Sequence record: NC_042100.1
Strand: one strand, 5' to 3'
DNA length: 64,000 bases
In this document: in pieces, positions 1-64,000 of the stretch
Layout of the letters: each line of letters starts with the position of its first letter
Numbering within the stretch: position 1 is the first letter of the stretch
Program-made: the position numbers and the translations under genes
Notes under the pieces: generated by a model
Database searches by the model: none
Told to the model about the DNA's origin: nothing
The model's input: the letters and a program-made list of their open reading frames with translations, nothing else

Positions 1-635
1 TAATGAAAGAAATCACCAAGGGTGGTTATAACTATACAGTTTATCGCTCGTTGTTTGATAAACTCACTGATGATCAGTTTGAAGAGTTTATAGTAAAACT
101 GGAAGCGGGTGGCATGCTCTCCATTTGGGTAGATAACCATAACCCTGATGAATACCCGGTGTTTGACAAAATCGTAGAGCTCAGTCAAGCTCGTGGTTTA
201 GAACCAGAACAACATTTGGTGTTCTACGATCAAGATACTGGTCTACGTTATGAAACCCCAGAGACGTTCATAGTGGGGACTGCTGAAACCCGTAAACAAC
301 GCCAGATGTGGGTTAAGAAGTTTGGTGCTGCTAAGGACGACACTAAGATCGACGACTTAACAGGTCAAGTCTTTGGTGATTCTCGTGGTACTGGCATTTC
401 TATTCCAGAGGTTCGTGTGTTGAAGACGCTTGGCTTGGATCTGATCGCCAAAGAACAATACGACGTAAAAGGTGGTGACTTGGGTGCATTGGATGAATAC
501 CGTAAGGGGATCCAAGAGACCGGACACGCAACCGTAGAAGGTTCATTACGACGTGGTACAGGTGTTCGTTCTTTACAAACCGCTGGTCTCTTGATGATGG
601 GTCGACACCTAGAAAACAACCTAGGAGAACGTTAG
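1..635 (+). CDS. Virion RNA polymerase beta subunit, C-terminal fragment (phiKZ gp149-like); probably 5'-truncated by the window edge
   Basis: DDLTGQVFGDSRGTGISIPEVRVLKTLG...EQYDVKGGD aligns by eye with the RpoB C-terminus ([27 protein letters not shown]...EMLTVKSDD). No stop codon is visible upstream of position 3, so the true start may lie before the window. Confidence 0.8.
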   Translation, partial: MKEITKGGYNYTVYRSLFDKLTDDQFEEFIVKLEAGGMLSIWVDNHNPDEYPVFDKIVELSQARGLEPEQHLVFYDQDTGLRYETPETFIVGTAETRKQRQMWVKKFGAAKDDTKIDDLTGQVFGDSRGTGISIPEVRVLKTLGLDLIAKEQYDVKGGDLGALDEYRKGIQETGHATVEGSLRRGTGVRSLQTAGLLMMGRHLENNLGER

Positions 636-636
636 G

Positions 637-1149
637 ATGGGACCGTTTACAGAAATTAAGAATTGGTTGGAAGTTTGGAGTTTAGAACTCGCCATCATGA
701 AGTGGAGTTTGGAAAGTGATAGTGACGACCACCACACCATCTTTACTTTGGCCGGTGCGGTACAAATACAACCCTTACTCTCTTTCGAAGAAGTTTACCA
801 AGAAATTATTTTGCAAATGCTGGAAGGTAAAAACTCTTCGCTAAACGCTACCGAGTTGATGGAGATCACCATGCGTGTTCTTTCTCGTGTGGATTTTGAT
901 AAACTTGCAAAAGAAGCCCAAACGTTATGTGAGATGTTGCACGGTGATTTTGGTAAACTCGGTGATATGACCATTAAAGACAAAACCCCCCTCTACATCT
1001 TTTGTTTCTTACACCGTGTGTTTGCGGTAGAAGTTTCAGCACGCATCAAGACTTATGAACCGGGTAAACACAACCCTCTCTTGGGTCCTTTCCAACCGAT
1101 GTTAGAAGAGTTGCTGTCTTCAGGACAGGCTCCAGTGAAAGGGGAATAA
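637..1149 (+). CDS. Hypothetical protein (170 aa)
   Basis: ORF tightly packed between its neighbours, with GGAG upstream; no recognisable motif. Confidence 0.75.
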   Translation: MGPFTEIKNWLEVWSLELAIMKWSLESDSDDHHTIFTLAGAVQIQPLLSFEEVYQEIILQMLEGKNSSLNATELMEITMRVLSRVDFDKLAKEAQTLCEMLHGDFGKLGDMTIKDKTPLYIFCFLHRVFAVEVSARIKTYEPGKHNPLLGPFQPMLEELLSSGQAPVKGE

Positions 1150-1150
1150 C

Positions 1151-1885
1151 ATGGCGTTTAAGATCTTAACTGATTTAGATAGCATGTTGGATACTCGACA
1201 AGGTACGTTGGATGTTTTACTGGAACCAGTTAAAGAAACCTTTGATAATGTTTACGGTGATCTGTATTTTAAGCGGGTACTGGATAAGTTCGACCGTGAA
1301 CCTTTTGGTATCACTATGGATCGCTATCGGGATGCTTTTAAAAACCGGGACATTGCTACCATCGTAAAATCTCGACCAACTCCATTACTTAAGCGATTGT
1401 TTAGTGTCGTGGTGGATGCGGAAGCGCTCACTGGTAAACCGATTCGGGTGGAGAGTATCGAGATCACGGTACTGACCGCACCCTACGATCTACCGGACGA
1501 AGTGTTGAATGACTTAAAGAAAATCTTAGAAGGCAATCTCGGTTATCGATGCAGTGTGAATTTTGACAATCGTCCTGCTGCTAATGTGACTGGTTCTTAC
1601 GTCTCTAACTTTACACACGTCTTTATCTATCATCTGTTGGGTGAGGCTTATAGCGAATTCACAAAAACATTTGATCAACGTCCAAGTCCTGACACGAAAC
1701 TATTTATACCGGCTGTGTTCCTGAAGGAACCCGATGAACTCGGCATAAGTCCTACGACTCAAATCCAGCGAGTTGGGTTGTTGTGGTCAGTATTATGGAC
1801 GGTCGTTCCCCTCCCCTTGAAATTCTACGATGGGTTGAGTGCGGAAGAGTCCAGACGCTTGGAAGCGACTTTATCAAATGAGTGA
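1151..1885 (+). CDS. Hypothetical protein (244 aa) with an N-terminal HAD-like DLDxxLD motif
   Basis: GGGG RBS upstream; ILTDLDSMLDTR at the N-terminus; followed by a hairpin terminator. HAD similarity is weak. Confidence 0.7.
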   Translation: MAFKILTDLDSMLDTRQGTLDVLLEPVKETFDNVYGDLYFKRVLDKFDREPFGITMDRYRDAFKNRDIATIVKSRPTPLLKRLFSVVVDAEALTGKPIRVESIEITVLTAPYDLPDEVLNDLKKILEGNLGYRCSVNFDNRPAANVTGSYVSNFTHVFIYHLLGEAYSEFTKTFDQRPSPDTKLFIPAVFLKEPDELGISPTTQIQRVGLLWSVLWTVVPLPLKFYDGLSAEESRRLEATLSNE

Positions 1886-1895
1886 ATACCCATTA

Positions 1896-1927
1896 TATAC
1901 TCCTACTCCCTGTGGAGTAGGAGTATA
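1896..1927. terminator. Bidirectional intrinsic terminator between convergent genes
   Basis: Perfect 14-bp stem TATACTCCTACTCC-CTGT-GGAGTAGGAGTATA followed by T-rich tracts. Confidence 0.85.
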
Positions 1928-1945
1928 CTTTTGATTTTATTTTTT

Positions 1946-2449
1946 TTAACCTACTTTTTCACCATCGAAATCTAAGTAAGCAATACCTTGCTCTAACTCA
2001 TCATCACGGATTTTAGGTTGGTCTTCTAAGAGTTCATCGAGACCTTCATCCATGTTAATAATGAATGAACCTTCTCCCCAAGTTGGGATAGTGATGTTGG
2101 TTTGGTTCATGGTATTCATGGCTTCGATCAATTGGTTAAAGCTAGCACGGTTTTCTTCTTTATCTTTAGCACGTTCAGATTCTTTACGGTCATCTCGTAC
2201 TGATTTCTCAAGTGCACCGATAAGGGAGTTCAGAGCATCCAATAACTTTGGATCGTTAGGTCGTTTTAAATAAGCGGCGGTGGCGTTATCAAGGATAAGT
2301 CCACGGTGTTTTTGAATGGCTTGAATCAGAGCTTTCTGGGACGGGTCTTCTTCGTCTTTTTGATTTGCTTTGAACAAGGCTTGGAGGATACCTCTTACTG
2401 TTTCCTCAGAGGCGTCCCCGTGATAAGGTTTATACTCTTCGCTGGACAT
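1946..2449 (-). CDS. Hypothetical helical, acidic protein (167 aa)
   Basis: ORF track; ends at the bidirectional terminator; composition is protein-like. Confidence 0.75.
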   Translation of the reverse strand: MSSEEYKPYHGDASEETVRGILQALFKANQKDEEDPSQKALIQAIQKHRGLILDNATAAYLKRPNDPKLLDALNSLIGALEKSVRDDRKESERAKDKEENRASFNQLIEAMNTMNQTNITIPTWGEGSFIINMDEGLDELLEDQPKIRDDELEQGIAYLDFDGEKVG

Positions 2450-2454
2450 AAATA

Positions 2455-2478
2455 TTTTCGAACCTATATTACTTGGGT
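2455..2478 (+). promoter_or_regulatory. Putative phage early promoter, consensus CTATAT-WAY-N4-GT
   Basis: TTTTCGAACCTATATTACTTGGGT matches four other intergenic copies with identical spacing. Confidence 0.6.
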
Positions 2479-2512
2479 AGTAGGACTACCACATTAACAA
2501 AAGGAGGACACA

Positions 2513-3115
2513 ATGCAGTCGGTGTTAAGTTGGTTCCGAGGATTATTCCGTAAAAAGAAACCACCATATAACCTAATAACTGCGCGGGAAGAATTAGAAC
2601 GTATCCGGGAATTATTGAAGCCCAGTAGTCAGGCAACCGTTAATGAGTTGTTGTTCGTTCTATACAATTTCCAAGAGGAGCTCCCCTACAGCTTTGTAGA
2701 GGACTTTTCTAAGTTAAGAGACTTGAGATTCACTTTTAATTCTAAGACCTCTCAGAAACTCTCTTTGTTACTCTCAGAAGCATTTGATGGTTCTTATGAA
2801 CGCATCATCGCCCACCGAGAAGTAATGGGGTTAGGTAAAACAGAGAAGCCAGTTTCGAACTGGTACTCCAATAAAGAATCCATTGAAACCATAATGCAAG
2901 CGATGTCTGTGTGGTGTCAAATTGGAATGCGATTACATTATGAACGATACCAAGAAGGTCATCCCGGATTATGGGACGAACCGGTATCAAAGGGTCAAGA
3001 GAACTTTGTCTTCAGTAATGCATTCATGAAGGTCCTCAGCGATTATGTTGAGGTAATCGATTTGATACTGAGCACCCAACCTAGAGGTATCGACCTTGAA
3101 CAAACCAAACGATAA
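2513..3115 (+). CDS. Hypothetical protein (200 aa)
   Basis: Strong AGGAGG RBS; ORF track. Confidence 0.8.
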   Translation: MQSVLSWFRGLFRKKKPPYNLITAREELERIRELLKPSSQATVNELLFVLYNFQEELPYSFVEDFSKLRDLRFTFNSKTSQKLSLLLSEAFDGSYERIIAHREVMGLGKTEKPVSNWYSNKESIETIMQAMSVWCQIGMRLHYERYQEGHPGLWDEPVSKGQENFVFSNAFMKVLSDYVEVIDLILSTQPRGIDLEQTKR

Positions 3116-3497
3116 TAAACTCGACCTAAGCGCAATCACTAAAAACTACACGGAGGACAGAGACCTTAAAGATCCACCATCGCGTTTGTTCCGAGCTCTA
3201 CTTAGAAAGATGGACCTAAACGTCTCCCAACTGGTATTGTTATTACAAGAATACATGAAGTGGGAGGTGACCACAAAGGATCCGGTTAAAATGAAATCGG
3301 AACGTAATACACTCATGGGAAACATTCGTGCGGCTTATTTTAAGAACGACACCATGACCTTCCCTAAATTACTCACAGGGTTGAGCATACTCCAAATTAA
3401 GAAATACACTTTAACTCTAGAAGTAGAGACTGAAGATGGCAAAACCGTGAAAGTTTCTGAGACGGGACGTGTGCACAACGCCCGTAACACGAAATAA
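3096..3497 (+). CDS. Hypothetical protein (133 aa, TTG start)
   Basis: GAGGT RBS before the TTG; overlaps the upstream stop; followed by a hairpin. Confidence 0.7.
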   Translation: MNKPNDNKLDLSAITKNYTEDRDLKDPPSRLFRALLRKMDLNVSQLVLLLQEYMKWEVTTKDPVKMKSERNTLMGNIRAAYFKNDTMTFPKLLTGLSILQIKKYTLTLEVETEDGKTVKVSETGRVHNARNTK

Positions 3498-3527
3498 CAC
3501 GGATTCAATCATTACGTAATGAAAGAA

Positions 3528-3557
3528 CGCGGGCGGCTCCTAACGGGGTCGTCCGCG
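3528..3557 (+). terminator. Intrinsic terminator
   Basis: CGCGGGCGGCTCC-TAAC-GGGGTCGTCCGCG stem (with G-U pairs), followed by a T-rich tract. Confidence 0.65.
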
Positions 3558-3592
3558 AATTTTATGCTTAATTTTTTTAACGGTGTGTGACT

Positions 3593-4723
3593 ATGAGTGA
3601 ATTTGAGAATATACTTGATTCCTTCGATCCGTTTGAGGGATTGTCCTCAACCGATCCGGTGAGTAAGAAATCGAGTGAGATATCGGGTGACGTGAGTTCA
3701 ATTCGAAAGAAAGCAACCAACCCCATCGACGCGAGCTCCAAGGATAACAACAAAGGGGTGGAAACGGTAAAGCCTGAGAACAGTGCTTTAGACAAAACCC
3801 TTAATAGTTTTAAGTCCGACACGTTAGGTCAGATAAGTGACGGATACCAACAAAAAACAGAAAACCTTTCTTTGGATGACTTACGGGATTTAGCGTTAGT
3901 AGAAGAAGGGGAATTAAAACTCAACAAAGACCATGTGATGTCGGAGCTATCTGATGTACTCGGTTATTCCTTGGGAGACACAGAAGCATTTAAGGGGGAA
4001 GCGGGTGATGAGTTGTTTAAACGATTCACTCAGTTAACGGATCCTGATGGTGGCGCACTCCTAGATAAGAACGGGGATGAGTTAAGTTTTAAAGATGGAT
4101 GGCGAGATGGAACAACCGAAGGGTTAATCTATTCGTTAGCCATGCGAGGGTATGACCTTTACGAAGAAGTGAAAGATTCCGCGTTGGAGGATTCGTTTGA
4201 TGAAACGCAACTTTATTCGGCAGCGCAAGCAGGTATGGTGGAAGCATACCGACCAATCTTCGAAAAAATCAAACCGGAAAGTAAAGCTCGGTTAATGATG
4301 ATCAAAGCGATCAGTTACGTAATTCGTAATGGTGACTTTAACTCTTTGAAAGAGATGTTGAGTATTTTGGGTGAGGAGACTTACTCGATGATAAAACGCA
4401 ACTATCCTACGTTACCTCAAGATTTCCTAGCTAACTATTACTTGGATAGTAAAGTCTACTTCCATGAGCATCAGAGTGTTTCTGACGAACTTGTAAAGGT
4501 GTTAACAGACCTTTATGGTGTAAGTTGGTACAAAACTGATACAGCTCACGGTGAAGCGTATAACGTGTTGATCGGGACCGGTTGCAGTGAAGATGCGGTT
4601 AAGTTATTATCCTTGCAGGAAGATCTAGCGGTGTTAGTTTCTTTAAAGAGTACCTTTACGGAATTTCCTGCTTCTGAAGTTTTCTTTGAACACTTTCCAG
4701 ACACCCCAAGAATACATTTATAA
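3593..4723 (+). CDS. Hypothetical protein, probably virion structural (about 376 aa)
   Basis: Long ORF; GGTG RBS favours the ATG at 3593. The virion role is inferred only from context next to baseplate genes. Confidence 0.7.
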   Translation: MSEFENILDSFDPFEGLSSTDPVSKKSSEISGDVSSIRKKATNPIDASSKDNNKGVETVKPENSALDKTLNSFKSDTLGQISDGYQQKTENLSLDDLRDLALVEEGELKLNKDHVMSELSDVLGYSLGDTEAFKGEAGDELFKRFTQLTDPDGGALLDKNGDELSFKDGWRDGTTEGLIYSLAMRGYDLYEEVKDSALEDSFDETQLYSAAQAGMVEAYRPIFEKIKPESKARLMMIKAISYVIRNGDFNSLKEMLSILGEETYSMIKRNYPTLPQDFLANYYLDSKVYFHEHQSVSDELVKVLTDLYGVSWYKTDTAHGEAYNVLIGTGCSEDAVKLLSLQEDLAVLVSLKSTFTEFPASEVFFEHFPDTPRIHL

Positions 4724-4726
4724 TAG

Positions 4727-4760
4727 ATACTCTCCTACTCCAAACGGAGTAGGAGAGTAT
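4727..4760. terminator. Bidirectional intrinsic terminator between convergent genes
   Basis: Perfect 15-bp stem ATACTCTCCTACTCC-AAAC-GGAGTAGGAGAGTAT. Confidence 0.85.
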
Positions 4761-4775
4761 TAGTGTTTATTTTTT

Positions 4776-6950
4776 TTATCGAGATATCGGTCTTACGAAT
4801 ACCTTAGAAATATCACCGATAACTGAGTCCGTTACCATACCCGCTATATTCCCCGGAGACACACTTTGTTTCCATGCGACTTGTTGGGTGGTTAAACGTC
4901 GTGATAGTTGACTCCACCTCAGAACAGTGTCGAGATAGTCCGTCCCTGTAATACGGGCTAAGTATGCGTTGTAAGGACCCACATCTGTTAACATGCGAGA
5001 TACCGCCGCCGCTGGGTTAGTTAGTGAAGCTAATAATCCCGAAGCTCGTGTAATAGGAAGTGAAATGTATTTCTCCATATCCACGAAGGTGAGTTCAACG
5101 GTGATGTTCAAACACTTACGATCTTTAGTCCAACCACCCACGCCGTCACCAAAGCGAATCGTTGCCGATTCAACCATCCCTGTACGAATGACTTGTCGAC
5201 CCTTAGAAAACACCTTACATAAGAAAGGAGATGTCTGAGCCGACCCACCTGCTGAGTTAGGGAAGATCAATGGCAACAACATACAGAACGGAGCCCACAT
5301 CGTGGTTACTTGAGAATAAAGCGTTGCGTACGTCGCTTTGAATTCAAACTTGTAAGTTTCACGGTGTAGGTTTGCCGATGATTCACTCCAGTGCTCCGGA
5401 ATATTAATGTGGGTGTTGTTGGTTAATGCCAACGGAATATTCACAATAGCCGCAGAAGAAGAGATACCCGCCACCGCATCACGCGCCATGTTCAGGATCC
5501 CATCTATCGGCGAAATACCCGTTTGTAAGTCCGCCATATCGAAGCGGAAGTCATTCACTGATTTTACTGCGGAGTTAAACTTACCGGCCATTGGTGATTG
5601 TGTCGAGGTGTTGCTAAACGAATCACTCACCGCACCGTTGTGTTCATGACGGAACGTGATCGCATCAAAACCACCGTACAAAGAAGTCTCCAACAAATCC
5701 ACTATATCTCCCATCCAGCTGCGATCTTGAGTGTTGTCCTCATAGGTCGTTTGGTCTTGGTTGACTTGGTAGATATTAGGGGTTGTTCCGGTGTAAGGTG
5801 GGCGTTCCGAATCACCCGGGTGTGAAGGGGATTGCGCACTCGAAGAATTATTGGAACTCGGTGGCGTATCTCCCGTTACGTTTTGATTACCGTAAAGTCC
5901 CGGTAAAGTCCCATCCCCGCGAGACGTCATCGGAGGTTCCGGAGGTCTCGCGTTTTCGTATGCATCTTTGTCTAGATACGCAGAGTGACGCTCCGCAGTG
6001 TGTGGTTCATCCGTTCCATCTCCGCGTATACGACCGACGGTATTCAATTCCTTATCCAAGAAGTCTTTCAGGGGAACATCGTAAGCGTTACCATCCCCCG
6101 GTCGAAAGTTTTTCATCTTGGTTTCTATCGCATCCAGTTTCTCATCTGGTGAATTGATGTCAGCGTCATCGAGTTTCTTCACTTCTTTAACAAAATGACG
6201 GAACTTACGCACACCGCGAGTCATCATCCGTGCTAAGTCGATCGTTCCGTCTTCGTTAACCACATCACCAAACGTCTTAGACAGTCTCGCGACTTCTTCT
6301 TGGTAAGCGGTTTTGTAAGACGGATCTATCCCATTTACTGGGGCAGTGTCATCGTAAGTCATCGGAAGCAATGGTTTAATAGCTCCTAGTGATACCATGA
6401 TGTCATTCAACAAGTTGTTTGCCGACTGCATGTAGAGACCGACCGAGGGTTTGACGTAATAGAACTGGTTTTTCGGAGTGTTCGCTAACCAATAGATGAA
6501 TTGTGTCCCAATAGAGATTAACTGAATAGGGGCAAACGCGATCGTCCCGACCGCTTGACCAACATAAAACATGAACCCCGGGGTACGACCTTTGTTTGCC
6601 ATTACCGCAGCGACGGGATCAAACATGTTTGTGATGAAAGTCAACAGTCCAGTGAACTCAGGTACACCGGGAGTGATCGTGACAAGTGAGGCATTGTCAT
6701 CGAATACACGCTTGTATTGGGTCCCCATACCTCCTTCTTTGGACGGCATAAACTGAGTGAACCGAGGGTCCGCCGCTGGAGAAAACTGAGGTAGTGGGTT
6801 AACATAACGGTTATCCCCCGGTGAGCTAGAAAAGAAGTTGTAATAGAGATCTTTGTTAAGGTGATCTCTGACGGTGACGTTCTCCACACCCGCCGCCATC
6901 AAACGGAACGACTTTTTGATGAGGTCGCGGTCCGTGACAGTTACACTCAT
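4776..6950 (-). CDS. Baseplate/tail structural protein (phiKZ gp182-like), 724 aa
   Basis: Lies directly downstream of the tape-measure/lysin gene, as in phiKZ; N-terminal NPLPQF...DP motif; central Pro/Ser-rich low-complexity insert. Confidence 0.65.
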   Translation of the reverse strand: MSVTVTDRDLIKKSFRLMAAGVENVTVRDHLNKDLYYNFFSSSPGDNRYVNPLPQFSPAADPRFTQFMPSKEGGMGTQYKRVFDDNASLVTITPGVPEFTGLLTFITNMFDPVAAVMANKGRTPGFMFYVGQAVGTIAFAPIQLISIGTQFIYWLANTPKNQFYYVKPSVGLYMQSANNLLNDIMVSLGAIKPLLPMTYDDTAPVNGIDPSYKTAYQEEVARLSKTFGDVVNEDGTIDLARMMTRGVRKFRHFVKEVKKLDDADINSPDEKLDAIETKMKNFRPGDGNAYDVPLKDFLDKELNTVGRIRGDGTDEPHTAERHSAYLDKDAYENARPPEPPMTSRGDGTLPGLYGNQNVTGDTPPSSNNSSSAQSPSHPGDSERPPYTGTTPNIYQVNQDQTTYEDNTQDRSWMGDIVDLLETSLYGGFDAITFRHEHNGAVSDSFSNTSTQSPMAGKFNSAVKSVNDFRFDMADLQTGISPIDGILNMARDAVAGISSSAAIVNIPLALTNNTHINIPEHWSESSANLHRETYKFEFKATYATLYSQVTTMWAPFCMLLPLIFPNSAGGSAQTSPFLCKVFSKGRQVIRTGMVESATIRFGDGVGGWTKDRKCLNITVELTFVDMEKYISLPITRASGLLASLTNPAAAVSRMLTDVGPYNAYLARITGTDYLDTVLRWSQLSRRLTTQQVAWKQSVSPGNIAGMVTDSVIGDISKVFVRPISR

Positions 6951-6975
6951 GTTTGAGTCTCCTTAATAAAAAAGA

Positions 6976-6995
6976 TGGAGGGACGAATCCCTCCA
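6976..6995 (-). terminator. Intrinsic terminator after the tape-measure gene
   Basis: On the minus strand, TGGAGGGA-TTCG-TCCCTCCA is followed by TCTTTTTT. Confidence 0.75.
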
Positions 6996-6999
6996 AGGT

Positions 7000-9900
7000 T
7001 TAGGACATCATGACCGAGTCTTGTCTTCTTCGGTCGATCTTGTTGTTGCCTTCGTTGATTGCATTTAGTATGCCTTCCAGCAACTTAATTTGACCGGCTA
7101 AGATGGCTTCGGTTTCTGGTCGCATCGAAACGTCCACTTTCAGTTCATCAGCGGTTACTCTGATCTCCTTCAGTTTCTCGTCGATTTGCTGTTTAATGAC
7201 CTCCTTACTTCCTCCCTCTGACTTAGGGGCGGTTGGAGTTGATTCCGGTCTAGCAATCGCTGGAGGTGGACTCATAGTGCGTGTTGCTTTAACCGCAGAC
7301 GTCGCCTTAGACGTTTGATCGTCTAACGAGTAAGACTGCCCCGGTTTAGGGGACGTTAACGCGCGCTCTTCTTTAACCAACATTCCCTTGGGAACAGAGG
7401 AAGCCAAGGAATTACCGCGAGTGAATTTGTTGTCGACTAAAACTCCGTTCTTGTATTGCTTTGATTTTTCTGCAATACGTTGTTCAACCCGATCATCCAT
7501 CTCAGACTTAGTCATGTGATTATTGACATAGTTGTCGATGTGTTTCTCGGTTTCAGACATCCCCGAACTTGGGTCGTAAGGGGAATTATCTTCTTCTGAC
7601 GGAGCTAGGTCTTTTGTGAGATCTCCGTTAAGAATACCTTTTAGGTAGTCGTTGTACAGACGCTCACGTTTATCCATTCCCGGTAGGGCTTTACCGCCAT
7701 TCAAACCACGTGCAGAGAACGTGAAGTCCCCGTGTTGTTTGATCGACTGCATTTGTGGTGAGTTTTCTAGGAACCAGATAGCAGTCTTAGCCATGACCTC
7801 TGGGTCTTCAGAAACCAATCTAGGATTATTGACAATATCAATTCCTAGATCTTCTGCTGCCCGCTCGTAATTATCTTTACCCGTTAATTGAACCAACCCA
7901 CGACCACGGTACAACCAACCGTCGTTAGGAGAATCCGTATTACCTAGCCAGCCGTTATATACAGCATTAGCGAAAGCCACCGGTCCTTGACGAATGATGT
8001 CTTGTATTTGCGGGATATTGAACTTCTTCAATTTACGGAAGATAGAGCGCGCTCGTGACGCATTAGTGTAACGCATGTTCTCAGCAGTAGATTTGTAACC
8101 ACCCGTCTCATAATCGGTCAACGCCAACATCTGAGCGATTTCCCTAGGGTCATCGTAACCCTTCTTAACCATCTCTTGGATCAACACCTTAGTGATCTGA
8201 TCTTTGTTTAATGAGATGCCTTTATCGTCCCCCGGTTTGAGGGTGATATCAGTTTCTAATTTACGGTTGGTATCTACTTTCACTTTACTCAAATCACTAG
8301 TGACTTGATCACGCGGAGTAGGTTGTTCTACACCAAACTGTTTAGAAATATCTTGAGGGTTTCTCGGTTTGTTGATGTTCAGATTATCAGGGAGTCGGTA
8401 CACTGACTGGTCTGTCCCCTCTGGGGTTCGAACCGTACGACGTTGCTCCATCTCAGGGTCTTTCAGTCTAGCTTGATTCGCTTTAACTTCAAGGGCCTGA
8501 ACTAGACGCTTAACACGGGTCGTCATTCCTTCTGAACGTTCGCCTTCGAACGGCGCTTCATCAACGCTGAACAAAGTCTTCACTCTTTTGTCAATCATCA
8601 CCTTAAGTTCAGTGACTTGTTGAGCAAAACGGAATTGAGCTGTCGCCGATAACGTCATCCAGACTTTAGATGGATCACCACCACGCTGGTTACGACACAC
8701 CTGATGCCAAGCTAACCAGACTGGAAGGAAACGGTACTGGAACCAACGGATGGCGAGTTCTCGACCACGCTTAGACGTCACACGGAAAGACGTACTGAAC
8801 GTTGCCCAGAATTCTTCCACACTTCCAGTAAACTCGGAACGACCATTAGAATAAGAAGTGTATTTCTCAATCCAACGCTCTAACTTAAGAACCGCTTCAA
8901 CACGCCATGGCATGTTTTCTTCATTACCGTAAGCAGTAAGTCGGAAAGCAGTTATCAGTGCTACAGGTTTATCCCCCGGAAGCATGTCGGAGATATCGAT
9001 CCCCTTAATTACTTCTGGTTTCTTAAACCACGTATCGAGTTTTTTCTGCTTCTCTTCATCGTTATGATCCCCAGTCATCCGCATCCAAACGCTTTCCAGC
9101 ATCCCAGCCTTTTCGACTTTCTTGATCTTGGAGTTTACCGTGTCGATCGTTAGGTCTTCAGACAGTTTATCTGAATTAAGGTTAACCGTATCGTATTCTT
9201 CTTTGAGTTCGTTTAGATAACGTGCGACTTGGGCTTTGGTTTGTTCCTCACTCATGGCGTACGTATCGTCACTAATCCAAACCTGAATACGGTAAGGGGA
9301 CGGGTTAAACATCGCGGCTTCTTCGTGCGCTTTCTTAGCAATCAAAGCCACCGTGTTATTTTTAAGCTGGTCGTAATCTTCAAACTTAACGATATTAAGT
9401 TTTCGGAATTGAGCGTGGTAACTCAGGTACACAGGTTTAAATCGAGCACTAAACCAATGCAATGTATCCCTAACTCCTTCCCGACCTGAACGTGTTTGAA
9501 TTAAGGGACCTATGAAGCGTTCTAACGGGGTTTCTCTAGAGAACCCTGTATTGGTACCAGAAACTTGGATATAGTCTTGTAGGTTTCGCTCAAGCTGAAT
9601 AATCGTGTTGATTAAATCTTCATCTTGATCATCGATACCGTATTGTGCCATACGGAGTTTCTGCTGGATAGTTAGTTCGCTTGCGGTGAAGTATTTGTAT
9701 GCAGCGTAGCCCGCTAAACCTGCACCCGCTACCCCCAAGGTAATTGGGTTTAACAGAAACGGAGCAGACGCTGCTGCAATTCCACCCAGTGACGTTCCTG
9801 CCATCCCTGCAACCGCTGAGCCTGTTGCTAACCAACCCGCCGCATTTAATCCCATTGAACCTACGTCCAACAGTTTATCCGCAGTCGAGCCTTCTTCAAC

Positions 9901-12900
9901 ACCAAACCCATCACGTGCTGCATCGATAGCCATGTCACCACCGAGCATCAACGCACCACCTACACCAAACTTAGCCATATTACCCATACGGCCTAGTTTA
10001 GAGAAACGACCGAAACGTCCACGCTTACCTTTACCTTTGCGACGATCTTTACCGTCGGCATCTGCACCACCAATTAGATCGTCCACGCCATCTTTAGCTC
10101 GACGGCCCAGTAACGCGCCTGATAGGATTTTCCCTAAGCTGAACAAACCTTTGGTCAACGTACCATTAAGCTTTATTAGGTTCTTAAACCCACCGATACC
10201 TAGGCTGAAGAATTGCTTCATTAATGCGAAGATTCCTCCGCCCGCAAACCCTAACAGTCGTCCCAGTAGTCCACCTCCTTTTTTCTCTTTTCCGTCTTTA
10301 TCGTCCGGGTTCAAGGATTCCGCAATGTCAATTACCGAGTCTTGGAATTGAGCTTGTTTCGCTTCTTTCTTTCTACGGATTTTGTCAGCCAGTGAGTTCA
10401 GACGAATCCCCTCAGTAGGTTTCTCATCCTCATGTTCGCCCGCCGCAACATTGTTCATGTAGTTACGGACTTTAGGACTGACTTTCTCCACCCCCGGCAT
10501 TTTGGTATCTAACCCCCAATGTCCAGCAATGAGTGAATAGATAGAATCAAGACGGGTAGTGATTGGTTCATAACGATCAGGGGTGTTGCGGTTGATAGAA
10601 ACATCTTGTCCTAAAATGGCAGACCCGAGTTTCTCCCTACCATTGTTCTTTAACCATTCTGCACCTTTACCTATCCCACTGCCGATCCGATTACCGATGT
10701 TAGTCAGTTTGTTAATCGAAACACCACCAATGGTCAATAGTCCGTTATTGAGGTCTTGAGTAGAAACCAACATGTTACCATCTTGGTCAAAGACAGGTCC
10801 AAGGATATCCCGCCAGCCTAAGATCTCATTACCTTCTTCGTCAAAATACCAACCATTCTTAAACCCACGGGAAGTTAGTACTGGCTCGGAATCCCCTCTC
10901 AGGTAAACGTCCATCTGGTCGACACTGGTTTTGACCTTATCAATCGCATCACGGACTTTACCCATTGGGTCAATAGCACGGAAGGTTTTACCGACAAACG
11001 ACTGGAGTCGATGTATACCGTCCAGTATGATCTCTCGACCGTCTGGACCGAACACTTTCCCAGCCAAACGCTTAGCACTAGCAGCGACTTCAGAAGTACC
11101 TTGGGAGATATCAATTACTGTTCCCTTGATGTCTTTCCAAGAACGAATGATTTTCTTAGACGCTTGGTCATAGTAATCCCCGGCGTTCTTCTTAGAAGCA
11201 TAAAGAATTTCTTCACCGTTTTCGTCGTAAAGGTCTTCGTCTTCCTTAAGTTCTTGACCCTTTGGTGCCAAAGAGTTAAGCTTACCGTACAACGTAGCGA
11301 CGGTTGCACCACCCGCCAGTAAAGCTGCCGCCTTAGGATTAGAGAAAGCAGTCATCCCCAACCCACCGATCAAACCACCCAACACCATAGGTTTGTTCGC
11401 AATTAACGCTTCAATACCTTGGTTGAAGGCATCGGACGGGACGATGGAACGAAGACGGTCTATTAAGGAACGCTTCTCACGTTCTTCTGAACGTTGTTCT
11501 TCTGTCACTTCACCGGTAGGTGCGTCGGGATCAACTCCAACCGTAGAAACCGATTTGAGACGTTTTAAGATAGAGATTTGCTCTAATTGTGACTGACTGA
11601 TTTCAGCCAAAGACATGTTACCGGTTTTTACCAATTCCAATAACGGATCAATCGTAAGTCCTTTCCCATTATCTCCGAAGTTAGGTAAAGAGGTTAACCC
11701 GGAAGTGTTCTCTTTAATTTTTACTACGGCGTTCATGATATTGGTGAGTGTACCGTGAACTTCTTCCTGCAAGGGAAGGGGGGAAGGATTGGATAAGTTA
11801 AATGAGTCTAAGACACTATTATTATTTTGCCTAAATATAGTGTTAAGATCATCTCTAGTAGGATAAGGTTCATTACTGCTTTTATTTAAAGAAGCATTAG
11901 GAGACTTACCTGCTAGCTTGTTTTGTAGTTGTTGCCAAATAAGTTCTTGGTTAATGTACTCTTTGTTCGTCTCAGGATCCACACTAATAAGACCAGAAGC
12001 CTTTAACCCTTCATCCAAACCAAGACTGCGAACTAGGTCGATCTTCTCAGCGATGTTAGGTGTGTAGTTTTTAAGAGAGTCCGTACGTAAAGAGAGACGA
12101 TGCAGTAACTCTTGTCCTTCAGCAGTAGGGACGGTTAGACGGGCCATAAGTCCGTCTAAGCTACTTTCTTGGGTGCGTTCGACCAGATCGTCTGTAATGC
12201 TAAAGCGACGACGAATCAATGCTTCGATTTCATCGGCTTGTTCACGATCCATGTACTCATCGGTTTGAGCCCCAATGTAGTCATAAACGTTAAAGACGTT
12301 ACCTTTGTCCGCTTCTCTAGCTAGTCGATGAGCTAGAGCGTTAGACGCCGATTCACTTAACTCTCCTTTAGTGTCAATATCACGAACGATAGACTTAGCT
12401 GCATCCGAATAAGAATTCAGTTCCCATTCTGGTGTAATGATGCGTTGAACTTGGTCGTTCAGGTGATCAGTCGTGGTTGCACGAGAAGTACGGTAGTCGT
12501 AACGTAACTTAGGAACATCATCATTACCTGTGCGAATCTTTTCAAGGGTGTGATGAATCTCACTTAACAACGTTGGGATTTCTTCAGTTAAACTGCGAGA
12601 GTCATGGACGGACCACACGGAGTTGTCTTTTAGGGATTTCAAAGATTTCTCTTTGATTTGATAAACACTACCCTGAGACTCCATGTAGTTCTCACCGACA
12701 AGGTTGAAAGCGGTACCTGCGGCTCCTGTTGCCTTTCTCACCGTTTGCCATAATAATTTAGGCATCGGTTTTGCATCAGCTGGTAATGACTCCAAATACT
12801 CTTCGTACGTTTCAGGGAGTTGGTCCATCATACCAGTTTCCTGATAATGACGACCCATAACCGAACCCATCGCCTTAGTGGAGTAAGACAACAAATCACC

Positions 12901-14055
12901 AAACTGGCGTAACTCTTTTTGGGTCTTGTCAAAAAGTTTTGCTTGGTCTGGGTATTTGCTGCGGACTCGGTTAAGGAGGTCACGTCCCATCTTAGTATCA
13001 AAGAACTCAGGCCCACGTTCTACAACGAACTGACCAAGCATAGAGCCAACGAGCTCCCCGGTACTTATTCCCGAATCTTGACTCATCTCCGTGGCGAATC
13101 TCGCATCACCAACAAGTTGAGTAAGAACACCCAGTCCGTCATTAATCCCATCTTTACTAACCAGACTACCAATGGCTTCACCAAAACCACCAGTACGAGA
13201 AAACGTGGACTTAAGAATGTTATCTCTGATTCGGCCTTTACTCGCTTGCAGCACACTCGTCTTTTCAAAATCAGACATCGCGGTGTTTTTAACAATGTCT
13301 TTCATTTCACGGATTAAGCGGTGTTGGGAAGCTTCCATGAATTTGTAGTATTTAGCCGAAGTTAAATACTGACGAGTCATCAGGTTAAGTTTCATGGCTT
13401 CTCGTTGACCATGAACTTTCATCTGATATTGGTATAGGCGTTGTAAGTTAGCGTTGACTTCGAATAACTGTTCGTTGCCTTGTAAGCCCGCCGACAACTG
13501 CCTAGACCCTACGGTACTCATCACTCGGGTGATGGCGTCAGTAGATTCTACGTGGACAATACTTTGTTGTTCCAAAGCATCCAACATACGTTGTTGTTCG
13601 CTTTCTTCAACCGCTTCCATTTGGAAACGATCTTCGATACCATCCGACGGTTTCTCCCAATCGCTGAAATCTTTCTTGCTGAATTCTTCTAACCCATCCA
13701 CGATTTTATTGGGTAGACGGTCACGCAAGGAGGTGCTTAAAGAACCAGAAAGAAAAGCCAGATCTCCCATGAGTTCTGAGCTGTTCTCTTTGAATTCTTT
13801 GAACGCTTCTCGTTTCTTACGATCTAGCTCTCGGTAGAAGTCAAAGGTGGTGCCGAAAGAACTAGGAAGAATGCGTCTTAATGTTTTAACTTTTGCGTCG
13901 GTATCACCGACGGTATTAGATTTTAGGGCAGAAAGAAATCCCTTGGAGACCGATTTCAGGAAACCTTGATTTTTATTTCCATCAAAGTCAAAATCAAAGT
14001 CCATGTCTCCATCTAGGAAATCATCTCCCCAATCATAATCTGATTCACTTGCCAT
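7000..14055 (-). CDS. Tail tape-measure / virion-associated peptidoglycan hydrolase (phiKZ gp181-like), 2351 aa, with a C-terminal GH19-type lysozyme domain
   Basis: GAGG RBS supports the start at 14055 (MASESDYDW). GH19 motifs DYETGGY..ENMRY and DGWLYRGRGLVQLTGKDNY. Gly/Ala-rich hydrophobic segments. Divergent from the vRNAP beta' gene. Confidence 0.85.
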   Translation of the reverse strand: MASESDYDWGDDFLDGDMDFDFDFDGNKNQGFLKSVSKGFLSALKSNTVGDTDAKVKTLRRILPSSFGTTFDFYRELDRKKREAFKEFKENSSELMGDLAFLSGSLSTSLRDRLPNKIVDGLEEFSKKDFSDWEKPSDGIEDRFQMEAVEESEQQRMLDALEQQSIVHVESTDAITRVMSTVGSRQLSAGLQGNEQLFEVNANLQRLYQYQMKVHGQREAMKLNLMTRQYLTSAKYYKFMEASQHRLIREMKDIVKNTAMSDFEKTSVLQASKGRIRDNILKSTFSRTGGFGEAIGSLVSKDGINDGLGVLTQLVGDARFATEMSQDSGISTGELVGSMLGQFVVERGPEFFDTKMGRDLLNRVRSKYPDQAKLFDKTQKELRQFGDLLSYSTKAMGSVMGRHYQETGMMDQLPETYEEYLESLPADAKPMPKLLWQTVRKATGAAGTAFNLVGENYMESQGSVYQIKEKSLKSLKDNSVWSVHDSRSLTEEIPTLLSEIHHTLEKIRTGNDDVPKLRYDYRTSRATTTDHLNDQVQRIITPEWELNSYSDAAKSIVRDIDTKGELSESASNALAHRLAREADKGNVFNVYDYIGAQTDEYMDREQADEIEALIRRRFSITDDLVERTQESSLDGLMARLTVPTAEGQELLHRLSLRTDSLKNYTPNIAEKIDLVRSLGLDEGLKASGLISVDPETNKEYINQELIWQQLQNKLAGKSPNASLNKSSNEPYPTRDDLNTIFRQNNNSVLDSFNLSNPSPLPLQEEVHGTLTNIMNAVVKIKENTSGLTSLPNFGDNGKGLTIDPLLELVKTGNMSLAEISQSQLEQISILKRLKSVSTVGVDPDAPTGEVTEEQRSEEREKRSLIDRLRSIVPSDAFNQGIEALIANKPMVLGGLIGGLGMTAFSNPKAAALLAGGATVATLYGKLNSLAPKGQELKEDEDLYDENGEEILYASKKNAGDYYDQASKKIIRSWKDIKGTVIDISQGTSEVAASAKRLAGKVFGPDGREIILDGIHRLQSFVGKTFRAIDPMGKVRDAIDKVKTSVDQMDVYLRGDSEPVLTSRGFKNGWYFDEEGNEILGWRDILGPVFDQDGNMLVSTQDLNNGLLTIGGVSINKLTNIGNRIGSGIGKGAEWLKNNGREKLGSAILGQDVSINRNTPDRYEPITTRLDSIYSLIAGHWGLDTKMPGVEKVSPKVRNYMNNVAAGEHEDEKPTEGIRLNSLADKIRRKKEAKQAQFQDSVIDIAESLNPDDKDGKEKKGGGLLGRLLGFAGGGIFALMKQFFSLGIGGFKNLIKLNGTLTKGLFSLGKILSGALLGRRAKDGVDDLIGGADADGKDRRKGKGKRGRFGRFSKLGRMGNMAKFGVGGALMLGGDMAIDAARDGFGVEEGSTADKLLDVGSMGLNAAGWLATGSAVAGMAGTSLGGIAAASAPFLLNPITLGVAGAGLAGYAAYKYFTASELTIQQKLRMAQYGIDDQDEDLINTIIQLERNLQDYIQVSGTNTGFSRETPLERFIGPLIQTRSGREGVRDTLHWFSARFKPVYLSYHAQFRKLNIVKFEDYDQLKNNTVALIAKKAHEEAAMFNPSPYRIQVWISDDTYAMSEEQTKAQVARYLNELKEEYDTVNLNSDKLSEDLTIDTVNSKIKKVEKAGMLESVWMRMTGDHNDEEKQKKLDTWFKKPEVIKGIDISDMLPGDKPVALITAFRLTAYGNEENMPWRVEAVLKLERWIEKYTSYSNGRSEFTGSVEEFWATFSTSFRVTSKRGRELAIRWFQYRFLPVWLAWHQVCRNQRGGDPSKVWMTLSATAQFRFAQQVTELKVMIDKRVKTLFSVDEAPFEGERSEGMTTRVKRLVQALEVKANQARLKDPEMEQRRTVRTPEGTDQSVYRLPDNLNINKPRNPQDISKQFGVEQPTPRDQVTSDLSKVKVDTNRKLETDITLKPGDDKGISLNKDQITKVLIQEMVKKGYDDPREIAQMLALTDYETGGYKSTAENMRYTNASRARSIFRKLKKFNIPQIQDIIRQGPVAFANAVYNGWLGNTDSPNDGWLYRGRGLVQLTGKDNYERAAEDLGIDIVNNPRLVSEDPEVMAKTAIWFLENSPQMQSIKQHGDFTFSARGLNGGKALPGMDKRERLYNDYLKGILNGDLTKDLAPSEEDNSPYDPSSGMSETEKHIDNYVNNHMTKSEMDDRVEQRIAEKSKQYKNGVLVDNKFTRGNSLASSVPKGMLVKEERALTSPKPGQSYSLDDQTSKATSAVKATRTMSPPPAIARPESTPTAPKSEGGSKEVIKQQIDEKLKEIRVTADELKVDVSMRPETEAILAGQIKLLEGILNAINEGNNKIDRRRQDSVMMS

Positions 14056-14077
14056 TTTTGAAACCTCATGGTGTATT

Positions 14078-15685
14078 ATGAAACCGACTAACGTTTCTTT
14101 ATTAAACCCAAGCAAAGTTGCTTGGTCGCTGATGAGACCTGTGTCTTCAGCGGATGTAAACGAGGGTTCTTCTACCGGTCTGCACCCAGACGGACTTTAT
14201 TCAGTAGAAACCTTCGGACGAGTAGGTAGTGAAGAACGCGATCGTAAGCTATCTTACATCGACGTTAAACTTCCTATTTTTAACCCTACGTATTTCAAGT
14301 CTTTGGTTACGCTCAAATCTTTATACTTGGGCATAATCCGAGGGACGGAATACGCCGTCTGGGATGCTGAGACTAAAGACTTCATAAAATCCAACTTGTT
14401 AGACGGGGAAACTGGGTACAGTTTCTTTATGACCCATTTTAACGAATTGGAACCAAAGTTAACGGAGTCTTTTCGTCGTAAGAAAAAAGTGGAACTCTTC
14501 CACACTTACCAATCCCAAGCTTTGTGTAGTAAAGTCATAGTTATTCCAGCGGGTCTACGAGACGTTCAATTTGGTGAGAACGACCGCATCATTGAACCTG
14601 AAATTAATGAATACTACCGTAAGTTGCTTTTCCGCACTAAGGCGGTGGTGGTTGAACCGGGTGAAGAAAACTCTCCTGTCTACGATAACTTACGTTGGGG
14701 TGCTCAATCCAACTTTAATGACATCGATACTTACATCCAAAATCTAACCAAAGGTAAAACTGGTTTCTTCCAGAAGCGAGTTGCGACCCGTGGTGTAGTT
14801 GGTGGTACTCGTAACGTCATCTCCGCACGTCAAGTCTCTGTAGAGGATGCTGATGCACCTAACGCGATAGACGTGAACACCACCGACATCGGCTTATACC
14901 AAGCCATGCTCCAATTCCAGTATACATGTCGTTATGGTATGTTAAACGGTTGGGTTCAGAACGTTTTCACCATTGGTTCTAATTTAGCTAAGTTGGTTGA
15001 CCCTAAGACATTTGAATACCAATATAAAGAAGTTGACCCTAAAGTTATCGACCGATGGATGACACCGGAAGGTTTAACGAAACTCTTTAACGGATTTAAA
15101 GACAGTCATCTCCGTAACAAACCCATTATGATCGAAGGTCTTTACATGGGATTGATCTACGATGACGGTAAACAAGTCCGTATCGTTGGTGACAAGTCAG
15201 AGATTGGTGATCGTGACCCTGCACATCTTCGTCCATTGACTTACATGGAGTTGTTTTATATCAGTTGTGGAAACCTGATCGAAACACGAATGACTCAGGT
15301 TACTCGTTACCCTATCACTGGTGTGGGGTCTATTTACCCTTCTAAGATCAACTTAAGAACGACGATTCAATCTAAACCGCGTGTACTATTAGATGAGTTC
15401 TGGGAAGAAGGCGAACGCCTAAATAATTTCCCATTGCTGTCCGGGCGACCGAGTTACTTTGACGCAATGTCGGTCGATGGTTCTCGATTGGAACTCTTGG
15501 GCGGTGACTATGATGGTGACCAATTAAACAGTAACGGTATCGAAGCAGATGATGCGATCAAACAAGCTTTGGAACGTATGGGTCAACGAAGTTACTACAT
15601 CACTGGTACAGGTTCTTTCTTGTATGAACCTATTGTAGAACCTCATGAATTTTTATTACGCGCTCTTACAGGCGGGTTGGAGTAA
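14078..15685 (+). CDS. rpoC: Virion RNA polymerase beta' subunit, N-terminal/catalytic fragment (phiKZ gp180-like)
   Basis: N-terminal GLYSVETFG motif; PAGLRD; catalytic GGDYDGDQ (equivalent to NADFDGD). Confidence 0.92.
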   Translation: MKPTNVSLLNPSKVAWSLMRPVSSADVNEGSSTGLHPDGLYSVETFGRVGSEERDRKLSYIDVKLPIFNPTYFKSLVTLKSLYLGIIRGTEYAVWDAETKDFIKSNLLDGETGYSFFMTHFNELEPKLTESFRRKKKVELFHTYQSQALCSKVIVIPAGLRDVQFGENDRIIEPEINEYYRKLLFRTKAVVVEPGEENSPVYDNLRWGAQSNFNDIDTYIQNLTKGKTGFFQKRVATRGVVGGTRNVISARQVSVEDADAPNAIDVNTTDIGLYQAMLQFQYTCRYGMLNGWVQNVFTIGSNLAKLVDPKTFEYQYKEVDPKVIDRWMTPEGLTKLFNGFKDSHLRNKPIMIEGLYMGLIYDDGKQVRIVGDKSEIGDRDPAHLRPLTYMELFYISCGNLIETRMTQVTRYPITGVGSIYPSKINLRTTIQSKPRVLLDEFWEEGERLNNFPLLSGRPSYFDAMSVDGSRLELLGGDYDGDQLNSNGIEADDAIKQALERMGQRSYYITGTGSFLYEPIVEPHEFLLRALTGGLE

Positions 15686-15687
15686 AC

Positions 15688-18600
15688 ATGCAAAACCAAA
15701 CACCTCTTGATTCAGAGATGATAGTGGATGGATTAGAAGCACTATATCCATTGTTTTTTAAGGAGTTCGTGTTACGTCGTAAAAACGACTTAACCAATCC
15801 TCGCTATCACTCCTTAAGTGACATTGAGCTTCCGCGTGGCTCGATGTTATTCTACTATCCAAAACACGCTAACGACTTGGGACCAAGCAACCAAGAACCA
15901 CTTATCAATACGTATCCGGATGTTGTTAACATCGGGTTTGATAGTCACTACGTTATTGAATCTGGTAAAGCTCGTCCAGCGCCATTAGACGAACGCAAAC
16001 AAATCCAGCGTTACCGTAACGGACATTTCCGTTATAAATACGCGCGCAACATCAAAACCCCTATGGGGCGTTCTAAAGAACTCATTGTAGTAAACAATGC
16101 CTTGGGTCAATTAAAATGGAACTACGTCCCTGATCGCTTCCTAGCCTTCAATAAGAGCTACAACCAACTGGCTAGCTTGCTTGATGTGATCAACACCCAT
16201 GCGCAAGGGAATGATCGTCAATTATTCTTCCGCATGGAACTTCCTAACCAAATCCCTATCTTTACTAAGTTCCTAGAATACTTCCGTCATTACGAGAAGT
16301 GCTTTGAGTTAAACGAGAAAGGGGAGGTGACTTTCATTGGTCCTAACGACCAAGCTATTCGAGATTTAAAACGTACGGGTGCTTTCTGGTTATTAGACTG
16401 GTTTGCATGGCTGAGTGGTAAATACGAGTACTCTTTGTTTGACCGTTTGGATCCATCCGTGATGGAGCGATTGAATATCGTCTTCACGAAACATGGTAAA
16501 ACGGTGATCCTGAAACCGGGCTTATTGCGAACTTGGTTAGACGAACTTAATAAGGTCGTGAAGGTTGACGGGGAAGAACAAATCGATTACAATACCTCTC
16601 AGCGCCAAAATGCCGTGAAACGCACCTTGGCAATGTTCATGCGCATGATCGCGCAAGCAAATGCAGAGGTAGAAACTGATGACGATAACACAACGTCTGA
16701 AAAGGCTAGTACAACAAAAGACGGGGATGGACCGAACGGGGCAGATGGATCCGAAGAAGAAGAATCGGGTGAGGAGACTCCCGACGTGGATCCTGCTACT
16801 GATACTGATCTGTTCGATGATTTTCTCAATGGACGTAAAACACACGTTGATGGACCTGATGGACAGTCCGGAGAAGAACCACGCGGAAGTGGTTCAGGAT
16901 CAGATCCAGAATCAGATCAAGAAGTTGTCGAAAATTGGACTGATGAATTAGACGACACGGAGTTTGTTACTGAAGAAACGGTTACGTCCACCAAGCGAAG
17001 TCGTATGGTGGACGAATCTCCTGAGGCCGGGATTAAGCGCGCCATAGAACGTAAAGTTCGTGAAGGTCAGCTAACCAAGTCTCAACAAGATTTCTTCCTT
17101 AAACAAGCGGAACGTTATAAAGACTTGGCGATGCCTAATGGACAAACACTAGAAGAGTTCATGAAGATCGACGAGAAAGCGTTACGAGATCTCCCTAGTA
17201 AAGTAGCACCGGAAATGATTGGGGTGCAGGACGAGTCCTACCTTAATTCAACGGTCACTCATCTTAAGAAAGGTTACGTTGAACACTTCATGCAAAAAGA
17301 CATCGTTCGTGCTATCCTAGCAGTACAACAAGCAGGGATATGTGTAACGAACTTCGAGCAAGAAACAGTTCACAACGTTGATGGGACTTACGACGTTTAT
17401 CGTGTTCAATTCCACCCAGTCGGCGGTACTCCGGTTACACGTTCTTTCCGCATTGCTAGAGTAGATAAAGAAGGAACGTTTACGGTTGACGGTAAGAAAC
17501 GTACGAAGGCTTTACAGCGTATGGATCTTCCTATTCGTAAGATGGATGATTATCGTGTTGGATTGAACTCGTACTACGGTCGTAAGCTAATCATTAGTCG
17601 TTCTAAAATGGCGGCGGATGATTACGGACTGTGGTTGTCTAAACAAGTCCGTAAGCGAGCTTTAAGAAACGACTTTGAATTACTGGCTGGTAATTCATAC
17701 ACAAACCAATACGCACTCCCTCGTCCGTTTACCGCATTATCTCGTCGGTTCAAAGGTATCAATGTGAATGGCGCGGAACTTATGTTTGATGTTAACGCCA
17801 TCATCAAACGTGATGAATCCCTAGCAGATCAAATGACGGCTGAATCAGCAGTAATTGGTTTTAAAGACAAGACACCAATTAAGATCGATCAACACGGTAT
17901 GTTGACAGCGGGTAAAGAAGACCTAGGTAGTATCGAAAGCTTCTTAGGAATCGACGTCCGAAAAGCACCTTTGGATACGGCTAACATTAACATCAACGGT
18001 TATCGTTTCCCTATGGGTGTGGTGTTAAGTTACTACTTTGGTTTCGATGAACTACTTCAAGTTCTTGAGATCGAACCTCGCGTTATCCCGGGTGGTGTGC
18101 GTGTCAAATTGGAGTCGGATGAATTTGCCCTACGTTGTGCAGACGAAACCTTGGTCTTCAGTCGACGTGACCCAATGGCTTCTTTGATCTTTGGTGGAAT
18201 GGCTAAGCTGAATAACTTGCATTCTTTCAACCGTGTGGATATGAACGATCCGGGTATCTGGGTGACCGCAATTGATAACCCTCGAGTTAAGCCTGCTCAT
18301 TTCCAAGAGATGACCAACTTACTGGATATGTTCATCGATCCTATCACTCATGATGAGTTGAAACGTTTAGGTCACGCTACCAGCTTTGACTATTTGTTGA
18401 TTGAAGCGGTAGAGATGCTCCGTACGGAACAGCACGAACACGAAGTGGAAATCAAGGAACAACGGTTTATAGGTTATGAATCCTTTGCCGGAGCCATCTA
18501 CCACCAGATGACTTCTTCTGCTCGTCAGTATCGTGGAAAGGCAATGGACCGTCGGGCTAAGTTTGATCTTAACCCTGAAGCCATCATGATGGAAGCTTGT

Positions 18601-20037
18601 TTGAGTGATACTTCAGTTGACATGGTGCAAGAAGTTAACCCGATTCATGAGATAAAGGAACAGGAAACGGTCACCTTTGGTGGTAACAATGGTCGCAACG
18701 ATGTATCCATGGTTCGCCGAACTCGTGGACAACTACCGACTTACAAAGGAATTATTTCTGAGGCGGGTAAAGACTCCAGTAAAGTTGGTTACGTAACGTA
18801 TACAACGTCTAACCCTAAAGTGACTGACTTCCGTGGTAACGTGGATTTAAGTCGTGACGTGGGCAACGCTGGTTTAGGTTCGGTCACTATGAACCTGATG
18901 CCGGGGGCAAATAAAGACGACCCTAAACGAACTCTGTTTAGCGGCGTCCAGCATTCTCAAGGTACTTCTGCGGTTAACTATACACCGAACATCATGCGTG
19001 GTCCTTACGATATGGTCGTCGCTCACCGAACTTCAGAACTTTATTCTAAACCTGCTAAACAAAACGGTAAGGTGTTAGAATTAACGAATGAAGGTATTAA
19101 GGTAGAGTACGAAGATGGCACTATCGATGCCTACCCACTCGGGATTAAACTAGGGGACGCAGCTGGTGAGGTCCATCGACACAATCGTGTTACCGATTTA
19201 ACTCCGGGTGATGCGTTCAAAGCAGGCGATATCCTTGGTTGGGATGAAGTGTATTTCCAACGTGACACACTGAATCCACGTCAGGTGGTTTGGAAGTGCG
19301 GTGTGATGACTCGCATCGCCATGATCGAAAACCAGTTCACTTTTGAGGACTCTATTGAGATCTCGAAAGAGTTTGCTGAAGAAACCAAAACGTCATACGT
19401 CCTAGGGAATAAGTTCTACTTGAACTTTGACCAAGGTCTGGACATGCACGTTGATATTGGCTCTGAAGTGGACTACGACACGATTTTATGTCACATCGAG
19501 GATGCGTCCTTGGTAGGTGTAGAAAACCCAGATGACGACTTTGGAGAACTAGATCGACTAGGTGCTCGCAAAGTGAAAAGTAATCATCATGGTAAAGTGG
19601 TTAAGATTGATGTTCGTTATAACGGTGACATTAATGAGATGTCAGAACCCGTTAAGAAGTTTGTTATGAAACACGATCGGCTTCGCAAGCGTAACGCCGC
19701 TATTACCGGTGACGGTGTGGTGAACGGAAACGTTGCAGGCAGTCGTGGGATGCGAACTTCGCTTGAACCTAACCAAGTATCAATCGAAGTATTTGTTGAA
19801 GAGTTCATTGAAACTTCTACAGTAGATAAGTTCGTTATCGGTAACCAGATGAAAGGCACGGTTGGTAACATCTTCCCTAGAGAGTACTTTACTCAGGACG
19901 GAAGAAAAATTCAAATCCTGTTCTCTTTTAAATCTCTGTTTAACCGAATGGTACTGAGCCTTCGTGATAAACTCGTGACTAACGAACTGGTTATTCATGG
20001 ACAACAACAAATGATCGATATCTATCGAGGTAATTAA
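15688..20037 (+). CDS. rpoB: Virion RNA polymerase beta subunit, large fragment (phiKZ gp178-like), 1449 aa
   Basis: RpoB-like motifs NPIHEIK..TFGGNNGR, ISEAGKDSSKVG, FEDSIEIS, DKFVIGNQMKGTVG; adjacent to beta'. Confidence 0.92.
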   Translation: MQNQTPLDSEMIVDGLEALYPLFFKEFVLRRKNDLTNPRYHSLSDIELPRGSMLFYYPKHANDLGPSNQEPLINTYPDVVNIGFDSHYVIESGKARPAPLDERKQIQRYRNGHFRYKYARNIKTPMGRSKELIVVNNALGQLKWNYVPDRFLAFNKSYNQLASLLDVINTHAQGNDRQLFFRMELPNQIPIFTKFLEYFRHYEKCFELNEKGEVTFIGPNDQAIRDLKRTGAFWLLDWFAWLSGKYEYSLFDRLDPSVMERLNIVFTKHGKTVILKPGLLRTWLDELNKVVKVDGEEQIDYNTSQRQNAVKRTLAMFMRMIAQANAEVETDDDNTTSEKASTTKDGDGPNGADGSEEEESGEETPDVDPATDTDLFDDFLNGRKTHVDGPDGQSGEEPRGSGSGSDPESDQEVVENWTDELDDTEFVTEETVTSTKRSRMVDESPEAGIKRAIERKVREGQLTKSQQDFFLKQAERYKDLAMPNGQTLEEFMKIDEKALRDLPSKVAPEMIGVQDESYLNSTVTHLKKGYVEHFMQKDIVRAILAVQQAGICVTNFEQETVHNVDGTYDVYRVQFHPVGGTPVTRSFRIARVDKEGTFTVDGKKRTKALQRMDLPIRKMDDYRVGLNSYYGRKLIISRSKMAADDYGLWLSKQVRKRALRNDFELLAGNSYTNQYALPRPFTALSRRFKGINVNGAELMFDVNAIIKRDESLADQMTAESAVIGFKDKTPIKIDQHGMLTAGKEDLGSIESFLGIDVRKAPLDTANININGYRFPMGVVLSYYFGFDELLQVLEIEPRVIPGGVRVKLESDEFALRCADETLVFSRRDPMASLIFGGMAKLNNLHSFNRVDMNDPGIWVTAIDNPRVKPAHFQEMTNLLDMFIDPITHDELKRLGHATSFDYLLIEAVEMLRTEQHEHEVEIKEQRFIGYESFAGAIYHQMTSSARQYRGKAMDRRAKFDLNPEAIMMEACLSDTSVDMVQEVNPIHEIKEQETVTFGGNNGRNDVSMVRRTRGQLPTYKGIISEAGKDSSKVGYVTYTTSNPKVTDFRGNVDLSRDVGNAGLGSVTMNLMPGANKDDPKRTLFSGVQHSQGTSAVNYTPNIMRGPYDMVVAHRTSELYSKPAKQNGKVLELTNEGIKVEYEDGTIDAYPLGIKLGDAAGEVHRHNRVTDLTPGDAFKAGDILGWDEVYFQRDTLNPRQVVWKCGVMTRIAMIENQFTFEDSIEISKEFAEETKTSYVLGNKFYLNFDQGLDMHVDIGSEVDYDTILCHIEDASLVGVENPDDDFGELDRLGARKVKSNHHGKVVKIDVRYNGDINEMSEPVKKFVMKHDRLRKRNAAITGDGVVNGNVAGSRGMRTSLEPNQVSIEVFVEEFIETSTVDKFVIGNQMKGTVGNIFPREYFTQDGRKIQILFSFKSLFNRMVLSLRDKLVTNELVIHGQQQMIDIYRGN

Positions 20038-20039
20038 AA

Positions 20040-20894
20040 ATGTCATTCGCGTTAATTGGCGCTGTAAAACGTATTCAGCTGGGTGGTTTAATCGCTGGCA
20101 CGTACAACAGCAAGATTGACGGTATTTGGGGCAAGGGTAGTCGTATGGCTACCCTTAGTCTTTTCAATACTGTCATTAAAAAAGAAGAATTAAAAGATAT
20201 CCCTGCTTGGTCTAAAGCGATCGATGTAATTAAGCTTTTCCAACACAATGCTCGCCTTACTGGTTTTTATGCCGGACAGGTCGATGGGATTTGGGGTAAC
20301 GGTAGTCAGCGCGCTTTAGATAACCTAGTGCTTGCTAATCGTCGTTTTAACGATCAACCTGACTTAGACTTGGCTTGGTCTGAACGTGTTCCATCTGAGT
20401 TCACACAAATTGTAAAAGAGTGGGTAGAGGCTCGTGGCTACTTACCTTGTGTTGGTGACTATGTCATGTCCATCATGGCGTTTGAATCCGGTCGTACCTT
20501 TGACCCAGCAATCCAGAATCAAGGTGGTAGTAACGCCTTTGGTTTAATTCAATTCATGGCTCCTGCTGCAAAGGACTTAGGGTACACTTTAGATGAAATC
20601 CGAAACATGGGTCAAATCGAACAGTTAGAGAAGTGTGTTCTTCCTTATTTTGATATGCGCGCACGTCGCAAACCAATGCGTAACTTAGAAGACTTTTACT
20701 TGAGTGTTCTCTACCCAGCTTACGTTGGTAAAGCATTGGATGAAGTATTGTTTGTTGAAGGTTCAATCGGCTATCGTCAAAACCGTGGGTTAGATAAAAA
20801 CAAAGACGGCAATATTTTAGTGGGTGAGATCGCTGAGACGATCTACCGTATGTATTACGAAGGCATGAAGCCTAAAAATCGGAGCATCATTTAA
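20040..20894 (+). CDS. Modular endolysin: two peptidoglycan-binding repeats plus a lysozyme/transglycosylase-like catalytic domain
   Basis: Two GxYxxxIDGIWGxGS motifs, then MAFESGRTFDP..AFGLIQF and YRQNRGLDKNKDG. Confidence 0.85.
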   Translation: MSFALIGAVKRIQLGGLIAGTYNSKIDGIWGKGSRMATLSLFNTVIKKEELKDIPAWSKAIDVIKLFQHNARLTGFYAGQVDGIWGNGSQRALDNLVLANRRFNDQPDLDLAWSERVPSEFTQIVKEWVEARGYLPCVGDYVMSIMAFESGRTFDPAIQNQGGSNAFGLIQFMAPAAKDLGYTLDEIRNMGQIEQLEKCVLPYFDMRARRKPMRNLEDFYLSVLYPAYVGKALDEVLFVEGSIGYRQNRGLDKNKDGNILVGEIAETIYRMYYEGMKPKNRSII

Positions 20895-21055
20895 TGAAAA
20901 AACCTGAACAGTACGTTTCGGATGTATTGACGATCGCAAACATCCAAGAAGTCGTGAAGGGTGCTTTAACCAAAATCGGTTTAGAAGTCCTCCCGCCAGT
21001 TGAAGACGAGAAGGTCGTCGAAATTGTTTCTAAGTCTATCAAAGAGGAAGCGTAA
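20894..21055 (+). CDS. Small hypothetical protein (53 aa, MKKPEQYVSD...), not in the ORF track
   Basis: TAATG overlap with the endolysin stop; fills the gap up to the next gene; supplies that gene's GAGG RBS. Confidence 0.65.
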   Translation: MKKPEQYVSDVLTIANIQEVVKGALTKIGLEVLPPVEDEKVVEIVSKSIKEEA

Positions 21056-21057
21056 TC

Positions 21058-22548
21058 ATGATCAGTACTAACTCTATTATGGTCGCGTCTCCTATCGCTT
21101 TGGCTCGACAAGAAAAAGAAACTCCGTTAGTTAACCACACCGCTGATTTCATCCAAACCTTAGTGGCGATGAGTACAGGTAGTGTCCCACTGACACCAGA
21201 AAACCTAGTTAAAGAAGTTCCGGCTGGTGTTACTGCGGACAGTGAACATAACTTGGTCCAAAATCAAGCTATCGAAATGATTGCCGATGGTGTGAACAAC
21301 GCCTTCACTCAAATCCGTCAATACCTTCGTCCTCTGGATTCTAAAATTCGAACTAACATGAACGGCATATACACGCCTACGAGTGCGATCACTGCGGTTC
21401 ATAACAACCTCTACATCCGTTACATTGAACTTGATCATTTGTTCTTTGATTCTGTGATGTTCCCTACTAAAACCCCTGACCCGGTGTTTAACTATCAGGG
21501 TTTCACTACGAGTGAACTAGCAAAACACGCAGGTTGTTTCCCAGTACTAGATGAAACAGGCATCAGTAAGTTACTGGAGACCAACAACGATGAGATGCAT
21601 GACATGCTAGACATCGGTTTAGCGATGGACATCTACAACAGCTTGATCGTTCACGGTCATTGGGATCATTGGTTTGAAGTTAAAGAAGGTACGTTGAACC
21701 TGACTCCTAAGTACATGGACGTTAGTCGTTTAATGCACCTGTACGTAATCGCCTCACGTTTGTTTGTCGAAGACGACGTACTACCGGGTGTTGAACGTAT
21801 GACACTTCCTGAGTACCGTACGTACATCAACAAAATCTTGAACCTCACAACGTACACTTTACAGCACATCCGTAATCACTATCGTACTTTAGCGGAGTTA
21901 AAGCTTCCTATCTTGAAAGTGAACATGGCGGACCGTGCTTATGAGTTCAATACGGTATCGGGTGACATCACAGTCGGTCTGACTGATACTGCTATCGCGG
22001 AATTAGAAGTGTCTAATGTTTCTTTGTCTGAAGCATTAATTGGTTACGCTAAAACTTGTTTTGATCGTAAAGATAAAAACATCCCGTCTTTGATGGGCAA
22101 TCTTAAAGAGTACATTGAAGTCTACAGAGCGTACGTCCAATCCGTACAAAATGCGATCGTTCAAGAATCAGAAAGTCGTGTGAAACATATTGTCGAAGAA
22201 GCCGTGAATGAATTCCAAAAGACTCACACGGAATTCAGCGGCAAGATTGAAGGTATGGGGACTGACCTTGCTTACCGTCGCCTATATTCTGCGATTGAAA
22301 CCTCAGCTAACCAGTGGTACGCGTCTTACCGTCAGCGTGTAATCCAAGCTAACGTCCCGCTGGAAGAATTCCTAAGCACACCGTTCATTGCGATTGCTGT
22401 TGCACGTGTATTGGGTCTAGAGCTCGCCGCAGATGTCCTAGAGAAGTCTGTCGTTACTAGCGACATGACGTTGGAACAACAACGTGGTAAATTGGCGGAA
22501 GCAGTAACTGGTTGCATTACGCAACTTTGTTTCGGCAAATACCTTTAA
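21058..22548 (+). CDS. Putative internal head protein (phiKZ gp177-like by synteny), 496 aa
   Basis: Position between vRNAP beta and the beta'-C/protease genes; the function is inferred from synteny. Confidence 0.55.
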   Translation: MISTNSIMVASPIALARQEKETPLVNHTADFIQTLVAMSTGSVPLTPENLVKEVPAGVTADSEHNLVQNQAIEMIADGVNNAFTQIRQYLRPLDSKIRTNMNGIYTPTSAITAVHNNLYIRYIELDHLFFDSVMFPTKTPDPVFNYQGFTTSELAKHAGCFPVLDETGISKLLETNNDEMHDMLDIGLAMDIYNSLIVHGHWDHWFEVKEGTLNLTPKYMDVSRLMHLYVIASRLFVEDDVLPGVERMTLPEYRTYINKILNLTTYTLQHIRNHYRTLAELKLPILKVNMADRAYEFNTVSGDITVGLTDTAIAELEVSNVSLSEALIGYAKTCFDRKDKNIPSLMGNLKEYIEVYRAYVQSVQNAIVQESESRVKHIVEEAVNEFQKTHTEFSGKIEGMGTDLAYRRLYSAIETSANQWYASYRQRVIQANVPLEEFLSTPFIAIAVARVLGLELAADVLEKSVVTSDMTLEQQRGKLAEAVTGCITQLCFGKYL

Positions 22549-22564
22549 CCATAGGACGGGATAG

Positions 22565-23299
22565 ATGGAACCCAGTAAACTAACCCGTAACCAACTATTA
22601 AACCGAAAAGCATTTAAAACCCTTGAAGATGGTTCCGTGGTTGCTACCCGATCGTTGATCGGGTACATCCCACAACGTTTTGTTGAGACCAGCTTAGCTA
22701 CTGTCACTGACGTCGTTACTACTATCGGCGTCATTGGGTTTGTGGATCCTAAAACTGATCAGTTCTTCAGTATGTTTGTTCAGAGTAAATTTAACCTATC
22801 TCCAAGCAACATGGGGGAGGAGTCGGTCAATGGCGAACGATACCTTACCATGGAGTTTGAAGAAGGTGATTTAGTCTTCCGATCTCTGAGCAGTATCCAA
22901 GACCCTAACTTGAACTATTTCTTTTACCGAGAGTTTTCATGGTTAAGTAAATTACCGTGGTATGTCGAAGGTAAGAAAGTCCGTTCTATGTTTGACCAAG
23001 CAGGTTTAATTACTGGTCGTAGTGTAGGGAGTTCCCCTGCGGTATTCCGAGTAATGACTTCACTTAACGAACGTGACCCTGACGATCCTACAAAACCTTA
23101 CCGTTACTCTAAAGCCATTTTAGAAGGTCGTCCCCCACTCATGGTAGGATTGAACAACGGTAGTTTGTTGATCGATGGTACGTTCAACCGTTTGATAGGT
23201 GGTTACGATCAAGACAACTTGATCATGGCGGTGTTGGATAAAGACACCCGTGTGACATCAGAAGAATTAATTATTAAGGGCGGTTTCGCTGATGAGTAA
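22565..23299 (+). CDS. Putative vRNAP beta' C-terminal fragment (phiKZ gp176 / SPN3US gp244-like), 244 aa
   Basis: Synteny directly upstream of the protease; the C-terminal VGLNNGSLLIDGTFNRL loosely resembles RpoC region H (LGITKASLATESFISAA). Confidence 0.6.
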   Translation: MEPSKLTRNQLLNRKAFKTLEDGSVVATRSLIGYIPQRFVETSLATVTDVVTTIGVIGFVDPKTDQFFSMFVQSKFNLSPSNMGEESVNGERYLTMEFEEGDLVFRSLSSIQDPNLNYFFYREFSWLSKLPWYVEGKKVRSMFDQAGLITGRSVGSSPAVFRVMTSLNERDPDDPTKPYRYSKAILEGRPPLMVGLNNGSLLIDGTFNRLIGGYDQDNLIMAVLDKDTRVTSEELIIKGGFADE

Positions 23300-24185
23300 C
23301 AAACTAACCTACGGCAACATCGAGTTGGCTAATGCTGACAACAAAGGTATCTTAGTGCCGGATAAAGACGGGTACTACACTATCGCAGGTGGTGGGTTTA
23401 ACATGCCTAACCGAATGGGGATCGTTTACCGAATGAACCAGTATTTACTGGAGTGTTTGGAAGAAGGCCCTACGGTTGGGTCTGGTAGCGACCTACGACG
23501 TCGTATTGAGCGTGGTGAAGCCTACATGGAAATGAATCACCCGGTACAGTGGTTTTATGAAAAGGTTGACGGTCAAGTTGTACGCACTCGCATCACTGAC
23601 TTAATGACATGGATCAACCGACTCAAGACCATTGATATGGATCGCATCTGTGCGTCCATCGGTAACATCATTCCAAACTTCGATAAGTTTAATCGCACTA
23701 CCATGCAAGGCCCGGTTACCTTTGATATCGAAACAAAACCTCATGGCCCTTTCGGACATATGTTCAAAGAAAACCTTGATACCCCTCGTATGGGTACAGC
23801 GGTTTCTATTCGCACGGTTACTGCACCACAACAATTTGGAGCGGTGGTTCGTGAAGTTGAATATTGGACTGGTCTCGACTGGGTTCCAGAACCGGGTTTT
23901 GCGGAAGCCACTAAGTACCGCACTGACATGAGTGCCGTGGGTGGTATGGAGTCCCTCATCCAAGACCTATCTTGTGGTGAGAGTTCTGAGATCACACTTA
24001 GTGCGAAAGAATCCATTGAAATCATGGAGACGTGTCTAGGTAACAAAAACGACATCGTTACTCGAGAAGGCATGGAGTCTTTCAATCAACTCAACGAAAT
24101 GTTGAGTACGTTGAAGAAAAACCGACACTTCGTTAACGGTGAGCGCAAAACAGTAACTACTGTAAACCCTATGAGTCTGTTCTAG
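23292..24185 (+). CDS. Prohead (head maturation) serine protease (phiKZ gp175-like)
   Basis: GGFNxPNxxGxxY, EMNHP (His), KPHGP, VSIRT (Ser), LDWVPEPG (Asp). Confidence 0.85.
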   Translation: MSNKLTYGNIELANADNKGILVPDKDGYYTIAGGGFNMPNRMGIVYRMNQYLLECLEEGPTVGSGSDLRRRIERGEAYMEMNHPVQWFYEKVDGQVVRTRITDLMTWINRLKTIDMDRICASIGNIIPNFDKFNRTTMQGPVTFDIETKPHGPFGHMFKENLDTPRMGTAVSIRTVTAPQQFGAVVREVEYWTGLDWVPEPGFAEATKYRTDMSAVGGMESLIQDLSCGESSEITLSAKESIEIMETCLGNKNDIVTREGMESFNQLNEMLSTLKKNRHFVNGERKTVTTVNPMSLF

Positions 24186-24197
24186 GGAAACTTAAGT

Positions 24198-24215
24198 GGG
24201 CGGGGTTTCCCGTCC
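24198..24215 (+). terminator. Intrinsic terminator
   Basis: Short GC stem GGGCGGG-GTTT-CCCGTCC followed by TCTTCTTT. Confidence 0.6.
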
Positions 24216-24296
24216 TCTTCTTTGCTTTTAATAAATTTTTACTTGGGTGGTAAATATATTGGTAATCACCCTGAATTAAAAAAAAGGAATAAAAAG

Positions 24297-24962
24297 ATGT
24301 ACGCATCATACCCACAAAAATTAGCAATCGTCTCTGCCATGGCTTCTGTTCGCGGTGAAGTAATGATCATTAAAGGAATCGAGAACAGCGCTCGGACAGT
24401 ATGGGATGGCTTCCGTGATCGTGCAAGTGGTTCTCACCTTATTGAGAAGGTGGCTTTCAGCAACCTTAAGACTGAATCCCTAAAGTCTTTTTCTGCGGCG
24501 GTATTAAAATTGTGTTTGGACGCAAAAGGCAAAACTCTTAATGGTTACAGCGACGATATCATCGTTGATAAAGATGATCGCTTTACCTCAACGATTTCCC
24601 GTATGGCAGCAGTAACCAACCTTACCTTTGACCGTGCGTTCGCCACTATCCTTTCCACAGTAATTGGTTATGATCAATCATTGGTTGAGTCGATCATTCA
24701 GAAAGAAGAAACACCTGAGGCCATCGCACGTTTAACTTTTGAGTACGGCGTACGTAAGTTCGGGTTAGCGGATATGGATTACGCAGGTGTGATGTTACTT
24801 GATAACCTCGATGAAGACCTAGTAACTCAAATGAATGATCACCGTGATTTATTCTGGGCAGAGGTTACAAATGTAATCGGTGCTAAACAGTACATGGATT
24901 TATTTGAACTGGTTACTGACATTAGTTCAGTCCGTATCAAGATTCCAGAAACCCTACAGTAA
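24297..24962 (+). CDS. Hypothetical protein (221 aa)
   Basis: AAGGA RBS supports the ATG at 24297 rather than the ORF-track start. Confidence 0.75.
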   Translation: MYASYPQKLAIVSAMASVRGEVMIIKGIENSARTVWDGFRDRASGSHLIEKVAFSNLKTESLKSFSAAVLKLCLDAKGKTLNGYSDDIIVDKDDRFTSTISRMAAVTNLTFDRAFATILSTVIGYDQSLVESIIQKEETPEAIARLTFEYGVRKFGLADMDYAGVMLLDNLDEDLVTQMNDHRDLFWAEVTNVIGAKQYMDLFELVTDISSVRIKIPETLQ

Positions 24963-24971
24963 ACCTAAATA

Positions 24972-24996
24972 TTTTCACACCTATATAACTTAGGTG
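24972..24996 (+). promoter_or_regulatory. Putative phage early promoter
   Basis: TTTTCACACCTATATAACTTAGGTG; nearly identical to the copy at 2455. Confidence 0.65.
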
Positions 24997-25015
24997 TACG
25001 AGACCAAAGCGTCTT

Positions 25016-25045
25016 GGGAACTAATATTCATTAGTTCCCTTTTTT
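25016..25045 (+). terminator. Terminator-like hairpin just downstream of the promoter motif
   Basis: GGGAACTAAT-ATTC-ATTAGTTCCC followed by T6. Confidence 0.7.
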
Positions 25046-25075
25046 ATTTATCATTAATCGTAATCGAGGCTACAC

Positions 25076-25522
25076 ATGTCTAAAGAAACTCAACCAAACT
25101 ACTCTGACCTTCAAAAATCGCTTATCGAAAACCTAAAGAAGAATCATAACTACGATAAAGCCACTAACGTAGTAGTGTTTGATGCAGACAAACTGGAAAT
25201 GCCTGAAGGCGTAACAGGCGAAACTATTCAAAACCACGTAAACTACTTTAACCAACTAAGCGGTGCTGTGGAAGCAACCAACGCGGAAATCACACGTGAC
25301 CTTTACGGTAAAAACGAAGAGCACGTAAATACAGAAGGTACCCTATCTCTACCGGGTCTAACGTTTAACACACAACACAACCTTCAAATGGAAGTGGGTG
25401 ATGACAAACTGTATGGTGTTAGCACCACCATCACAGATTTCCAACACACTGAAGAAGCCAGTGATTGGTTGGCGGCTCAACGAGAGTCAAATGAATCTTT
25501 AGCACGTAAGTTGTTTAGCTAA
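25076..25522 (+). CDS. Hypothetical acidic protein (148 aa), stand-alone transcription unit
   Basis: GAGG RBS; flanked by a promoter motif and a terminator. Confidence 0.85.
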   Translation: MSKETQPNYSDLQKSLIENLKKNHNYDKATNVVVFDADKLEMPEGVTGETIQNHVNYFNQLSGAVEATNAEITRDLYGKNEEHVNTEGTLSLPGLTFNTQHNLQMEVGDDKLYGVSTTITDFQHTEEASDWLAAQRESNESLARKLFS

Positions 25523-25528
25523 GCATCT

Positions 25529-25558
25529 GACCTCTACTCCTTAACGGGAGTAGGGGTC
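25529..25558 (+). terminator. Intrinsic terminator (CTACTCC/GGAGTAG family)
   Basis: GACCTCTACTCC-TTAACG-GGAGTAGGGGTC, followed by a T tract. Confidence 0.75.
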
Positions 25559-25579
25559 CTATTTGCAATCTTTATTTTT

Positions 25580-25663
25580 TTTAACATACAGTTACTTTCA
25601 AATCTATATAACCAAGGTGAATAGCAATGAGTTATTCATTAATCAATCAACCTTTAATAAGGA
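25580..25663 (+). repeat. 84-bp promoter/stem-loop/RBS cassette, copy 1
   Basis: Near-identical to 35884-35967; contains CTATATAAC, a TGAATARC/GTTATTCA hairpin and AAGGA. Confidence 0.85.
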
Positions 25664-25670
25664 AACATTT

Positions 25671-26114
25671 ATGTACATTACTATTGCGGTTATCACGCTA
25701 CTTTTCGTAGCATGGGTGGTTTACTCTTACCATAACAGCATCGATCCATACGAGTACGGTTCAAGTATTTTAGGTAATCGAGTCTCACTCACTTTCAAGA
25801 CCAAACGAGGTGATTATCGAATCATCTTAGAGTTGAGCCAGAGTGACGAAGAATATTGGTATGACGAAAATACATTATTTATCCGTCGCGCAGTAGCAGA
25901 CACCGAGCATCTCCGTCGATCACTCACCACTAAAGACATTCGAGAGAGTGGTCCGGCTGGTGAGTTCCTTTACAAAATCATGACCGATAATCTTGAGGAC
26001 GAAGACTTCATGTTCCGTCATGCTTCAAGCATGCGTAAGTTACGTAAGTACGTACTCTCAAACTTCATGACATTACAGCTACGTCACTTGTATACCAAGG
26101 AAGCTGTTTGGTAA
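25671..26114 (+). CDS. Membrane-anchored hypothetical protein (147 aa)
   Basis: AAGGA RBS; N-terminal hydrophobic helix MYITIAVITLLFVAWVVY. Confidence 0.8.
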   Translation: MYITIAVITLLFVAWVVYSYHNSIDPYEYGSSILGNRVSLTFKTKRGDYRIILELSQSDEEYWYDENTLFIRRAVADTEHLRRSLTTKDIRESGPAGEFLYKIMTDNLEDEDFMFRHASSMRKLRKYVLSNFMTLQLRHLYTKEAVW

Positions 26115-26132
26115 GCACTAAAGTAATTCGAT

Positions 26133-26160
26133 AGGAGAGCTTAGTCTCTCCTTTTTTTTT
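26133..26160 (+). terminator. Intrinsic terminator
   Basis: AGGAGAG-CTTAGT-CTCTCCT followed by a long T run. Confidence 0.7.
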
Positions 26161-26184
26161 CAATTGATCGGACGGAGTACCATC

Positions 26185-26298
26185 ATGATCAAACTGATAG
26201 CCTTCCTCATAGTTTTCTACTATTTAGCGAAAGCCATCAGTTACTGGTGGCGTTTCTTACATAAACTCTTTAAATTTATCATCCCGGAGGATGTATGA
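26185..26298 (+). CDS. Small membrane peptide (37 aa, MIKLIAFLIVFYYLAKAISYWWRFLHKLFKFIIPEDV), not in the ORF track
   Basis: GGAG RBS; single hydrophobic helix; ATGA overlap with the next gene. Confidence 0.65.
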   Translation: MIKLIAFLIVFYYLAKAISYWWRFLHKLFKFIIPEDV

Positions 26299-26777
26299 CT
26301 ACTCTATTTATCACTCTTACTGTACTTGCTTTCATGGCTATTGGTCTTGCGTACCATTCGTTTAAACAAAAGTACACAGATGGTCCGATCAAACTAACCG
26401 CACGTTCTGCTGTGACAGAAGATCGTTTAGCTATCTCTATCTATAACACTAAAGGTCGTGAGCTGTACTTACACATCGCACGATCTAATCGTCGTCTAAC
26501 AAAACTGAGCTACGAACAAGAAACTGGCGCTTACATGTTAGAGTTGAGCGGTGAAGATCAATCTGCACACGAATACCACATGGGTATTTTAGAAGCTCTG
26601 GCGTTCAATGACCTTGATCCTAAGAACCCAATTACTTTACACAACGACTTAGATCTTATTGAAGTGATGCTGAAAGGCACATTGAGAGAAGACCATAGTC
26701 GCACAACACGTAACGAATTACGTAAAGCACGTAACGAGTACGTAGCGTACCTTAATCAACTGCAAGAAGAGAAATAA
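26295..26777 (+). CDS. Membrane-anchored hypothetical protein (160 aa)
   Basis: GGAGG RBS; N-terminal hydrophobic helix. Confidence 0.8.
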   Translation: MTTLFITLTVLAFMAIGLAYHSFKQKYTDGPIKLTARSAVTEDRLAISIYNTKGRELYLHIARSNRRLTKLSYEQETGAYMLELSGEDQSAHEYHMGILEALAFNDLDPKNPITLHNDLDLIEVMLKGTLREDHSRTTRNELRKARNEYVAYLNQLQEEK

Positions 26778-26779
26778 TC

Positions 26780-27439
26780 ATGGAATTCACAACTTTACAA
26801 GCAGCGTTAGCTATCATCTTTACTTTAAGCGTTGTGGCGCTTTACACTTACTTTAATGGGTTACGTCGTGACCCTAATAAAAGTTTCACCTTCGAGGTAA
26901 CTAATACTCGTGGTGTTATTATCGTAAAAGCGTGTAACGCTATAAGACCAGAGCTTGGATTTGAAGCTCACTTCTATCCAACTAAAAGAGAACAAGTGGA
27001 AGAGTTTGTCAAAAGCATCGATGGGGAAGAGTTGGAAATCTTTGCTTTCCGTGAAGGTCGTCAGCGTCCAACTTATGCTAAACCTCACATGCAACAATAC
27101 TTCGGAAAACGTGTTTACACATTCCGTGGCGTCAATACAGATTCTCATTACTTGGACATTAACTTGTTGGGTGAGCAAATCATTGACATCTGTTTACAAC
27201 AACAATTAACTACGTCTGAAGACCGTGTCAAGTTTGATATGGGTCTGCTGCGTGATCTGTTGTTTGGATTCGAATACGAGGAAATGCAATTAGCTTCACA
27301 AGTGTATTCACCAGATATGTTTAACTCGATTGTGTCAGCAAGCAAAGAGTTCTCTAAAGTGAATGCATTGAGTTACAAAATCCAATCGGATTCTGTTCAA
27401 CCTAAAGTTTCATACAAGTGGTTGCAACAACCAGCATGA
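26780..27439 (+). CDS. Membrane-anchored hypothetical protein (219 aa)
   Basis: N-terminal hydrophobic helix AALAIIFTLSVVALYTYF. Confidence 0.8.
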   Translation: MEFTTLQAALAIIFTLSVVALYTYFNGLRRDPNKSFTFEVTNTRGVIIVKACNAIRPELGFEAHFYPTKREQVEEFVKSIDGEELEIFAFREGRQRPTYAKPHMQQYFGKRVYTFRGVNTDSHYLDINLLGEQIIDICLQQQLTTSEDRVKFDMGLLRDLLFGFEYEEMQLASQVYSPDMFNSIVSASKEFSKVNALSYKIQSDSVQPKVSYKWLQQPA

Positions 27440-27918
27440 CTTTAATGTGGATGGGATTATTGGTCGTGGTTTTAGTGGGGGCGGGAATACACGCCCTCAA
27501 TACTAAATACCACGGTGTTGGTGACTTTTATTACGTTACCTTGAGGACAGAGGAAGCCGGAAGATTGGTGCTCAGGTTTGAGTGCTCTGACTCCAACAAG
27601 TCTTTCTCTTTAGTGTTAATTTCTAATGGATTAGAAAACGTCTTAGATGAAGATTTGAACACCAGCAGTGACTCATCCACTACTTATTTGAGTTACGACA
27701 CTGGTAAACATTTCTACACGGGCATCATGAACCAGATTCAAACGTGTCTCTATCTAAGCAGAGGAGATCGTCAACTGAAAGAAAGGTTATTGATAGTCCA
27801 TGATCTAATCGCTCTAATCTATCGTCAGCAAGCTACGATGCGCATCACCGATAAAGGTAACTTTAAAGTGGGGTATCGAGCCGCTAGGTGTATCAAGGCT
27901 TTAGGGAGAATACCATGA
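27436..27918 (+). CDS. Membrane-anchored hypothetical protein (160 aa)
   Basis: ATGA overlap start at 27436; hydrophobic helix LMWMGLLVVVLVGAGI. Confidence 0.78.
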   Translation: MTLMWMGLLVVVLVGAGIHALNTKYHGVGDFYYVTLRTEEAGRLVLRFECSDSNKSFSLVLISNGLENVLDEDLNTSSDSSTTYLSYDTGKHFYTGIMNQIQTCLYLSRGDRQLKERLLIVHDLIALIYRQQATMRITDKGNFKVGYRAARCIKALGRIP

Positions 27919-28433
27919 TCTTTGTATTAACGTTTATCACACTACTGACCGTCGGGTCTTTATTTTCAGCAGATCAATACCAACCAATTTACATTTTTAT
28001 GATCTTAGTGGTTTCGGCAGGATGGTGCATTACGAAACTGCTCGACAATGGATCTCAAAAGCGTTTCCGTGTTAACGCCGTTCGTAAGGATGGTGTAACT
28101 CGTTTTGAGATTTATGATCATAACGACAAGGTTAAGTTCGTACTAGTCGTTATGGAGAACACAGAGGGATACAGTTTATTAGAACGAGATTATTATTCTT
28201 TAAACTCTTTAACTTGGTGTACTCCTAATCAAGAACGCGACTCTTTGAATTTAGTCAAACTCCTTAGTTCACTTGACGAATCGGAACGCAATACCGTCAC
28301 TGAACAATTCTTTAACTTACTGTTGGTGTTGACCCACCAAAAACCCGTCATCAGTCACACTTGTTATGAAGACTACTCGATCTCTGAATCCGCAAAAGAA
28401 CAGTTTGCGTCTTCACTTCGTTTGGCCCTTTAA
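27915..28433 (+). CDS. Membrane protein with two N-terminal hydrophobic segments (172 aa)
   Basis: GGGAG RBS and ATGA overlap at 27915; two hydrophobic stretches. Confidence 0.78.
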   Translation: MIFVLTFITLLTVGSLFSADQYQPIYIFMILVVSAGWCITKLLDNGSQKRFRVNAVRKDGVTRFEIYDHNDKVKFVLVVMENTEGYSLLERDYYSLNSLTWCTPNQERDSLNLVKLLSSLDESERNTVTEQFFNLLLVLTHQKPVISHTCYEDYSISESAKEQFASSLRLAL

Positions 28434-28471
28434 TAAGCGCTGATGTTCAATATACTCAGAAGGAAACAATA

Positions 28472-28951
28472 ATGAAAAGTAAATTCTCTTGTTTATTACT
28501 CATGTGCATCAGCATGGTTACGTGGGCAGACTACGCGGTGTTAGATACCACCTCCACCCAAAAGTGGGAATACCACCCGGGGAAGGATGCGTTCACCTAC
28601 CAATTCGATTACAACGTAAACCGTTCTTTACAACTTAGTTTTCTTTGTGACCCTATTAATGGGGAAGGAAGATTTAAATTAATACTGGACGGTCGTATAT
28701 ATGAAGAGAAAGACTTAGGTAAACTTTTCGGGTACGATTCTTATTACGATTTGGCGCAGAACATGGCGCTTCGTAATACGGAATGGGACTACGGAGACTT
28801 TGCTCATTTCTTTGCTCAATACGAAACCATATGGTTCACCGATAAGGAGGGTAAAGAAATTACTTCATTCCCTAATGATAACCGAATGGCAGCTAACGAA
28901 CTTTTCTCATTTAGAAAGGAATGTCGTGCTATCGTGCTAGGTGGATTATAA
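28472..28951 (+). CDS. Putative exported protein with a Sec signal peptide (159 aa)
   Basis: MKSK-FSCLLLMCISMVTWA|D: basic n-region, hydrophobic h-region and Ala at -1; AAGGA RBS. Confidence 0.75.
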   Translation: MKSKFSCLLLMCISMVTWADYAVLDTTSTQKWEYHPGKDAFTYQFDYNVNRSLQLSFLCDPINGEGRFKLILDGRIYEEKDLGKLFGYDSYYDLAQNMALRNTEWDYGDFAHFFAQYETIWFTDKEGKEITSFPNDNRMAANELFSFRKECRAIVLGGL

Positions 28952-28968
28952 TAAACAATGGCTGATGT

Positions 28969-29000
28969 AGGGAGGTGGGTTTCCACCTCCCTGTTCTTTT
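28969..29000 (+). terminator. Intrinsic terminator
   Basis: AGGGAGGTGG-GTTT-CCACCTCCCT followed by GTTCTTTT. Confidence 0.8.
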
Positions 29001-29025
29001 ACACACTTTATTTTTTGTTAAAAAT

Positions 29026-29049
29026 TATTAAATCTATATTATCAAAGTG
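29026..29049 (+). promoter_or_regulatory. Putative phage early promoter
   Basis: TATTAAATCTATATTATCAAAGTG; same CTATAT-7nt-GTG spacing as the other copies. Confidence 0.55.
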
Positions 29050-29081
29050 TTATGAGACTTAGTTTTCTTAAGGAAGCAACT

Positions 29082-29870
29082 ATGAAAGAACGCATCGAGA
29101 AATACCAAGCCAGATTTTTATGGCTGGCTGAACAAGCTGGCATCAAAGTTAACCACCAAATTGTTCAGTTTTGTACCATCAGTAATAATAAGAATGACCC
29201 AGCTCATAACTTAGAGCACATCTTAGGTGTTATACGCCTCGGTGTGGAGTTAGGAATAAAGAAGGGATACTACGGCACCAATGAGATGAAAATCATCTAC
29301 TACGGCTGCCTCATGCACGATTTGGGCTGTCGTTGGGATCGTGCTGGTCATCACGTGGAGTCAGCCGCTATTGCTGAAGAACTGTTATCGGTATTTGATT
29401 CTGATATGACAGAAAAAGAGATAGAGGAAATATCTCGTTGTTGTTTAGAGCACCGAAGTAGTTACCGTGGTGGACCTACTACTGAATTAAGCACTTTGGT
29501 TGCATTATCGGACAGGGGAAAGCCTAATTTTCCTTTGTATGTAATGCGTGCTTTTCAGTTCAGAATTAAAGAAGAGTTAACCCAGAAACAAATGACTTCG
29601 GAAGTTTACCATCACTTATTGGATAAGTTTGGTAAAACAGAAGGTTATAACTGGGTCAGCTATCCTACGTTAGGAATGGATCTTTTTGCAGAAGAGTGGA
29701 AAGAATTCGATCGCTTGCTATTGCGTAAGAATGTGAACTCTTTAGTGAATACTTATACTGAACAGTTTTTAAAGTATGGTAAAGTCCATCCCGTGGAAAC
29801 CATAGACCGTCAGTACATGGGGTTATGGGGTAAGCGTAACAATAATCGTAAAATTAAATTTAGAGGTTAA
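29082..29870 (+). CDS. HD-domain metal-dependent phosphohydrolase (262 aa)
   Basis: AHNLEH, MHDLG, HHVESA, EHR and SDR motifs; AAGGA RBS supports the start at 29082. Confidence 0.85.
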   Translation: MKERIEKYQARFLWLAEQAGIKVNHQIVQFCTISNNKNDPAHNLEHILGVIRLGVELGIKKGYYGTNEMKIIYYGCLMHDLGCRWDRAGHHVESAAIAEELLSVFDSDMTEKEIEEISRCCLEHRSSYRGGPTTELSTLVALSDRGKPNFPLYVMRAFQFRIKEELTQKQMTSEVYHHLLDKFGKTEGYNWVSYPTLGMDLFAEEWKEFDRLLLRKNVNSLVNTYTEQFLKYGKVHPVETIDRQYMGLWGKRNNNRKIKFRG

Positions 29871-29871
29871 A

Positions 29872-30780
29872 GTGATTTACACTAATTTTAAAGAATTAGG
29901 TCAACGTGTCCTTAATGAAGGTGAAACGGTTTATAACCAGCGCACTGGTAAAAACTGTCTTACCGTAATTAACGCGGACCTAACCTATCGTAACGACCTA
30001 GGTGCGGTACCCGCAAACACTCTTCGCCAGTCACCTTTTTACTTAGGTGTTGGTGAATTGTTAGGTTACTGGAAGGGGTTGATGAATGCCGCTGACTTCC
30101 GCGAATTAATGACACGTTCTTGGGATGCTAATGCCAACGAGAACAAAGCGTGGCTAAACAATCCTAACCGTCTTGGTGAGGACGACATGGGGGTGGTCTA
30201 CGGTGCGGTAGCCAACCATTGGCCGATCATGGAGTTTGTGAATCGGTCAGCGCGTATTAAGGATGACGGGACTTTAGATTTACGTCATTCTGGTGAAATT
30301 GATGTACTGCACAAGATCTATACGGATTTAAGTAATGGTCTGGATGACCGTGGTGAGATTCTTAACTTCTGGAATCCGGGTATGTTTGACTTAGGGTGTT
30401 TACGCCCTTGCATGTATTCCCACCACTGGTCGTTGGTAAACGATAACATGTACTTGAACTCAACGCAACGATCATGTGATCTGGGTTTAGGAATGTCGAG
30501 TAACATGATTCAAGTTTTCTTGAGCAATGCGCTGATGGCACAGATTACAGGTCATAAGGCTAAAGAGTCCTACCATAAACTGGTTAACGTGCATTTGTAT
30601 GAAGACCAGATTGATCTGTTCCGTGGTGAGATGGAGCGTGAGCCTTTGGAAGCCCCTACGTTGTGGATTAACCCGGACATTAAAACGTTGGAAGACGTTC
30701 GCACTTGGGTGACCCCTAAAGACTTCAAGCTTATCGACTACAAGCATCACGACAAAATCGTGTACCCGTTTACCGTTTAG
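29872..30780 (+). CDS. thyA: Thymidylate synthase, Vibrio/Pasteurellaceae-type
   Basis: RTGKNCLTVINADL, WDANANEN, RPCMYSHH (catalytic Cys), QRSCD..G...N, HLYEDQ; GTG start with GAGG RBS. Confidence 0.95.
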   Translation: MIYTNFKELGQRVLNEGETVYNQRTGKNCLTVINADLTYRNDLGAVPANTLRQSPFYLGVGELLGYWKGLMNAADFRELMTRSWDANANENKAWLNNPNRLGEDDMGVVYGAVANHWPIMEFVNRSARIKDDGTLDLRHSGEIDVLHKIYTDLSNGLDDRGEILNFWNPGMFDLGCLRPCMYSHHWSLVNDNMYLNSTQRSCDLGLGMSSNMIQVFLSNALMAQITGHKAKESYHKLVNVHLYEDQIDLFRGEMEREPLEAPTLWINPDIKTLEDVRTWVTPKDFKLIDYKHHDKIVYPFTV

Positions 30781-30793
30781 TCAATTAAATCAG

Positions 30794-30822
30794 GTGGGTC
30801 CTTCGGGACCCACTCCTTTTTT
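30794..30822 (+). terminator. Intrinsic terminator
   Basis: GTGGGTCC-TTCG-GGACCCAC (C-UUCG-G loop) followed by a T run. Confidence 0.85.
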
Positions 30823-30852
30823 GCACTTTAAAAATTTATTAAGGATACTTCC

Positions 30853-30993
30853 ATGCAAACTGAACCAAATAAGTTTGAATCAGAAAAGATTCTTTATCGA
30901 AGAAACAAAAAAGTCAATTCTGGAGCGTTGGGATATTTCATGTCGGGAGGTCACCCTCCCCATCTAACGAAAGGACATTCTCATGGCAGATAA
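30853..30993 (+). CDS. Small hypothetical protein (46 aa, MQTEPNKFES...), not in the ORF track
   Basis: AAGGA RBS; overlaps the next gene start. Confidence 0.55.
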   Translation: MQTEPNKFESEKILYRRNKKVNSGALGYFMSGGHPPHLTKGHSHGR

Positions 30994-31258
30994 CATGCAA
31001 GTACTAGGTGGTGGTTTCTATATTGCAAAAACCCAAGCGGGTTTTTGCAAAGTATTAAAGTCAATCCTACGTCGACATAACGAGGGTCAGCATCCAGATT
31101 ATCAGTTAGAGTTCAGTCAATGTAATGTGCTCAATTGGCCAACCTCTTACCCGTCGTTGGTAACAGTTAGTTTCAGATACAGTGAAGAGTATGGCTGGTG
31201 CTACGGTGTCCATCAAATCAATCTTGGTAAGCTTAAGGATGCATTGCACGGTATGTGA
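30983..31258 (+). CDS. Hypothetical protein (91 aa)
   Basis: AAGGA RBS; ORF track. Confidence 0.7.
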   Translation: MADNMQVLGGGFYIAKTQAGFCKVLKSILRRHNEGQHPDYQLEFSQCNVLNWPTSYPSLVTVSFRYSEEYGWCYGVHQINLGKLKDALHGM

Positions 31259-31259
31259 T

Positions 31260-31508
31260 ATGAAATGTCATTCACGTAATACATCGCTTAATAAGAAGTT
31301 TGTTGCGTTTGAACTTCTTGTTGTTATCGGGTATCGATGAAACCATTGGTGGGATGTTTGGGTGGTAAACAAAGGCGATGCAGAAATTACTGATTCATCT
31401 CCCAAACTTAGTGATAAAGCTAAAAAGAAACTGATCAAGGAGTATCGTGAGAACTTGTATAAAAAAGTCAATCTCACTTTACCTGTTGAGGAAAAGAAAG
31501 AGGATTAA
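31260..31508 (+). pseudogene. 82-codon frame with one internal TGA (31338-31340); alternatively a 48-aa ORF from the GTG at 31362
   Basis: One frame fills the gap exactly: MKCHSRNT...GYR*NHWWDVW...EEKKED*. Confidence 0.4.
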
Positions 31509-31511
31509 ATT

Positions 31512-32156
31512 ATGTCTATCATCAGCGTAGATAGAAGTGGATTCATGGTCACTGCGGTAACCGAGCGTGGACCTTTCTGGTGCATGACAACCTCCGCTAG
31601 CCGTCCAGTTTGGAACAAAGACTTCCCTATAGAGCGGGAGGAGGGTGTAGTTGAACATGTGGTATATGGTGCGAACTACGATGACGCCGAAGGAAAGGAT
31701 TTTTCTTCTAATGAATTTTACGACATCGCGTGGTTGTATCAAGTTGAAAAATTAGAAGAAGGTAACTACCCTCTTCGTCACCCACTTATGGTCCACAGTA
31801 AAATGGGAGAACATCGCTGGGCTGGATTAACTGACAAAGGTACTTTATTAACCTTAAAACTTGACGACAGAAATTTGAAGATTAAGTTTTATGATGTTAG
31901 CGACGGTGGTAGTTATCTCATTGACAATGACTGTGAGAAAGGTCTTCCGATCGCAAGTGAAGTTGTTGGAGTCTTAGACGGTACCGAAAGTCTACAATGG
32001 GGTATGTTGGCTAGTCTCAGAAAGGACACCCCTAAGTTAGCCAAGGTGTTTTCTGCTGATCGAGACATAAGCGTTGTGATGTCTATGAACCCAAAACCTG
32101 AAACATTGGATAGTTGGGTGACCGCTCTGGATGAAAAGCTAGGAGAATTAGTATGA
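31512..32156 (+). CDS. Hypothetical protein (214 aa)
   Basis: GAGG RBS; ORF track. Confidence 0.8.
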   Translation: MSIISVDRSGFMVTAVTERGPFWCMTTSASRPVWNKDFPIEREEGVVEHVVYGANYDDAEGKDFSSNEFYDIAWLYQVEKLEEGNYPLRHPLMVHSKMGEHRWAGLTDKGTLLTLKLDDRNLKIKFYDVSDGGSYLIDNDCEKGLPIASEVVGVLDGTESLQWGMLASLRKDTPKLAKVFSADRDISVVMSMNPKPETLDSWVTALDEKLGELV

Positions 32157-32869
32157 CTTTAGTTGTTGGATTTTTAGGTGACATGATGGCTGATTCTAAG
32201 GCGGTAAGTTGTACCGAAGAGTTAGAGCGTCGTCCTCGGGTCGCTACGCATGACCATCTTAAGATCATGCCGGCACCTAACTTGACCCCTCCTTATGTTG
32301 ACGAAGAAGGGACAGAACATACCCCGGATTTCATGGGGGTGGCAGGGAACACTAACGCGGTAGAGATGCTTAAATTAGATCCCACGGATATGTTAGGTTT
32401 GTTTGGTTTGGAGAAATTCATTCCGGGGGAATACGACATGTCTTTGATCAATTTTAACATGGACATTGGTATCTCTTTAAAGGTTATGTTCCGCGTCGGT
32501 GAAAAATTCTTTACCGTGGAATTTGACGGGTGTTCTTTGGAGATCTCTAAATTAACCAAGTATGCTTCTATGGGTAGTGGTGCGGGACCATTCCGCGTCC
32601 TAACTAAAATGTTCTTTGATGACAAGGGAGTGACAGGTCAAGATCTCGCGACTACCTTTAAACTACTCATGTTATCTGGTGCGGATAAAACCGTGGGAGG
32701 GAGGTTCCAATACTTGTTATCCGGAAAGGATAACGTTTTTAGTGAAACACCTAAGATCACTCAAGAAGACCGGGAGAAATTAGTAAAGCGTTACAAAGAG
32801 ACACTTTATAAACTAAGCGGTCACGAACTCCCTAAAGAGGAGGAAGAAGAAAAGATTGAAAAGGAGTAA
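32153..32869 (+). CDS. Ntn-hydrolase, HslV/proteasome-beta-like peptidase (238 aa)
   Basis: N-terminal M-T nucleophile (TLVVGFLGDMMADSKA), GVAGN, SMGSGAG and D-K-T-V-G-G motifs. Confidence 0.7.
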   Translation: MTLVVGFLGDMMADSKAVSCTEELERRPRVATHDHLKIMPAPNLTPPYVDEEGTEHTPDFMGVAGNTNAVEMLKLDPTDMLGLFGLEKFIPGEYDMSLINFNMDIGISLKVMFRVGEKFFTVEFDGCSLEISKLTKYASMGSGAGPFRVLTKMFFDDKGVTGQDLATTFKLLMLSGADKTVGGRFQYLLSGKDNVFSETPKITQEDREKLVKRYKETLYKLSGHELPKEEEEEKIEKE

Positions 32870-32872
32870 AGT

Positions 32873-33442
32873 ATGAAAGAAAACACCATCAAGTTGGTGT
32901 TGTTGGACGTGATCAAAGCTTACCACTCATACCTTGGAAACGAGGTATGGGAGGAAACCTTATTAAAGGCCAATAACGGTGACTGTGTCTGGATAGCCCA
33001 ACTTACAGCGTATGTCCTTAGACATGGGTTTGACTTCACTGTAGAAATTCAGGACTCTCCATATCACACGTTTTTGGTGTACGATGGTAAAGTCTATGAT
33101 ACCCTTAACTTTAATGGTGGGAACGTCCTAAGTTTGCCGTTCTATGGTGTGTCGAATGAACACCGTAATAAAGTAAACCCTTTGGATTATTTTCGCTTGG
33201 CTCCTTGGGATAAAGACATCTATTCGGTCATGCATCACGTATGTGCTCAGTATGGGATAGTCCCGATGACATGTGTGGGGGATGAATTTGGTGAACCTGA
33301 GTTCATTACTATTAACAGTAGTGTGGAAGAACAAAATCGTTTAGAGTTAATGGACATTGACGTGGAGTATCGAGTCTCACCGGGTTTCGATACCGAGCAA
33401 GTACATGTTGTCGAAGTTAAAGATAAAAATCTAGGTAGTTAA
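32873..33442 (+). CDS. Papain/transglutaminase-like Cys-His-Asp protein (189 aa)
   Basis: NNGDC...HTFLVYDGKVYD candidate triad. Confidence 0.6.
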   Translation: MKENTIKLVLLDVIKAYHSYLGNEVWEETLLKANNGDCVWIAQLTAYVLRHGFDFTVEIQDSPYHTFLVYDGKVYDTLNFNGGNVLSLPFYGVSNEHRNKVNPLDYFRLAPWDKDIYSVMHHVCAQYGIVPMTCVGDEFGEPEFITINSSVEEQNRLELMDIDVEYRVSPGFDTEQVHVVEVKDKNLGS

Positions 33443-33444
33443 GA

Positions 33445-33834
33445 ATGTTGTTCACGGTTGGTGCGTTAATTAAAAATGCGGAAGGTAAACTGTTGATCCA
33501 AAATCATAAAAAGATTGGTGGATTGACTATCCCTAGTGGAAAGTTAGAAGATAACGAACGTGACGTGATTGGACTGACTCGGGAATTGAAAGAGGAATTA
33601 GGCGTAACAACTCTTTGGGTTGGCAAGCGTTTAAGTAAGTGGCGACAAACCTACGAGAGTTTAGGTGTTGTTGATCAAGCCCTATACGAAGTGGTATTAA
33701 ACGAAGAACCACGGAACATGGAACCAAACAAGCACACTTCCCAAACTTGGATGTCTATTGAAGAAATCAAATCAAGTGGGGAGAAACTCAGCGGATATTT
33801 AACTAAAGTTTTAGAACTGGAGAAAACAAAATGA
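33445..33834 (+). CDS. Nudix hydrolase (129 aa)
   Basis: Complete Nudix box GKLEDNE-RDVIGLT-RELKEELGV. Confidence 0.92.
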   Translation: MLFTVGALIKNAEGKLLIQNHKKIGGLTIPSGKLEDNERDVIGLTRELKEELGVTTLWVGKRLSKWRQTYESLGVVDQALYEVVLNEEPRNMEPNKHTSQTWMSIEEIKSSGEKLSGYLTKVLELEKTK

Positions 33835-34988
33835 GTAAACAAATTAAAGAATTAATGTACCAGCTGGTCGATTCATTTTCGATTATCGCTAACCTTAAGC
33901 ACCATAAGGCGGTTCAGTATTTGAACAGCGCGCATTGCTACGCGGTGGCAACGTTAGCACAACATATCTTAAAAGAGAAGCATGATATTACGGTGAACCT
34001 GAAGTCACACCCACATCATAGCTTCTTTGAACATGATGGCATCTACTACGATACGTTGTTTCCGGTAGGTTATCCGATACACCCTTCTGAAGTATGGCGT
34101 ATGGAAGAGGCTCGGTGTCGTACCTCCTTGGACGATTGGGACTTTGGTGAATGTGGGATAGTAAACCCGGACCCAGCTATCATCGCGTGGGTGGAGTATG
34201 TCACGGAAAGACTCGGGATCAGTCAACCTAAGTTTTACTGGGAAATGATTGAAGACTTTGAAGACCGTGGTTCTTACACCAAAAAACCTATCAAGGGGGT
34301 CTACCATCACACCCTAGGTAAATATCGTCGTAAAGTTAAGCGTTACCGCCTCCGAGCATGGAAGTTCCGTAACGTAGAATGGAAAACGTTCATGATTGGT
34401 TGGATGTCTGTGTTCACTCCGGATCCCGATGATCTTTGGGTGGATCTAGAAGTCATTGAATACGATAAGTGGGTGAAGAAAGTAATCTCCACCGTTTACC
34501 CTCCTTACGAAGAAGTAATGGAAAAGTGTTTTGACGTAAAAGATGTGAATCTGAAAAAATCAAACGGCGTCATCATAGGTGGTACCGCGGGGTTTAAACG
34601 TGATAATCTCTGGGGAATGTGTGCCACCACTGAACCTGGATCGACCATCTTTAAGGGAGTGGAAGAACGCGAACTGACTATAGAAGTTCCAGAAAACTTG
34701 GGTGAAATACTTGATGCCGCGGCTTGTCGTCTCAGTGAGAAACATCAAGCGGCTAGTTTCCCTCGTGGTTGTCCTGCTGGAGTTAAGTTCTATGATGACG
34801 CCGGTTACGGGATAGTGGAAGGTATACCTTTCGATTCCAAAAAGACATTAACATTAGGTTCACCTGATAAACTGGAAGATGACCCTGAACGTGTATACTT
34901 TGCTGTCGAAGATGACGAGGGTAAAGTGAGTTACACGGATGATCGAGAAGCGTGGTTAAATAGGGACTCCGGTGATAGCGAGGAATAA
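33831..34988 (+). CDS. Papain/transglutaminase-like Cys-His-Asp domain plus unknown C-terminal region (385 aa)
   Basis: NSAHC...HSFFEHDGIYYD; paralogous to 32873-33442. Confidence 0.6.
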   Translation: MSKQIKELMYQLVDSFSIIANLKHHKAVQYLNSAHCYAVATLAQHILKEKHDITVNLKSHPHHSFFEHDGIYYDTLFPVGYPIHPSEVWRMEEARCRTSLDDWDFGECGIVNPDPAIIAWVEYVTERLGISQPKFYWEMIEDFEDRGSYTKKPIKGVYHHTLGKYRRKVKRYRLRAWKFRNVEWKTFMIGWMSVFTPDPDDLWVDLEVIEYDKWVKKVISTVYPPYEEVMEKCFDVKDVNLKKSNGVIIGGTAGFKRDNLWGMCATTEPGSTIFKGVEERELTIEVPENLGEILDAAACRLSEKHQAASFPRGCPAGVKFYDDAGYGIVEGIPFDSKKTLTLGSPDKLEDDPERVYFAVEDDEGKVSYTDDREAWLNRDSGDSEE

Positions 34989-35009
34989 CATCGTATGTAA
35001 GGAGAATCT

Positions 35010-35216
35010 ATGAATAAACTAGCAATAGCGGCTGTGGTGGCCGCTACTTTACCACCGCCACGTTCACTAACAATAGAGTGTGATTGGGAAGAAGGTTTTG
35101 ACTACGACTTTATTACAACTGAGCTAAGAAGACCGCCTCTCAAGATCGGTGCAGTCGGTATGAGTGGTCAGAACAGCATAGGTCATTTTTATTATTACAT
35201 TAGAAGGAACAACTAA
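35010..35216 (+). CDS. Hypothetical protein (68 aa)
   Basis: AAGGAG RBS. Confidence 0.7.
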   Translation: MNKLAIAAVVAATLPPPRSLTIECDWEEGFDYDFITTELRRPPLKIGAVGMSGQNSIGHFYYYIRRNN

Positions 35217-35217
35217 T

Positions 35218-35589
35218 ATGTTTAAGAAAGAGAATTTAAAGATCTTTTTCATCGCTTTAGTGTTAGCCGGACTATATCAGCTTTTACTTAGTTTAGTCCC
35301 CAGTGTTTACGAGTCTCAAGGAGAGATCGTCAATATACGAGAACAAACTCTTCAGACCACGACAATCAATTTTCCTACCGTCGGGGAACCTAAAAGAATT
35401 GAACCCGAGATAAATTCTTTTGTACGTTACGAGATAGAAGTCTTAATAGAAAGAAAGATTGTTTCGTGTGTATTAAAAGAAGAACAGTACGGTTTGTTAC
35501 GTGGGACTAATTTCGTTAACGTGACTTATGAAATGATGGATAACGGTGAGTATCGTTGCATCAACCTAATGCCAGTTAAGGAAGGATAA
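35218..35589 (+). CDS. Membrane-anchored protein with a two-Cys beta domain (123 aa)
   Basis: N-terminal hydrophobic helix; paralogous to the next gene. Confidence 0.78.
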   Translation: MFKKENLKIFFIALVLAGLYQLLLSLVPSVYESQGEIVNIREQTLQTTTINFPTVGEPKRIEPEINSFVRYEIEVLIERKIVSCVLKEEQYGLLRGTNFVNVTYEMMDNGEYRCINLMPVKEG

Positions 35590-35888
35590 TGAAAACGACA
35601 ACGTTGATCAAAACACCAATTTACGGGTTAATTAGTTTCTTAATTTCGTTCCTACTTTGGTGCAATATTAATTACGAAACCAATGAAGCTAACGGACGAG
35701 TCACGGACATCTTCCCAACGAATGAGGATGAACTCACTTACGATTACTTCATCCTCACGGGGGATGAACTCATTCAGTGTAAATTAGACGAAGAAAAACA
35801 TCGTTTAATGGATGGACGTAAATACGTTAAGATTAAATACGGCACCTTTCCTACCGGAGAACAAATCTGTTTAGCGGTGATTATTTAA
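35589..35888 (+). CDS. Membrane-anchored protein with a two-Cys beta domain (99 aa)
   Basis: N-terminal hydrophobic helix; TAATG coupling; paralogous to the previous gene. Confidence 0.78.
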   Translation: MKTTTLIKTPIYGLISFLISFLLWCNINYETNEANGRVTDIFPTNEDELTYDYFILTGDELIQCKLDEEKHRLMDGRKYVKIKYGTFPTGEQICLAVII

Positions 35889-35967
35889 CATACAGTTACT
35901 TTCAAGTCTATATAACCTAAGTGAATAACAATGGGTTATTCATCAATCAATTAACCTTTAATAAGGA
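35884..35967 (+). repeat. 84-bp promoter/stem-loop/RBS cassette, copy 2
   Basis: Near-identical to 25580-25663. Confidence 0.85.
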
Positions 35968-35975
35968 GCACCACC

Positions 35976-36239
35976 ATGGACTTTCTAAAAGAAAAAGCTA
36001 CTGTTAACGAACTTCGTGTAATCAAAGCGGTTACTGGTCTGGCGATCGGTGGTGTTTCGATTGCGATGAATGAAGAACTACCAGTGGGTAAACTCGCTTG
36101 TACCGCAGCAGGCACCACCATGGCCGTAATGAATACTTCCGAAAGAGACACTCGTGGTTTTTGTCCTCGTGAGAATGCCATCTGGGAAACTGTAGGTAGC
36201 ATTGCGCTCACTACCATCGTTGGAAGACTGTTCTCATAA
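35976..36239 (+). CDS. Small putative membrane protein (87 aa)
   Basis: AAGGAG RBS within the cassette; Gly/Ala/Thr-rich, moderately hydrophobic segments. Confidence 0.75.
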   Translation: MDFLKEKATVNELRVIKAVTGLAIGGVSIAMNEELPVGKLACTAAGTTMAVMNTSERDTRGFCPRENAIWETVGSIALTTIVGRLFS

Positions 36240-36333
36240 ATCTTTAAAAAGGAACTTGTCACGGAAAACTTCATTACAATGGTATCGACTACAGTGAGTA
36301 TTATCACGCTTAAAATAAACAGAATGCAGAAAA

Positions 36334-36362
36334 CCTCCTACTACCCAATGGGTAGTAGGAGG
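36334..36362. terminator. Bidirectional intrinsic terminator
   Basis: CCTCCTACTACCC-AAT-GGGTAGTAGGAGG between convergent genes. Confidence 0.85.
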
Positions 36363-36396
36363 AACCTTTCAGTTTATTTTTTTTTCATTCAGGTTA

Positions 36397-37296
36397 TTAA
36401 ACCATCGCGTTTTTGTTCTTCACTTGAGAAGCACGGTCTTTCATCTGCTCCATGATACCAACATCACGAAGAGACTCTAGTACTGCTGTGCGGTCTTTAA
36501 ACCCAGCAGGGATAGACGCGCCGATGTTGTTGTACAACGGAAGCTTCTTCAAGAAAGTACGAGCTACTTCGCGAACAGCCAAAGTGTCGAATTCAGTCAA
36601 ACCAGTGTACTCTTGGTTGATCTCACGAATTTGACCAGCTTCGTCTTTGTTACGACGAATACCAACTTCTACTGTGGAGCGAGGCATCACGGCCATGGTG
36701 ATAGCCGCATGTGCAATATCACGCATGTTTTCAGTGGTGTTGAACATCAACAGCGTTGCTGAACGTTCATCGATTAGTAGATCGCCCGGATCATCCAGAA
36801 CCACTGCACGAGGTGCACCGATGTCAGTATCGTGACCTGCCCACTTCACCCAGATAGAGTGTAGGTTGGTAAACACTTCACCAGCAACATCATTACCTTG
36901 GAATGAAATTGGACCTAGGGTACGAGTACCACCAGTCGGTACGCTTAGCGTACGACCAGACCAACGAACGTCACCGAACTCGAGTTCAGTACGATCTGTT
37001 GGACCTTGCCATGTACGAGCACGAGTTTCGAACCACGCCTTCGTTAGGGCATGTAGGTAGTTACCCGCTGGAAGGCGACTAAATACCGACGGGGTTGACA
37101 TTACGAAACACCAACCCTGTTGATCGATATGTGGGTGCTCACTGACGTAAGCGTATGAATCAGGCGCAAAGCCGTACTGACCACCTTGTGTACCATCCAA
37201 CGTAGGACGATTGTCACGGTCGGTGTTGGTAAAGAAGGCAGACGATTCAGACAATAGGGTTTTATTACCGCGATGCGGTTGGTTAGAAGTAGACAT
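36397..37296 (-). CDS. Tail tube protein (phiKZ gp30-like), 299 aa
   Basis: Directly downstream of the sheath gene; size and position fit; the assignment relies on synteny. Confidence 0.75.
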   Translation of the reverse strand: MSTSNQPHRGNKTLLSESSAFFTNTDRDNRPTLDGTQGGQYGFAPDSYAYVSEHPHIDQQGWCFVMSTPSVFSRLPAGNYLHALTKAWFETRARTWQGPTDRTELEFGDVRWSGRTLSVPTGGTRTLGPISFQGNDVAGEVFTNLHSIWVKWAGHDTDIGAPRAVVLDDPGDLLIDERSATLLMFNTTENMRDIAHAAITMAVMPRSTVEVGIRRNKDEAGQIREINQEYTGLTEFDTLAVREVARTFLKKLPLYNNIGASIPAGFKDRTAVLESLRDVGIMEQMKDRASQVKNKNAMV

Positions 37297-37300
37297 CTAT

Positions 37301-39436
37301 TTACCCCTCAGCTGAGTCTTGCTCGTTGCGTGCAACGAGAGACATGTCCATCATGTACTTGCCTTTACGGAACTCGACGTAACCCGTCACGTAAAGAACA
37401 GAACGAGAATCAGCAGCACCTTCGTTGTACGTTGGTTCCACCACTAGACTTTCGAACATAGTACCCAAGTTTTTACGACATTGAGTCTCAGCACGATCTT
37501 TCACGATTGCAGCGTATTCTTCTGCGGTGATGGTCGTGTCACCTGAAACCAGTGTCCAAGTATCTGCGATGATCTTCTCAACGTTTACCGCTGTGAATAC
37601 CGTGGTCCAGTCCTTAAGAACTGAATCTTGGTAAGGGTAAACAGTAGGAAGAGCAGGACGGTACAGTTGTTCTTGGTTGTAAGGACGAAGTGTACAAGCG
37701 CCGTTATCAAAGTTACTTGCTCCGTTAGGATCAGCTTCTAGATCTACCGTTGGATCGTACATGGTAGTTAGAAGACGGTTATCCGCGTGATCTGGAGAAT
37801 TCGCTTTCAGTAACTGACCTTGAGCGTTTCCGCCGAATCGAGCCATAGCGGTGGCAAGGTCCAGTACGTGGGAGAAACGCTCACCAGACTCTTCGTTGAT
37901 CTTAGCCATTTCCCACATTGCAATCATCGCACGACATGCAGGTGTACCGTATTTCTCTGATTCAGGGATCAGACGAAGACGGTTAGTGATGTACGTTTGA
38001 CGAGAGTAATGCTCTTCGATAGTTGCTTTCTTCAACCATTCGGATGAAGCAAAGATCGCTGTGTGATCTTTACGCGTTGCAAGCAGTTGGATTAGTTCGT
38101 CAACAATCTCTGAGTTGAAACCAACATCAAAGATAATAGACTGACGGTTACGAGTCCAGTCTAGGATTTCTAGAGACTTACGGTATTTCATGATATCCGC
38201 AAGTACCAATGCTTGTGTTACCGCCCATGCGTCTTTACGGTTCAATTCTTCAATTGGACCTTTAGACTCATCGAAGTTGTACTCACGAGATAGCGTCACA
38301 CCTTCAGGTACTTCCATCTTATCCGTTAGGAATGGAGAGATACCACCTTTAGCGTTCAGCTGAGCACCCATGTTGAACAAACGAGTCGGCGCATCGATCT
38401 CGATTGCGTAGTATGGAACGCCTTCGTGGTTAACCGCAGTTAACGGGTTCATTTGTTTGTAAGGCTTAACGCCTTCCAAGTAAACCAAGTTATCTGGGTG
38501 AGCCGCTTCTTCTACCGCGTAAAGTTCTTTACAAAGAGCTTCGATAGACTCGTGGTAAACGTGTGCTTCGTAGAACGGAGCAGAACGCGGAGTCATCGGA
38601 CGGTTAGCCGTTGCACCAGTGTACGCACCAATCGCTTCTTTAACACCGTAGCGAACATTGTTAGCGCGGGTGTCAAATAACGTGAACGTCACTTCTTCAG
38701 TGTTGTTCAACGTCTTAGCTAGTACAGGAACACCTTGTGTGGTTTTCTCGTACAACTTCATATTGAACGGGAAGACACCAAACTGGTTAACGAACTCTGA
38801 AATGTTACCAAAGTCAGCTGAGTTAGAAATACCTGCAAAGTGACCCATGCGGTTGTAAGCGTCACCGATACCTGCTGGTAGTTCGTAAAGCGGGTAGATG
38901 GTGAAAGAATCATCCGGTCCAGAACCTTCACCAGTGATCGGCTTAAGACCTTTATAGTCTTCGTCCGTGGTGTCGATTAGCATCGGAGTGATTTTGATAC
39001 CCGGAAGGGTTAGGTCACCGCTATCTACAGGAACACGCGCACCAGACTCATCTAGGATGAACTGTTTAGATGCATCACGTTTGTACTGGTCGATGTCACC
39101 TTTAACCACTTTCACACCAACTGCTACACGAGCAATTTTTTGGTTAGCAGTTAGACGACGAACACCGAATGACGCTTGACCACCACTCGATAAAGAATGG
39201 ATTAACGCAGCAATAGGGTTGTAGTACGGTCCATCAGTATCTTGGACGTCTCCGTAAAGACTACCAAAATCACTCATGTTAATGTACTTCTGTCCGAGAA
39301 CGCCCTTAGGTGTAACCAAACTAATAACTGGGAAGTTACAAGGATAGGTAGCGAGCTGAGGAACCACGACAAGTCGTGAATCATCACCGATACCTTGGTT
39401 ACGGACTTGTCCCGGAACAATAGATGTAATGGACAT
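37301..39436 (-). CDS. Contractile tail sheath protein (phiKZ gp29-like), 711 aa
   Basis: Size; N-terminal PGQVRNQGIGDDS and C-terminal sheath-like region; divergent from the baseplate operon as in phiKZ. Confidence 0.8.
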   Translation of the reverse strand: MSITSIVPGQVRNQGIGDDSRLVVVPQLATYPCNFPVISLVTPKGVLGQKYINMSDFGSLYGDVQDTDGPYYNPIAALIHSLSSGGQASFGVRRLTANQKIARVAVGVKVVKGDIDQYKRDASKQFILDESGARVPVDSGDLTLPGIKITPMLIDTTDEDYKGLKPITGEGSGPDDSFTIYPLYELPAGIGDAYNRMGHFAGISNSADFGNISEFVNQFGVFPFNMKLYEKTTQGVPVLAKTLNNTEEVTFTLFDTRANNVRYGVKEAIGAYTGATANRPMTPRSAPFYEAHVYHESIEALCKELYAVEEAAHPDNLVYLEGVKPYKQMNPLTAVNHEGVPYYAIEIDAPTRLFNMGAQLNAKGGISPFLTDKMEVPEGVTLSREYNFDESKGPIEELNRKDAWAVTQALVLADIMKYRKSLEILDWTRNRQSIIFDVGFNSEIVDELIQLLATRKDHTAIFASSEWLKKATIEEHYSRQTYITNRLRLIPESEKYGTPACRAMIAMWEMAKINEESGERFSHVLDLATAMARFGGNAQGQLLKANSPDHADNRLLTTMYDPTVDLEADPNGASNFDNGACTLRPYNQEQLYRPALPTVYPYQDSVLKDWTTVFTAVNVEKIIADTWTLVSGDTTITAEEYAAIVKDRAETQCRKNLGTMFESLVVEPTYNEGAADSRSVLYVTGYVEFRKGKYMMDMSLVARNEQDSAEG

Positions 39437-39581
39437 AAATAACTCCGTTGGTTATTGTTGTTAAGTACAAGTTTTTTGATCAAAAAACTCACTTCCCATC
39501 AATCGTATGACAGGAAAATGCTGTCTTATAACTGAAACGTAGAAAGTAAGTTTCTACATAGGATTCAATACGGAGATTATC

Positions 39582-40460
39582 ATGTTTTCTAATGCTTACG
39601 ACACTTACGTGGGTAAACCATTAGCGCACCTCGACCACGTTCCTACTACGCTAAAGCGTTTAGCCTTAATTAAGGACTTGGTAGATCTCGGCGACGGTGT
39701 GCACACTATTACCCACAACAATGGTCAAGGTATCCCTTTCCTTAACTTCCCTCTTTCTATGGTAGGTATCGATCGTAAACCTATCACTGTCATGGACGAC
39801 CGTCCGTATACCAACAAAAATGGTGCAGTCACTAATAACGCAGAGCGTACGGCGTTGTTAATCACCTCATACGTTCAGCAAGATTTGATCACCGGTAACA
39901 TGAGTGTGATCCGCAGTACTTCAGGCGTGATTGCTCGTGCACTGGCTCGTTCTTGGGGTTCTCAAATTATTCGCCAATCGGGATTAGAAGAAGACAAAGC
40001 CCTAACCATTTACATCATTTTGTTCCATTACTACAACTGTTTGATTAATGCGGATGAAGGTGATCTAGTTTTTGTTACTCAGAATATGTGTCAACAATCA
40101 ATGGGTATCCCTCGAGAGCGTAGTTTAGAAGTACTGGAACAAGTTGGTTACATTAACTCTCTTTCTTTATTACGCGATGCTTTGGTTAACTACCCGGGTA
40201 TGTACAAGTTGAAGAACTTACAACTTAAAGATCTTATCGCCTTAGGTCAACGCATCTGGTATTCAGCAACAGGTAAGCAAATTGTTGGCGCGGGTCTAGA
40301 GCACCCACCATTGTTGATCGGAATGTGTGCGGCGACCGTAGCGAATAAAAACGCTTATGGTAAAACGCCACTCGGCATGCAACTAGATCCTAAGTTCAAC
40401 GAAAAAGGTAATCGTTCATTGATGATGACCATCACTAACTCTTACCCTATCATCCTTTAA
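39582..40460 (+). CDS. Virion structural protein (phiKZ gp28-like by synteny), 292 aa
   Basis: GGAG RBS; first gene of the operon divergent from the sheath. Confidence 0.6.
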   Translation: MFSNAYDTYVGKPLAHLDHVPTTLKRLALIKDLVDLGDGVHTITHNNGQGIPFLNFPLSMVGIDRKPITVMDDRPYTNKNGAVTNNAERTALLITSYVQQDLITGNMSVIRSTSGVIARALARSWGSQIIRQSGLEEDKALTIYIILFHYYNCLINADEGDLVFVTQNMCQQSMGIPRERSLEVLEQVGYINSLSLLRDALVNYPGMYKLKNLQLKDLIALGQRIWYSATGKQIVGAGLEHPPLLIGMCAATVANKNAYGKTPLGMQLDPKFNEKGNRSLMMTITNSYPIIL

Positions 40461-40484
40461 CCATTTCCACGTCAAGGGGTCTTT

Positions 40485-43067
40485 ATGACAGCCAATAACT
40501 ACAGCAGCCCCTTAGCACGTTATGCCATTAAAGAGATGTACTCTAATCCCGGGGTGGCTCGTCAGTTCCAATTACAGCTGACTCAAGTCTCCCCGGACGT
40601 AGGGTATATAGACGTTTTCCAATTCATGGGACGTTACATCAAAACACCGATAGAAAGAGAATATTTTTTAATGTTTAACATGGCGGGCTTTGACGGCTCG
40701 ACATGGAACTTTCAAGATCTACTCACACGAGTGGATCCGGTGAACGAATGGATAAACGTAGCCAAGATCTGTAAAGACCGAGGAATGATCATTGATATCT
40801 ACGGAGACGACGGTCGTTTATATCCTCGAGACAAATGCTGGGTGATGTCCACTTACGATGGTCAACACATCCTCGCTATTCAAAAACTGCAAGCCTTTAA
40901 GTACGGTTGGGAGAATGCCCGCTACTTACATTGTTATACCGTTCAAACAGAACTGTACGACCCGGTGAGTAACCCTGATCAAACAGACTGGCCTCGCTTT
41001 ACTTCAAACAACGGGAATACCGCTGAAGAAAAAGATCGGATGAAGATCATTTACAGTGAGTATAAAAAACTTCCCGGACTCACATCAGTATACCTTAATG
41101 GGTATCTGTGGGATGGGTTTCCTGCCGATAGTTTGTTGTTGGGATTTGAAACCATAGAAATCACTAACGACCCAAGCGTTTGGAAAACCGAGCTGTACGA
41201 GGTAGATAGTTTAAATAACTTCTACTCGGAACGCGACGAAACTCGTAAGCTGATTGTTCATCCTAAAAAGGTGGAAGGGGATTTCTCCTATCGTTATGTG
41301 ACCGATGTTTCTTTTTATTTGGTTGACAAAAATGGGCGCGGTATTTATCTTCACCGGAATCGTGCATCTAACTTCCGACAACTCACTCATTGTGATTATT
41401 CAGTAGACGCGACGTTAGTGGACGACATGGGTAACTTAGAGGATATGTTGAAAAACGAAACTCGTTATCTTCGTCTGGTTTACCGTAAAAACGATTACGC
41501 TCAGGAGATACAGTACGAGTCCAGTGGTGTCCGTTATTTATACCGAATGAACGATGACGGGATCATGGGGGCGTTGATTGGGATCAACTCTACCATGAAA
41601 GAATGGTCAGCTCGTGAATTGGAAAACGCAGAAACGAACTTGTATTTAGATCGTAGCTACGGGGACTTAACACACGAACAGGCAGTGGATGCTGTTGGTT
41701 ACAACCGAGCCACCCAAGTGTTATGCGGGACACCATTCACTTATGACCCGGAATCGGGGATGGAGTTGGACGTCCCTCCAGCGTGTCGCGAACATCTCAC
41801 CATGTTTGAATACGATCAAGATGGGTTGTTCCTGAGAATGCGTAACTTTGAAAAGATCCGTCACGTGCTTCCTACGAATGACGCCCACTTGGTTGAGTTC
41901 TATCCCGGGAAACCGGGGTTACGCGTTCACATGGATATTGGTAGAGACCCAATGGTGGTTGATAAGGAAACCACCCCACGCTTCTATTATCAGAAAGTAA
42001 CAACGGAAGGTAACTTGGTCGGAGAACGTTTCCGTGCTGTTGAAGGTGAGCATTACACGTTTGATCGCATCACTGGTAAGGTGGTTTGGCTATTACCGAG
42101 TTCAATGTTCATTGGGATGATTTTGTATAATGACCAAACGTTATACAAAGAGTTCACTTTGGACCACATTGATAATTCATTGTCTTTCAGTGTGACCGAA
42201 GAATGGGCACAAGGCGGTATGCTGACTGATGTTGCTCCGGCTAACATTATGGTGATCATGAACCGACATTCCTTAATTGAGAACGTCGACTACGTAGTAC
42301 GCTTCCCTCACATTTACATCGTTAACCACCAGTACTTAAAAGCTGATGGTAATGACTTTGTTCTTTATTGCAGTGAGTGGAGTCCGGTGGGTGAAACGGA
42401 ACCATTGGAACAGACTGAACTCGGTTACGTCATGGGTGGTGTGATTGGTCATAACACACGTTACAACTTACGTGAAGACCGTGTTACCCGCACGACCATC
42501 GGTGGTAAGGTTTGGGATCCTAGCAAAGTTCCTGCGGCGGAACATCACGCTCCGAGTGAACTACTTAACCCGTATAACGGTTTACCTTATGGGGTTAAGC
42601 ACTGGTACCTTCCTCTTCGTAATTGGGTTCCTTACGACTTAACAGCAGGATGGGAAGAAGCACGAGACCAAGATAAACGGATGAGTGATTACTTAACGTT
42701 ATTTGCTCGTAAACCTGAACCTCAGGTTATCCCGTCATTGATGGACAAGTACCGAGTATTCAGTCCGTTTATGAATGCAGTGGTCAACCAACTACTTTTA
42801 GGTATTATTCAACTGGATGACCTACCTCCGGGCGAATCTTACTCTGAAGACTATGTATTACGGAAGACGGCAAGTTTCCAATGGTTATTAGAGCACGACC
42901 CTGTAACTCGCGAATACGATCGACGTTACTTTGCGATATTCCCTTACGTTCAACAAACCTTAGTGGCAGTGTCTCCTAAGGAACTCATCTTTATCCAAAG
43001 AGTTAATGAGATTTTCTTACAGAGTCGAGTTAACACGAATGGACACTTCGAGGTTAAACATGTTTGA
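40485..43067 (+). CDS. Baseplate structural protein (phiKZ gp27-like), 860 aa
   Basis: Size and synteny. Confidence 0.65.
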   Translation: MTANNYSSPLARYAIKEMYSNPGVARQFQLQLTQVSPDVGYIDVFQFMGRYIKTPIEREYFLMFNMAGFDGSTWNFQDLLTRVDPVNEWINVAKICKDRGMIIDIYGDDGRLYPRDKCWVMSTYDGQHILAIQKLQAFKYGWENARYLHCYTVQTELYDPVSNPDQTDWPRFTSNNGNTAEEKDRMKIIYSEYKKLPGLTSVYLNGYLWDGFPADSLLLGFETIEITNDPSVWKTELYEVDSLNNFYSERDETRKLIVHPKKVEGDFSYRYVTDVSFYLVDKNGRGIYLHRNRASNFRQLTHCDYSVDATLVDDMGNLEDMLKNETRYLRLVYRKNDYAQEIQYESSGVRYLYRMNDDGIMGALIGINSTMKEWSARELENAETNLYLDRSYGDLTHEQAVDAVGYNRATQVLCGTPFTYDPESGMELDVPPACREHLTMFEYDQDGLFLRMRNFEKIRHVLPTNDAHLVEFYPGKPGLRVHMDIGRDPMVVDKETTPRFYYQKVTTEGNLVGERFRAVEGEHYTFDRITGKVVWLLPSSMFIGMILYNDQTLYKEFTLDHIDNSLSFSVTEEWAQGGMLTDVAPANIMVIMNRHSLIENVDYVVRFPHIYIVNHQYLKADGNDFVLYCSEWSPVGETEPLEQTELGYVMGGVIGHNTRYNLREDRVTRTTIGGKVWDPSKVPAAEHHAPSELLNPYNGLPYGVKHWYLPLRNWVPYDLTAGWEEARDQDKRMSDYLTLFARKPEPQVIPSLMDKYRVFSPFMNAVVNQLLLGIIQLDDLPPGESYSEDYVLRKTASFQWLLEHDPVTREYDRRYFAIFPYVQQTLVAVSPKELIFIQRVNEIFLQSRVNTNGHFEVKHV

Positions 43068-46000
43068 GAAAGATTTAAAAAGTCCGTCTCAGTCAAGCGT
43101 CATTCCGGGGGCTGGTCCACAGCTCCCTAATGAAAATGACCGTGGACGTCTTCACTATATTTGGGATATTTACGATCCTGATACCGTGAGGCCGGGCGAA
43201 GCACATCGTTATGTGGTTCCCCGAGAAAAAGAAATGGTGTTCGATCCTGAGGCTCAACAAATGTACATGGTCACCCATGTTAATTGGGAATCGGATCTAA
43301 AATCAACACTCCAACCTATCTTTAACACTGGGGACGGTGGTAATGACGTTGATGGCATCTTTGGTCTACCTTCTGGGTTCCAAGGTGAAGCCATCGTTGC
43401 GATCGACTACTCCGTCCGTCCTAACCGTGCGGTTATTGATGGTCAAGTCATGGCACCGGGTGCGGCTTACGCACTACTTTACGAAGGTAACACCGTTGGC
43501 GACAAAGGTAAGGTTATCTCGGTAGTCTATTCTAACAACAACCAGTTGGTTTCAGACCGAGTACCCGTCACATTGGCAGCGTATCATGAACTCTCTAATA
43601 AAGAGATTATGATCACACAGCCTTTCTCAGTGAACCGTAACCCGGACGAACTACCTGATGGTTCACGCACTACCCTAGTTTGGTATGATGCTAAAGGTAA
43701 CGTGATTCCTAAAGCACGTACATTGACCGTTCAACACACGTCAATGTTACGTGACCACCAAGTGGGTAAACGTTACATTAAACACGTTGAACTACTTGCT
43801 CCTTGGTTCCTGAACACCAGTGATCCGAAAACATTGAACGTTCCAGTTAACACCATGTTACAGAACCTAGCATTCCGTGCAATGGTTCACTACAGTGATG
43901 GCTCTCGTTCAGATGAATTGGCGATCGATGGTCAGAAAGTACAATTACTGGGCTTGAATGAACACAAGCCATCCACTCCGAGTCAACGTGGGACATTAAC
44001 CCTAGTTTACAACTTGGACCCAGATGAGCACATCTACGAAGCACAGCCGGGTAATCCTAACCAATACCGCAGTTCTTACTGGTTACTGGCAGTACCGTTT
44101 GATGGCGCTTATTCACCTAAGCTTTACTCTTACCCTACTTGGGTAAACGGTCAGTATATCCTGAAACATTTCCTGACCGACTTAGATCGTAAGTTCATGA
44201 TTGATGCCACCGATCACGTTCGTATTAACGAAATGTCACCGGCCTTCCGTCCTACCACTTACGGTGTAGAACAAACACTGGAGTTGAACTGTCGACTCAG
44301 TGATGTGGTTCCGACCTTTAAGCCTATGATCATGCGTCAATCGACCACGTTCGTCCTTAAGGCACCGGGTACAGAAGACGGGAGTAAGTTTGATGTTCGT
44401 TATTCTTACGATCGTTCCTCTTACTCTGACCCAACGTTCAAAGCAATCAACCAAGCGGATAGTCGTCAGGAAATCACCTTTGGTGGCGAGTACGATGACT
44501 TGGAAGATTTCTTAGACCAAGTCTACCGTGCTGTAGAGCCGGGCTTTAATCCACAGCGTGAGAAAGGTCCGATAGAACCAACCCACTTTGAAATCTTAGC
44601 GACGTCTGGTAAGACGTACGAGTACGAAATCAGTCGCTACGCTGAGAAAATGTGGTTGGACGTCCAAGAGCCTCAAGGTCGCACAATCTACGTTCGCTGG
44701 ATACACGAGTCCATTCAAGGTGATCGTTTAATCCTAGCTACCACGGGTGTCTCTATTGACGTCACTGAAGGTCCGGACACTGAAACACCAGTACCAACCA
44801 CTATCGAGTTTGATACCTCGGTACCTAACAGCATCGGCGAACTTCAGATGATCGAGTTCTCTGGTCGTGTTTATGATCAGAAAGGTGCGTTGGTGACCGA
44901 CGGTCTGACTAAGATGTTGGTGAAAGGTGGTGTGCAACACGACACAACGCCTCGTAAGGTCGACATTGGTTTAGATGGTACATTCCGTTTCTTCACATGG
45001 TCAGAACGTGTGAGTGGCGCAACGGAAACGTTTGAGTTTGATTTTGAAGTAGCGGGTGAACTTCCGGATTACTTCTTAACTAAAGACATTCGTATTACGT
45101 CTAACCCGGAACAGCAAATTGGTGAGTTCTTCCCGTATACTCCTACTAAAGTGAGTATCAACAAAGCAGGTCGTGCTTACGGTCAATTGTTGAACAGTGA
45201 AGGTCAACCTCTGCGTGATACCGAGTTCTTCTCTTACATGGATGATGATCTGGATTCTATCCGACGTGAAACGACCGATGAAACAGGTAAGTTCTTACTT
45301 ACTCGTATCCGTAAAGAAGGACAAGATCGCACTACCTTTAAACTGGTTGTGATGGGTAATCGTCATGAACACCTAATCCGTTGGGTAGAAACTGAGCCTT
45401 ACGGTGACCGTATCACCTTAGACGTGGAAGACATGTCTTTTGTTGGCAACGAACCTTTATCTGTAAAAGGTTTGGTCTATGACCAATACGGTGATTTGGT
45501 TGACGGTGTTAAGGTTAACATCGGTTACGGTCCATTATGGCAACCTTACGCGGATGCTAATACTGCTAACGCGGGTAAATACGAACTGACGGGTTCTCCT
45601 AAAGAACCGGGTGATGTATACCAAGTGGTAGTGTGGACTGATAACAGTTTTGCCTTTGGTAACGTTGAGTGGACAGAAGCACCTAAGATCGCTCATGACG
45701 TTGTAATGAGTCCTGATAACGTCCCTGAAGCGCCGGCGGGTACGAGTGTTCGTATCGCAGGTCAATTAGTGGATGAAGAAGGTAACAACTTCACAAGTGA
45801 TAGCCGTACTCCGGTTTACATGAAAGAGCTGAAAGACGCGGACGAGACGATCATCTACGCTGGTTTCGATGGGCGCTTTGAAGCAGAAGTTGGACCTTAC
45901 GGTGACTGGGAAGAAACCACCTTTACGTTCCGTCTGGAAAACGGCAATCAAGGTAGTCACAGCATTCGTTGGATGGGTGAACCACCACGTCTTGCGAAGA

Positions 46001-47826
46001 TTACATTTGACGACGGCTTGCCAGTAACGGGTAAAGTTGGTGAATCCGTAACTCTGAGTGGTAAAACATTCGACCAACATGACGAAGCTTACTTACCGGG
46101 TATTCCATTTGAATTTGAGGTGGAGTTCGCGGGAACCATCGAGAAAGCTCAATCAGACGGCAATGGTAACTGGACTTATGAAGCGGTGGGTATTAAACCG
46201 GGTAGTACGACTTACGGGTTCTCTGCTAACAACCGTGCCGTGGGTTCTTACACCATCAACTTCACTGGTGACGTAACCGTCGCCGCACTCCCATCTGATG
46301 ACACGTTGTTCCGTGTCCCTTACGGTGTTAACCGTACCATCGGTTGGTATGTGCTAGATGAGTCTGGTGCACCAAAAGCAAACGTCACACTGGCTTTACG
46401 TCAAACGGCAACGATCTACTCACCTGATCGCGATCTTGGTAACATCACTACTAACGAACACGGCATTGCTACGTTTGAAGCTCCATACTTAGAAGAGGAG
46501 AAACACGGCACTTACGTTGCTTCTCTAGGTGTGAAAGAAGATACCATCGTTGTGACATGGAGTGATGAGTCAGGCATTAGTGTTACCTTAGATAGTTTTG
46601 TTGTCCCTTCAGTTGTCTATGGTGGAGCATTGAGAGGCAAGGGTCGCATCCTTGATGAGGAAAACAACCCTCTGATAACAGAAGAACCACCCCACTTAGA
46701 CCTCCGACTAGGTGCTTATGATCGAAAAACTTTCGAACCACAACCTATCTGGGTTGATGATCTGGACCCAGAGACTGGGATGTTTGATTTCAGCATTTAT
46801 AGTGAAGACATCGGTATTAAAGATTTGGTGTTCTATAATGAAGTTGATTCAGAACTCCACGTGGTTGAATGGCGTGAACCGGACATTTCCGGAGCATACA
46901 TCGAATGGGAAACAGATATGTTACCTACGGTGTTAGTCACAGGTGACATGTATCCAGTTACGGGTAAGCTTTACCAGTCTAACGGGGAACTTTACACTCC
47001 ACGTGTTCCTGAGGTTCTCTCGGTCAGAACAGACGAGGGTTCAGCGCCTGACGCTGACATCGCTCCTAACGGAATGGTGCGGATGATACTTGGAAGTGAA
47101 ACTCGAGGAGTTCAGAATTACTCGTTGTTCCGAGATCAGGAAGAGATCATCGATGATACCATTGAAATCGAATGGGTGGAAAACGCCTCGGTTGCAGCAG
47201 CACCTTACTCTTACAGTGAAGTGCCTCAAGGTGAGTCTGGTGAAGTTTGGTTTGTTTACAAACAAGACGGAGACCAACCTATCCAGCACCGAGATGTTCT
47301 AATAGGTGTCGGTCAACCGGGTCCAGATAACTTCCCTAGAAAACTAACAACAGACGAATTTGGTATGGTTCACCTGACACTACCGTATAATTCGGAAGTG
47401 AGTCAGGATACTGTTGTCGGGATACTAGGTGAATCTGTTCCTATCGCGATGCACAATGTGGCGTGGGTAGAGGACAGTGTTAAGGTAGGTACCTCTTTCC
47501 GTGATCTATCAATCCCTACTAAAGTGGAGATTGGTGCGGAAGTGGAAGCCGTAGGCGAAGTGTTGGATAAATCTGGTGCACTTACTGACCATAGTGATGT
47601 AGGTATCTACGATAAGACCACTCATACTTTCCACGAAAATGCCGTGAACTCGGATGGCAGCTTTAGTGTTAAACTAGGTCCTTTGGACGAAGGTGACCAT
47701 CATTTAGTAGTTTACACGGGTGCTGAAATTTCAGAGCACGTTGTGCGCTGGGATTCAAGCTTTGTTAATTTTGACTCTGTTGGAATTGACGAAAGCTCAA
47801 ACCGTGTGGCGTTAATCACTAAATAG
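43060..47826 (+). CDS. Baseplate protein (phiKZ gp26-like N-terminal part) fused to about 1000 aa of Ig-like repeats, 1588 aa
   Basis: GAGG RBS supports the start at 43060 (MFEKDL); after about 44790, repeated GxxxDQxG / TDExG / DGxF motifs. Confidence 0.75.
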   Translation: MFEKDLKSPSQSSVIPGAGPQLPNENDRGRLHYIWDIYDPDTVRPGEAHRYVVPREKEMVFDPEAQQMYMVTHVNWESDLKSTLQPIFNTGDGGNDVDGIFGLPSGFQGEAIVAIDYSVRPNRAVIDGQVMAPGAAYALLYEGNTVGDKGKVISVVYSNNNQLVSDRVPVTLAAYHELSNKEIMITQPFSVNRNPDELPDGSRTTLVWYDAKGNVIPKARTLTVQHTSMLRDHQVGKRYIKHVELLAPWFLNTSDPKTLNVPVNTMLQNLAFRAMVHYSDGSRSDELAIDGQKVQLLGLNEHKPSTPSQRGTLTLVYNLDPDEHIYEAQPGNPNQYRSSYWLLAVPFDGAYSPKLYSYPTWVNGQYILKHFLTDLDRKFMIDATDHVRINEMSPAFRPTTYGVEQTLELNCRLSDVVPTFKPMIMRQSTTFVLKAPGTEDGSKFDVRYSYDRSSYSDPTFKAINQADSRQEITFGGEYDDLEDFLDQVYRAVEPGFNPQREKGPIEPTHFEILATSGKTYEYEISRYAEKMWLDVQEPQGRTIYVRWIHESIQGDRLILATTGVSIDVTEGPDTETPVPTTIEFDTSVPNSIGELQMIEFSGRVYDQKGALVTDGLTKMLVKGGVQHDTTPRKVDIGLDGTFRFFTWSERVSGATETFEFDFEVAGELPDYFLTKDIRITSNPEQQIGEFFPYTPTKVSINKAGRAYGQLLNSEGQPLRDTEFFSYMDDDLDSIRRETTDETGKFLLTRIRKEGQDRTTFKLVVMGNRHEHLIRWVETEPYGDRITLDVEDMSFVGNEPLSVKGLVYDQYGDLVDGVKVNIGYGPLWQPYADANTANAGKYELTGSPKEPGDVYQVVVWTDNSFAFGNVEWTEAPKIAHDVVMSPDNVPEAPAGTSVRIAGQLVDEEGNNFTSDSRTPVYMKELKDADETIIYAGFDGRFEAEVGPYGDWEETTFTFRLENGNQGSHSIRWMGEPPRLAKITFDDGLPVTGKVGESVTLSGKTFDQHDEAYLPGIPFEFEVEFAGTIEKAQSDGNGNWTYEAVGIKPGSTTYGFSANNRAVGSYTINFTGDVTVAALPSDDTLFRVPYGVNRTIGWYVLDESGAPKANVTLALRQTATIYSPDRDLGNITTNEHGIATFEAPYLEEEKHGTYVASLGVKEDTIVVTWSDESGISVTLDSFVVPSVVYGGALRGKGRILDEENNPLITEEPPHLDLRLGAYDRKTFEPQPIWVDDLDPETGMFDFSIYSEDIGIKDLVFYNEVDSELHVVEWREPDISGAYIEWETDMLPTVLVTGDMYPVTGKLYQSNGELYTPRVPEVLSVRTDEGSAPDADIAPNGMVRMILGSETRGVQNYSLFRDQEEIIDDTIEIEWVENASVAAAPYSYSEVPQGESGEVWFVYKQDGDQPIQHRDVLIGVGQPGPDNFPRKLTTDEFGMVHLTLPYNSEVSQDTVVGILGESVPIAMHNVAWVEDSVKVGTSFRDLSIPTKVEIGAEVEAVGEVLDKSGALTDHSDVGIYDKTTHTFHENAVNSDGSFSVKLGPLDEGDHHLVVYTGAEISEHVVRWDSSFVNFDSVGIDESSNRVALITK

Positions 47827-47836
47827 GAAATAATAA

Positions 47837-50800
47837 ATGGCAGGTATTATCAGAGGGAACTTACTCGATGCCGAAGGCAACGAAGTAAACCCGGGTAAAC
47901 CCGTCACATTAAAGGCCGTCCGATCGGACGGCCTACCTGATGTGACTATCACGACCAATGATTCTGGTCATTGGTCCTTAGAAGTGAACGCTGAAGTCGA
48001 CTCTCAGGTCGACTTCACTTTTATTTACAATGGAGTAGATGTAGGTGCGCACGCGGTGCGTTTCATTGAAACAGCTGAAGTAGTAACCTTGCCGTATTCT
48101 AATTTCCGCGTTAAAGTGGGTAACACTGGTGTTATTGCATTTGCGGTAAAAGACGACCAAGGTAACGGAGTTCCGTACGCGGATGTCACCATCCACCGTG
48201 ACGACGAAAACTCTGAACCAGTAGCGACAGTTAAAACTGATGGATTTGGTATAGCAACATACACAACTCCTCGTGAAAACTCTCCAGTTAATGTTAACTA
48301 TTTTGCAAAGGCAGGTGGTAATGTTAACAGCAACTACATGCAGTGGGAAGATGGTGAAGAAGAAGGTCGCTTCGGAATCGGTGACTTTAAATACATTGAG
48401 AAAATCAATGCCATCGGACGCGGTAGTGTTTCTGGGACCATCCTAGATGCAGCAGGTGAACCACTGTGGGTTTCCGATATTGATATCTTCAACAAAGACA
48501 CTTTAGAAAGCGTTACTACGCAAGGAGAGTCAATTAACGTAGATGGGTTCTTACATACGTTCGACCCACTACCGGAAGGCAAACACCACTTAGTCGCATA
48601 CACCGAGGGTCAGTTCATTGAGTTTACGGTGGAATCCGGGACCTTCCCTAATCCGGATATCCATAACGTAACTCTCCCAATGGGAAATGCTAAGTTTTAC
48701 CCGGGCGGAAGTTGGTCTAACATCTACGGTCAAGCTTTAGAATCAGACGGTAGTAAATACACTCCGACAGAATTTAGCACCATTGGAATTGAAGACAAAG
48801 ATGGACAAGTAAGAACGGTTTCGATGTATCCTGATGGTTCTTTCATTTTCTCTATTAAGGGGGAAGTGGGCGAGACCGTAACGGAAATAATCAAAAACAC
48901 CGCTGGTGAGGAAGTTGTCACACACCAAGGTGAGTTCATTGCTGCCTCTGAATTAAAGAGTCTCCCTTATTCTGTTACGACGTTGTACACCAACGGCACC
49001 GGTGACGTGGCCTTTGCGTTGCTTGACGCCGAAGGTAAGGGCATCCCTTACGCCCTGATCGTGACTTGGGATCCGAATGGTTACGGACAAGCGGTGACTG
49101 ATGAATTCGGTATTGTAGAAACTTCGGTCTCTAAAGACGGAACCGCGTCCACGGTGAGAACCGGTGTTGAATTCGGAAACAAGTCCGCAGCCCACGAAGT
49201 GTCTTTCAGTGGGTCTTCAGTGGCGAGTGAATTCCGTAACATGACCTTCCCTAGTGTAGGTGATACCGTAAACGCCATGACCATCAGCGGTCGTATTTAC
49301 GATCAAGGTGGTAATGGATTTAAACCGACTCGTTTAGGGGTATTCGACAAGCACACGTTGGGACACACTCCAGTGGACATGTCGTCGGTTAACGGTGACG
49401 GTACTTTCTCTTTTGACTTTGGTCCATTAGAAAAAGGCAAACATAACCTTGTTCTTGGTACCACGGGAGTTACCTTAGAGAAAACGACAGAATGGGCGAT
49501 CGGTTTCCCTCCGGGTTTACGTACTGAACGTTTAAACTATTCTTCTTACCCGAACATTTACATTGGTGATGAAGGGTTGGTTGCATACCGCGCGAGTTTG
49601 ATTGAAGACGCTAAGTTGATCCCTGTGGTCGGTATTCCAGCAAGTTTGTCTGTTCGTGTAAACGGAGAATGGAAAGAACTGGAAACGAAGTTGACCGACG
49701 ATAACGGGATTGTGGAATATTCGTTACCACCGGAAATCGATGGCGTTCAACTAAGCGGTTATCATGAAGTTCGTTGTGTGATGGGACCGAATACGGAATC
49801 GGGCGGTATTACGTGGGTGAACGATCGTGATGTAATCAGTGAGTTTGGTTACTTCGATTACATTAATCCTGTTAACACTGGCGGGCGTTTATCAATTGAG
49901 TTAGAAGCGTTAAACCAAGATGGAACGAAAGTTGACCTCACCGATTGTGGTGTGGTGGTTCTGAATAGTTTCTTCTACGAATCTTACCTTGCTGAAATCA
50001 CTGAGAACGCTAAGGGGACTTACTCGGTTTCTTTCCCTACCATGCCAGACGGAGACCACGATGTGGTGTTCTACAGCGGGAATGCGCAACGCAAGTTGTC
50101 ATTAACTTGGGGCGGTGCTACAGCTAACGAACCTGCGGGTATTCAACTGGACCCGACCTCACCAACATCAGCCGTTGTTGACACCATAGTAACCGTATCT
50201 GGTTCAATCATTGACAGTGAAGGCAACGTTGTTCGTCCTGTGGAAGAAATGGAACTTTCTATCCGTGACGAAAATGCGACGACAGTTAAAGTTAAAGTGG
50301 GTCCATCAGGATCGTTCTCTTTTGAAGCAACGTCCGATACCATTAAGACTAAGACTTACTCCATCTTAGACGACGGCAATAACCTTTACGTTCACCAAGT
50401 GGAGTTTGTCTCCGCACCAGTGATTGAATTCGCCAATTACACTGGTGACAAGGTTGCGAAGACCCATAACGCCACCTTAGCAGTTGTGGTAAAAGATGCT
50501 GACTCTAATGGCATTGAGGGGATGTTGGTTAACTTCACTAACACTTATGATGCGAGTGTGGATTACGGTAAGGTGGTGACAGACGAGTTTGGTGTAGCTG
50601 AACTTGTTTTGAACTACAACCCAGACACCATCACTGCACCAAGTGTTCCGCAAGATGAAGTAACAGCGTTCATTAATGGCACGGACTTAAAAGACAGTCG
50701 CACCATTCGTTGGGCAACAGACACTGAGAACTCAGCAATTGAAATCGCTGACCTAGTGATCAGTCCTCAAACTTACGTTGGCGAACCTATTCAAGTAACC

Positions 50801-53800
50801 GGTAAGTTAGTTGGCAATTTGAACCAAACTAATACCTCTATCATGTGGTTGGTGGTGTTTAACAAATCCACCCTAGGTGGAAAGATGTTCAACGGCAACA
50901 TTCAACCGGACGGTACATTTGACATCAACATCGGTCCTTATGATCTTGGTGCAAACGAATTAGTGTTTGCGACGAACAGTACTGTAATCCCTAGTACGGT
51001 GTTTGTAACCGAAGCACCTATCGTCCTTAAGGGGATGCGAACGCTCCCTTATTCGACCAGTAAGGTTAAACAATCAGGAAGCGCTACGCTTGCGTTTGCC
51101 GGCATTAACTCCGTAGACAAGCCAATGGTGGGTCAATCAATAGAACTACGCTTAGGAAGCGATACAGGGCTATTGCTGGACACTAAAACTACGGATGAGT
51201 TCGGTATCGTTGAGTTTACCGTGAACGATAATCCGGATACCCCTAATTCTGGTGACCTGACTTACTTTGCCGTGAGTGAAGGCATTACAACGAACGCCAT
51301 TGTTGAATGGGGTGTGACAGACCCGGTAGTTGAAGAGCTGCATGGTTTTGAAGCCACTCGTCATGTGGCGGATGGTGAAGAAGGTGTGATCAAACTCAGT
51401 CCTCTTTCACACATGAGTTACACATCTGGTTCAGTCGCAACGGATCCGGGTGGTAACATCACGCCATGGGAAACGAAATCACATGTTGCTGGTGCGGTGA
51501 TTCGCGTGTTTGATAAGCGAACGCTTCAAGAGATTGCTTTAACGGAAATAGACAGTGACCTTGATGTTTATGGTGAACGTTTCAACTTATACCGCATTCC
51601 TACACAAACCCTAGGCGACCATGAATTGGTGGTCTTTGGTGAAAACGCGGTGATGGAAACCACAATGACTTGGGATGCGGATACCGTGCTGGTTAAACCA
51701 ACACGATTCAACATACTCAATAACAGTGGTAATGCGTTTATCCGGTTCAACCTTGATCAGTGGATTGATGGTACAGCCATCGATGGATCAGGTGATACGG
51801 CAGTGCTTACTGGCTATGTGGAAGCACAAATTTCTGACACACAAAACCACCCAGTTTACATCACACCGAAAGGTCGATTTGTTGCTAAATTGGGAGAAGG
51901 TAAGCCAGCCGGTAAACATCCTTACGACTTTAAAGTTGATGGCGTGGTTGTAGACACTCAGGAGATCAACTACTACGATCAACTTAATGTCACACTACTA
52001 CCTTACAGCACACCTAAGCCAGCTAAAGGAAGAAGTGCGACCGTAGGGGTGATTGTTAAAGACGGTGACGGGAACGTAGTTCCTGATGCGTGCCTAACAT
52101 TTACTCCGGGAGCAAGAAACTCTTTCGAGTATAAAGTCAACGTTAAGAGCGACTTTAACGGCATGGCAGAAGTGACTTGGAATCATGACGAAAGTTTCCC
52201 TGAGTTTACGATGTTGAGTGGCTACAACGGTGGGGTGACAGGAGAGTCGCTGTTAATCCGTTGGGTGGAATCACCTGAGCTAACCGGTGATCGTTTTGAA
52301 ACCTTAGTGGTCCCTGAGAAAGTAGTAGGGGATGACAAAGCGGTAATTACTGGTAAGATCTTAGATCAGGACGGCAATCCTTACTCTAACGGTGAACTAG
52401 CGGTCTACAACAAGACGGAGATGACCAACACTGTACTTACGGGTAACATCCAACCGGACGGTACGTTTAGTGTGGAATTAGGTCCTTATCCATTCAAGAC
52501 CTATGAGTTGATCTTTGCTACACTAGGTAACATCGATCGTCAAACGACACGGTGGGGTGGTAGTGGTATCTTAGCAAGTATCGAAATTGATCCTGATAGT
52601 GGCACTCGCGGGCTATTAGGTGACACCGTTGAGATCTTTGGTAGTTCCACGGACACTATCGGCACACCATTCACACCAGATGAAGGGGTTTACACTCTGG
52701 ATGTTGTGAATGATAAAAACGGTGATGTTCTCCCAACGGTTATCGACGCGCAAGGTAACTGGTCCTTCAATGCGACTCATGAAGTAAGTGAAACGGTCAC
52801 ATACACCTTTAAAGATGGTGAGACAGTCTTAGCGACTCATGCGGTTGAGTTCTTTGAAGGTGCGGGTACTTTACGTAACTTCGATGTCCCTAGCACGGTT
52901 AAGGTGGGTCTGAACGAAGACTTCACATTAACGGGTGAAGTGTACAACACCATGAACAAACTTTACCGACCAATCGTTGACGAATTGTTCACACTGGTGC
53001 TGGATGAGACTACTGAGTTCCAAGGCACGATTCATACTGACGGTACATTCAGCGTGAAGCCGACGAATGATAAAGTGGAAACTCAAAGCTTTACCTTTAA
53101 GGTCGGAGAAGACACTTACGACACAGTAGACGTCAAGTGGTGTCAGACGGTAAGTTTAGCGTTTAACGCAGACTCTCAACCTAAGGCTGTTGTCGGTGAT
53201 GATGCTTATGTATCAATCCGAGTGGTGGATGAGAACGGAGAAAGCGTTACCGGGCGTGTAGTGGAGTTCTATGAAGGTGAAGTCACTGGTGAACCTCTAG
53301 ATACTGAGGATGTCTACAGTGAGACCTACATTGGTTACTGGCCTAAAGAAGCCACTGAAGTGGGTGACGTAGTAATCACTGCTAAGTTGGGTGGTATTCA
53401 AGATACCTTGACATTGTCTTGGGTAGGTAGTGATCCTAAGATCGCGGCTGGATTTGGTCGTAAGACCTCAAGAACGGGTTACGTGGTTGACACTAAACCG
53501 GCTTCCGGTACAACAGCAACACTACGAGGCACAGTTGTAGACCAAGACGGCACGCCGTTAGTAGGTCCACAATTCCTTAAAGTGTTCGATCAGGGGTCGT
53601 TTGACTTAACGGATTACTCTGCACAAGTTCAAGCTGATGGTACGTTCGATATCGAGCTCCCAGTGCAACCAGATGGTACTTACAACTACAGTCTTGTTAC
53701 TGAAGGTAACGTGGGTTCCATCAGAGGGATTTCTTGGGATGTTGAAAACGAAGACCTGAAAACGGTTAAGTTGGATGCGAGCGTTCCTACTCAGGTTAAT

Positions 53801-56800
53801 GTTGCTAGCACGCACACGCTTCAAGGTACTATCTTGGATAGCGCTGGTGACACCGTTGCTCCGTCTAAGAGCACTACGGTTTACGTAAACAGCAGTGAGG
53901 GTAACACCTACGAGTTTACAGTCACTCCGGGTGGAACGTGGTCGTTTGCCTACACCTTTAGTAATGCAGGGGATGTGTTGTTTGACTTCCATACTTACCA
54001 AGGTAAGTACTTGGGGTCGGTTACAATCACGGTTGAAGAAGCGGCACCGGTATTCACTTCTATTGAGTGGGTTGGTGAACAACCTACAGAAGGAATGGTT
54101 GGTGAGTCTGTGAAACTAACGGCGGTTACTTTAGACCAATACGGAAATCCGATCGATAGCGTTTCAGTACGTCCATTCATTAATGGTGTACCACAAAACG
54201 CCTTCCGTTCTCCTCCGGGTGGTTCTTGGAGTCTGGATTACACTTCAACCGAAGCAGGTCCAGTGCTTTATGAATTTGGCTGGGAACCGGACGTTGCTCG
54301 TATTGGACACACTGTTGAGTGGAAGCTTCCAGTGGATTCAATCGAAGTCATGCGCTATTCTGACTCTAATGCTGTACCGGGACAAACCGCGTTTGTACCA
54401 TTTGCTGCTCTAGATAGTTCAGGTAAAGGCATTGCAGGTGTTCCTATTGCCCTGCACTTGGATTCGGCTTCGGGTACGTTGTTAACCACTGTAACCACCA
54501 ACGAGTTTGGCATTGCTGAGTTTAACGTTCCTCAGAAAGGAAGTAACGCTAACCGCTTGATCTACGCTAAATACGGTGACATTGTGAAAGAACGTCGCCA
54601 ATGGTGGGCTAACGATCCACTAACACCGGCAACAGGATTTGCTAACTTAACGGTCACCAATCCAGTGCCTGAAGGTGAACGTGCACTAGTTAGTGTTCAA
54701 GCAGTAGCAAGTGATGGCGGTCTTCGCCCACTGTCTACGGTAGGTATCTTTGATCCAGAAACATTAGATCAAGTCTCATTTAACCGCGTAACTACCGGTG
54801 AGTCTAAATCCCACTTGTTGGACTTCGGACACAGTGGAACAGGAACTAAGACTTACATCTTAACTACTGACGCTGGTCACCAAGAGTTCACGGTAACTTG
54901 GGAAAGTAAACCTGTAGTAACACCAAACGACTTAGTATTCGATGCGGATTCTCCGGAATCATTAGTGGTAGGTGAATGGAATACGTTGAGCGGTAAGTTA
55001 GCAGTAGACGGTGTTCCAGTAACTGAATTGGATCACTACGTTAAAGCGACGATGACCGTGGGTGGACAGGAAAGCTACCTAGACTTGGATGTTAGCAAAG
55101 GGACGTTCCGCGTGCTGGTTAAACCAACAGCGGCTGGAACAGAAAACTACGACTTCAAACTTAATGATGTGAGTGTTGTGGTAAAGTCCTTCCGTCACAG
55201 TAACAACGTGACGTTAAACGACGTGAGTGTGTTATCGGTCACTACCCCTCAAATAGGTGACCCTGTGGTACTAAGTACTGTAGTGAAAGATAGCGAAGGG
55301 AACCCTATCCCTAAACTCCCGGTGACGTTTAAACTAGCCGGCGGGAACACACTCGCTACATTAAACACGGATGTCAAAGGAATGGTAACACATTCAGTGC
55401 CTTACCAATCCGGGACAATGTCTTCTGACTTTGAAATTAAAGTGGGAAGTGTCGTAGAAACAGTAACAGCAACTTGGAAACCAACTAATGAACTTATCGA
55501 CGTGGCGTTTGAAGGACTAAGTACCCCAGCGACGGTTTACGATGGTGAATTAGCGAAAGTAACAGGTAAGTTAATCAACCAACAAAACAATGGGACGTCA
55601 ACAACGAAGTTCGAGATCTACCATCGTGGGTTATTAACTCATACCAGTCATGCCGCCGATGTACAACCAGATGGTACGTTCGACTTTAATATTGGTCCGT
55701 TTGCAGTAGGGGTGAATGAATTCTACTTCATCATCAACGGCAAACGCATTGAACGTAGTATCGAGTACATTGAACGCACTGACCCAGAACTGAGTCGTGT
55801 TGAGTTAGATGAGGGTAATCCTACTTCAGGGTTCTCTGGTGAAAACTTAACCATCAGTGGTAAGGGTTATGATCAATACGGTGATCCAATTGCGAACGCT
55901 CAGGTTCAATGGGCAATTTCTGGTGACACACAACCTGCACTAACCACAGGTCCAGATGGTTCATTCAGCACAACGGTTACGCACAACACCAACGCTAGCA
56001 TCACCTACCGATTCGGTGGTAATGACGGCATACCGGTGGCTAACTTGAGTATTGCGTGGACCGTGGCAACGTCAAACACGATGGCGTTTGTTGGTACATC
56101 ACAATGTAAGCAAACTCAAAACAACGAAGCTAACATTGAGTTGTACGTGAAAGACCAAGACGGTGTTGGGGTTCAGGATGCTCAGATCGTAATTAGAGAT
56201 CAGGGCTCAGAAACCCCTATAGCGACACTGACAACTAACGTGCGTGGTTTGGCGTCTTACGCCATCCCTTACGAAGCAGGTAATGATAACCGTACTATCG
56301 AAGCAACTCTGGAACAACTGACAGAGACGTTAGACATTACGTGGTATCCTGCGGTGACTAAGTATGCGACCGGCTTTACTCGTCTGTATATGGATAACCG
56401 CCCTGCTTCAGGAAAATCAACGACGGTACGTGGTCAGCTAGTTGATCAAGAAGGTAATCCAATCACAACGGCTTCAACGTTGGGTATCTTTAACACGATC
56501 ACCTTGGAGAACCATGATTATATCGATCAACTACAACCGGACGGTACGTTTGAGTTTGAGTATGGTCCTGAGGTTGATAGCAACTACCCTATCTCGCTCT
56601 TCACCGATGCCGGTCATTTCGATGAGACGATCATCTGGGATTTGAATAACGCTGACATGAAACGTGTGGTGTTTGACAACAACATTCCTAGAATGACGAA
56701 GAGTAATGGTAGAGTTAGTCTACACGGTACGTTTGTGGACAGTGACGGGAATCCATTCACTCCGTTATCTAACACCGCGTGTACGGCAACTGGAGATAAT

Positions 56801-58426
56801 GGTGATGCCTTTACAGGTACCATTAAAACGGATGGTACGTTCGAAGTTGAAGTATGGTTCCCTGAGTACCGTACCCACAAAGTCGACATATCCGCGCCTG
56901 ATAAGACTTACCTAGGGACTTACTCTCTGGTAGTAACCGCAGATAACATCATTGATGAAATGCCTTACTCAGCTAACGTTGCAACCACGGGTCAGCCGGC
57001 AACAATGGCAGTGAAAGTCGTAAACCAAAGTGATGTTGCGGTGGAGGGTACTGAAGTCACTGCTCACTTGGGCGATCCAAGTAATCCGGCGGTGGTGACA
57101 GCGAACACGGACGCCAGAGGCATTGCAACCATGAATGTTCCTGCTCCAGCGGAAACAGGCAAAACAACGGTCTACTTTAAGAACAGTACTTCAGTGCTTG
57201 ACGCAGAGGTGGATTGGAAGCCTGTGGACGATCTGGTTGGTAAAACATTCCAAGATGTCGTAACGTCGTCTCCGGCTGAATACGGTCAACCAGCTACAAT
57301 CAGTGGTAAGCTGTTGGATCAGAACGGGGATGTGTTACCGGGTCGTAACCTTGGTGTTTACCACTTGAATGGAGGTACGTTGTTAGACACTACTGTAGTG
57401 AAGAACGATGGAACAGGGTTTACTCTGGAAGTTGGTCCTTTAACTACAGGAACTCATCAGCTAGTGTTGTTCACGGGTAATGCTGAACGTTATGAAGAAA
57501 TTACATGGAACGTGGAAATCCCTCCTATTGGGAAACTAGAAACGGTCTCGTTCTCTTCAACTAAGGCTCCAAGTGGTCAACCTGCTAAAGTTCACTTCTA
57601 CGTCCTTGCACCTAACTACGGTCGCGTCAAAGACGTTCCAGTAACCGCACGTTGGGGTAATGCTCAAGGTGAAGTTATTGCAACAGAAATGACGAACTCT
57701 GAAGGCTTGGTAAGTTACACCTTACCGGGAACGGACGAGTCTGGTGATCGACTAGGTGTGCATACGGTTTACGTTGAAGTTGGTGGTAAGTCCATCACAG
57801 ATACCGTGGAGTGGGTAGACGACGAGTTGATTGGTCAGTCTATCATTGAGATCGACAACATGCAGAACATCGAATACGGGGAGAAATTCCTAGTTCGCAT
57901 GACGGTCAGAGATCAAAATAACGAACCTATCCGTAACCCGGATTACAGTTTGTTCCAGCCTAAGTCTCGTCAAGAGGTTATTAATCTGGTTCGGATCGAC
58001 TACCCGGGCGATGATGTGGTGTTCCAAGCAACCGCACAATCAAGTTCAGTAACGGAGTTGTATGTCGGTACTGACAATGACTATCGTGTTATCCCGGTTA
58101 ACTGGGATTACGCTAACGACATCATTAAACCAGTAACCGCGGCGATCGACGTTGACGTTCCTGAATATCATCCTGTGGGCGTTGACTCAATAGTGAAAGG
58201 TAAAGTACTCGACACCAATGGTTTAGAGTTCCGACCAACTACTATTCTGAAGCTGAAAGCACGTCGTGTTAGCGATAATTCAGAAACTGAGTTGACGGTC
58301 ATGCCAGATGGTGAATGGGCGTTTGTTGTGAACGAACCTACTGAGTCTGAAGTAGTGTACAAGTTAATGTACGGCAACGTAGAATTAATGGAATACACGG
58401 CTAAGTTCGGTGCTCCTGCAAGCTAA
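47837..58426 (+). CDS. Giant Ig-like (invasin/Big_1-type) repeat protein, putative tail fibre/adhesin, 3529 aa
   Basis: About 11 TDEFG-like motifs and recurring LPYS, GxxxDQxG, QPDGTF and terminal Trp motifs; acidic, beta-rich composition. Confidence 0.8.
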   Translation: MAGIIRGNLLDAEGNEVNPGKPVTLKAVRSDGLPDVTITTNDSGHWSLEVNAEVDSQVDFTFIYNGVDVGAHAVRFIETAEVVTLPYSNFRVKVGNTGVIAFAVKDDQGNGVPYADVTIHRDDENSEPVATVKTDGFGIATYTTPRENSPVNVNYFAKAGGNVNSNYMQWEDGEEEGRFGIGDFKYIEKINAIGRGSVSGTILDAAGEPLWVSDIDIFNKDTLESVTTQGESINVDGFLHTFDPLPEGKHHLVAYTEGQFIEFTVESGTFPNPDIHNVTLPMGNAKFYPGGSWSNIYGQALESDGSKYTPTEFSTIGIEDKDGQVRTVSMYPDGSFIFSIKGEVGETVTEIIKNTAGEEVVTHQGEFIAASELKSLPYSVTTLYTNGTGDVAFALLDAEGKGIPYALIVTWDPNGYGQAVTDEFGIVETSVSKDGTASTVRTGVEFGNKSAAHEVSFSGSSVASEFRNMTFPSVGDTVNAMTISGRIYDQGGNGFKPTRLGVFDKHTLGHTPVDMSSVNGDGTFSFDFGPLEKGKHNLVLGTTGVTLEKTTEWAIGFPPGLRTERLNYSSYPNIYIGDEGLVAYRASLIEDAKLIPVVGIPASLSVRVNGEWKELETKLTDDNGIVEYSLPPEIDGVQLSGYHEVRCVMGPNTESGGITWVNDRDVISEFGYFDYINPVNTGGRLSIELEALNQDGTKVDLTDCGVVVLNSFFYESYLAEITENAKGTYSVSFPTMPDGDHDVVFYSGNAQRKLSLTWGGATANEPAGIQLDPTSPTSAVVDTIVTVSGSIIDSEGNVVRPVEEMELSIRDENATTVKVKVGPSGSFSFEATSDTIKTKTYSILDDGNNLYVHQVEFVSAPVIEFANYTGDKVAKTHNATLAVVVKDADSNGIEGMLVNFTNTYDASVDYGKVVTDEFGVAELVLNYNPDTITAPSVPQDEVTAFINGTDLKDSRTIRWATDTENSAIEIADLVISPQTYVGEPIQVTGKLVGNLNQTNTSIMWLVVFNKSTLGGKMFNGNIQPDGTFDINIGPYDLGANELVFATNSTVIPSTVFVTEAPIVLKGMRTLPYSTSKVKQSGSATLAFAGINSVDKPMVGQSIELRLGSDTGLLLDTKTTDEFGIVEFTVNDNPDTPNSGDLTYFAVSEGITTNAIVEWGVTDPVVEELHGFEATRHVADGEEGVIKLSPLSHMSYTSGSVATDPGGNITPWETKSHVAGAVIRVFDKRTLQEIALTEIDSDLDVYGERFNLYRIPTQTLGDHELVVFGENAVMETTMTWDADTVLVKPTRFNILNNSGNAFIRFNLDQWIDGTAIDGSGDTAVLTGYVEAQISDTQNHPVYITPKGRFVAKLGEGKPAGKHPYDFKVDGVVVDTQEINYYDQLNVTLLPYSTPKPAKGRSATVGVIVKDGDGNVVPDACLTFTPGARNSFEYKVNVKSDFNGMAEVTWNHDESFPEFTMLSGYNGGVTGESLLIRWVESPELTGDRFETLVVPEKVVGDDKAVITGKILDQDGNPYSNGELAVYNKTEMTNTVLTGNIQPDGTFSVELGPYPFKTYELIFATLGNIDRQTTRWGGSGILASIEIDPDSGTRGLLGDTVEIFGSSTDTIGTPFTPDEGVYTLDVVNDKNGDVLPTVIDAQGNWSFNATHEVSETVTYTFKDGETVLATHAVEFFEGAGTLRNFDVPSTVKVGLNEDFTLTGEVYNTMNKLYRPIVDELFTLVLDETTEFQGTIHTDGTFSVKPTNDKVETQSFTFKVGEDTYDTVDVKWCQTVSLAFNADSQPKAVVGDDAYVSIRVVDENGESVTGRVVEFYEGEVTGEPLDTEDVYSETYIGYWPKEATEVGDVVITAKLGGIQDTLTLSWVGSDPKIAAGFGRKTSRTGYVVDTKPASGTTATLRGTVVDQDGTPLVGPQFLKVFDQGSFDLTDYSAQVQADGTFDIELPVQPDGTYNYSLVTEGNVGSIRGISWDVENEDLKTVKLDASVPTQVNVASTHTLQGTILDSAGDTVAPSKSTTVYVNSSEGNTYEFTVTPGGTWSFAYTFSNAGDVLFDFHTYQGKYLGSVTITVEEAAPVFTSIEWVGEQPTEGMVGESVKLTAVTLDQYGNPIDSVSVRPFINGVPQNAFRSPPGGSWSLDYTSTEAGPVLYEFGWEPDVARIGHTVEWKLPVDSIEVMRYSDSNAVPGQTAFVPFAALDSSGKGIAGVPIALHLDSASGTLLTTVTTNEFGIAEFNVPQKGSNANRLIYAKYGDIVKERRQWWANDPLTPATGFANLTVTNPVPEGERALVSVQAVASDGGLRPLSTVGIFDPETLDQVSFNRVTTGESKSHLLDFGHSGTGTKTYILTTDAGHQEFTVTWESKPVVTPNDLVFDADSPESLVVGEWNTLSGKLAVDGVPVTELDHYVKATMTVGGQESYLDLDVSKGTFRVLVKPTAAGTENYDFKLNDVSVVVKSFRHSNNVTLNDVSVLSVTTPQIGDPVVLSTVVKDSEGNPIPKLPVTFKLAGGNTLATLNTDVKGMVTHSVPYQSGTMSSDFEIKVGSVVETVTATWKPTNELIDVAFEGLSTPATVYDGELAKVTGKLINQQNNGTSTTKFEIYHRGLLTHTSHAADVQPDGTFDFNIGPFAVGVNEFYFIINGKRIERSIEYIERTDPELSRVELDEGNPTSGFSGENLTISGKGYDQYGDPIANAQVQWAISGDTQPALTTGPDGSFSTTVTHNTNASITYRFGGNDGIPVANLSIAWTVATSNTMAFVGTSQCKQTQNNEANIELYVKDQDGVGVQDAQIVIRDQGSETPIATLTTNVRGLASYAIPYEAGNDNRTIEATLEQLTETLDITWYPAVTKYATGFTRLYMDNRPASGKSTTVRGQLVDQEGNPITTASTLGIFNTITLENHDYIDQLQPDGTFEFEYGPEVDSNYPISLFTDAGHFDETIIWDLNNADMKRVVFDNNIPRMTKSNGRVSLHGTFVDSDGNPFTPLSNTACTATGDNGDAFTGTIKTDGTFEVEVWFPEYRTHKVDISAPDKTYLGTYSLVVTADNIIDEMPYSANVATTGQPATMAVKVVNQSDVAVEGTEVTAHLGDPSNPAVVTANTDARGIATMNVPAPAETGKTTVYFKNSTSVLDAEVDWKPVDDLVGKTFQDVVTSSPAEYGQPATISGKLLDQNGDVLPGRNLGVYHLNGGTLLDTTVVKNDGTGFTLEVGPLTTGTHQLVLFTGNAERYEEITWNVEIPPIGKLETVSFSSTKAPSGQPAKVHFYVLAPNYGRVKDVPVTARWGNAQGEVIATEMTNSEGLVSYTLPGTDESGDRLGVHTVYVEVGGKSITDTVEWVDDELIGQSIIEIDNMQNIEYGEKFLVRMTVRDQNNEPIRNPDYSLFQPKSRQEVINLVRIDYPGDDVVFQATAQSSSVTELYVGTDNDYRVIPVNWDYANDIIKPVTAAIDVDVPEYHPVGVDSIVKGKVLDTNGLEFRPTTILKLKARRVSDNSETELTVMPDGEWAFVVNEPTESEVVYKLMYGNVELMEYTAKFGAPAS

Positions 58427-58435
58427 TGTAAAGTA

Positions 58436-58468
58436 ATAACTCAGGTGGGTTAGACCCACCTGAGTTAT
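58436..58468 (+). terminator. Intrinsic terminator
   Basis: Perfect 15-bp stem ATAACTCAGGTGGGT-TAG-ACCCACCTGAGTTAT followed by CTTTATTTT. Confidence 0.85.
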
Positions 58469-58573
58469 CTTTATTTTCCACTTATTTAAACCCCACTGAG
58501 AATTTATTGAACGAAACGCGTAACTGGGTTCTCCCTTGGCCCGGTATGTATAACAAGCAAAAGGAAGATACTA

Positions 58574-61500
58574 ATGACGGGTGTTATTAGAGGAAACTTG
58601 TTGAAAGGTGACACGACGGTAAAACCTGATGGACCCGTCAGTCTTACCTTGAAACGAGACGATGGACTTCCAGATACGGAAGTCGTAACTGATGCTGATG
58701 GTAACTGGCAAGTCGAGGTTGAGTCGGCAACGAAAAAGAAAGTCAAATTTAGTTTCTTTGACAAAAGCAAGCCACTTGGTGAGCACGAAGTGGAGTTTGT
58801 CAAGGAATTAGAAATCATTCCTGCATCCGGTCGATTCACTAAAGAAAACCTGAATGGCTTCCACGGTCGATTGATTGATCAAGATCTGAATCCAATCTCT
58901 GATGAGGAAATCACTTACAAACGTAAGTACGACGATGCTGAAAACTGGATCGAAAGCAGCGTCACAACAAACGAACATGGTTACTTCAACGTAATGTGGG
59001 GGATCAACGAACTAGAGCCTAAGAAACTTTACGTTCAAATCTCGTACGGGGATTTGAGTGATGAGTTTACTTACGACTTTTCTGATGGTTCTTTGACCAC
59101 TTATTTTGTTGACCCCGTGGGGCAAGAAGAATTGGCTCCGGGTGAGACCTTGAAAGTAGTCGGGCGTGCATTCCCGAATTACGGTTCAGGTGATGTTAAC
59201 CTCACCGAGGACGCGTTCCTTGGTCACTTTGTGGATAACCCACTTTATTTCGTGGATAACAGTGAATCATTAGAGAGTGGCGGTAAGTTCGCTATTGATG
59301 TGGATGGTGCACACGCCACTTTAATGAGCAACAACGGTAACCTAGAAGTAAAACCACCTGTAGTTCAGGGATTGAAACCACCCGCGATTATGCGATTTGG
59401 TGTGCGCAGTGTGCTTGTCAACAACCCAGATCTACATTACAGTGGAAGTTTCCCACTTACTTGTTCGGTGTACACAGCGGATTACAAAAAGCCGAATGTG
59501 GACTCTGGTGAGTTGGAATTCTACGATTTCAATAACTCCCCGCATTCTTACGGCAGTTACCTGACAGAAGGTAATGATCGTTGGTATTCTGGTGAAGACT
59601 TTGTTAGTATTCGGGAAGGTGGGTATAAACACACAGTACTTTGTCGTGGTCGACCACTAGCCGATAATTACGTCCGCTGTTTTACTGACGGTGACATGCT
59701 TAACTTAGTAGGTGGCACTAGAAACTGGGTCCATGTGGGTAACGAAGTCGTAAACCGTCTTGCGTTGACCGACAACCAAGGAAATCCAAGATCGGGGGTA
59801 ACTGTTTCTTTCTTCAAAGGAGATTCGGAAACAGCGTTCCGTCAAGCAACCACAGATGACCTAGGTTTAGTGGAAATCACGCTCCCTGCGGAGAGTGAAG
59901 TGACTCGCACCTTTATGCGTGCAGAAGCAGGTGGTGTTGAAGCAACATGGTACAATGACTGGGTCCCAGCTACACTAGAGGTTGTAGAGAGTGTTTCTAC
60001 ACCTTTCCTTCCGGTTTATTTTGACCGTGATTTCTTCATGTTTTTAACCACTCCTTTGGGTAAAGATGGTCAGCCATTTAACCCTCAGGACAGTGATGTA
60101 TACGAAGGTCTCACGATTCAGTTATTAGACCGTTGGTACGTTCGTCCTTACCTCAGTAAGCGCGATGGGGCTTGTGAATACCTCCTTCCACTACAAGACG
60201 ATGCCAACCCAATTAAAGGCGGTCGGTTATCAATGACTTGTGACCACTTCCACACAGAAAAAGATGTCGTGGTTGGTAAGCGTGTAGGATTAAATCCACT
60301 GCCTTACGCTCAGGGCACAAGTGTTGCCAATCAAGACCTAACCACTGGGTGGTTGTTGTTGGACGACGCTCTGGAGCCAGTAGAAGGCGGAGTGATTGAT
60401 GTCTGGATCGATGATCGAAGTGGAGTAGCGGATCATAAACTGACTACCGACAAATACGGGATTGTAGAAATCACGGTTCCTTTTAAAGAGGGTGAGTTGG
60501 TACGTAAAGCTTACGCTAAACACGGGACAGATCAATTTGAACTAGAATTGATGTGGACTGAGAAAAACGCAGCTTGTCAAATTACAGTTACTCCTCCTCA
60601 AGGTGACATCGGTGTCGATGAACTCGTCACGTTTGATGTACGTTCGTTAGATCAACACGGTAACGAAGTTAATGAAGAATCCCCAGTTCTCTTTAACATG
60701 TATGGTTTCTCTAACCTCGGTGTTTACGACAAAGTCACACACAAAGTCGAATACCTAGGTTCGGACCGTACTACCGATGTAAACGTACAGACTAACGATA
60801 AAGTTGGTGGGCAAGAGCTGGTGTTCTTCACCGAAGCTGGATTTAAAGCAATTGAATTCAATGCTATTCAGCGTCCGGTGCGCAATACTGATCGCCTAGC
60901 ATACAGTTCGAGTACCGCATTCCCTGACTCTGAAGCCTTAGTTGGTTTCCGTGTTTCTGATGAGAATGGACAAGGTGTTCCGGGTGAAACTGTTGAGATT
61001 CGATACCTAGGTAAAGAAGTCGACAAGTTAGTGGGTAACGCTTGGATTAAGGTCCACGAAGGTGGGTCTGATGAAGTCATCGCGACTTTGACTACGGATG
61101 AATTCGGTATTGTTGAATTCCCTACCGCCATGCCAACGGATACCGGAACTCATAGCTGGAGCGGTACAACGGTAAGTGCGGGACCTAAGGACAGAAAGGG
61201 TAAGACGGACGTCTACGTCCATTGGCGTGACGGGATTATCACTGACCTGAAGAATGTGAAGTCGATCCCGGTTACCGAGTCGGGTGAGAAAACGGTGTTC
61301 TCCGCAGAGTTGTGGGAAAACGTCAGTGCTGACAACCAAGTCATCACCGAAGACAACACGCATGTCTATGTTTACATAAAAGAACTGGGCCGTGTTCTAG
61401 AAAACACGAGCACTTTCTATAAGGGTCATAAAGTTTGTTCAATAGATGAGGTCTTACCGGACGGCACATACCACGCAGTACTCTACGTTCAGAACGCGCA

Positions 61501-64000
61501 ACACGAGGTTACTTTATCGTGGGGTTCTGTGGCAGGTGTTAACCCGACTTCATTGACCTACAACAACTTTGTTCCTAAGAAGTTCCCTATTGGTGCAACT
61601 TACATGTCTTCGGTTAGCCTTAACGATGATGACGGTAAGATCACCGCAATGACCAGAGCGGTTAATGTAGAGGTTTACAACTCTGACAACCAAGTCATGG
61701 GTGAAGGTGTAATCGATGTTGATGGCAACGGTCGTATCCGATGGGTTACTACTTACGGTACTCCGAACCCGACCGAAACGTATGAGTTCCGAGACGGTTC
61801 AAAAGTACTGTTCTCTATGACAGTCGGACTTGTCACGTGGCCTAAGATTAAGATGGCTCCTTACAACCTAACCAACCCAGTGATTGGTCAAACGATTACT
61901 GTTGGGGCGTTTGTTGAAAACGAGGAAGAAACTGAAGCAGTAGACGGCATCTATGTGACAATGGAAGACAACTACGGCAACTTGCTTGCTGAAGGGGAAA
62001 CGGATGAATTCGGTTTCTTTGACGTAAGCTACGACCGTATCGGAGAAGAGTCACATATGTTCGTTCGAGCTAGATGTGGACAAAGCTCTAACTATGACAC
62101 CGCTCCTTGGACTGACACTAGCGCACCTCGTTGGGTGGACTTGCAGCTCACGAACCCACCAACTAGCGTGGATAACGATGGAAGTGTCTTCATGAACGGC
62201 ATGATGCGAGATCAGGATGGTAATCCTGCTGATCGTGTTGCTTACAGCGTTTATGATGTTCGTAACCGTAGTACCATCGGTGGTCGTAGTAAATCAGACG
62301 GTCGCATCGAACCTTTCTTGGACAACATTGCATTGGGTAAAAACCCTGTCGTTGTTACCAGTGCCAACGGGATGGTTAGACATGTAGTCACTTACAAAAA
62401 GATGCCAGCTTCCGCTGATATCGTAAGTGGACACAGTGAAGCCTTGGCCTTTGATGGTAATCCTGAAATCACTTATCAGCTGAAGGATAGTGAAGGGAAC
62501 AACTACGTTCCTAACGAAGGCGAAGTGGTTAACTTACTTACTCAAAGCGGGCGTTACCAGAAGCACGGTAATCCGGTAGGTCCTACAGGACTAGTCACCA
62601 TACCTTGGTTCAACAAAGGTGTAGGACATGAGACTTATATCCTTGCTAACGAAGACATGTCTAAGGCTCTCAACACCACGCCTACTGAACACATCGCGAT
62701 TAAGGAAGTTAGGGTGTTCCACGCCAGTGACTACCCTCAGTCCGGTGACCCGGGTATCATGTTGGTAAACGTTCAAGACTTTAACGATAACCCTATCCCT
62801 AATATCGAGTTCCGTGTGAAAAGCACTACCGATGGCTTCGAGTTAGATGCGGTTTACAAAACTGATCCCAACGGTGTTGGTAAGGTGCTGTTAGCCGGTC
62901 AGTCTGACGGAACAAACATCTCGGTCGAATTGACCTGTGGTAATGCAGTTACAAGTTACTCCATTGGTTGGGAGGATGGAGGTGAGTCTAGTCCCGGAAC
63001 GGTAATTTTAGATGCGTTACCTTCAGAAGCTTCTGAAGACGACGATCTTCCAATCACAGGTAAAGTTGTTGATAGTGAAGGGAATGGGATTAGTGGCGCG
63101 TTCGTTTACTTGTACATAGGGACACCGAATAGTACCTATTACCAAGAGGACTCTGTTAACGCGGATGCCGATGGACGTTTCTCTATCTCTCCTTGGTTGG
63201 AATCAGGAAACAACAGGTTCCTTGTGGTTAACGGGGAAGACTTTGATAGTACCGAAGTGTTGTGTTACTCAACACCAATGGTTACTATGACTAACCTCAC
63301 CATTCGTGATATTCACGAAAATCAGCGTGGTCGTATCTCAGCTCTTTATAAAGACAAGTACGGTAATCCGGTTCAAGGTGAAACCGTTGAGTTCCGATTT
63401 GACAGTGCAAGTGGTGAGTTAATAGATACCAAAACCACTAACGAGAAGGGTCATGCGTGGACTGAAGTTACTTGGGCGCAAGCACAAGGACACAGTGAGA
63501 TTTACGCTGTTTGTAATGGGGCGTCGGACTCTAGCTACATTAACGTTGCAGAAGCGGGTGATGTCACTCCAGTGGTTTCTACTATCGCTTGGCACAACAA
63601 TGTTGGGTTCATCCACCCAGAAATGCCAGCATTGATAATGGGTAAAGTGCTAGACCAACACGGTAACCCGTACTCTAAAGCGGAGGTGAACTATTATCGT
63701 CCTGACATCGGATCAAGGAATATGACTTATACTGACTCAGATGGTAACTTTACCTTAGAGGTCAGTCCGGGTCGTTTCGATCCTACCCGTAAGGATTTGT
63801 TTGGTGTACGTGGTAAGTTTACTGAGATCACCCCTAAGTGGAACATGGGAACCAAGTTCAAGTCTGGAACTATTAAATTTAACAAACCTGATTTTCCTGA
63901 AGGTATTCCATACGACTCAACCATCACCTTATCCGGTGCCGTGAAAGATACTGATGGAAGCATGGCTGAAGTGGGTGACTCTGTAATTAAACTGAAGGCG
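58574..64000 (+). CDS. Second giant Ig-like repeat protein (>1809 aa, 3'-truncated by the window), paralogue of 47837-58426; absent from the ORF track because it has no stop
   Basis: AAGGAAG RBS; MTGVIRGNLL matches MAGIIRGNLL; TDEFG-like repeats; the frame was open at every position checked through to 64000. Confidence 0.8.
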   Translation, partial: MTGVIRGNLLKGDTTVKPDGPVSLTLKRDDGLPDTEVVTDADGNWQVEVESATKKKVKFSFFDKSKPLGEHEVEFVKELEIIPASGRFTKENLNGFHGRLIDQDLNPISDEEITYKRKYDDAENWIESSVTTNEHGYFNVMWGINELEPKKLYVQISYGDLSDEFTYDFSDGSLTTYFVDPVGQEELAPGETLKVVGRAFPNYGSGDVNLTEDAFLGHFVDNPLYFVDNSESLESGGKFAIDVDGAHATLMSNNGNLEVKPPVVQGLKPPAIMRFGVRSVLVNNPDLHYSGSFPLTCSVYTADYKKPNVDSGELEFYDFNNSPHSYGSYLTEGNDRWYSGEDFVSIREGGYKHTVLCRGRPLADNYVRCFTDGDMLNLVGGTRNWVHVGNEVVNRLALTDNQGNPRSGVTVSFFKGDSETAFRQATTDDLGLVEITLPAESEVTRTFMRAEAGGVEATWYNDWVPATLEVVESVSTPFLPVYFDRDFFMFLTTPLGKDGQPFNPQDSDVYEGLTIQLLDRWYVRPYLSKRDGACEYLLPLQDDANPIKGGRLSMTCDHFHTEKDVVVGKRVGLNPLPYAQGTSVANQDLTTGWLLLDDALEPVEGGVIDVWIDDRSGVADHKLTTDKYGIVEITVPFKEGELVRKAYAKHGTDQFELELMWTEKNAACQITVTPPQGDIGVDELVTFDVRSLDQHGNEVNEESPVLFNMYGFSNLGVYDKVTHKVEYLGSDRTTDVNVQTNDKVGGQELVFFTEAGFKAIEFNAIQRPVRNTDRLAYSSSTAFPDSEALVGFRVSDENGQGVPGETVEIRYLGKEVDKLVGNAWIKVHEGGSDEVIATLTTDEFGIVEFPTAMPTDTGTHSWSGTTVSAGPKDRKGKTDVYVHWRDGIITDLKNVKSIPVTESGEKTVFSAELWENVSADNQVITEDNTHVYVYIKELGRVLENTSTFYKGHKVCSIDEVLPDGTYHAVLYVQNAQHEVTLSWGSVAGVNPTSLTYNNFVPKKFPIGATYMSSVSLNDDDGKITAMTRAVNVEVYNSDNQVMGEGVIDVDGNGRIRWVTTYGTPNPTETYEFRDGSKVLFSMTVGLVTWPKIKMAPYNLTNPVIGQTITVGAFVENEEETEAVDGIYVTMEDNYGNLLAEGETDEFGFFDVSYDRIGEESHMFVRARCGQSSNYDTAPWTDTSAPRWVDLQLTNPPTSVDNDGSVFMNGMMRDQDGNPADRVAYSVYDVRNRSTIGGRSKSDGRIEPFLDNIALGKNPVVVTSANGMVRHVVTYKKMPASADIVSGHSEALAFDGNPEITYQLKDSEGNNYVPNEGEVVNLLTQSGRYQKHGNPVGPTGLVTIPWFNKGVGHETYILANEDMSKALNTTPTEHIAIKEVRVFHASDYPQSGDPGIMLVNVQDFNDNPIPNIEFRVKSTTDGFELDAVYKTDPNGVGKVLLAGQSDGTNISVELTCGNAVTSYSIGWEDGGESSPGTVILDALPSEASEDDDLPITGKVVDSEGNGISGAFVYLYIGTPNSTYYQEDSVNADADGRFSISPWLESGNNRFLVVNGEDFDSTEVLCYSTPMVTMTNLTIRDIHENQRGRISALYKDKYGNPVQGETVEFRFDSASGELIDTKTTNEKGHAWTEVTWAQAQGHSEIYAVCNGASDSSYINVAEAGDVTPVVSTIAWHNNVGFIHPEMPALIMGKVLDQHGNPYSKAEVNYYRPDIGSRNMTYTDSDGNFTLEVSPGRFDPTRKDLFGVRGKFTEITPKWNMGTKFKSGTIKFNKPDFPEGIPYDSTITLSGAVKDTDGSMAEVGDSVIKLKA

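Follow-up and report, generated by a model that had tools for sequence, protein, structure and literature searches.

A putative proteasome-family threonine peptidase and its catalytically dead paralog at a conserved locus of Vibrio phage Aphrodite1

The core of the locus described here appears to consist of two genes: gp029, predicted to encode a catalytically competent threonine peptidase resembling HslV and the beta subunits of the 20S proteasome, and, directly upstream, a dead paralog of gp029 (hereafter, the partner). Taking the locus as a whole, we consider it fairly probable that it is best explained as a two-gene module of one active and one dead peptidase subunit that would assemble and cleave proteins, with the remaining genes as clade-specific neighbors.

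RESULTS

Organization and boundaries of the locus

The DNA analyzed (the window, 64,000 nucleotides) comes from Vibrio phage Aphrodite1, a jumbo phage that belongs to the Chimalliviridae and forms a nucleus, and corresponds to bases 1-64000 of its sequence. An earlier note, made from the sequence alone, had reported four tightly packed plus-strand open reading frames spanning 32153-34988. The coordinates of the four proved exact, corresponding to gp029-gp032, and their spacing (gaps of 3 and 2 bp, followed by an overlap of 4 bp) justifies the description of the genes as tightly packed. The sequence features that the note named are likewise real, and their conservation far exceeds chance. The extent, on the other hand, was too short, as the unit begins at 31512 or earlier (Table 1). 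The partner gene was absent from that reading, which began at gp029.

Predicted hairpins flank the unit on both sides. The first, G+C-rich and directly 3' of the thymidylate synthase gene, is the probable 5' boundary of the cluster's transcription unit, and the second is the probable 3' boundary. The peptidase pair, the two Cys-His-Asp genes (gp030 and gp032), and the Nudix gene (gp031) between them therefore probably belong to the same transcription unit. The four small genes downstream of gp032, an unannotated 68-aa ORF, genes for paralogous 123-aa and 99-aa proteins with hydrophobic N-terminal segments as read from their translations, and a gene for an 87-aa protein, are candidate members of the cluster by synteny.

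Table 1. Features of the peptidase locus in the Aphrodite1 window
Feature	Position	Strand	Size	Basis
Terminator-like hairpin and T run	30793..30814	+		9-bp stem, 6 G-C pairs, T-rich tail; pattern match
Remnant of second (first-pair) catalytic paralog, C-terminal third only	31278..31508	+		tblastn with intact first-pair genes of contig L008
Partner, putative non-catalytic proteasome-fold paralog of gp029	31512..32156	+	214 aa	ORF, hhalign, synteny, phrog_33796
gp029, putative catalytic proteasome-family N-terminal-nucleophile (Thr) hydrolase	32153..32869	+	238 aa	AF2 fold, Foldseek, catalytic columns, phrog_1040
gp030, short Cys-His-Asp protein	32873..33442	+	189 aa	Homology to gp032 N-terminus
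gp031, MutT-like Nudix hydrolase	33445..33834	+	129 aa	Pfam NUDIX 2.3e-11, above cut-off
gp032, long Cys-His-Asp protein	33831..34988	+	385 aa	Sequence families, AF2 model
Four small downstream genes	35010..36239	+		Upstream of hairpin 36334..36362; syntenic in relatives
Strong hairpin	36334..36362	.		13-bp stem; between the cluster's unit and convergent tail-tube gene

gp029 has the predicted fold and catalytic residues of a proteasome-family hydrolase

The AlphaFold2 (AF2) model of gp029 (pLDDT 83.4, pTM 0.79) comprises 11 strands, two helix pairs (residues 67-75/77-82 and 144-155/162-175), and a C-terminal helix, which is the layout (11 strands, H1-H4, H5) described for the proteasome-like family (PMC8665760). 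When this model was searched against the PDB with Foldseek, every one of the best 50 matches was a 20S proteasome subunit (probability 1.00, E from 6e-7), with moderate TM-scores of 0.35-0.58. The model also matched approximately 40 phage proteins with a proteasome-like fold (E <= 0.001), several of which carry an HslV or proteasome subunit annotation.

The proteasome-like family is defined by a Thr or Ser nucleophile at the mature N-terminus together with Asp17, Lys33, and Gly47 (PMC8665760), and the catalytic residues of gp029 appear to match, in order, proteasome Thr1, Asp17, Lys33, Gly47, and Gly-Ser-Gly on the expected strands. Thr2, Lys37, Gly65, and Gly141 are conserved in all 16 gp029 relatives derived from related loci, while Asp14 is found in 15 of the 16 (with Glu in the remaining one), as are Ser142 and Gly143. 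An N-terminal Met-Thr is present in 16 of 16 locus-derived and 17 of 17 database members of the family, and across 17 sequences with identity down to 23%, Met-Thr, Lys37, and Gly-Ser-Gly 141-143 are invariant or nearly so. A bridge to annotated families is provided by phrog_1040, "peptidase HslV family", which is matched by 4 of 17 gp029-family members (best E 2.5e-7) and by a third Ntn-like gene in contig L012 (E 1.3e-5). Together, the predicted fold, the catalytic residues, and the PHROG match support gp029 as a proteasome/HslV-like Thr-nucleophile protein, the assignment that the earlier note had made.

Searches by sequence delimit a narrow family. No Pfam family matched gp029 at E <= 1, the curated Proteasome model included, and the gp029-family profile found no match among PDB sequences. 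An exhaustive HMMER search of 1.84 billion representatives retrieved 12 gp029-family representatives, all 231-262 aa in length, and the six that were looked up all lie on phage-like contigs. This search retrieved no canonical proteasome or HslV members, none of the hundreds of members of the phage proteasome homolog groups PPH, AAH, and CPH, and no proteins of PPH size. The gp029 family is therefore separate from these phage groups at the sequence level. That no sequence profile ties gp029 to the canonical proteasome/HslV families counts against the explanation that we favor.

gp029 is always coupled to a putative inactive paralog

The partner ORF lacks annotation in both the GenBank and RefSeq records, and its sequence was not in the protein collection searched. 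Its end overlaps the gp029 start codon by 4 bp. Alignment of the Ntn family with the partner family by hhalign gave a match of 97.6% (E 4.5e-12, 177 columns), and the 1,500 shuffled decoys all stayed below the threshold for listing. Thr2, Lys37, Gly65, and Gly-Ser-Gly are all missing from the partner family, so that every catalytic column is gone. By these alignments, the partner is a paralog of gp029 with the same fold, predicted to be catalytically dead. The Foldseek search with the gp029 model also matched a 211-aa protein of Vibrio phage 2 TSL-2019, and 211 aa is the length of the first-pair partner in that phage.

The partner is the sole universally coupled neighbor of gp029. All 10 distinct loci, even the most distant one, contain the pair, and the stop codon of the partner overlaps the start of the catalytic gene, by 1 or 4 bp, in every one of 18 pairs.

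Among relatives of Aphrodite1 the pair is often duplicated in tandem, with intact first pairs, and the catalytic genes of the first and second pairs form separate clades; the duplication is old. In Aphrodite1, what is left of the first pair is the C-terminal third of its catalytic gene, which aligns with the intact first pair of contig L008 in one piece, at 62% identity (tblastn, E 8e-28). The annotated gene gp028 (31362-31508) falls inside this remnant and resembles the gp029 C-terminus. A single large deletion took the rest of the first-pair catalytic gene, the whole first-pair partner gene, and the greater part of a 151-aa gene lying upstream; what is left of that 151-aa gene is spread over two reading frames, with at least one frameshift.

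The neighboring genes encode a Nudix hydrolase and two putative Cys-His-Asp enzymes

gp031 scored 44.3 bits against Pfam NUDIX (cut-off 21.1), and its Nudix box (G-x5-E-x7-R-E-x2-E-E-x-G) is complete, with Gly32, Glu38, Arg46, Glu47, Glu50, and Glu51 invariant in 6 orthologs, in agreement with the earlier claim of an intact Nudix hydrolase. The nearest solved relative is the MutT structure 5x1x (E 1.7e-6). All 13 NCBIfam matches were far under the equivalog cut-offs, and gp031 qualified neither as a MutT (8-oxo-dGTPase) nor as an ADP-ribose pyrophosphatase equivalog; MutT-type and NudG-type models ranked above that for the ADP-compound hydrolase NudE (E 0.048). By sequence, gp031 thus appears closest to MutT-type nucleotide pyrophosphatases rather than to ADP-ribose enzymes.

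gp030 and gp032 share a domain of approximately 100 aa at residues 1-100, carrying Asn34, Cys38, His65, and Asp76 in gp030 and Asn32, Cys36, His63, and Asp74 in gp032. The Cys, His, and Asp are invariant in 12 of 12 sequences, which come from jumbo phages of Vibrio, Erwinia, and Serratia, as well as in 18 of 18 sequences of a second alignment. Past this domain, gp032 has a segment rich in Arg and another conserved block, extending to about residue 235, followed by a fast-evolving, hypervariable C-terminal part. The AF2 model of gp032 is confident for residues 1-230, while pLDDT is below 50 for residues 230-385. In the model, Cys36 opens a helix (36-51), His63 lies on a strand (63-68), and Asp74 follows a strand (71-73), a predicted layout corresponding to that of clan CA (transglutaminase-like and papain-like enzymes), in which Cys heads a helix and His and Asp lie on the strands that follow. 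The gp030 fold is presumed to be the same, from its homology to the gp032 N-terminus.

Searches for a known fold returned little. Foldseek of the full-length gp032 model against the PDB gave a best E of 0.35 (probability <= 0.11), a weak negative because half of the query model is disordered. Among 12 Cys-His-Asp members, no Transglut_core or peptidase Pfam family was matched at E <= 5, and a profile of the domain found nothing among PDB sequences. The sole recurring Pfam match was Phage_YunG-like (PF24591), a family with no recorded function and for which no solved structure was found; it was matched by 6 of the 12 members (best E 5.7e-4; gp030, 12.8 bits) over the Cys-to-Asp stretch, with scores under the gathering threshold of 27 bits. 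The two proteins had been described as papain/transglutaminase-like: the shared, invariant Cys-His-Asp and the helix-strand-strand arrangement bear this out in part, whereas the fold itself found no confirmation in Foldseek or Pfam.

These neighbors are clade-specific. The earlier note had proposed conservation of the gene neighborhood as a check, and this conservation is graded rather than absolute: in contrast to the pair, which occurs at every locus, the long Cys-His-Asp gene is found at 8, and the Nudix gene at 6, of the 9 distinct loci that include downstream flank. In the most distant contig, L014, a homolog of the long Cys-His-Asp gene lies 2.6 kb downstream of the pair. Several relatives lack the Nudix gene and gp030; among them, phiKT1028 retains the pair and a shortened gp032 homolog.

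DISCUSSION

In the model that we favor, removal of the initiator Met of gp029 would expose the Thr as nucleophile, as in HslV, and active and inactive subunits would be made in fixed proportion. By analogy with the beta and alpha subunits of the 20S proteasome, and going by the genetics of the pair, the subunits may assemble as a hetero-oligomer that, during infection, would cleave proteins or peptides. Judging from the overlap of the Nudix and gp032-type genes in Aphroditevirus-type loci, the Nudix and Cys-His-Asp proteins probably cooperate with each other; they may also cooperate with the peptidase, and a link to it is likely. Weighing against the model are the moderate TM-scores, the missing alpha-type extension of the partner, the occurrence of the Cys-His-Asp domain in Erwinia and Serratia phages with no Ntn neighbor detected, and the reduced neighborhood of phiKT1028.

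Comparison with known proteasome-like systems

Phage proteasome homologs are already known, having been catalogued as PPH, AAH, and CPH (Fuchs, Alva and Lupas, Bioinformatics 2021; PMC8665760), and the gp029 locus is a further variant. As in those groups, gp029 combines a proteasome-family Ntn fold in a tailed phage with the absence of a propeptide and of a co-encoded AAA+ partner, and with no assigned function. PPH proteins differ in being about 140 aa long and lacking H2, whereas gp029 has both helix pairs and a C-terminal helix. The 2021 survey found no informative gene context for phage proteasome homologs (PMC8665760); gp029, by contrast, is always coupled to an inactive paralog, often in tandemly duplicated pairs.

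The 20S proteasome is the best structural match and likewise pairs an active Thr1 subunit with a homologous, catalytically dead subunit. In the 20S particle, which consists of four stacked heptameric rings, the alpha subunit carries an N-terminal helical extension. The phage partner lacks such an extension and aligns with gp029 from its first residues, being 214 rather than 238 aa long. The 20S proteasome further differs in having no sequence-level similarity to gp029. Because gp029 and the partner are mutual closest relatives, the active/inactive split arose within the phage family.

With HslV (ClpQ), gp029 shares the Met-Thr start and the lack of a propeptide; E. coli HslV has no propeptide, so removal of Met exposes the Thr. 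gp029 differs in its C-terminal helix, which is lacking in compact group I homologs such as HslV, and HslV is a homo-oligomer without an inactive paralog. The AAA+ unfoldase that acts together with HslV, HslU, is usually encoded next to it, whereas no HslU-like AAA+ gene was found on the coding strand within approximately 8 kb upstream or 1.3 kb downstream, and no AAA+ domain in 20 neighboring ORFs scanned.

The Anbu operon (Anbu, transglutaminase, ATP-grasp, and Alpha-E) resembles the phage locus in that a proteasome homolog without an AAA+ partner adjoins a protein with a Cys-His-Asp signature. Anbu has no inactive paralog as partner, and no transglutaminase fold was confirmed for gp030 or gp032. 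ATP-grasp and Alpha-E Pfam domains were not detected in 20 surrounding ORFs or in the called genes of related contigs; the earlier comparison, which had noted a transglutaminase in Anbu operons and the absence of an ATP-grasp ligase here, was accurate as far as it went.

Alternative explanations

It is conceivable, if somewhat unlikely, that no integrated system extends past the peptidase pair, with the Nudix protein a dNTP-pool enzyme, the Cys-His-Asp proteins independent, and the adjacency of the genes historical. The resemblance of gp031 to MutT and NudG types would fit, as would the nucleotide-metabolism genes that lie directly upstream at all loci (HD phosphohydrolase and thymidylate synthase, with DHFR in relatives). 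Moreover, gene content downstream of the pair varies, and in Erwinia and Serratia jumbo phages the Cys-His-Asp domain is solitary, with no detectable proteasome-like neighbor. However, between thymidylate synthase and the cluster there is a strong terminator-like hairpin, and the Nudix gene is always between or beside Cys-His-Asp genes and never beside thymidylate synthase. Its stop also overlaps the start of the gp032-type gene (by 4 bp in Aphrodite1) in five loci (Aphrodite1, phiKT1019, L008, L010, and L016).

We judge it unlikely that the pair is instead a connectase-type, sequence-specific processing enzyme or transpeptidase/ligase, non-chambered and acting on one or a few phage or host targets, with the dead paralog in a substrate-binding or regulatory role. 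Connectase is a proteasome-like protein that acts as a monomeric ligase, and such proteins need not be peptidases or ring-formers (PMC8665760), a point against the explanation that we favor. The connectase insertion at the S3/S4 site covers the active site and sets specificity, and many proteasome homologs may not form stacked rings (PMC8665760). gp029, which also has a charged C-terminal tail, carries extra residues at the same site, with 28 residues from Lys37 to Gly65 compared to 14 from Lys33 to Gly47 in the proteasome. This segment of approximately 14 residues is conserved and confidently modeled, but it is predicted to form an extended coil and short strands rather than the two-helix lid of connectase. 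The lack of a nearby AAA+ unfoldase gene would also suit a non-chambered enzyme, although a host unfoldase could serve. Furthermore, the best Foldseek matches of gp029 are ring-forming subunits, and the pairing of active and inactive paralogs is a hallmark of ring assemblies. Within the hetero-oligomeric peptidase that we favor, the extra segment may partly close off the active site and make the enzyme more selective for its substrates, because connectase carries its specificity element at this site.

At the other extreme, the locus might encode a multi-subunit proteasome-type particle that evolved independently in nucleus-forming Vibrio jumbo phages and that, working with a fast-evolving cysteine enzyme and a Nudix protein, would be a dedicated viral system for degrading or deconjugating host factors; we regard this as quite improbable. 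Such a particle would contain active and inactive paralogs, up to two of each through the old tandem duplication.

Least probable of all, and in our view very doubtful, is that the four or five genes form one counter-defense system for stripping of protein tags installed by the host (isopeptide or ubiquitin-like conjugates by the Cys-His-Asp enzymes, ADP-ribose by the Nudix protein) or destruction of defense proteins (peptidase), as the earlier note had proposed. The single strand, tight packing, and probable single transcription unit would suit such a system, as would the analogy to the Anbu operon and the retention of the long Cys-His-Asp gene with the pair even in L014, and the rapid evolution of gp032 (40% identity between Aphrodite1 and USC-1, compared to 85-86% for gp029 and gp030) and its hypervariable C-terminus are what an arms race predicts. 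Nevertheless, no result obtained here supported tag removal or the destruction of defense proteins: no PADLOC or anti-defense family was matched except for a generic Nudix match; gp031 is closest to MutT-type enzymes; and the Cys-His-Asp fold lacks confirmation, the ATP-grasp and Alpha-E of Anbu are missing, and the Nudix gene and gp030 are dispensable in several relatives.

Implications

For the annotation of Aphrodite1, one gene had been missed (the partner), and one "gene" (gp028) is a remnant. More broadly, the locus supplies a gene context for a phage proteasome homolog, in which the catalytic gene is always coupled to a dead paralog, the pair is anciently duplicated, and the neighbors recur. 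If the hetero-oligomer exists, the division into active and inactive subunits by which the 20S proteasome is defined would have arisen a second time, independently, and for the first time in a virus, and nucleus-forming phages would have a cytoplasmic proteolysis machine of their own.

Identity and layout of the locus

The queried stretch was 100% identical to positions 31500-35900 of Vibrio phage Aphrodite1 (MG720308 / NC_042100, 237.7 kb), so that the window corresponds to the initial 64 kb of the phage genome. The phage is classified in Aphroditevirus, Gorgonvirinae and Chimalliviridae, the latter being the family of nucleus-forming jumbo phages. The four genes singled out in an earlier note, gp029 to gp032, were found as ORFs where that note had placed them; the first two junctions are gaps of 3 and 2 bp, and at the third the genes overlap by 4 bp. 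RefSeq labels one of them 'MutT/NUDIX hydrolase' and the other three hypothetical. As a unit, the set of four proved incomplete, as an additional 214-aa ORF, referred to below as the partner, sits upstream. Terminator-like hairpins bracketing the region suggest that a single transcription unit may span the partner gene, gp029-gp032 and four small genes further downstream. A scan for sigma-70 promoters returned 16 sites against 15.8 expected from shuffles, no better than chance, and was ignored.

Several features of the flanking genes were also observed. An unannotated 68-aa ORF downstream of gp032 is without a family match, and a counterpart was called at the matching position in the related loci L008/L009 and L016 (68 aa), phiKT1019 (69 aa) and phiKT1028 (73 aa). 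The adjacent small proteins gp033 and gp034 have hydrophobic N-terminal segments, are paralogous to each other (cross-matches to phrog_30414 / phrog_29045) and are retained at this position, beyond the cluster, in every relative. For the HD-domain phosphohydrolase, the annotated RefSeq start at 29082 is favored over that of the longest ORF because the alignment with orthologous proteins begins at residue 11 of the longer version. Thymidylate synthase, uninterrupted in Aphrodite1, is in two coding pieces in phiKT1028 and in contig L014, with a homing-endonuclease gene as the interrupter in the former and a small I-TevI-type DNA-binding ORF in the latter, and the split thyA looks like the product of a mobile intron.

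Coordinates of features in Aphrodite1 and in related loci
Sequence	Feature	Coordinates	Remarks
Aphrodite1	HD-domain phosphohydrolase (longest ORF)	29052-29870	
Aphrodite1	Terminator-like hairpin	30793-30814	Directly after thymidylate synthase; pattern match only
Aphrodite1	First-pair catalytic-gene remnant	31278-31508 (outer bounds)	One piece; 62% identity to intact L008 gene, E 8e-28
Aphrodite1	gp028	31362-31508	Annotated 48-aa 'hypothetical protein'
Aphrodite1	Partner ORF	31512-32156	214 aa
Aphrodite1	gp029-gp032	32153-34988 (gp032: 33831-34988)	
Aphrodite1	Small ORF	35010-35216	68 aa
Aphrodite1	gp033 and gp034	35218-35888	123 and 99 aa
Aphrodite1	Terminator-like hairpin	36334-36362	Before convergent tail-tube gene; pattern match only
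VP4B (L003)	gp038, gp032 homologue	7513-8817	
phiKT1028 (L004)	Split thymidylate synthase	3253-5294	
Simmy50 (L006)	gp105, MazG-like pyrophosphatase	2035-2682	
L014	Split thymidylate synthase	2023-3434	

gp029 is a proteasome-family protein

Searches with gp029 found nothing in Pfam at E <= 1, no match in NCBIfam, and no match among PDB sequences with either the single protein (phmmer) or the family profile. When 1.84 billion representatives were searched exhaustively with an HMMER profile, a family of 12 proteins of 231-262 aa emerged, aligned from residue ~1, and the proteasome relationship again went undetected; by tblastn, the family was confined to Gorgonvirinae-type Vibrio and Photobacterium phages. 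Across a 17-member alignment with identity down to 23%, Met1, Thr2, Lys37, Gly65, Gly92, Gly141, Ser142 and Gly183 were invariant and Asp14, Gly143 and Gly182 near-invariant, and 16 members taken independently from the loci showed the same pattern of conservation. These residues follow the proteasome order of Thr1, Asp17, Lys33, oxyanion Gly47 and the Gly-Ser-Gly loop. AlphaFold2 on the 17-member alignment produced a model (pLDDT 83.4, pTM 0.79) of 11 strands, two pairs of helices and a helix at the C-terminus; this is the S1-S11, H1-H4 (plus H5) architecture by which PMC8665760 defines the proteasome-like family. Foldseek comparison of this model with the PDB gave at least 500 matches at E <= 0.001, and the best 50 were all 20S proteasome subunits (E from 6e-7, probability 1.00, TM 0.35-0.58). 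Additionally, phrog_1040 ('peptidase HslV family') was matched individually by 4 of the 17 family members (best E 2.5e-7), as well as by the third Ntn-like gene of the distant contig L012 (1.3e-5), and these matches provide a non-circular sequence bridge. The proteasome relationship thus rests on structure together with the PHROG bridge, sequence methods alone failing. With the fold (AlphaFold2 and Foldseek), the catalytic residues and phrog_1040 all in agreement, the earlier note's reading of gp029 as a proteasome/HslV-like Thr-nucleophile protein is upheld.

Every member of the gp029 family has Met-Thr at its N-terminus, with hydrophobic residues next. The Thr nucleophile of E. coli HslV is exposed once the initiator Met has been cleaved off, which fits the specificity of methionine aminopeptidase, and loss of the gp029 initiator Met would expose its Thr in the same way. 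The spacing from Lys37 to Gly65 is 28 residues in gp029, whereas the proteasome spacing is 14. The additional stretch is proline-rich, conserved and modelled with high confidence. It occupies the S3/S4 site, as does the specificity-determining insertion of connectase, a proteasome-like ligase (PMC8665760). This insertion suggests the main alternative, in which gp029 and its partner constitute a connectase-like enzyme that processes or ligates specific sequences. We favor a peptidase, with cleavage rather than ligation as the probable chemistry of the pair.

A catalytically dead paralogue is coupled to gp029

The most valuable result of the analysis, unseen by the earlier note, is the pairing of gp029 with an inactive paralogue. 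The partner ORF overlaps the gp029 start by 4 bp, is absent from the annotation in both Aphrodite1 records, and encodes a product absent from a 15-billion-protein collection. It matches phrog_33796 and has syntenic annotated orthologues in pTD1, VP4B, phiKT1028 and phiKT1019. Clear orthologues occur in all related phages, and the Aphrodite1 record is incompletely annotated at this point.

Iterative searches among related-locus proteins merged the partner and gp029 families in both directions; because iteration on a small database can drift, separate profiles were built for the two. Using hhalign, 16 catalytic-type and 14 partner-type sequences were matched with 97.6% probability (E 4.5e-12, 177 columns), compared to 2.3% or less for each of 23 unrelated phage proteins put through the same test. 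Shallow alignments (A2 against A3) had given 31% only, and the comparison became decisive once distant loci were added. A BFVD search with the gp029 model also retrieved, from Vibrio phage 2 TSL-2019, a 211-aa protein (E 2e-5, probability 1.00) that is probably the first-pair partner of that phage, the gene having exactly this length.

Position 2 of the partner is Ser, Pro, Ala, Lys, Gly, Phe or Gln, not Thr. The Lys is found in 0 of 14 partner sequences, the Gly65 equivalent in 1 of 14 and the Ser of Gly-Ser-Gly in 0 of 14, leaving the structural Gly92 as the only column common to both families. Since all catalytic columns are lost, the partner is a catalytically dead paralogue of gp029. The partner stop and the catalytic-gene start overlap by 1 or 4 bp in 18/18 pairs, and such overlap is typical of subunits produced in fixed proportion. 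The active and inactive paralogues would form a hetero-oligomer.

Duplication and decay of the pair

Two tandem pairs were found in phiKT1019, phage 2 TSL-2019, L008/L009, L010 (L015 is the same contig), L011 and L012, the last of which carries one further catalytic-type gene beyond them, while pTD1, VP4B and phiKT1028 have a single pair. A distance tree placed the first-pair and second-pair catalytic genes in separate clades, and the duplication is therefore older than the divergence of these lineages. Aphrodite1 has lost its first pair through one large deletion, which took out most of an upstream 151-aa gene, the entire first-pair partner and some two-thirds of the catalytic gene of that pair. 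The surviving part of the 151-aa gene is split between two reading frames. Moreover, gp028 falls within the catalytic-gene remnant; it is the tail of the largely deleted second proteasome-like copy and not an independent gene.

The Cys-His-Asp and Nudix neighbors

gp030 is homologous to the N-terminus of gp032, and the common domain of ~100 residues is also present in Erwinia Agricanvirus phages (Simmy50 gp109) and Serratia phage Totoro. Asn34, Cys38, His65, Gly72, Tyr75, Asp76 and Gly82 (gp030 numbering) were invariant in 12 sequences, and their equivalents were invariant across 18 gp030- and gp032-family sequences. In the gp032 model, which is confident over residues 1-230, Cys36 opens a helix, His63 lies on the next-but-one strand and Asp74 just past the following strand, an arrangement shared with papain-like and transglutaminase-like enzymes. 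Foldseek with the full-length gp032 model against the PDB gave nothing significant (best E 0.35), a weak negative given that 40% of the model is low-confidence, and the domain profile found no match among PDB sequences. The only recurring Pfam match was Phage_YunG-like, sub-threshold and in 6 of 12 members (best E 5.7e-4). Thus, the papain/transglutaminase-like assignment made previously holds for the invariant Cys-His-Asp layout, but the fold found no significant Foldseek or profile match.

Past this domain, gp032 contains a segment rich in Arg and another conserved block, the latter reaching residue ~235; beyond this point, length and sequence vary among relatives and disorder is predicted. 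It is the fastest-evolving of the set, with 40% identity between Aphrodite1 and USC-1 compared to 85% for gp029 and 86% for gp030. Compared with its USC-1, PDCC-1 and 2 TSL-2019 orthologues, gp032 is far more diverged than are the neighboring genes, and the USC-1 allele groups in score with pTD1-type alleles. This divergence suggests either allele exchange between genera or rapid divergence / diversifying selection. In VP4B, gp038 ends in a Gly-rich hydrophobic stretch not seen in the others, which looks like a membrane anchor.

gp031 was confirmed as an intact Nudix hydrolase, clearing the Pfam NUDIX threshold and having Nudix-box residues that are invariant across six orthologues. Among solved structures it is closest to small enzymes of the MutT type (5x1x, E 1.7e-6), and in NCBIfam, with every score far under its cut-off, MutT, pyrimidine dNTP diphosphatase and RNA pyrophosphohydrolase ranked above the ADP-compound hydrolase NudE. 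With nothing specific to ADP-ribose, the earlier suggestion of an ADP-ribose enzyme gained no support. It is possible that the cluster is a counter-defense system, as had also been proposed, and the behavior of gp032 fits that of an arms-race gene. However, gp031 is unlike an ADP-ribose enzyme, and PADLOC returned a generic Nudix match plus one weak match treated as chance.

Conservation across related loci

Ten distinct loci were compared (L009 and L015 being duplicates of L008 and L010), nine of which include the downstream flank. The partner and catalytic gene were present in all 10, the long Cys-His-Asp gene in 8/9 and the Nudix gene in 6/9. The eight include the 3'-truncated long gene of phiKT1028 and, in the most distant contig, L014, a 251-aa homologue 2.6 kb downstream. 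The short Cys-His-Asp gene is intact in five loci, and the pTD1 copy is 5'-truncated and without the Cys. The Nudix stop overlaps the long Cys-His-Asp start in Aphrodite1, phiKT1019, L008, L010 and L016. None of the genes adjoining the Cys-His-Asp gene in the Erwinia and Serratia phages gave a proteasome-family signal, and the linkage therefore holds within this Vibrio-phage clade; the anticipated co-conservation across jumbo phages was borne out, in graded form, for the Vibrio phages but not for those of Erwinia and Serratia. The Cys-His-Asp and Nudix proteins are best regarded as facultative neighbors of the pair within one probable transcription unit, with which they may cooperate; a further alternative is that they are functionally independent of it.

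In Simmy50, the MazG-like gp105 lies ~1.3 kb upstream of the Cys-His-Asp-domain gene, loosely echoing the Nudix/Cys-His-Asp adjacency of the Vibrio phages, which may be coincidence. Simmy50 gp110 (182 aa), which adjoins the Cys-His-Asp gene, was considered as the 182-aa Erwinia proteasome-fold protein of BFVD and rejected, with HMM, Pfam, PHROG and hhalign giving no support, although a purely structural similarity to the proteasome fold is possible.

Relation to known systems

Phage-borne proteasome homologues (PPH, AAH and CPH) were described in 2021, with no informative gene context for any new group (PMC8665760). The BFVD search with the gp029 model confirmed, at the level of predicted structures, that the fold is widespread, occurring in many unrelated phages, with matches in the nucleus-forming jumbo phages Noxifer, 201phi2-1, Special G, RisingSun, Deimos-Minion and Moabite. 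Matches were also seen in Acinetobacter, Aeromonas, Caulobacter and Gordonia phages. Given these matches and the 2021 description, a viral proteasome homologue is not new in kind. Aphrodite1-related phages are absent from the list in the supplement text of PMC8665760, which sorts the homologues into 22 groups, two broad jumbo-phage surveys (PMC7824862, PMC13282480) make no mention of proteasome-like, HslV, Ntn or transglutaminase proteins, and the phiKT phage paper carries no annotation for the cluster genes. The analogy drawn in the earlier note to bacterial Anbu operons is accurate but partial, as the ATP-grasp and Alpha-E components of Anbu are missing from the cluster.

In contrast with the known phage homologues, gp029 belongs to a separate, very small sequence family missed by standard models, is a full-size subunit that has both a C-terminal helix and the S3/S4 insertion, and is obligately coupled to an inactive paralogue, the pair having been duplicated in tandem long ago. 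The fold, catalytic residues, paralogy, coupling, duplication and graded synteny established here best support the interpretation that the pair is a phage threonine peptidase of the proteasome family, functioning as an assembly of the active protein and its dead paralogue.

Follow-up and report, generated by a model that had tools for sequence, protein, structure and literature searches.

The window analysed here, 64,000 nucleotides of record NC_042100.1, comes from Vibrio phage Aphrodite1, a jumbo phage of the Chimalliviridae (Gorgonvirinae). The genes examined encode baseplate, sheath, tube and fibre proteins, and every feature described below lies on the plus strand. gp039 (40485..43067) encodes a homologue of phiKZ gp27, matching the Pfam DUF7193 profile over its full length with 1037.6 bits. 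It is followed by gp040 (43060..47826, 1588 aa), whose product was divided, on the basis of the open reading frame, the annotation and repeat-HMM segmentation, into a gp26-like N-terminal module (aa 1-577; 44790 being the end of its coding segment, 43060..44790), an array of about ten Ig-like repeats (aa 575-1564, last residue W1564; 44782..47751) and a 24-aa C-terminal tail (aa 1565-1588; 47752..47823). gp041 (47837..58426) encodes a giant fibre of 3529 aa with about 35 Ig-like repeats, beginning with a head, or anchor, domain (aa 1-76; 47837..48064). Downstream lies a second giant fibre gene, gp042 (58574..64000; 2548 aa, identified by translation, HMM and annotation), which runs off the window and has a head (aa 1-75; 58574-58798) paralogous to that of gp041. 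A terminator-like hairpin and T-run, read directly from the sequence 3' of gp041 (58438..58477), indicate that gp041 and gp042 are not coupled.

In BLASTP comparison, residues 52-564 of gp040 show 27% identity to phiKZ gp26 over 528 of its 552 aa (E 3e-47), and the module matches phrog_3430 (E 2.7e-143) and is present in 290 phage records. The synteny gp28-gp27-gp26 follows the phiKZ gene order, beside the sheath and tube genes, with PF25614 and DUF7193 proteins as neighbours. As judged by homology, gp040 is an outer-baseplate protein of the phiKZ gp26 type that carries, in addition, about ten Ig-like repeats and a conserved 24-residue tail. Because of the gp26 homology and the adjoining gp27- and gp28-like genes, it is plausibly anchored in the baseplate, as the sequence-only reading had proposed for this stalk. 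In phiKZ, gp27 is the scaffold of the outer peripheral baseplate and the C-terminus of gp26 docks into the other baseplate proteins gp157, gp130 and gp139 (PMC13250141). Capsid fibres, suggested by the “vertex-binding” Pfam name of gp038, were rejected, as gp27 and gp26 are baseplate proteins in the phiKZ atlas.

The gp040 array gives ten matches to a 99-position repeat HMM (E 1e-11 to 1e-22), and its last two repeats are modelled by AF2 with pLDDT 92-98; against Pfam Big_1, gp040 alone scores 23.4 bits, under the cut-off of 34.9. gp041 exceeds the same cut-off with 106.3 bits (E 9e-31), identifying it as a bacterial Ig-like array of the invasin/intimin type, and has 34 matches to the repeat HMM. 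The AF2 models, of the gp041 head region and of the gp040 end (mean pLDDT 94.5 and 90.7), show tandem Ig-like beta-sandwiches, with Foldseek matches to invasin (1cwv), InvE (5n40), intimin (6tpl) and FdeC (4e9l) at E values of about 1e-5 to 1e-4.

The last conserved Trp codon of the gp040 array, that of W1564 counted from the annotated start at 43060, occupies 47749-47751. After it come 24 residues and the stop codon TAG (47824-47826), overlapped by a Shine-Dalgarno-like AGGAA (47825-47829) that lies 7 nt upstream of the gp041 ATG at 47837; the spacer between stop and start is 10 nt (47827-47836), so that stop, AGGAA and spacer together fill 47824..47836. The gp041 frame is +1 relative to that of gp040. 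These coordinates and letters, with the AGGA ribosome-binding site, the 10-nt gap and the change of frame, confirm on the sequence what had been reported from it earlier. Two TAA codons stand immediately 5' of the ATG in the gp041 frame and the third frame is closed too, so in the junction sequence, considered in all frames, no single indel or slip of +/-1 can fuse the two genes. Neither a promoter-like site on the plus strand nor a terminator-like site was found at the junction.

The same arrangement of stop, AGGA(A) and 10-nt spacer recurs in seven distinct relatives of two clades: the five Aphroditevirus genomes and, added by a word-indexed protein search, two relatives from metagenomes. 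The same split had been named as something to look for in related genomes; it is present in these seven, with no fused ORF. Within the five Aphroditevirus genomes 11 of the 13 bases of stop and spacer are invariant and the end of the tail does not vary, while the metagenomic clade differs at 4 of the 16 hairpin residues of the tail, including 2 of the last 9. The start of the gp041 head is MAGII, then K or R, then G, in all seven, and the two clades are about 50% identical in the head. The junction is looser in Tidunavirus, with the genes 125-129 nt apart and a hairpin in the spacer; the tail motif is internal there, followed by 34-40 further residues, and the two pieces do not sum to one domain. 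Other tails in relatives likewise end within a repeat start. An exhaustive phmmer search of 1.84 billion representative proteins found no fused relative, and all 10 full-length head matches in that search begin at residue 1-4 of their own protein. There was likewise no fused relative in IMG/VR, where only known phages were matched, or in a scan of metagenome contigs. These comparisons, which cover three clades of one subfamily in which co-occurrence is confounded with synteny, support a genuine, long-standing boundary between gp040 and gp041, which are two real, separately translated genes of Aphrodite1.

The tail is under stronger purifying selection than the repeat that precedes it. Among five genomes, nine of the ten variable codon columns in its last 16 codons are synonymous, and residue-changing columns make up 1 of 10 in the tail versus 35 of 71 in the repeat before it (Fisher p = 0.037). 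Across clades the tail hairpin is 50-62% identical and the preceding repeat 30-39%. Sequence comparison thus supports tail and head each being conserved more than their surroundings. A second copy of the tail motif was not found in the genome at E <= 10, in a search of low sensitivity given the short query. The tail also carries an invariant Ser-Asn.

The sequence-only reading held that one Ig-like domain is split in register across the gene boundary, on the grounds of 17 residues from Asp to Gly, as in an internal repeat (gp041 772-789). That count is correct if the initiator Met is left out. More generally, the distance from the Trp to the Gly anchor, summed over both pieces, is 30 (31 with the Met), and the intact repeats of the same type have a mode of 30 (9 of 19), with 14 of 19 falling within 29-31. 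The spacing match is beyond chance, and the lengths of the pieces sum to one normal unit. The gap-free residue alignment offered with it is not supported: the tail scores -0.3 bits against the 99-position repeat HMM, and anchored BLOSUM62 scoring places it among shuffled sequences (z = -0.15 to 1.1). This region gives the test no power, since comparisons among genuine repeat starts yield no higher scores. By these measures the tail resembles repeat starts no more than expected by chance.

In the AF2 model of an intact repeat, strand A lies at W+9..14 and A' at W+18..20, followed by B. DSSP on the AF2 model of the tail assigns two strands at the offsets of A and A', namely aa 1573-1577 (W+9..13, model residues E203-207; 47776..47790) and aa 1582-1586 (W+18..22, E212-216; 47803..47817), with the low confidence of pLDDT 60-66 and with no partner for them visible in the model. 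The gp041 head begins at strand B, the third strand of intact repeats, and is without A and A'; it covers positions 27-99 of the repeat HMM and 24-93 of the 93 positions of Pfam Big_1. Since the gp040 tail has its predicted strands at the A/A' offsets and the gp041 head starts from B, the gene boundary falls within one repeat unit, between strands A' and B. The claim of an in-register split finds support in the spacing, in the predicted offsets of the tail strands and in the missing head strands, and none beyond chance in the residue alignment.

The head on its own was modelled by AF2 at pLDDT 92-97, with six strands starting from residue 2 (the first spanning aa 2-8, the last E67-76), and a CarboxypepD_reg profile finds it complete from position 2. 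Stability of this N-terminal domain alone had been set as a check on the split, and the confident model weakens the split reading. The head family is always N-terminal in relatives, and a head-profile search of solved structures returned weak matches only, to an RTX-adhesin repeat and the SusC N-terminal domain. Paralogous fibres (gp042 here, up to five per genome in relatives) have heads starting at the same residue, that of gp042 covering positions 26-99 of the repeat HMM. The heads of gp041 and gp042 are identical at 8 of their first ten residues and 39% identical over the whole domain; on this alignment, the first strand is the most conserved part of the head between paralogues. The gene preceding gp042 or the other paralogous fibre genes lies 119-162 nt away and encodes no tail; paralogous heads are mostly without a donor tail on the preceding protein, and the tail motif occurs once per genome as against several fibre heads. 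The proposal that the first strand or strands of a domain come from the upstream protein and the remainder from the downstream protein agrees with the predicted strands of tail and head, and is weakened by the tail-less paralogues and by the Tidunavirus pieces.

The most likely reading, plausible but unproven and in our estimate somewhat short of an even chance, is that the gp040 C-terminus is a docking hairpin that adds beta-strands to the head of one or more fibres. The two short predicted strands of the tail would lie against exposed edges of the head domain, completing its Ig-like sandwich and so attaching the fibre at the stalk's end. The ribosome-binding site overlapping the stop and the 10-nt spacer would couple translation, bringing the new gp041 N-terminus beside the finished gp040 C-terminus. 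A single long Ig array probably underwent fission to give this arrangement. Given that paralogous heads start at the same residue and that the tail motif is found once per genome, the tail is more likely to be shared by several fibre types than to be the private half of one split domain; it would then act as a common peptide that fills the sockets, borne on a stalk present in many copies (about 30 of gp040 if the phiKZ stoichiometry holds). The stronger proposal, that the two-gene Ig split forms a plug-and-socket joint in which one hairpin completes the head of any paralogous giant fibre, we consider unlikely on present evidence. If true, it would mean that one phage can display mixed Ig fibres on the 100-nm scale on one kind of anchor, and that evolution can swap fibres as cassettes while the head stays constant. 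No part of the chimallivirus virion is resolved less well than its outer baseplate and fibres, which the recent phiKZ and Goslar atlases both leave largely unmodelled; the candidate joint, a 24-residue tail on a gp26-type stalk plus a six-stranded head shared by all the giant fibres, would direct the search in Gorgonvirinae virion maps. A docking joint of this kind would account for the mounting of proteins 1,600 to 3,900 residues long on the virion and, if confirmed, would provide a natural example, outside the pili, of an Ig pair joined by strand complementation.

A substantial, if minority, probability goes to an ordinary gene boundary at a linker, with the head a complete six-stranded anchor for some other baseplate site and the tail an independent hairpin, either capping the last repeat of gp040 itself or docking into some other baseplate protein in the way that the phiKZ gp26 C-terminus docks into gp157, gp130 and gp139. 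The in-register lengths would then be coincidence or the mere trace of an old fission, and all that would be left of the finding is an ordinary linker with a conserved gene boundary in it. The confident model of the isolated head and its completeness by the CarboxypepD_reg profile speak for this, as do the common start residue of all paralogous heads, whether or not a tail lies upstream, the internal tail motif and uncoupled genes of Tidunavirus, and the chance-level similarity of the tail to repeat starts. What it leaves unexplained is the position of the tail strands at the A and A' offsets, the 10-nt coupled junction kept in two clades whose heads are about 50% identical, and the conservation of the first head strand above the rest of the domain between paralogues.

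That the split is a neutral relic, a long Ig array cut by a small insertion of stop, Shine-Dalgarno sequence and start, leaving a functionless tail through which no contact is made, would account for pieces that sum to one repeat unit and for the other tails in relatives that end inside a repeat start. We think it quite improbable in view of the purifying selection on the tail, with its largely synonymous variable columns, and of a tail core motif kept between clades whose neighbouring sequence is about 30% identical. Nearly negligible is an artefact or recoding, in which a single protein would be concealed by a sequencing or assembly error or made by frameshift, readthrough or ribosome hop; the in-register lengths alone favour it. 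Assembly error and simple frameshift were rejected on a junction shared by independently sequenced genomes and metagenomes and on the stops in all three frames between the genes, including the two TAA before the gp041 ATG. A programmed frameshift or hop was rejected as well, as the +1 and -1 frames run into stops and no matching pair of take-off and landing codons gives an in-frame hop; the absence of a fused relative from the searches above also counts against a single protein.

Chaperone-usher pili, to which the joint had first been likened, resemble the proposed joint in that another polypeptide supplies the strand missing from an incomplete Ig-like fold. The analogy has the wrong polarity: their pilins are without the C-terminal G strand and take a strand from an N-terminal extension, whereas the head here has its last strand and lacks the N-terminal A and A', and the candidate donor is C-terminal. 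Chaperone-usher assembly also needs a periplasmic chaperone and an usher, machinery with no counterpart among the neighbouring genes examined, which are baseplate, sheath, tube and fibre genes. In the type V pili of Bacteroidia (FimA/Mfa1-type), C-terminal strand(s) of one subunit occupy the groove where the Ig-like (transthyretin-like) domain of the next lacks its N-terminal strand; the groove is opened by proteolytic removal of that strand, and the subunits are polymerising lipoproteins. The polarity would be the same as proposed here, with a head model lacking N-terminal strands and a C-terminal candidate donor. However, in every relative the acceptor ORF opens with strand B, leaving no strand for proteolysis to remove, and the proposed joint, unlike type V pili, would unite two different proteins, the acceptor being made without the strands.

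SpyTag/SpyCatcher and split CnaB likewise pair a short peptide with a truncated Ig-like domain, but they are engineered laboratory splits locked by an isopeptide bond. A covalent tag and catcher has no support at this locus: no Cna_B match was found, the terminal residue of the tail varies between Lys, Glu and Asn across clades, and the compared fibre heads have no invariant Lys. On donor-strand or strand complementation in phage fibres, we found nothing relevant in the open-access literature. A precedent from the same virus family and the same site, the peripheral baseplate, is that of the chimallivirus DUF7941 head-to-tail filaments (Goslar gp22/gp23; phiKZ gp126-gp127), which are held together by an intermolecular beta-sheet (PMC13742148). 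They are homo- or hetero-oligomers of small protomers, whereas here a single joint from stalk to giant Ig-repeat fibres is proposed, and no DUF7941 match was found in gp040 or gp041 (Pfam, E <= 0.01). phiKZ gp26 and gp27 are homologous to the N-terminal module of gp040 and to gp039, respectively, in the same gene order (PMC13250141), but phiKZ gp26, at 552 aa, has no Ig array, and the phiKZ fibres (gp131 paralogues) attach via helical bundles. What is peculiar to the Gorgonvirinae, compared with phiKZ, is the Ig stalk and its tail, together with the giant Ig fibres.

The window, bases 1-64000 of Vibrio phage Aphrodite1 (Chimalliviridae, Gorgonvirinae, Aphroditevirus), matches MG720308/NC_042100 at 100% and in the same coordinates; in this record gp040 (43060-47826, 1588 aa) is annotated as "virion structural protein" and gp041 (47837-58426, 3529 aa) as "putative invasin". 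From Trp1564, 24 residues (the tail; 47752-47823, plus strand) lead to the end of gp040 and its TAG stop at 47824-47826, which is overlapped by AGGAA at 47825-47829. The ATG of gp041 at 47837 follows after a 10-nt spacer and in a different frame, bearing out the boundary described in the sequence-only reading (10-nt gap, other frame, AGGA). Artefact and recoding are excluded as sources of this boundary: two TAA codons lie immediately 5' of the ATG in the gp041 frame and the third frame is closed too, so that no indel or +/-1 slip is able to fuse the two genes. A ribosome hop was also considered and rejected, as no take-off/landing codon pair gives an in-frame hop. At the other end of gp040, the mechanical ORF start is 43006 (1606 aa) and the annotated one 43060 (1588 aa), the latter giving an 8-nt overlap with the end of gp039 here and in all relatives.

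A repeat HMM made from the window's own proteins, its 99 positions spanning the interval between successive conserved Trp residues, finds 10 matches in gp040 (aa 575-1564), 34 in gp041 and 15 in the in-window part of gp042. Residues 3-76 of gp041 correspond to HMM positions 27-99 only, and its first domain (the head, aa 1-76; 47837-48064, plus strand) therefore lacks the first ~26 positions. Whether the head counts as truncated depends on the reference family, as Pfam Big_1 is covered from position 24 to 93 of 93, whereas CarboxypepD_reg is covered from 2 to 46 of 82 and so is complete from the N-terminus. It had been proposed that tail and head, joined without the Met, align gap-free with an intact repeat; the count of 17 from Asp to Gly with the Met omitted is correct, and matches the repeat at gp041 residues 772-789. 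The length of this alignment stands, since the two pieces sum to 30 residues without the Met or 31 with it, and the Trp-to-Gly distance in intact repeats with a Gly anchor (n = 19) ranges from 28 to 36, is most often 30 (9/19) and lies at 29-31 in 14/19. Residue similarity does not: the tail scores -0.3 bits against the repeat HMM, with no measurable likeness to repeat starts, and in an anchored BLOSUM62 test its score falls among those of shuffled sequences. Genuine repeat starts compare no better with one another (leave-one-out mean -17.8, equal to shuffles), so the gap-free alignment is informative by length alone.

AF2 models of gp040 and gp041 pieces were made separately, from alignments of the window's own repeats only. 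In the model of gp041 residues 1-170 (mean pLDDT 94.5) the head is predicted to have six strands (2-8, 24-29, 36-39, 45-51, 56-64 and 67-76), and the intact domain after it an extra short strand A (81-84) and a bridge ahead of strand B. In the model of gp040 residues 1371-1588 (mean pLDDT 90.7), the intact junction between the last two repeats places strand A at 9-14 residues after the conserved Trp, A' at 18-20 and B at 25-32 (pLDDT 92-98); past the last Trp, strands are predicted at 9-13 and 18-22 with a four-residue turn between them, at a pLDDT of only 60-66. Foldseek matches both models to tandem Ig-like domains, e.g. those of invasin, intimin, InvE, FdeC and complement MG domains.

The split is retained in relatives. 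Four other distinct Aphroditevirus genomes (USC-1, PDCC-1, 2 TSL-2019 and phiKT1019; 72-86% DNA identity here) share the stop of Aphrodite1 and its spacer length of 10 nt, the tail's last nine and the head's first five residues being invariant, and the 10-nt junction is also found in two metagenomic relatives with heads ~50% identical. Among the last 16 tail codon columns of the five Aphroditevirus genomes 10 are variable and 1 of these is residue-changing, vs 35 of 71 variable columns in the repeat before the tail (Fisher p = 0.037). Across clades, identity to Aphrodite1 is 94, 62, 50, 50 and 31% for the 16-residue hairpin, and 74, 39, 30, 31 and 32% for the preceding repeat. In Tidunavirus (VP4B, pTD1 and phiKT1028) the tail core motif is kept, but the protein runs on through a short linker into 28-38 further residues resembling a repeat start; the intergenic gap is 125-129 nt and contains a GC hairpin and an AT-rich stretch, and the two pieces do not sum to one domain. 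The fibre B/fibre C junction of the metagenomic relatives is 16 nt (loci L022/L023, 19139-19156 and 21413-21430); fibre B has 24 residues from its last Trp to the end, with an A-like strand, and fibre C starts 17 residues ahead of its Gly anchor, so that these pieces overlap and are not additive. The fibre C head is of a different kind, beginning with an A'-like segment.

The gp041 head belongs to a family of N-terminal modules. The 75-aa head of gp042 (58574-58798) is its paralogue, with 8 of the first 10 residues identical vs 39% over the whole domain. Of the 18 hits obtained when phmmer was run exhaustively against 1.84 billion representative proteins, 10 span the whole head; every one of these begins at residue 1-4 of its own protein, with no upstream array fused to it. 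The fibre family is one common anchor module with variable Ig arrays. Four head-bearing fibres are found in pTD1 and five in phiKT1028, where the preceding genes encode proteins that stop at the last strand, cases of partial repeat starts excepted; the tail motif has one copy per genome. In Tidunavirus phages as many as five giant fibre genes in a row have the head at the extreme N-terminus of their product (relatives L007, L021 and L026). Unlike gp040/gp041, gp041 and gp042 are separate units: gp041 ends 5 residues past its last strand, and the 147-nt gap includes a terminator-like hairpin and T-run directly 3' of gp041 (58438-58477); ~95 nt further on, behind a ribosome-binding site of its own, gp042 starts.

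The earlier description of gp040 as a baseplate-anchored stalk gains support from homology, since residues 52-564 match phiKZ gp26 (27% identity, E 3e-47) and the gene order beside the sheath and tube genes is that of phiKZ, with gp038 matching the phiKZ gp28 family and gp039 being DUF7193, the family of phiKZ gp27. The outer peripheral baseplate of phiKZ has gp27 as its scaffold and gp26 as its cross-linker, the latter present in five copies per star lobe with C-termini that insert into neighbouring proteins (PMC13250141). Head-to-tail filaments formed via an intermolecular beta-sheet have been proposed for DUF7941 proteins of the same virus family (PMC13742148).

In the model that we tentatively prefer, the conserved C-terminal tail of gp040 would act as a docking hairpin for one or several fibre heads, carried on a gp26-type stalk present in multiple copies. 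Two predicted orphan strands at A/A' offsets, a head lacking them, a coupled junction and conservation are compatible with docking by beta-strand addition, and the interpretation of the sequence-only reading has partial support. Against it, heads start at the same residue whether or not a tail lies upstream and the Tidunavirus pieces are non-additive, as might be expected of the main rival, in which a self-sufficient anchor domain happens to adjoin an unrelated C-terminal element; to this we give only slightly less credence. If docking does occur, its closest mechanistic analogue by polarity would be type V pilus strand exchange and not the chaperone-usher exchange suggested earlier, and a tag/catcher in its covalent form is without support.

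Fibre B of VP4B and pTD1 likewise terminates in a partial repeat start. Both fibre proteins A and B of these phages (loci L006/L007) carry the same kind of orphan start (A, A', B) at their C-termini, with Gly-Asp-(Val/Ala)-Ser or Gly-Asn-Ala-Ser before the stop in 3 of 4, pTD1 protein A differing, and their C-type heads have a 12-residue deletion past the first strand. These orphan starts and C-type heads may form a second donor/acceptor pair.

Within the gp041 head coding region, an inverted repeat at 47992-48027 (~aa 52-64) has perfect arms of 11 bp, a 4-nt loop and a T-rich run behind it, an arrangement that resembles a terminator. Just beyond the window, gp043 (Aphrodite1 66309-69524; 8310-11525 in locus L020) is annotated "DarB-like antirestriction", in conflict with the "terminase large subunit" of its close homologue pTD1 gp156; its position is that of phiKZ gp25 (terminase large subunit), adjoining gp26. 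Two more very large ORFs lie in the window, at 7000-14115 (minus strand, 2371 aa) and 15688-20037 (plus strand, 1449 aa).

What the first reader, a model, noticed from the sequence alone, without database searches (positions are those of the whole stretch)
58436..58810. Second giant paralogue starts at the same split point: interchangeable fibres for one docking strand
After a strong terminator, the ORF at 58574 begins MTGVIRGNLL..KPDGPVSLTLKRDDGLPDTEVVTDADGNWQVEV, clearly homologous to MAGIIRGNLL..NPGKPVTLKAVRSDGLPDVTITTNDSGHWSLEV, and lacks the same first strand. The 3529-aa protein ends with an apparently complete domain and offers no donor strand. Both giants may therefore compete for the single donor tail of the baseplate protein, giving virions with alternative adhesins whose ratio is set by separate transcription (inference). 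The duplicated register also argues against a sequencing artefact.
Basis: partly seen in the sequence, partly recalled or inferred. Interest (0 to 1): 0.75.

Follow-up and report, generated by a model that had tools for sequence, protein, structure and literature searches.

The report
Giant phage fibres share docking module
In the Vibrio jumbo phage Aphrodite1, the second giant fibre gene starts with the same ~80-residue N-terminal beta-sandwich as its neighbour; that module begins just after the two strands which the preceding baseplate-arm protein carries as an orphan tail, so these fibres probably plug into the same kind of site by a pilus-like strand-sharing trick that has not been shown experimentally.

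Summary
The window is Vibrio phage Aphrodite1 (MG720308.1, nt 1-64000), a nucleus-forming phiKZ-like jumbo phage. gp166 (58574 onward, 2548 aa) and gp167 (47837-58426, 3529 aa) share an N-terminal module (39% identity over 83 aa, E 2e-14). A hairpin terminator (58436-58468, -28 kcal/mol) separates the two genes.

The module is restricted to this clade. It occurs once per fibre, always at residue 1. Aphroditeviruses have 2 copies and Tidunaviruses have 4-5 consecutive fibre genes.

Measured against a profile of its closest complete internal domains, the module starts at profile position 31, so it lacks strands A and A'. gp168 is a homologue of phiKZ gp26, a protein of the fibre-attachment platform, extended by an Ig-like arm. 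It ends with a conserved 24-residue orphan tail predicted to form exactly those two strands.

Relatives add a second start position (39-43). It occurs only in genomes whose tails run longer.

So a shared docking module is well supported, and strand complementation is plausible (about 0.45) but untested. The "single donor tail" part of the reading is doubtful: phiKZ carries 30 gp26 copies per virion, and some relatives have several donor-like segments. Competition between fibres and a transcription-set ratio remain inference.

Novelty: new variant of a known kind. Interest: 0.6.

The parts
40485..43067 (+). gp169, homologue of phiKZ gp27 (core scaffold of the outer peripheral baseplate)
   Evidence: PDB sequence search: PHIKZ027 in 9xqd at E 4.5e-41, and a 'virion structural protein' in 11pb at E 8e-70. 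phrog_3184. Role taken from PMC13250141.
43060..47826 (+). gp168 (1588 aa): an N-terminal phiKZ-gp26-like domain (aa 46-560) followed by about 1000 aa of Ig-like/CarboxypepD_reg-like domains. Proposed baseplate arm that carries the docking tail.
   Evidence: PHIKZ026 in 9xqd, E 1.8e-46. phrog_3430 and phrog_27497, 'virion structural protein'. Weak Big_1 and CarboxypepD_reg Pfam hits. The start at 43060 agrees with all orthologues.
47752..47823 (+). Orphan C-terminal tail of gp168: 24 residues after the last domain's closing Trp. Predicted as two short strands (A and A') of a domain whose remainder is absent from gp168. Proposed donor.
   Evidence: Maps to positions 2-28 of the internal-domain profile in orthologues. 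0 of 1000 shuffles reach its score. Best of 753 ORF ends in the genome. AF2 predicts strands at the same offsets from the Trp as A and A' of the preceding complete domain. The last 17 aa are 94/88/59% identical in orthologues whose preceding 240 aa are 70/69/34% identical.
47827..47836 (+). 10-nt spacer with an AGGA-type ribosome-binding site. gp167 is probably translationally coupled to gp168.
   Evidence: Sequence read. The same 10-nt gap occurs in 2 TSL-2019, phiKT1019, a Logan contig and the ENA contig L018. gp167 is in a different frame, with a stop codon directly before its ATG, so no read-through fusion product is possible.
47837..58426 (+). gp167, first giant fibre (3529 aa). N-terminal module at 47837-48091, then an array of Big_1 / MG / CarboxypepD_reg-like domains. 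Ends in a complete domain.
58436..58479 (+). Intrinsic terminator: hairpin 58436-58468 plus T-run 58469-58479.
   Evidence: -28 kcal/mol, z -6.9; two pairs changed on both sides, pairing kept.
58543..58567 (+). Conserved GTATG box (58543-58550) and ribosome-binding site AAGGAAG (58561-58567) upstream of gp166. Candidate late promoter and start signals.
   Evidence: Invariant in three Aphroditevirus intergenic regions that otherwise differ. Similar boxes lie upstream of gp170 and the terminase gene. The motif is not enriched in intergenic DNA genome-wide, so promoter status is unproven.
58574..58828 (+). N-terminal module of gp166 (aa 1-85): a six-stranded beta-sandwich that starts at strand B. 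Proposed acceptor/anchor.
58574..64000 (+). gp166, second giant fibre (2548 aa; continues to 66220 of the record, beyond the window). An array of Ig-like domains.
   Evidence: Pfam: Big_1 123.7 bits, CarboxypepD_reg 71.5, bMG3 64.2, MG4 60.7. Annotation.

Best explanation
gp166 is a second accessory fibre (adhesin) of the virion. It is a long string of Ig-like domains. Its first ~80 residues form a clade-specific docking module shared with gp167, and with 4-5 fibres in Tidunaviruses.

The module is a diverged copy of one of the fibres' own repeat domains, and it begins at strand B. The missing strands A and A' are encoded as an orphan tail at the C-terminus of gp168. gp168 is a homologue of phiKZ gp26 from the fibre-attachment platform, extended here by a ~1000-aa Ig-like arm.

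The most likely mechanism is that the gp168 tail inserts into the module of either fibre and completes its beta-sandwich in trans. Each gp168 copy would then carry one fibre, and a virion would display a mixture.

gp167 is made next to gp168 (10-nt gap), while gp166 sits behind a terminator with its own start signals. Their amounts can therefore differ.

**Shown:** the homology, the start position, the orphan tail, the conservation pattern and the terminator.
**Inferred:** virion location, physical complementation, the mixture of fibres and separate regulation.

My probability that the module is a shared virion-docking element is about 0.7. My probability that docking is by strand complementation with the gp168 tail is about 0.45.
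For: - **Module at residue 1 of every fibre.** It occurs once per fibre at 73-116 bits; internal domains score at most 31 bits. It is restricted to this clade among 1.84e9 representatives.
- **Same start position.** On the internal-domain profile, all Aphroditevirus fibres place residue 1 at position 31.
- **Spacing fits.** The distance from the closing Trp to the Asp of strand B is 34-35 residues in four complete domains. The gp168 tail has 24 residues after the Trp, and gp167 has 10 residues before that Asp, which gives 35 by the same count (counts).
- **Strand count.** AF2 gives six strands for the module, with core pLDDT 82-91 and the first strand only about 57. It gives eight strands for gp168's last complete domain. 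The tail repeats the A and A' strands at the same offsets.
- **The tail looks like a domain start.** 0 of 1000 shuffles reach its score, and it ranks 1 of 753 ORF ends in the genome. Only gp168-type proteins, VP4B/pTD1 fibre 1 and L018 fibre 1 end in such a segment; other fibres end in complete domains.
- **Both partners are better conserved than their surroundings**.
- **Start positions and tail lengths vary together.** Short-start modules (39-43) occur only in genomes whose tails extend through strand B.
- **gp168 and gp169 are homologues of phiKZ gp26 and gp27**, which build the fibre-attachment platform. gp26 C-termini plug into partner proteins there.
- **A third lineage (L018) keeps the same tail, 10-nt gap and module**.
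Against: - No experiment or solved structure exists for these proteins. No virion proteomics were found for this clade.
- The tail-to-profile matches are weak (4-8 bits). A differently built truncated profile did not detect the tail at all.
- Against Pfam CarboxypepD_reg the module starts at profile position 2, so it could be a complete domain of that type.
- The AF2 model of the gp168 end has low confidence (mean pLDDT 51, five sequences). No coordinates or multi-chain predictions were available.
- In Tidunaviruses the long-start fibres coexist with tails that already contain strand B. Acceptors outnumber donor segments in Aphroditeviruses (1 donor, 2 acceptors) and in phiKT1028 (2-3 donors, 5 acceptors).
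- In L018 the second fibre lacks the module altogether.
- Tandem orphan segments could instead form a small fold of their own.
Confidence: 0.45

Rival explanations
1. The module is an autonomous N-terminal anchor domain. It folds completely on its own and binds the baseplate through an ordinary surface interface, to gp168's Ig arm, gp169 or another platform protein. This is how shared N-terminal domains of other multi-fibre phages work. The gp168 tail would have another role, for example plugging into a platform partner as phiKZ gp26 C-termini do.
For: - The module core is predicted confidently without any extra strand.
- The CarboxypepD_reg model starts at the module's residue 5.
- Paralogues tolerate loss of even the first strand.
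- In phiKZ, gp26 C-termini insert into gp157, gp130/gp139 or another gp26, not into fibres.
- In Tidunaviruses the first fibre is a separate transcription unit.
Against: - It does not explain why gp168 ends with an orphan domain start at exactly the complementary position.
- It does not explain why that tail is more conserved than the adjacent domain.
- It does not explain why short-start modules occur only with long tails.
- It does not explain the conserved 10-nt coupling in three lineages.
Confidence: 0.3
2. The arrangement is a relic of gene fission and tandem duplication. One enormous Ig-array gene was cut into consecutive ORFs and then duplicated. The shared N-terminus reflects common descent of the cut point. 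The orphan tails are leftover half-domains with no docking function, and the fibres attach, if at all, by other means.
For: - The module is a diverged copy of internal repeat domains.
- ORF boundaries inside domains recur at several junctions, including L018 fibre 1 to fibre 2, where the next ORF has no module.
- phiKT1028 fibre 1 lacks the tail that its VP4B and pTD1 orthologues carry.
Against: - Neutral leftovers should decay. Instead, the module and the tail are the best conserved parts of their proteins across three lineages.
- The module keeps an invariant set of residues across 19 paralogues.
- Each fibre has the module exactly once, at residue 1.
Confidence: 0.12
3. gp166 is not a baseplate fibre. 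It could decorate another part of the virion (head, collar, sheath), or it could be made in the cell and not packaged. In that case the shared N-terminus would target something other than gp168.
For: - There are no proteomic data.
- Ig-like arrays also decorate phage capsids.
- The genome has separately annotated tail-fibre and minor-tail genes at 182508-192800 of the record, and another Big_1 array protein without the module at 211108-215631.
Against: - The gene sits in a conserved block: sheath, tube, gp170, gp169 (gp27-like), gp168 (gp26-like), fibres, terminase.
- Its paralogue gp167 is translationally coupled to gp168.
- The fast-evolving distal part with a conserved N-terminus is the usual signature of receptor-binding proteins.
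Confidence: 0.08

Closest known systems
phiKZ fibre paralogues gp131/gp133/gp134/gp135 on the gp26/gp27 outer baseplate platform (PMC13250141; PDB 9xqd)
   Same: - Same virus family.
- Several paralogous fibre proteins share a similar N-terminal segment that anchors them to the outer peripheral baseplate, while their distal parts differ.
- gp168 and gp169 are sequence homologues of the platform proteins gp26 and gp27.
   Different: - The N-terminal module here has no detectable sequence relative among solved structures. The best match is a filamin-type Ig repeat at E 0.002.
- It is a beta-sandwich, not a helical-bundle-forming segment.
- phiKZ gp26 is 552 aa and has no Ig arm or orphan tail.
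- The giants are probably monomeric domain strings, not trimeric or hexameric fibres (inference).
Donor-strand complementation/exchange in chaperone-usher pili and strand exchange in type V pili (from my own knowledge of those systems)
   Same: An Ig-like subunit lacks an edge strand and is completed in trans by a strand from the neighbouring subunit. In type V pili the missing strand is N-terminal and the donor is the C-terminus of the next subunit, the same polarity as proposed here.
   Different: - There is no chaperone, usher or processing protease.
- Two strands (A and A', plus B in some relatives) would be donated rather than one.
- The donor is a baseplate protein of a virus.
- Nothing has been shown physically.
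- No sequence homology to pilins was found.
Goslar DUF7941 tail-associated filaments (PMC13742148)
   Same: These are chimallivirus proteins of the peripheral baseplate. [quoted passage not shown] Several paralogues carry different distal domains.
   Different: - It is a different domain family: no DUF7941 hit appeared in the Pfam scans of gp166, gp167 or gp168.
- DUF7941 proteins are homo/hetero-polymers present in thousands of copies, not giant single chains.
Invasin/intimin and bacterial alpha-2-macroglobulin type Ig arrays (Pfam Big_1, Invasin_D3, bMG3, MG4)
   Same: The domain fold and tandem-array architecture match. Foldseek's best PDB matches are complement C3 MG domains, intimin D0-D1, InvE and alpha-2-macroglobulin. 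Pfam thresholds are passed.
   Different: No outer-membrane beta-barrel and no C-terminal lectin-like receptor domain were detected. The GenBank label 'putative invasin' reflects only the Ig repeats.

Membership tests
Big_1 / CarboxypepD_reg Ig-like repeat proteins (Pfam PF02369, PF13620) | Whole-protein score above Pfam's gathering threshold | tested here: met
   gp166: Big_1 123.7 bits (cut-off 34.9) and CarboxypepD_reg 71.5 (cut-off 32.3). gp167: Big_1 106.3 and CarboxypepD_reg 47.7.
Invasin/intimin (inverse autotransporter adhesins), as the GenBank annotation suggests | N-terminal outer-membrane beta-barrel anchor | tested here: not met
   No such Pfam family appears among hits at E<=0.01 for gp166 or gp167. 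The N-terminus is the 80-aa sandwich module.
Invasin/intimin (inverse autotransporter adhesins) | C-terminal lectin-like receptor-binding domain | tested here: not met
   There is no Pfam hit of that kind. gp166 and gp167 both end in Ig-like domains.
Phage fibre sets with a shared N-terminal anchor domain | Paralogous fibre genes with homologous N-termini and divergent remainders | tested here: met
   Between the two giants the module is 38% identical, while the rest shows only repeat-level similarity of about 24%. Between orthologues the module is 81-86% identical and the rest 30-65%. There are 2-5 copies per genome.
Phage fibre sets with a shared N-terminal anchor domain | The N-terminal domain physically attaches the fibre to the baseplate or an adaptor | not testable with these tools
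   No structure or proteome exists for this clade. There is only genomic context next to the gp26/gp27 homologues.
Phage fibre sets with a shared N-terminal anchor domain | Homology to the phiKZ gp131-type N-terminal segment | tested here: not met
   A profile of 12 modules against all PDB sequences, which include the phiKZ virion entry 9xqd, returned no phiKZ chain. The best hits were filamin-type Ig repeats at E 0.002.
Donor-strand complementation systems (chaperone-usher and type V pili) | Acceptor subunit whose Ig-like fold lacks an edge strand | tested here: inconclusive
   The module starts at position 31 of a 117-position profile of its nearest complete domains. It has six predicted strands against eight. 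Against CarboxypepD_reg, however, it starts at profile position 2. No coordinates were available to check for an open groove.
Donor-strand complementation systems | Partner protein carrying an orphan strand of matching position | tested here: met
   The gp168 tail (47752-47823) maps to profile positions 2-28. 0 of 1000 shuffles reach its score, and it ranks 1 of 753 ORF ends. It is conserved across three lineages. The scores are weak (4-8 bits).
Donor-strand complementation systems | Physical insertion of the donor strand into the acceptor | not testable with these tools
   Only single-chain prediction was available.
Donor-strand complementation systems | Dedicated chaperone/usher or processing protease | not tested
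   No such gene is evident among annotated neighbours, but I made no targeted search.

The most novel reading that the evidence does not exclude
The fibres and baseplate arm of this phage group use a split Ig-like domain as a plug-and-socket system. Orphan A-A' (or A-A'-B) strand segments act as plugs. They sit at the C-terminus of the gp26-like arm and, in some relatives, at the C-terminus of a fibre. The truncated N-terminal modules of the fibres are the sockets, and they come in two matching start positions. Such a system would allow mixed and even branched fibre sets to be assembled from independently transcribed gene cassettes. It would be a viral counterpart of pilus donor-strand exchange.
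Probability: 0.35. Interest if true: 0.8.

Novelty: new variant of a known kind. Interest (0 to 1): 0.6.

Why it matters
How jumbo phages of the phiKZ type attach their outermost fibres is still unresolved. The published phiKZ and Goslar structures both leave the peripheral baseplate and fibres largely unmodelled.

This region gives a concrete hypothesis that structures can test. A gp26-like arm ends in two orphan strands, and every accessory fibre begins exactly where those strands stop. If this is confirmed, three things follow:
- It would be the first fibre attachment by completion of a split Ig domain in trans, as far as my searches found.
- It would explain how these phages carry two to five very different adhesins on one platform.
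- It would provide a sequence rule (the start position of the N-terminus and the end position of the tail) for predicting which proteins connect.

If it is not confirmed, the finding is still useful. It defines a clade-specific N-terminal anchor module and corrects the 'invasin', 'TonB' and 'helicase' labels in the database records.

Tried and rejected
1. **Pfam on the first 110 aa.** It gave only weak, contradictory placements: Big_1 profile positions 24-93 and CarboxypepD_reg positions 2-47. It could not settle whether the domain is complete.
2. **Truncated 'domain-start' profile.** This 40-position profile was over-fitted and did not score the gp168 tail. The entropy-weighted full profile did. 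I report both.
3. **My impression that the extra Tidunavirus tail copies the first strands of the module.** The module profile did not confirm it. The internal-domain profile instead places that tail at positions 16-39.
4. **Searches for more relatives.** The module alignment had no stretch conserved enough to search with. IMG/VR returned only the known isolates. The metagenome collection returned nothing. Two further relatives came from the protein collection.
5. **Promoter test.** TCGTATAG occurs once in the window, at chance level. TCG(G)TAT(G/AG) is not enriched in intergenic DNA. Only local conservation of the GTATG box remains.
6. **AF2 of the gp168 end.** Confidence was low.
7. **Other annotated tail-fibre genes.** The gene at 182508-184649 and the adjacent minor-tail gene at 184770-188039 of the record have no relatives among solved structures; these two and the next minor-tail gene (188078-190288) have no Pfam hits. 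Whether they are gp131-like stays open.
8. **Literature.** I found no virion proteome, receptor or fibre study for this clade.
9. **Rejected readings.**
   - A sequencing artefact is rejected because the same boundaries occur in independent isolates.
   - A read-through or frameshift fusion of gp168 and gp167 is rejected because they lie in different frames with a stop directly before the ATG.
   - gp165 as a third fibre is rejected because it is the large terminase.

- One search printed hmmsearch alignment blocks that include the profile's own consensus line. I used only coordinates and scores.
- In my reasoning I once laid the gp168 tail and the gp167 N-terminus end to end to count spacing.
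- Neither of the last two was sent to a tool or saved, and only the count is used.
Full report
**Identity of the window.** Megablast shows the window is Vibrio phage Aphrodite1 (MG720308.1) nt 1-64000, with identical coordinates. The phage is 237.7 kb and belongs to Gorgonvirinae, genus Aphroditevirus. It is a phiKZ-like, nucleus-forming jumbo phage.

The gene order around the finding is as follows:
- tail tube and sheath on the minus strand
- gp170
- gp169 (40485-43067)
- gp168 (43060-47826)
- gp167 (47837-58426, 3529 aa)
- gp166 (58574-66220, 2548 aa)
- large terminase (66309-69524)

No gene here is broken. All boundaries discussed are natural gene ends shared by independent isolates.

**The observation.**
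- The quoted N-terminus is correct.
- It aligns with the N-terminus of gp167 at 39% identity over 83 aa, E 2e-14.
- The hairpin at 58436-58468 plus a T-run is a strong intrinsic terminator: -28 kcal/mol, z = -6.9, with two stem pairs changed on both sides among three genomes so that pairing is kept.
- gp167 ends in a complete domain.

**What the shared N-terminus is.**
- Six further genomes were fetched.
- The module is present twice in Aphroditeviruses (Aphrodite1, 2 TSL-2019, phiKT1019).
- It is present four or five times in Tidunaviruses (VP4B and pTD1 have four, phiKT1028 has five). It always sits at residue 1 of consecutive fibre genes that lie between the gp168 homologue and the terminase gene.
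- A profile of 19 such N-termini scores 73-116 bits once per fibre, and at most 31 bits on internal domains.
- A scan of 1.84 billion representative proteins found the module at residue 1 only in 13 proteins; those I could trace belong to this phage group.
- The module is much better conserved than the rest of the fibres: 81-86% against 30-65% identity between orthologues, and 64% against 28% to a third lineage.
- AlphaFold2 on residues 1-200 of gp166 (15-row alignment, mean pLDDT 74) gives a six-stranded sandwich for residues 2-75. The core is confident (82-91) and the first strand is poorly defined (about 57). A second sandwich follows.
- Foldseek finds only generic tandem Ig/MG folds and the clade's own proteins.
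- A profile search of solved structures gives nothing better than filamin-type repeats at E 0.002.

**Is a strand missing?** The module's closest relatives are particular internal domains of the same giants and of gp168.
- I built a profile from 17 of these domains with their 34 upstream residues, giving 117 positions.
- On that profile, every Aphroditevirus fibre places residue 1 at position 31, which is the start of strand B.
- Several Tidunavirus paralogues start at position 39-43, so they lack strand B as well.
- In complete domains, the 25-33 residues between the previous domain's closing Trp and strand B form two short strands, A and A'. In the AF2 model of the gp168 end these are residues 103-108 and 112-114 of the modelled fragment (low confidence).
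- The caveat is that Pfam's CarboxypepD_reg model begins at the module's residue 5. A fold that is complete without A and A' cannot be excluded.

**The candidate donor.** gp168 continues for 24 residues (47752-47823) after the closing Trp of its last complete domain.
- This tail maps to profile positions 2-28.
- No shuffle out of 1000 reaches its score.
- It is the best such match among 753 ORF ends of the whole genome, though at only 4.2 bits.
- It is predicted to form two strands at the same offsets from the Trp as A and A' of the preceding domain.
- Its last 17 residues are more conserved than the 240 residues before it: 94/88/59% against 70/69/34%.
- Counting residues, the 24 after the Trp and the 10 that gp167 has before the strand-B Asp put that Asp 35 residues after the Trp, which reproduces the 34-35 spacing of complete domains.
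- gp167 follows after 10 nt in another frame, with a stop directly before its ATG. It is therefore a separate, probably translationally coupled product. This arrangement is kept in three lineages.

**Relatives refine the picture.**
- Tidunavirus gp168 homologues are about 900 aa longer. They carry the homologous tail segment followed by a second orphan segment that runs through strand B, to position about 40. A terminator separates them from the first fibre.
- The first fibres of VP4B and pTD1 also end with two tandem orphan segments. The phiKT1028 orthologue ends at a complete domain.
- Modules that start at position 39-43 occur only in genomes that have these longer tails.
- In the metagenomic contig L018, the first fibre has an orphan tail. 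It is followed after 16 nt by a fibre with no module that starts at position about 20.
- Boundaries that cut an Ig-like domain between A/A' and B are thus a recurring feature of the cluster. Some are coupled and some are separate transcription units.

**Where this sits in the virion.**
- gp168 residues 46-560 are homologous to phiKZ gp26 (E 1.8e-46), and gp169 is homologous to phiKZ gp27 (E 4.5e-41). Both phiKZ proteins are in the solved phiKZ structure 9xqd.
- In phiKZ these proteins build the outer peripheral baseplate, the 'fiber attachment platform'. There are five gp26 and two gp27 per star lobe and six lobes per virion. gp26 C-termini plug into partner proteins (PMC13250141).
- phiKZ's own fibres are paralogues with similar N-terminal segments, which is the same design principle.
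- In Goslar, peripheral DUF7941 proteins are predicted to join by an intermolecular beta-sheet (PMC13742148).
- By analogy, gp168 is a platform protein with a long Ig arm and is probably present in many copies. The 'single' tail is therefore one gene but not one site.

**Expression.**
- gp166 is preceded by the terminator, a GTATG box (58543-58550) and a ribosome-binding site. These are invariant in three otherwise diverged intergenic regions.
- Similar boxes precede gp170 and the terminase gene. The motif is too short to be validated genome-wide.
- Separate regulation of gp166 is plausible but not shown.

**Verdict.**
- The idea of interchangeable fibres using one docking element is well supported in its general form: a shared, conserved N-terminal anchor module.
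- It is plausible in its specific form, strand complementation by the gp168 tail, at about 0.45.
- The claims of a single site, of competition and of a transcription-set ratio are not supported as stated.
- The main rivals are an autonomous anchor domain with a conventional interface (0.3), a fission or duplication relic (0.12) and a non-baseplate role (0.08).
- I found no report of a donor-strand mechanism for phage fibres.

- Only single-chain predictions were possible and no coordinates were available.
- One search printed hmmsearch blocks that contain the profile's consensus line, and I used only coordinates and scores.
- Neither went to a tool or file.

Noticed in passing
Record MG720308.1 66309-69524 (L001:46310-49525), just beyond the window: gp165, annotated 'hypothetical' here and 'ATP-dependent DNA helicase' in relatives, is the large terminase subunit (phrog_2, E 9.5e-54). 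It is 1068-1071 aa in Aphroditeviruses and phiKT1028 but 777 aa in VP4B and pTD1, so there is an insertion of about 300 aa of unknown nature.
   Followed up: partly
window 24963-25075, 25523-25670, 28952-29081, 35889-35975: A recurring intergenic motif of the form TCTATATAAC followed a few bases later by GTG precedes several small genes. It differs from the GTATG-type boxes upstream of structural genes and may mark a second promoter class.
   Followed up: no
L003 (VP4B) 20001-25160 and L004 (pTD1) 14689-19869: The first fibre of VP4B and pTD1 ends with two tandem orphan domain-start segments after its last complete domain. The phiKT1028 orthologue (L002 14940-19850) ends exactly at the complete domain. 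If the segments are plugs, these two phages could have branched fibres.
   Followed up: partly
L018 (ENA ERZ23499629 scaffold_27, 244 kb) 3251-23490: This metagenome-assembled third lineage has a gp168-like protein, a 10-nt gap, then a 3712-aa fibre carrying the module. That fibre ends in a 24-aa orphan tail. After 16 nt comes a 1444-aa fibre without the module, which starts inside a domain.
   Followed up: partly
Record MG720308.1 211108-215631 (L015:41109-45632): Another large Big_1 array protein (1507 aa, Big_1 66.9 bits) lies far from the fibre cluster. It has no N-terminal module, and its location in the virion is unknown.
   Followed up: no
window 43006-43067: The longest ORF for gp168 starts at 43006, but all orthologues align from the ATG at 43060. 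That start overlaps the end of gp169 by 8 nt, so 43060 is the likely start.
   Followed up: yes
L002-L006 and window, every intergenic region after a fibre gene: Nearly every fibre gene in all genomes is followed by its own GC-rich hairpin and T-run. This gives the cluster a cassette-like layout that could ease gain and loss of fibre genes.
   Followed up: partly
window 47837-48091 and 58574-58828: The best solved-structure matches of the module profile are filamin-type Ig repeats (E 0.002-0.004). Filamin repeats are known to bind partners by strand addition. The match is marginal and may be only generic.
   Followed up: no
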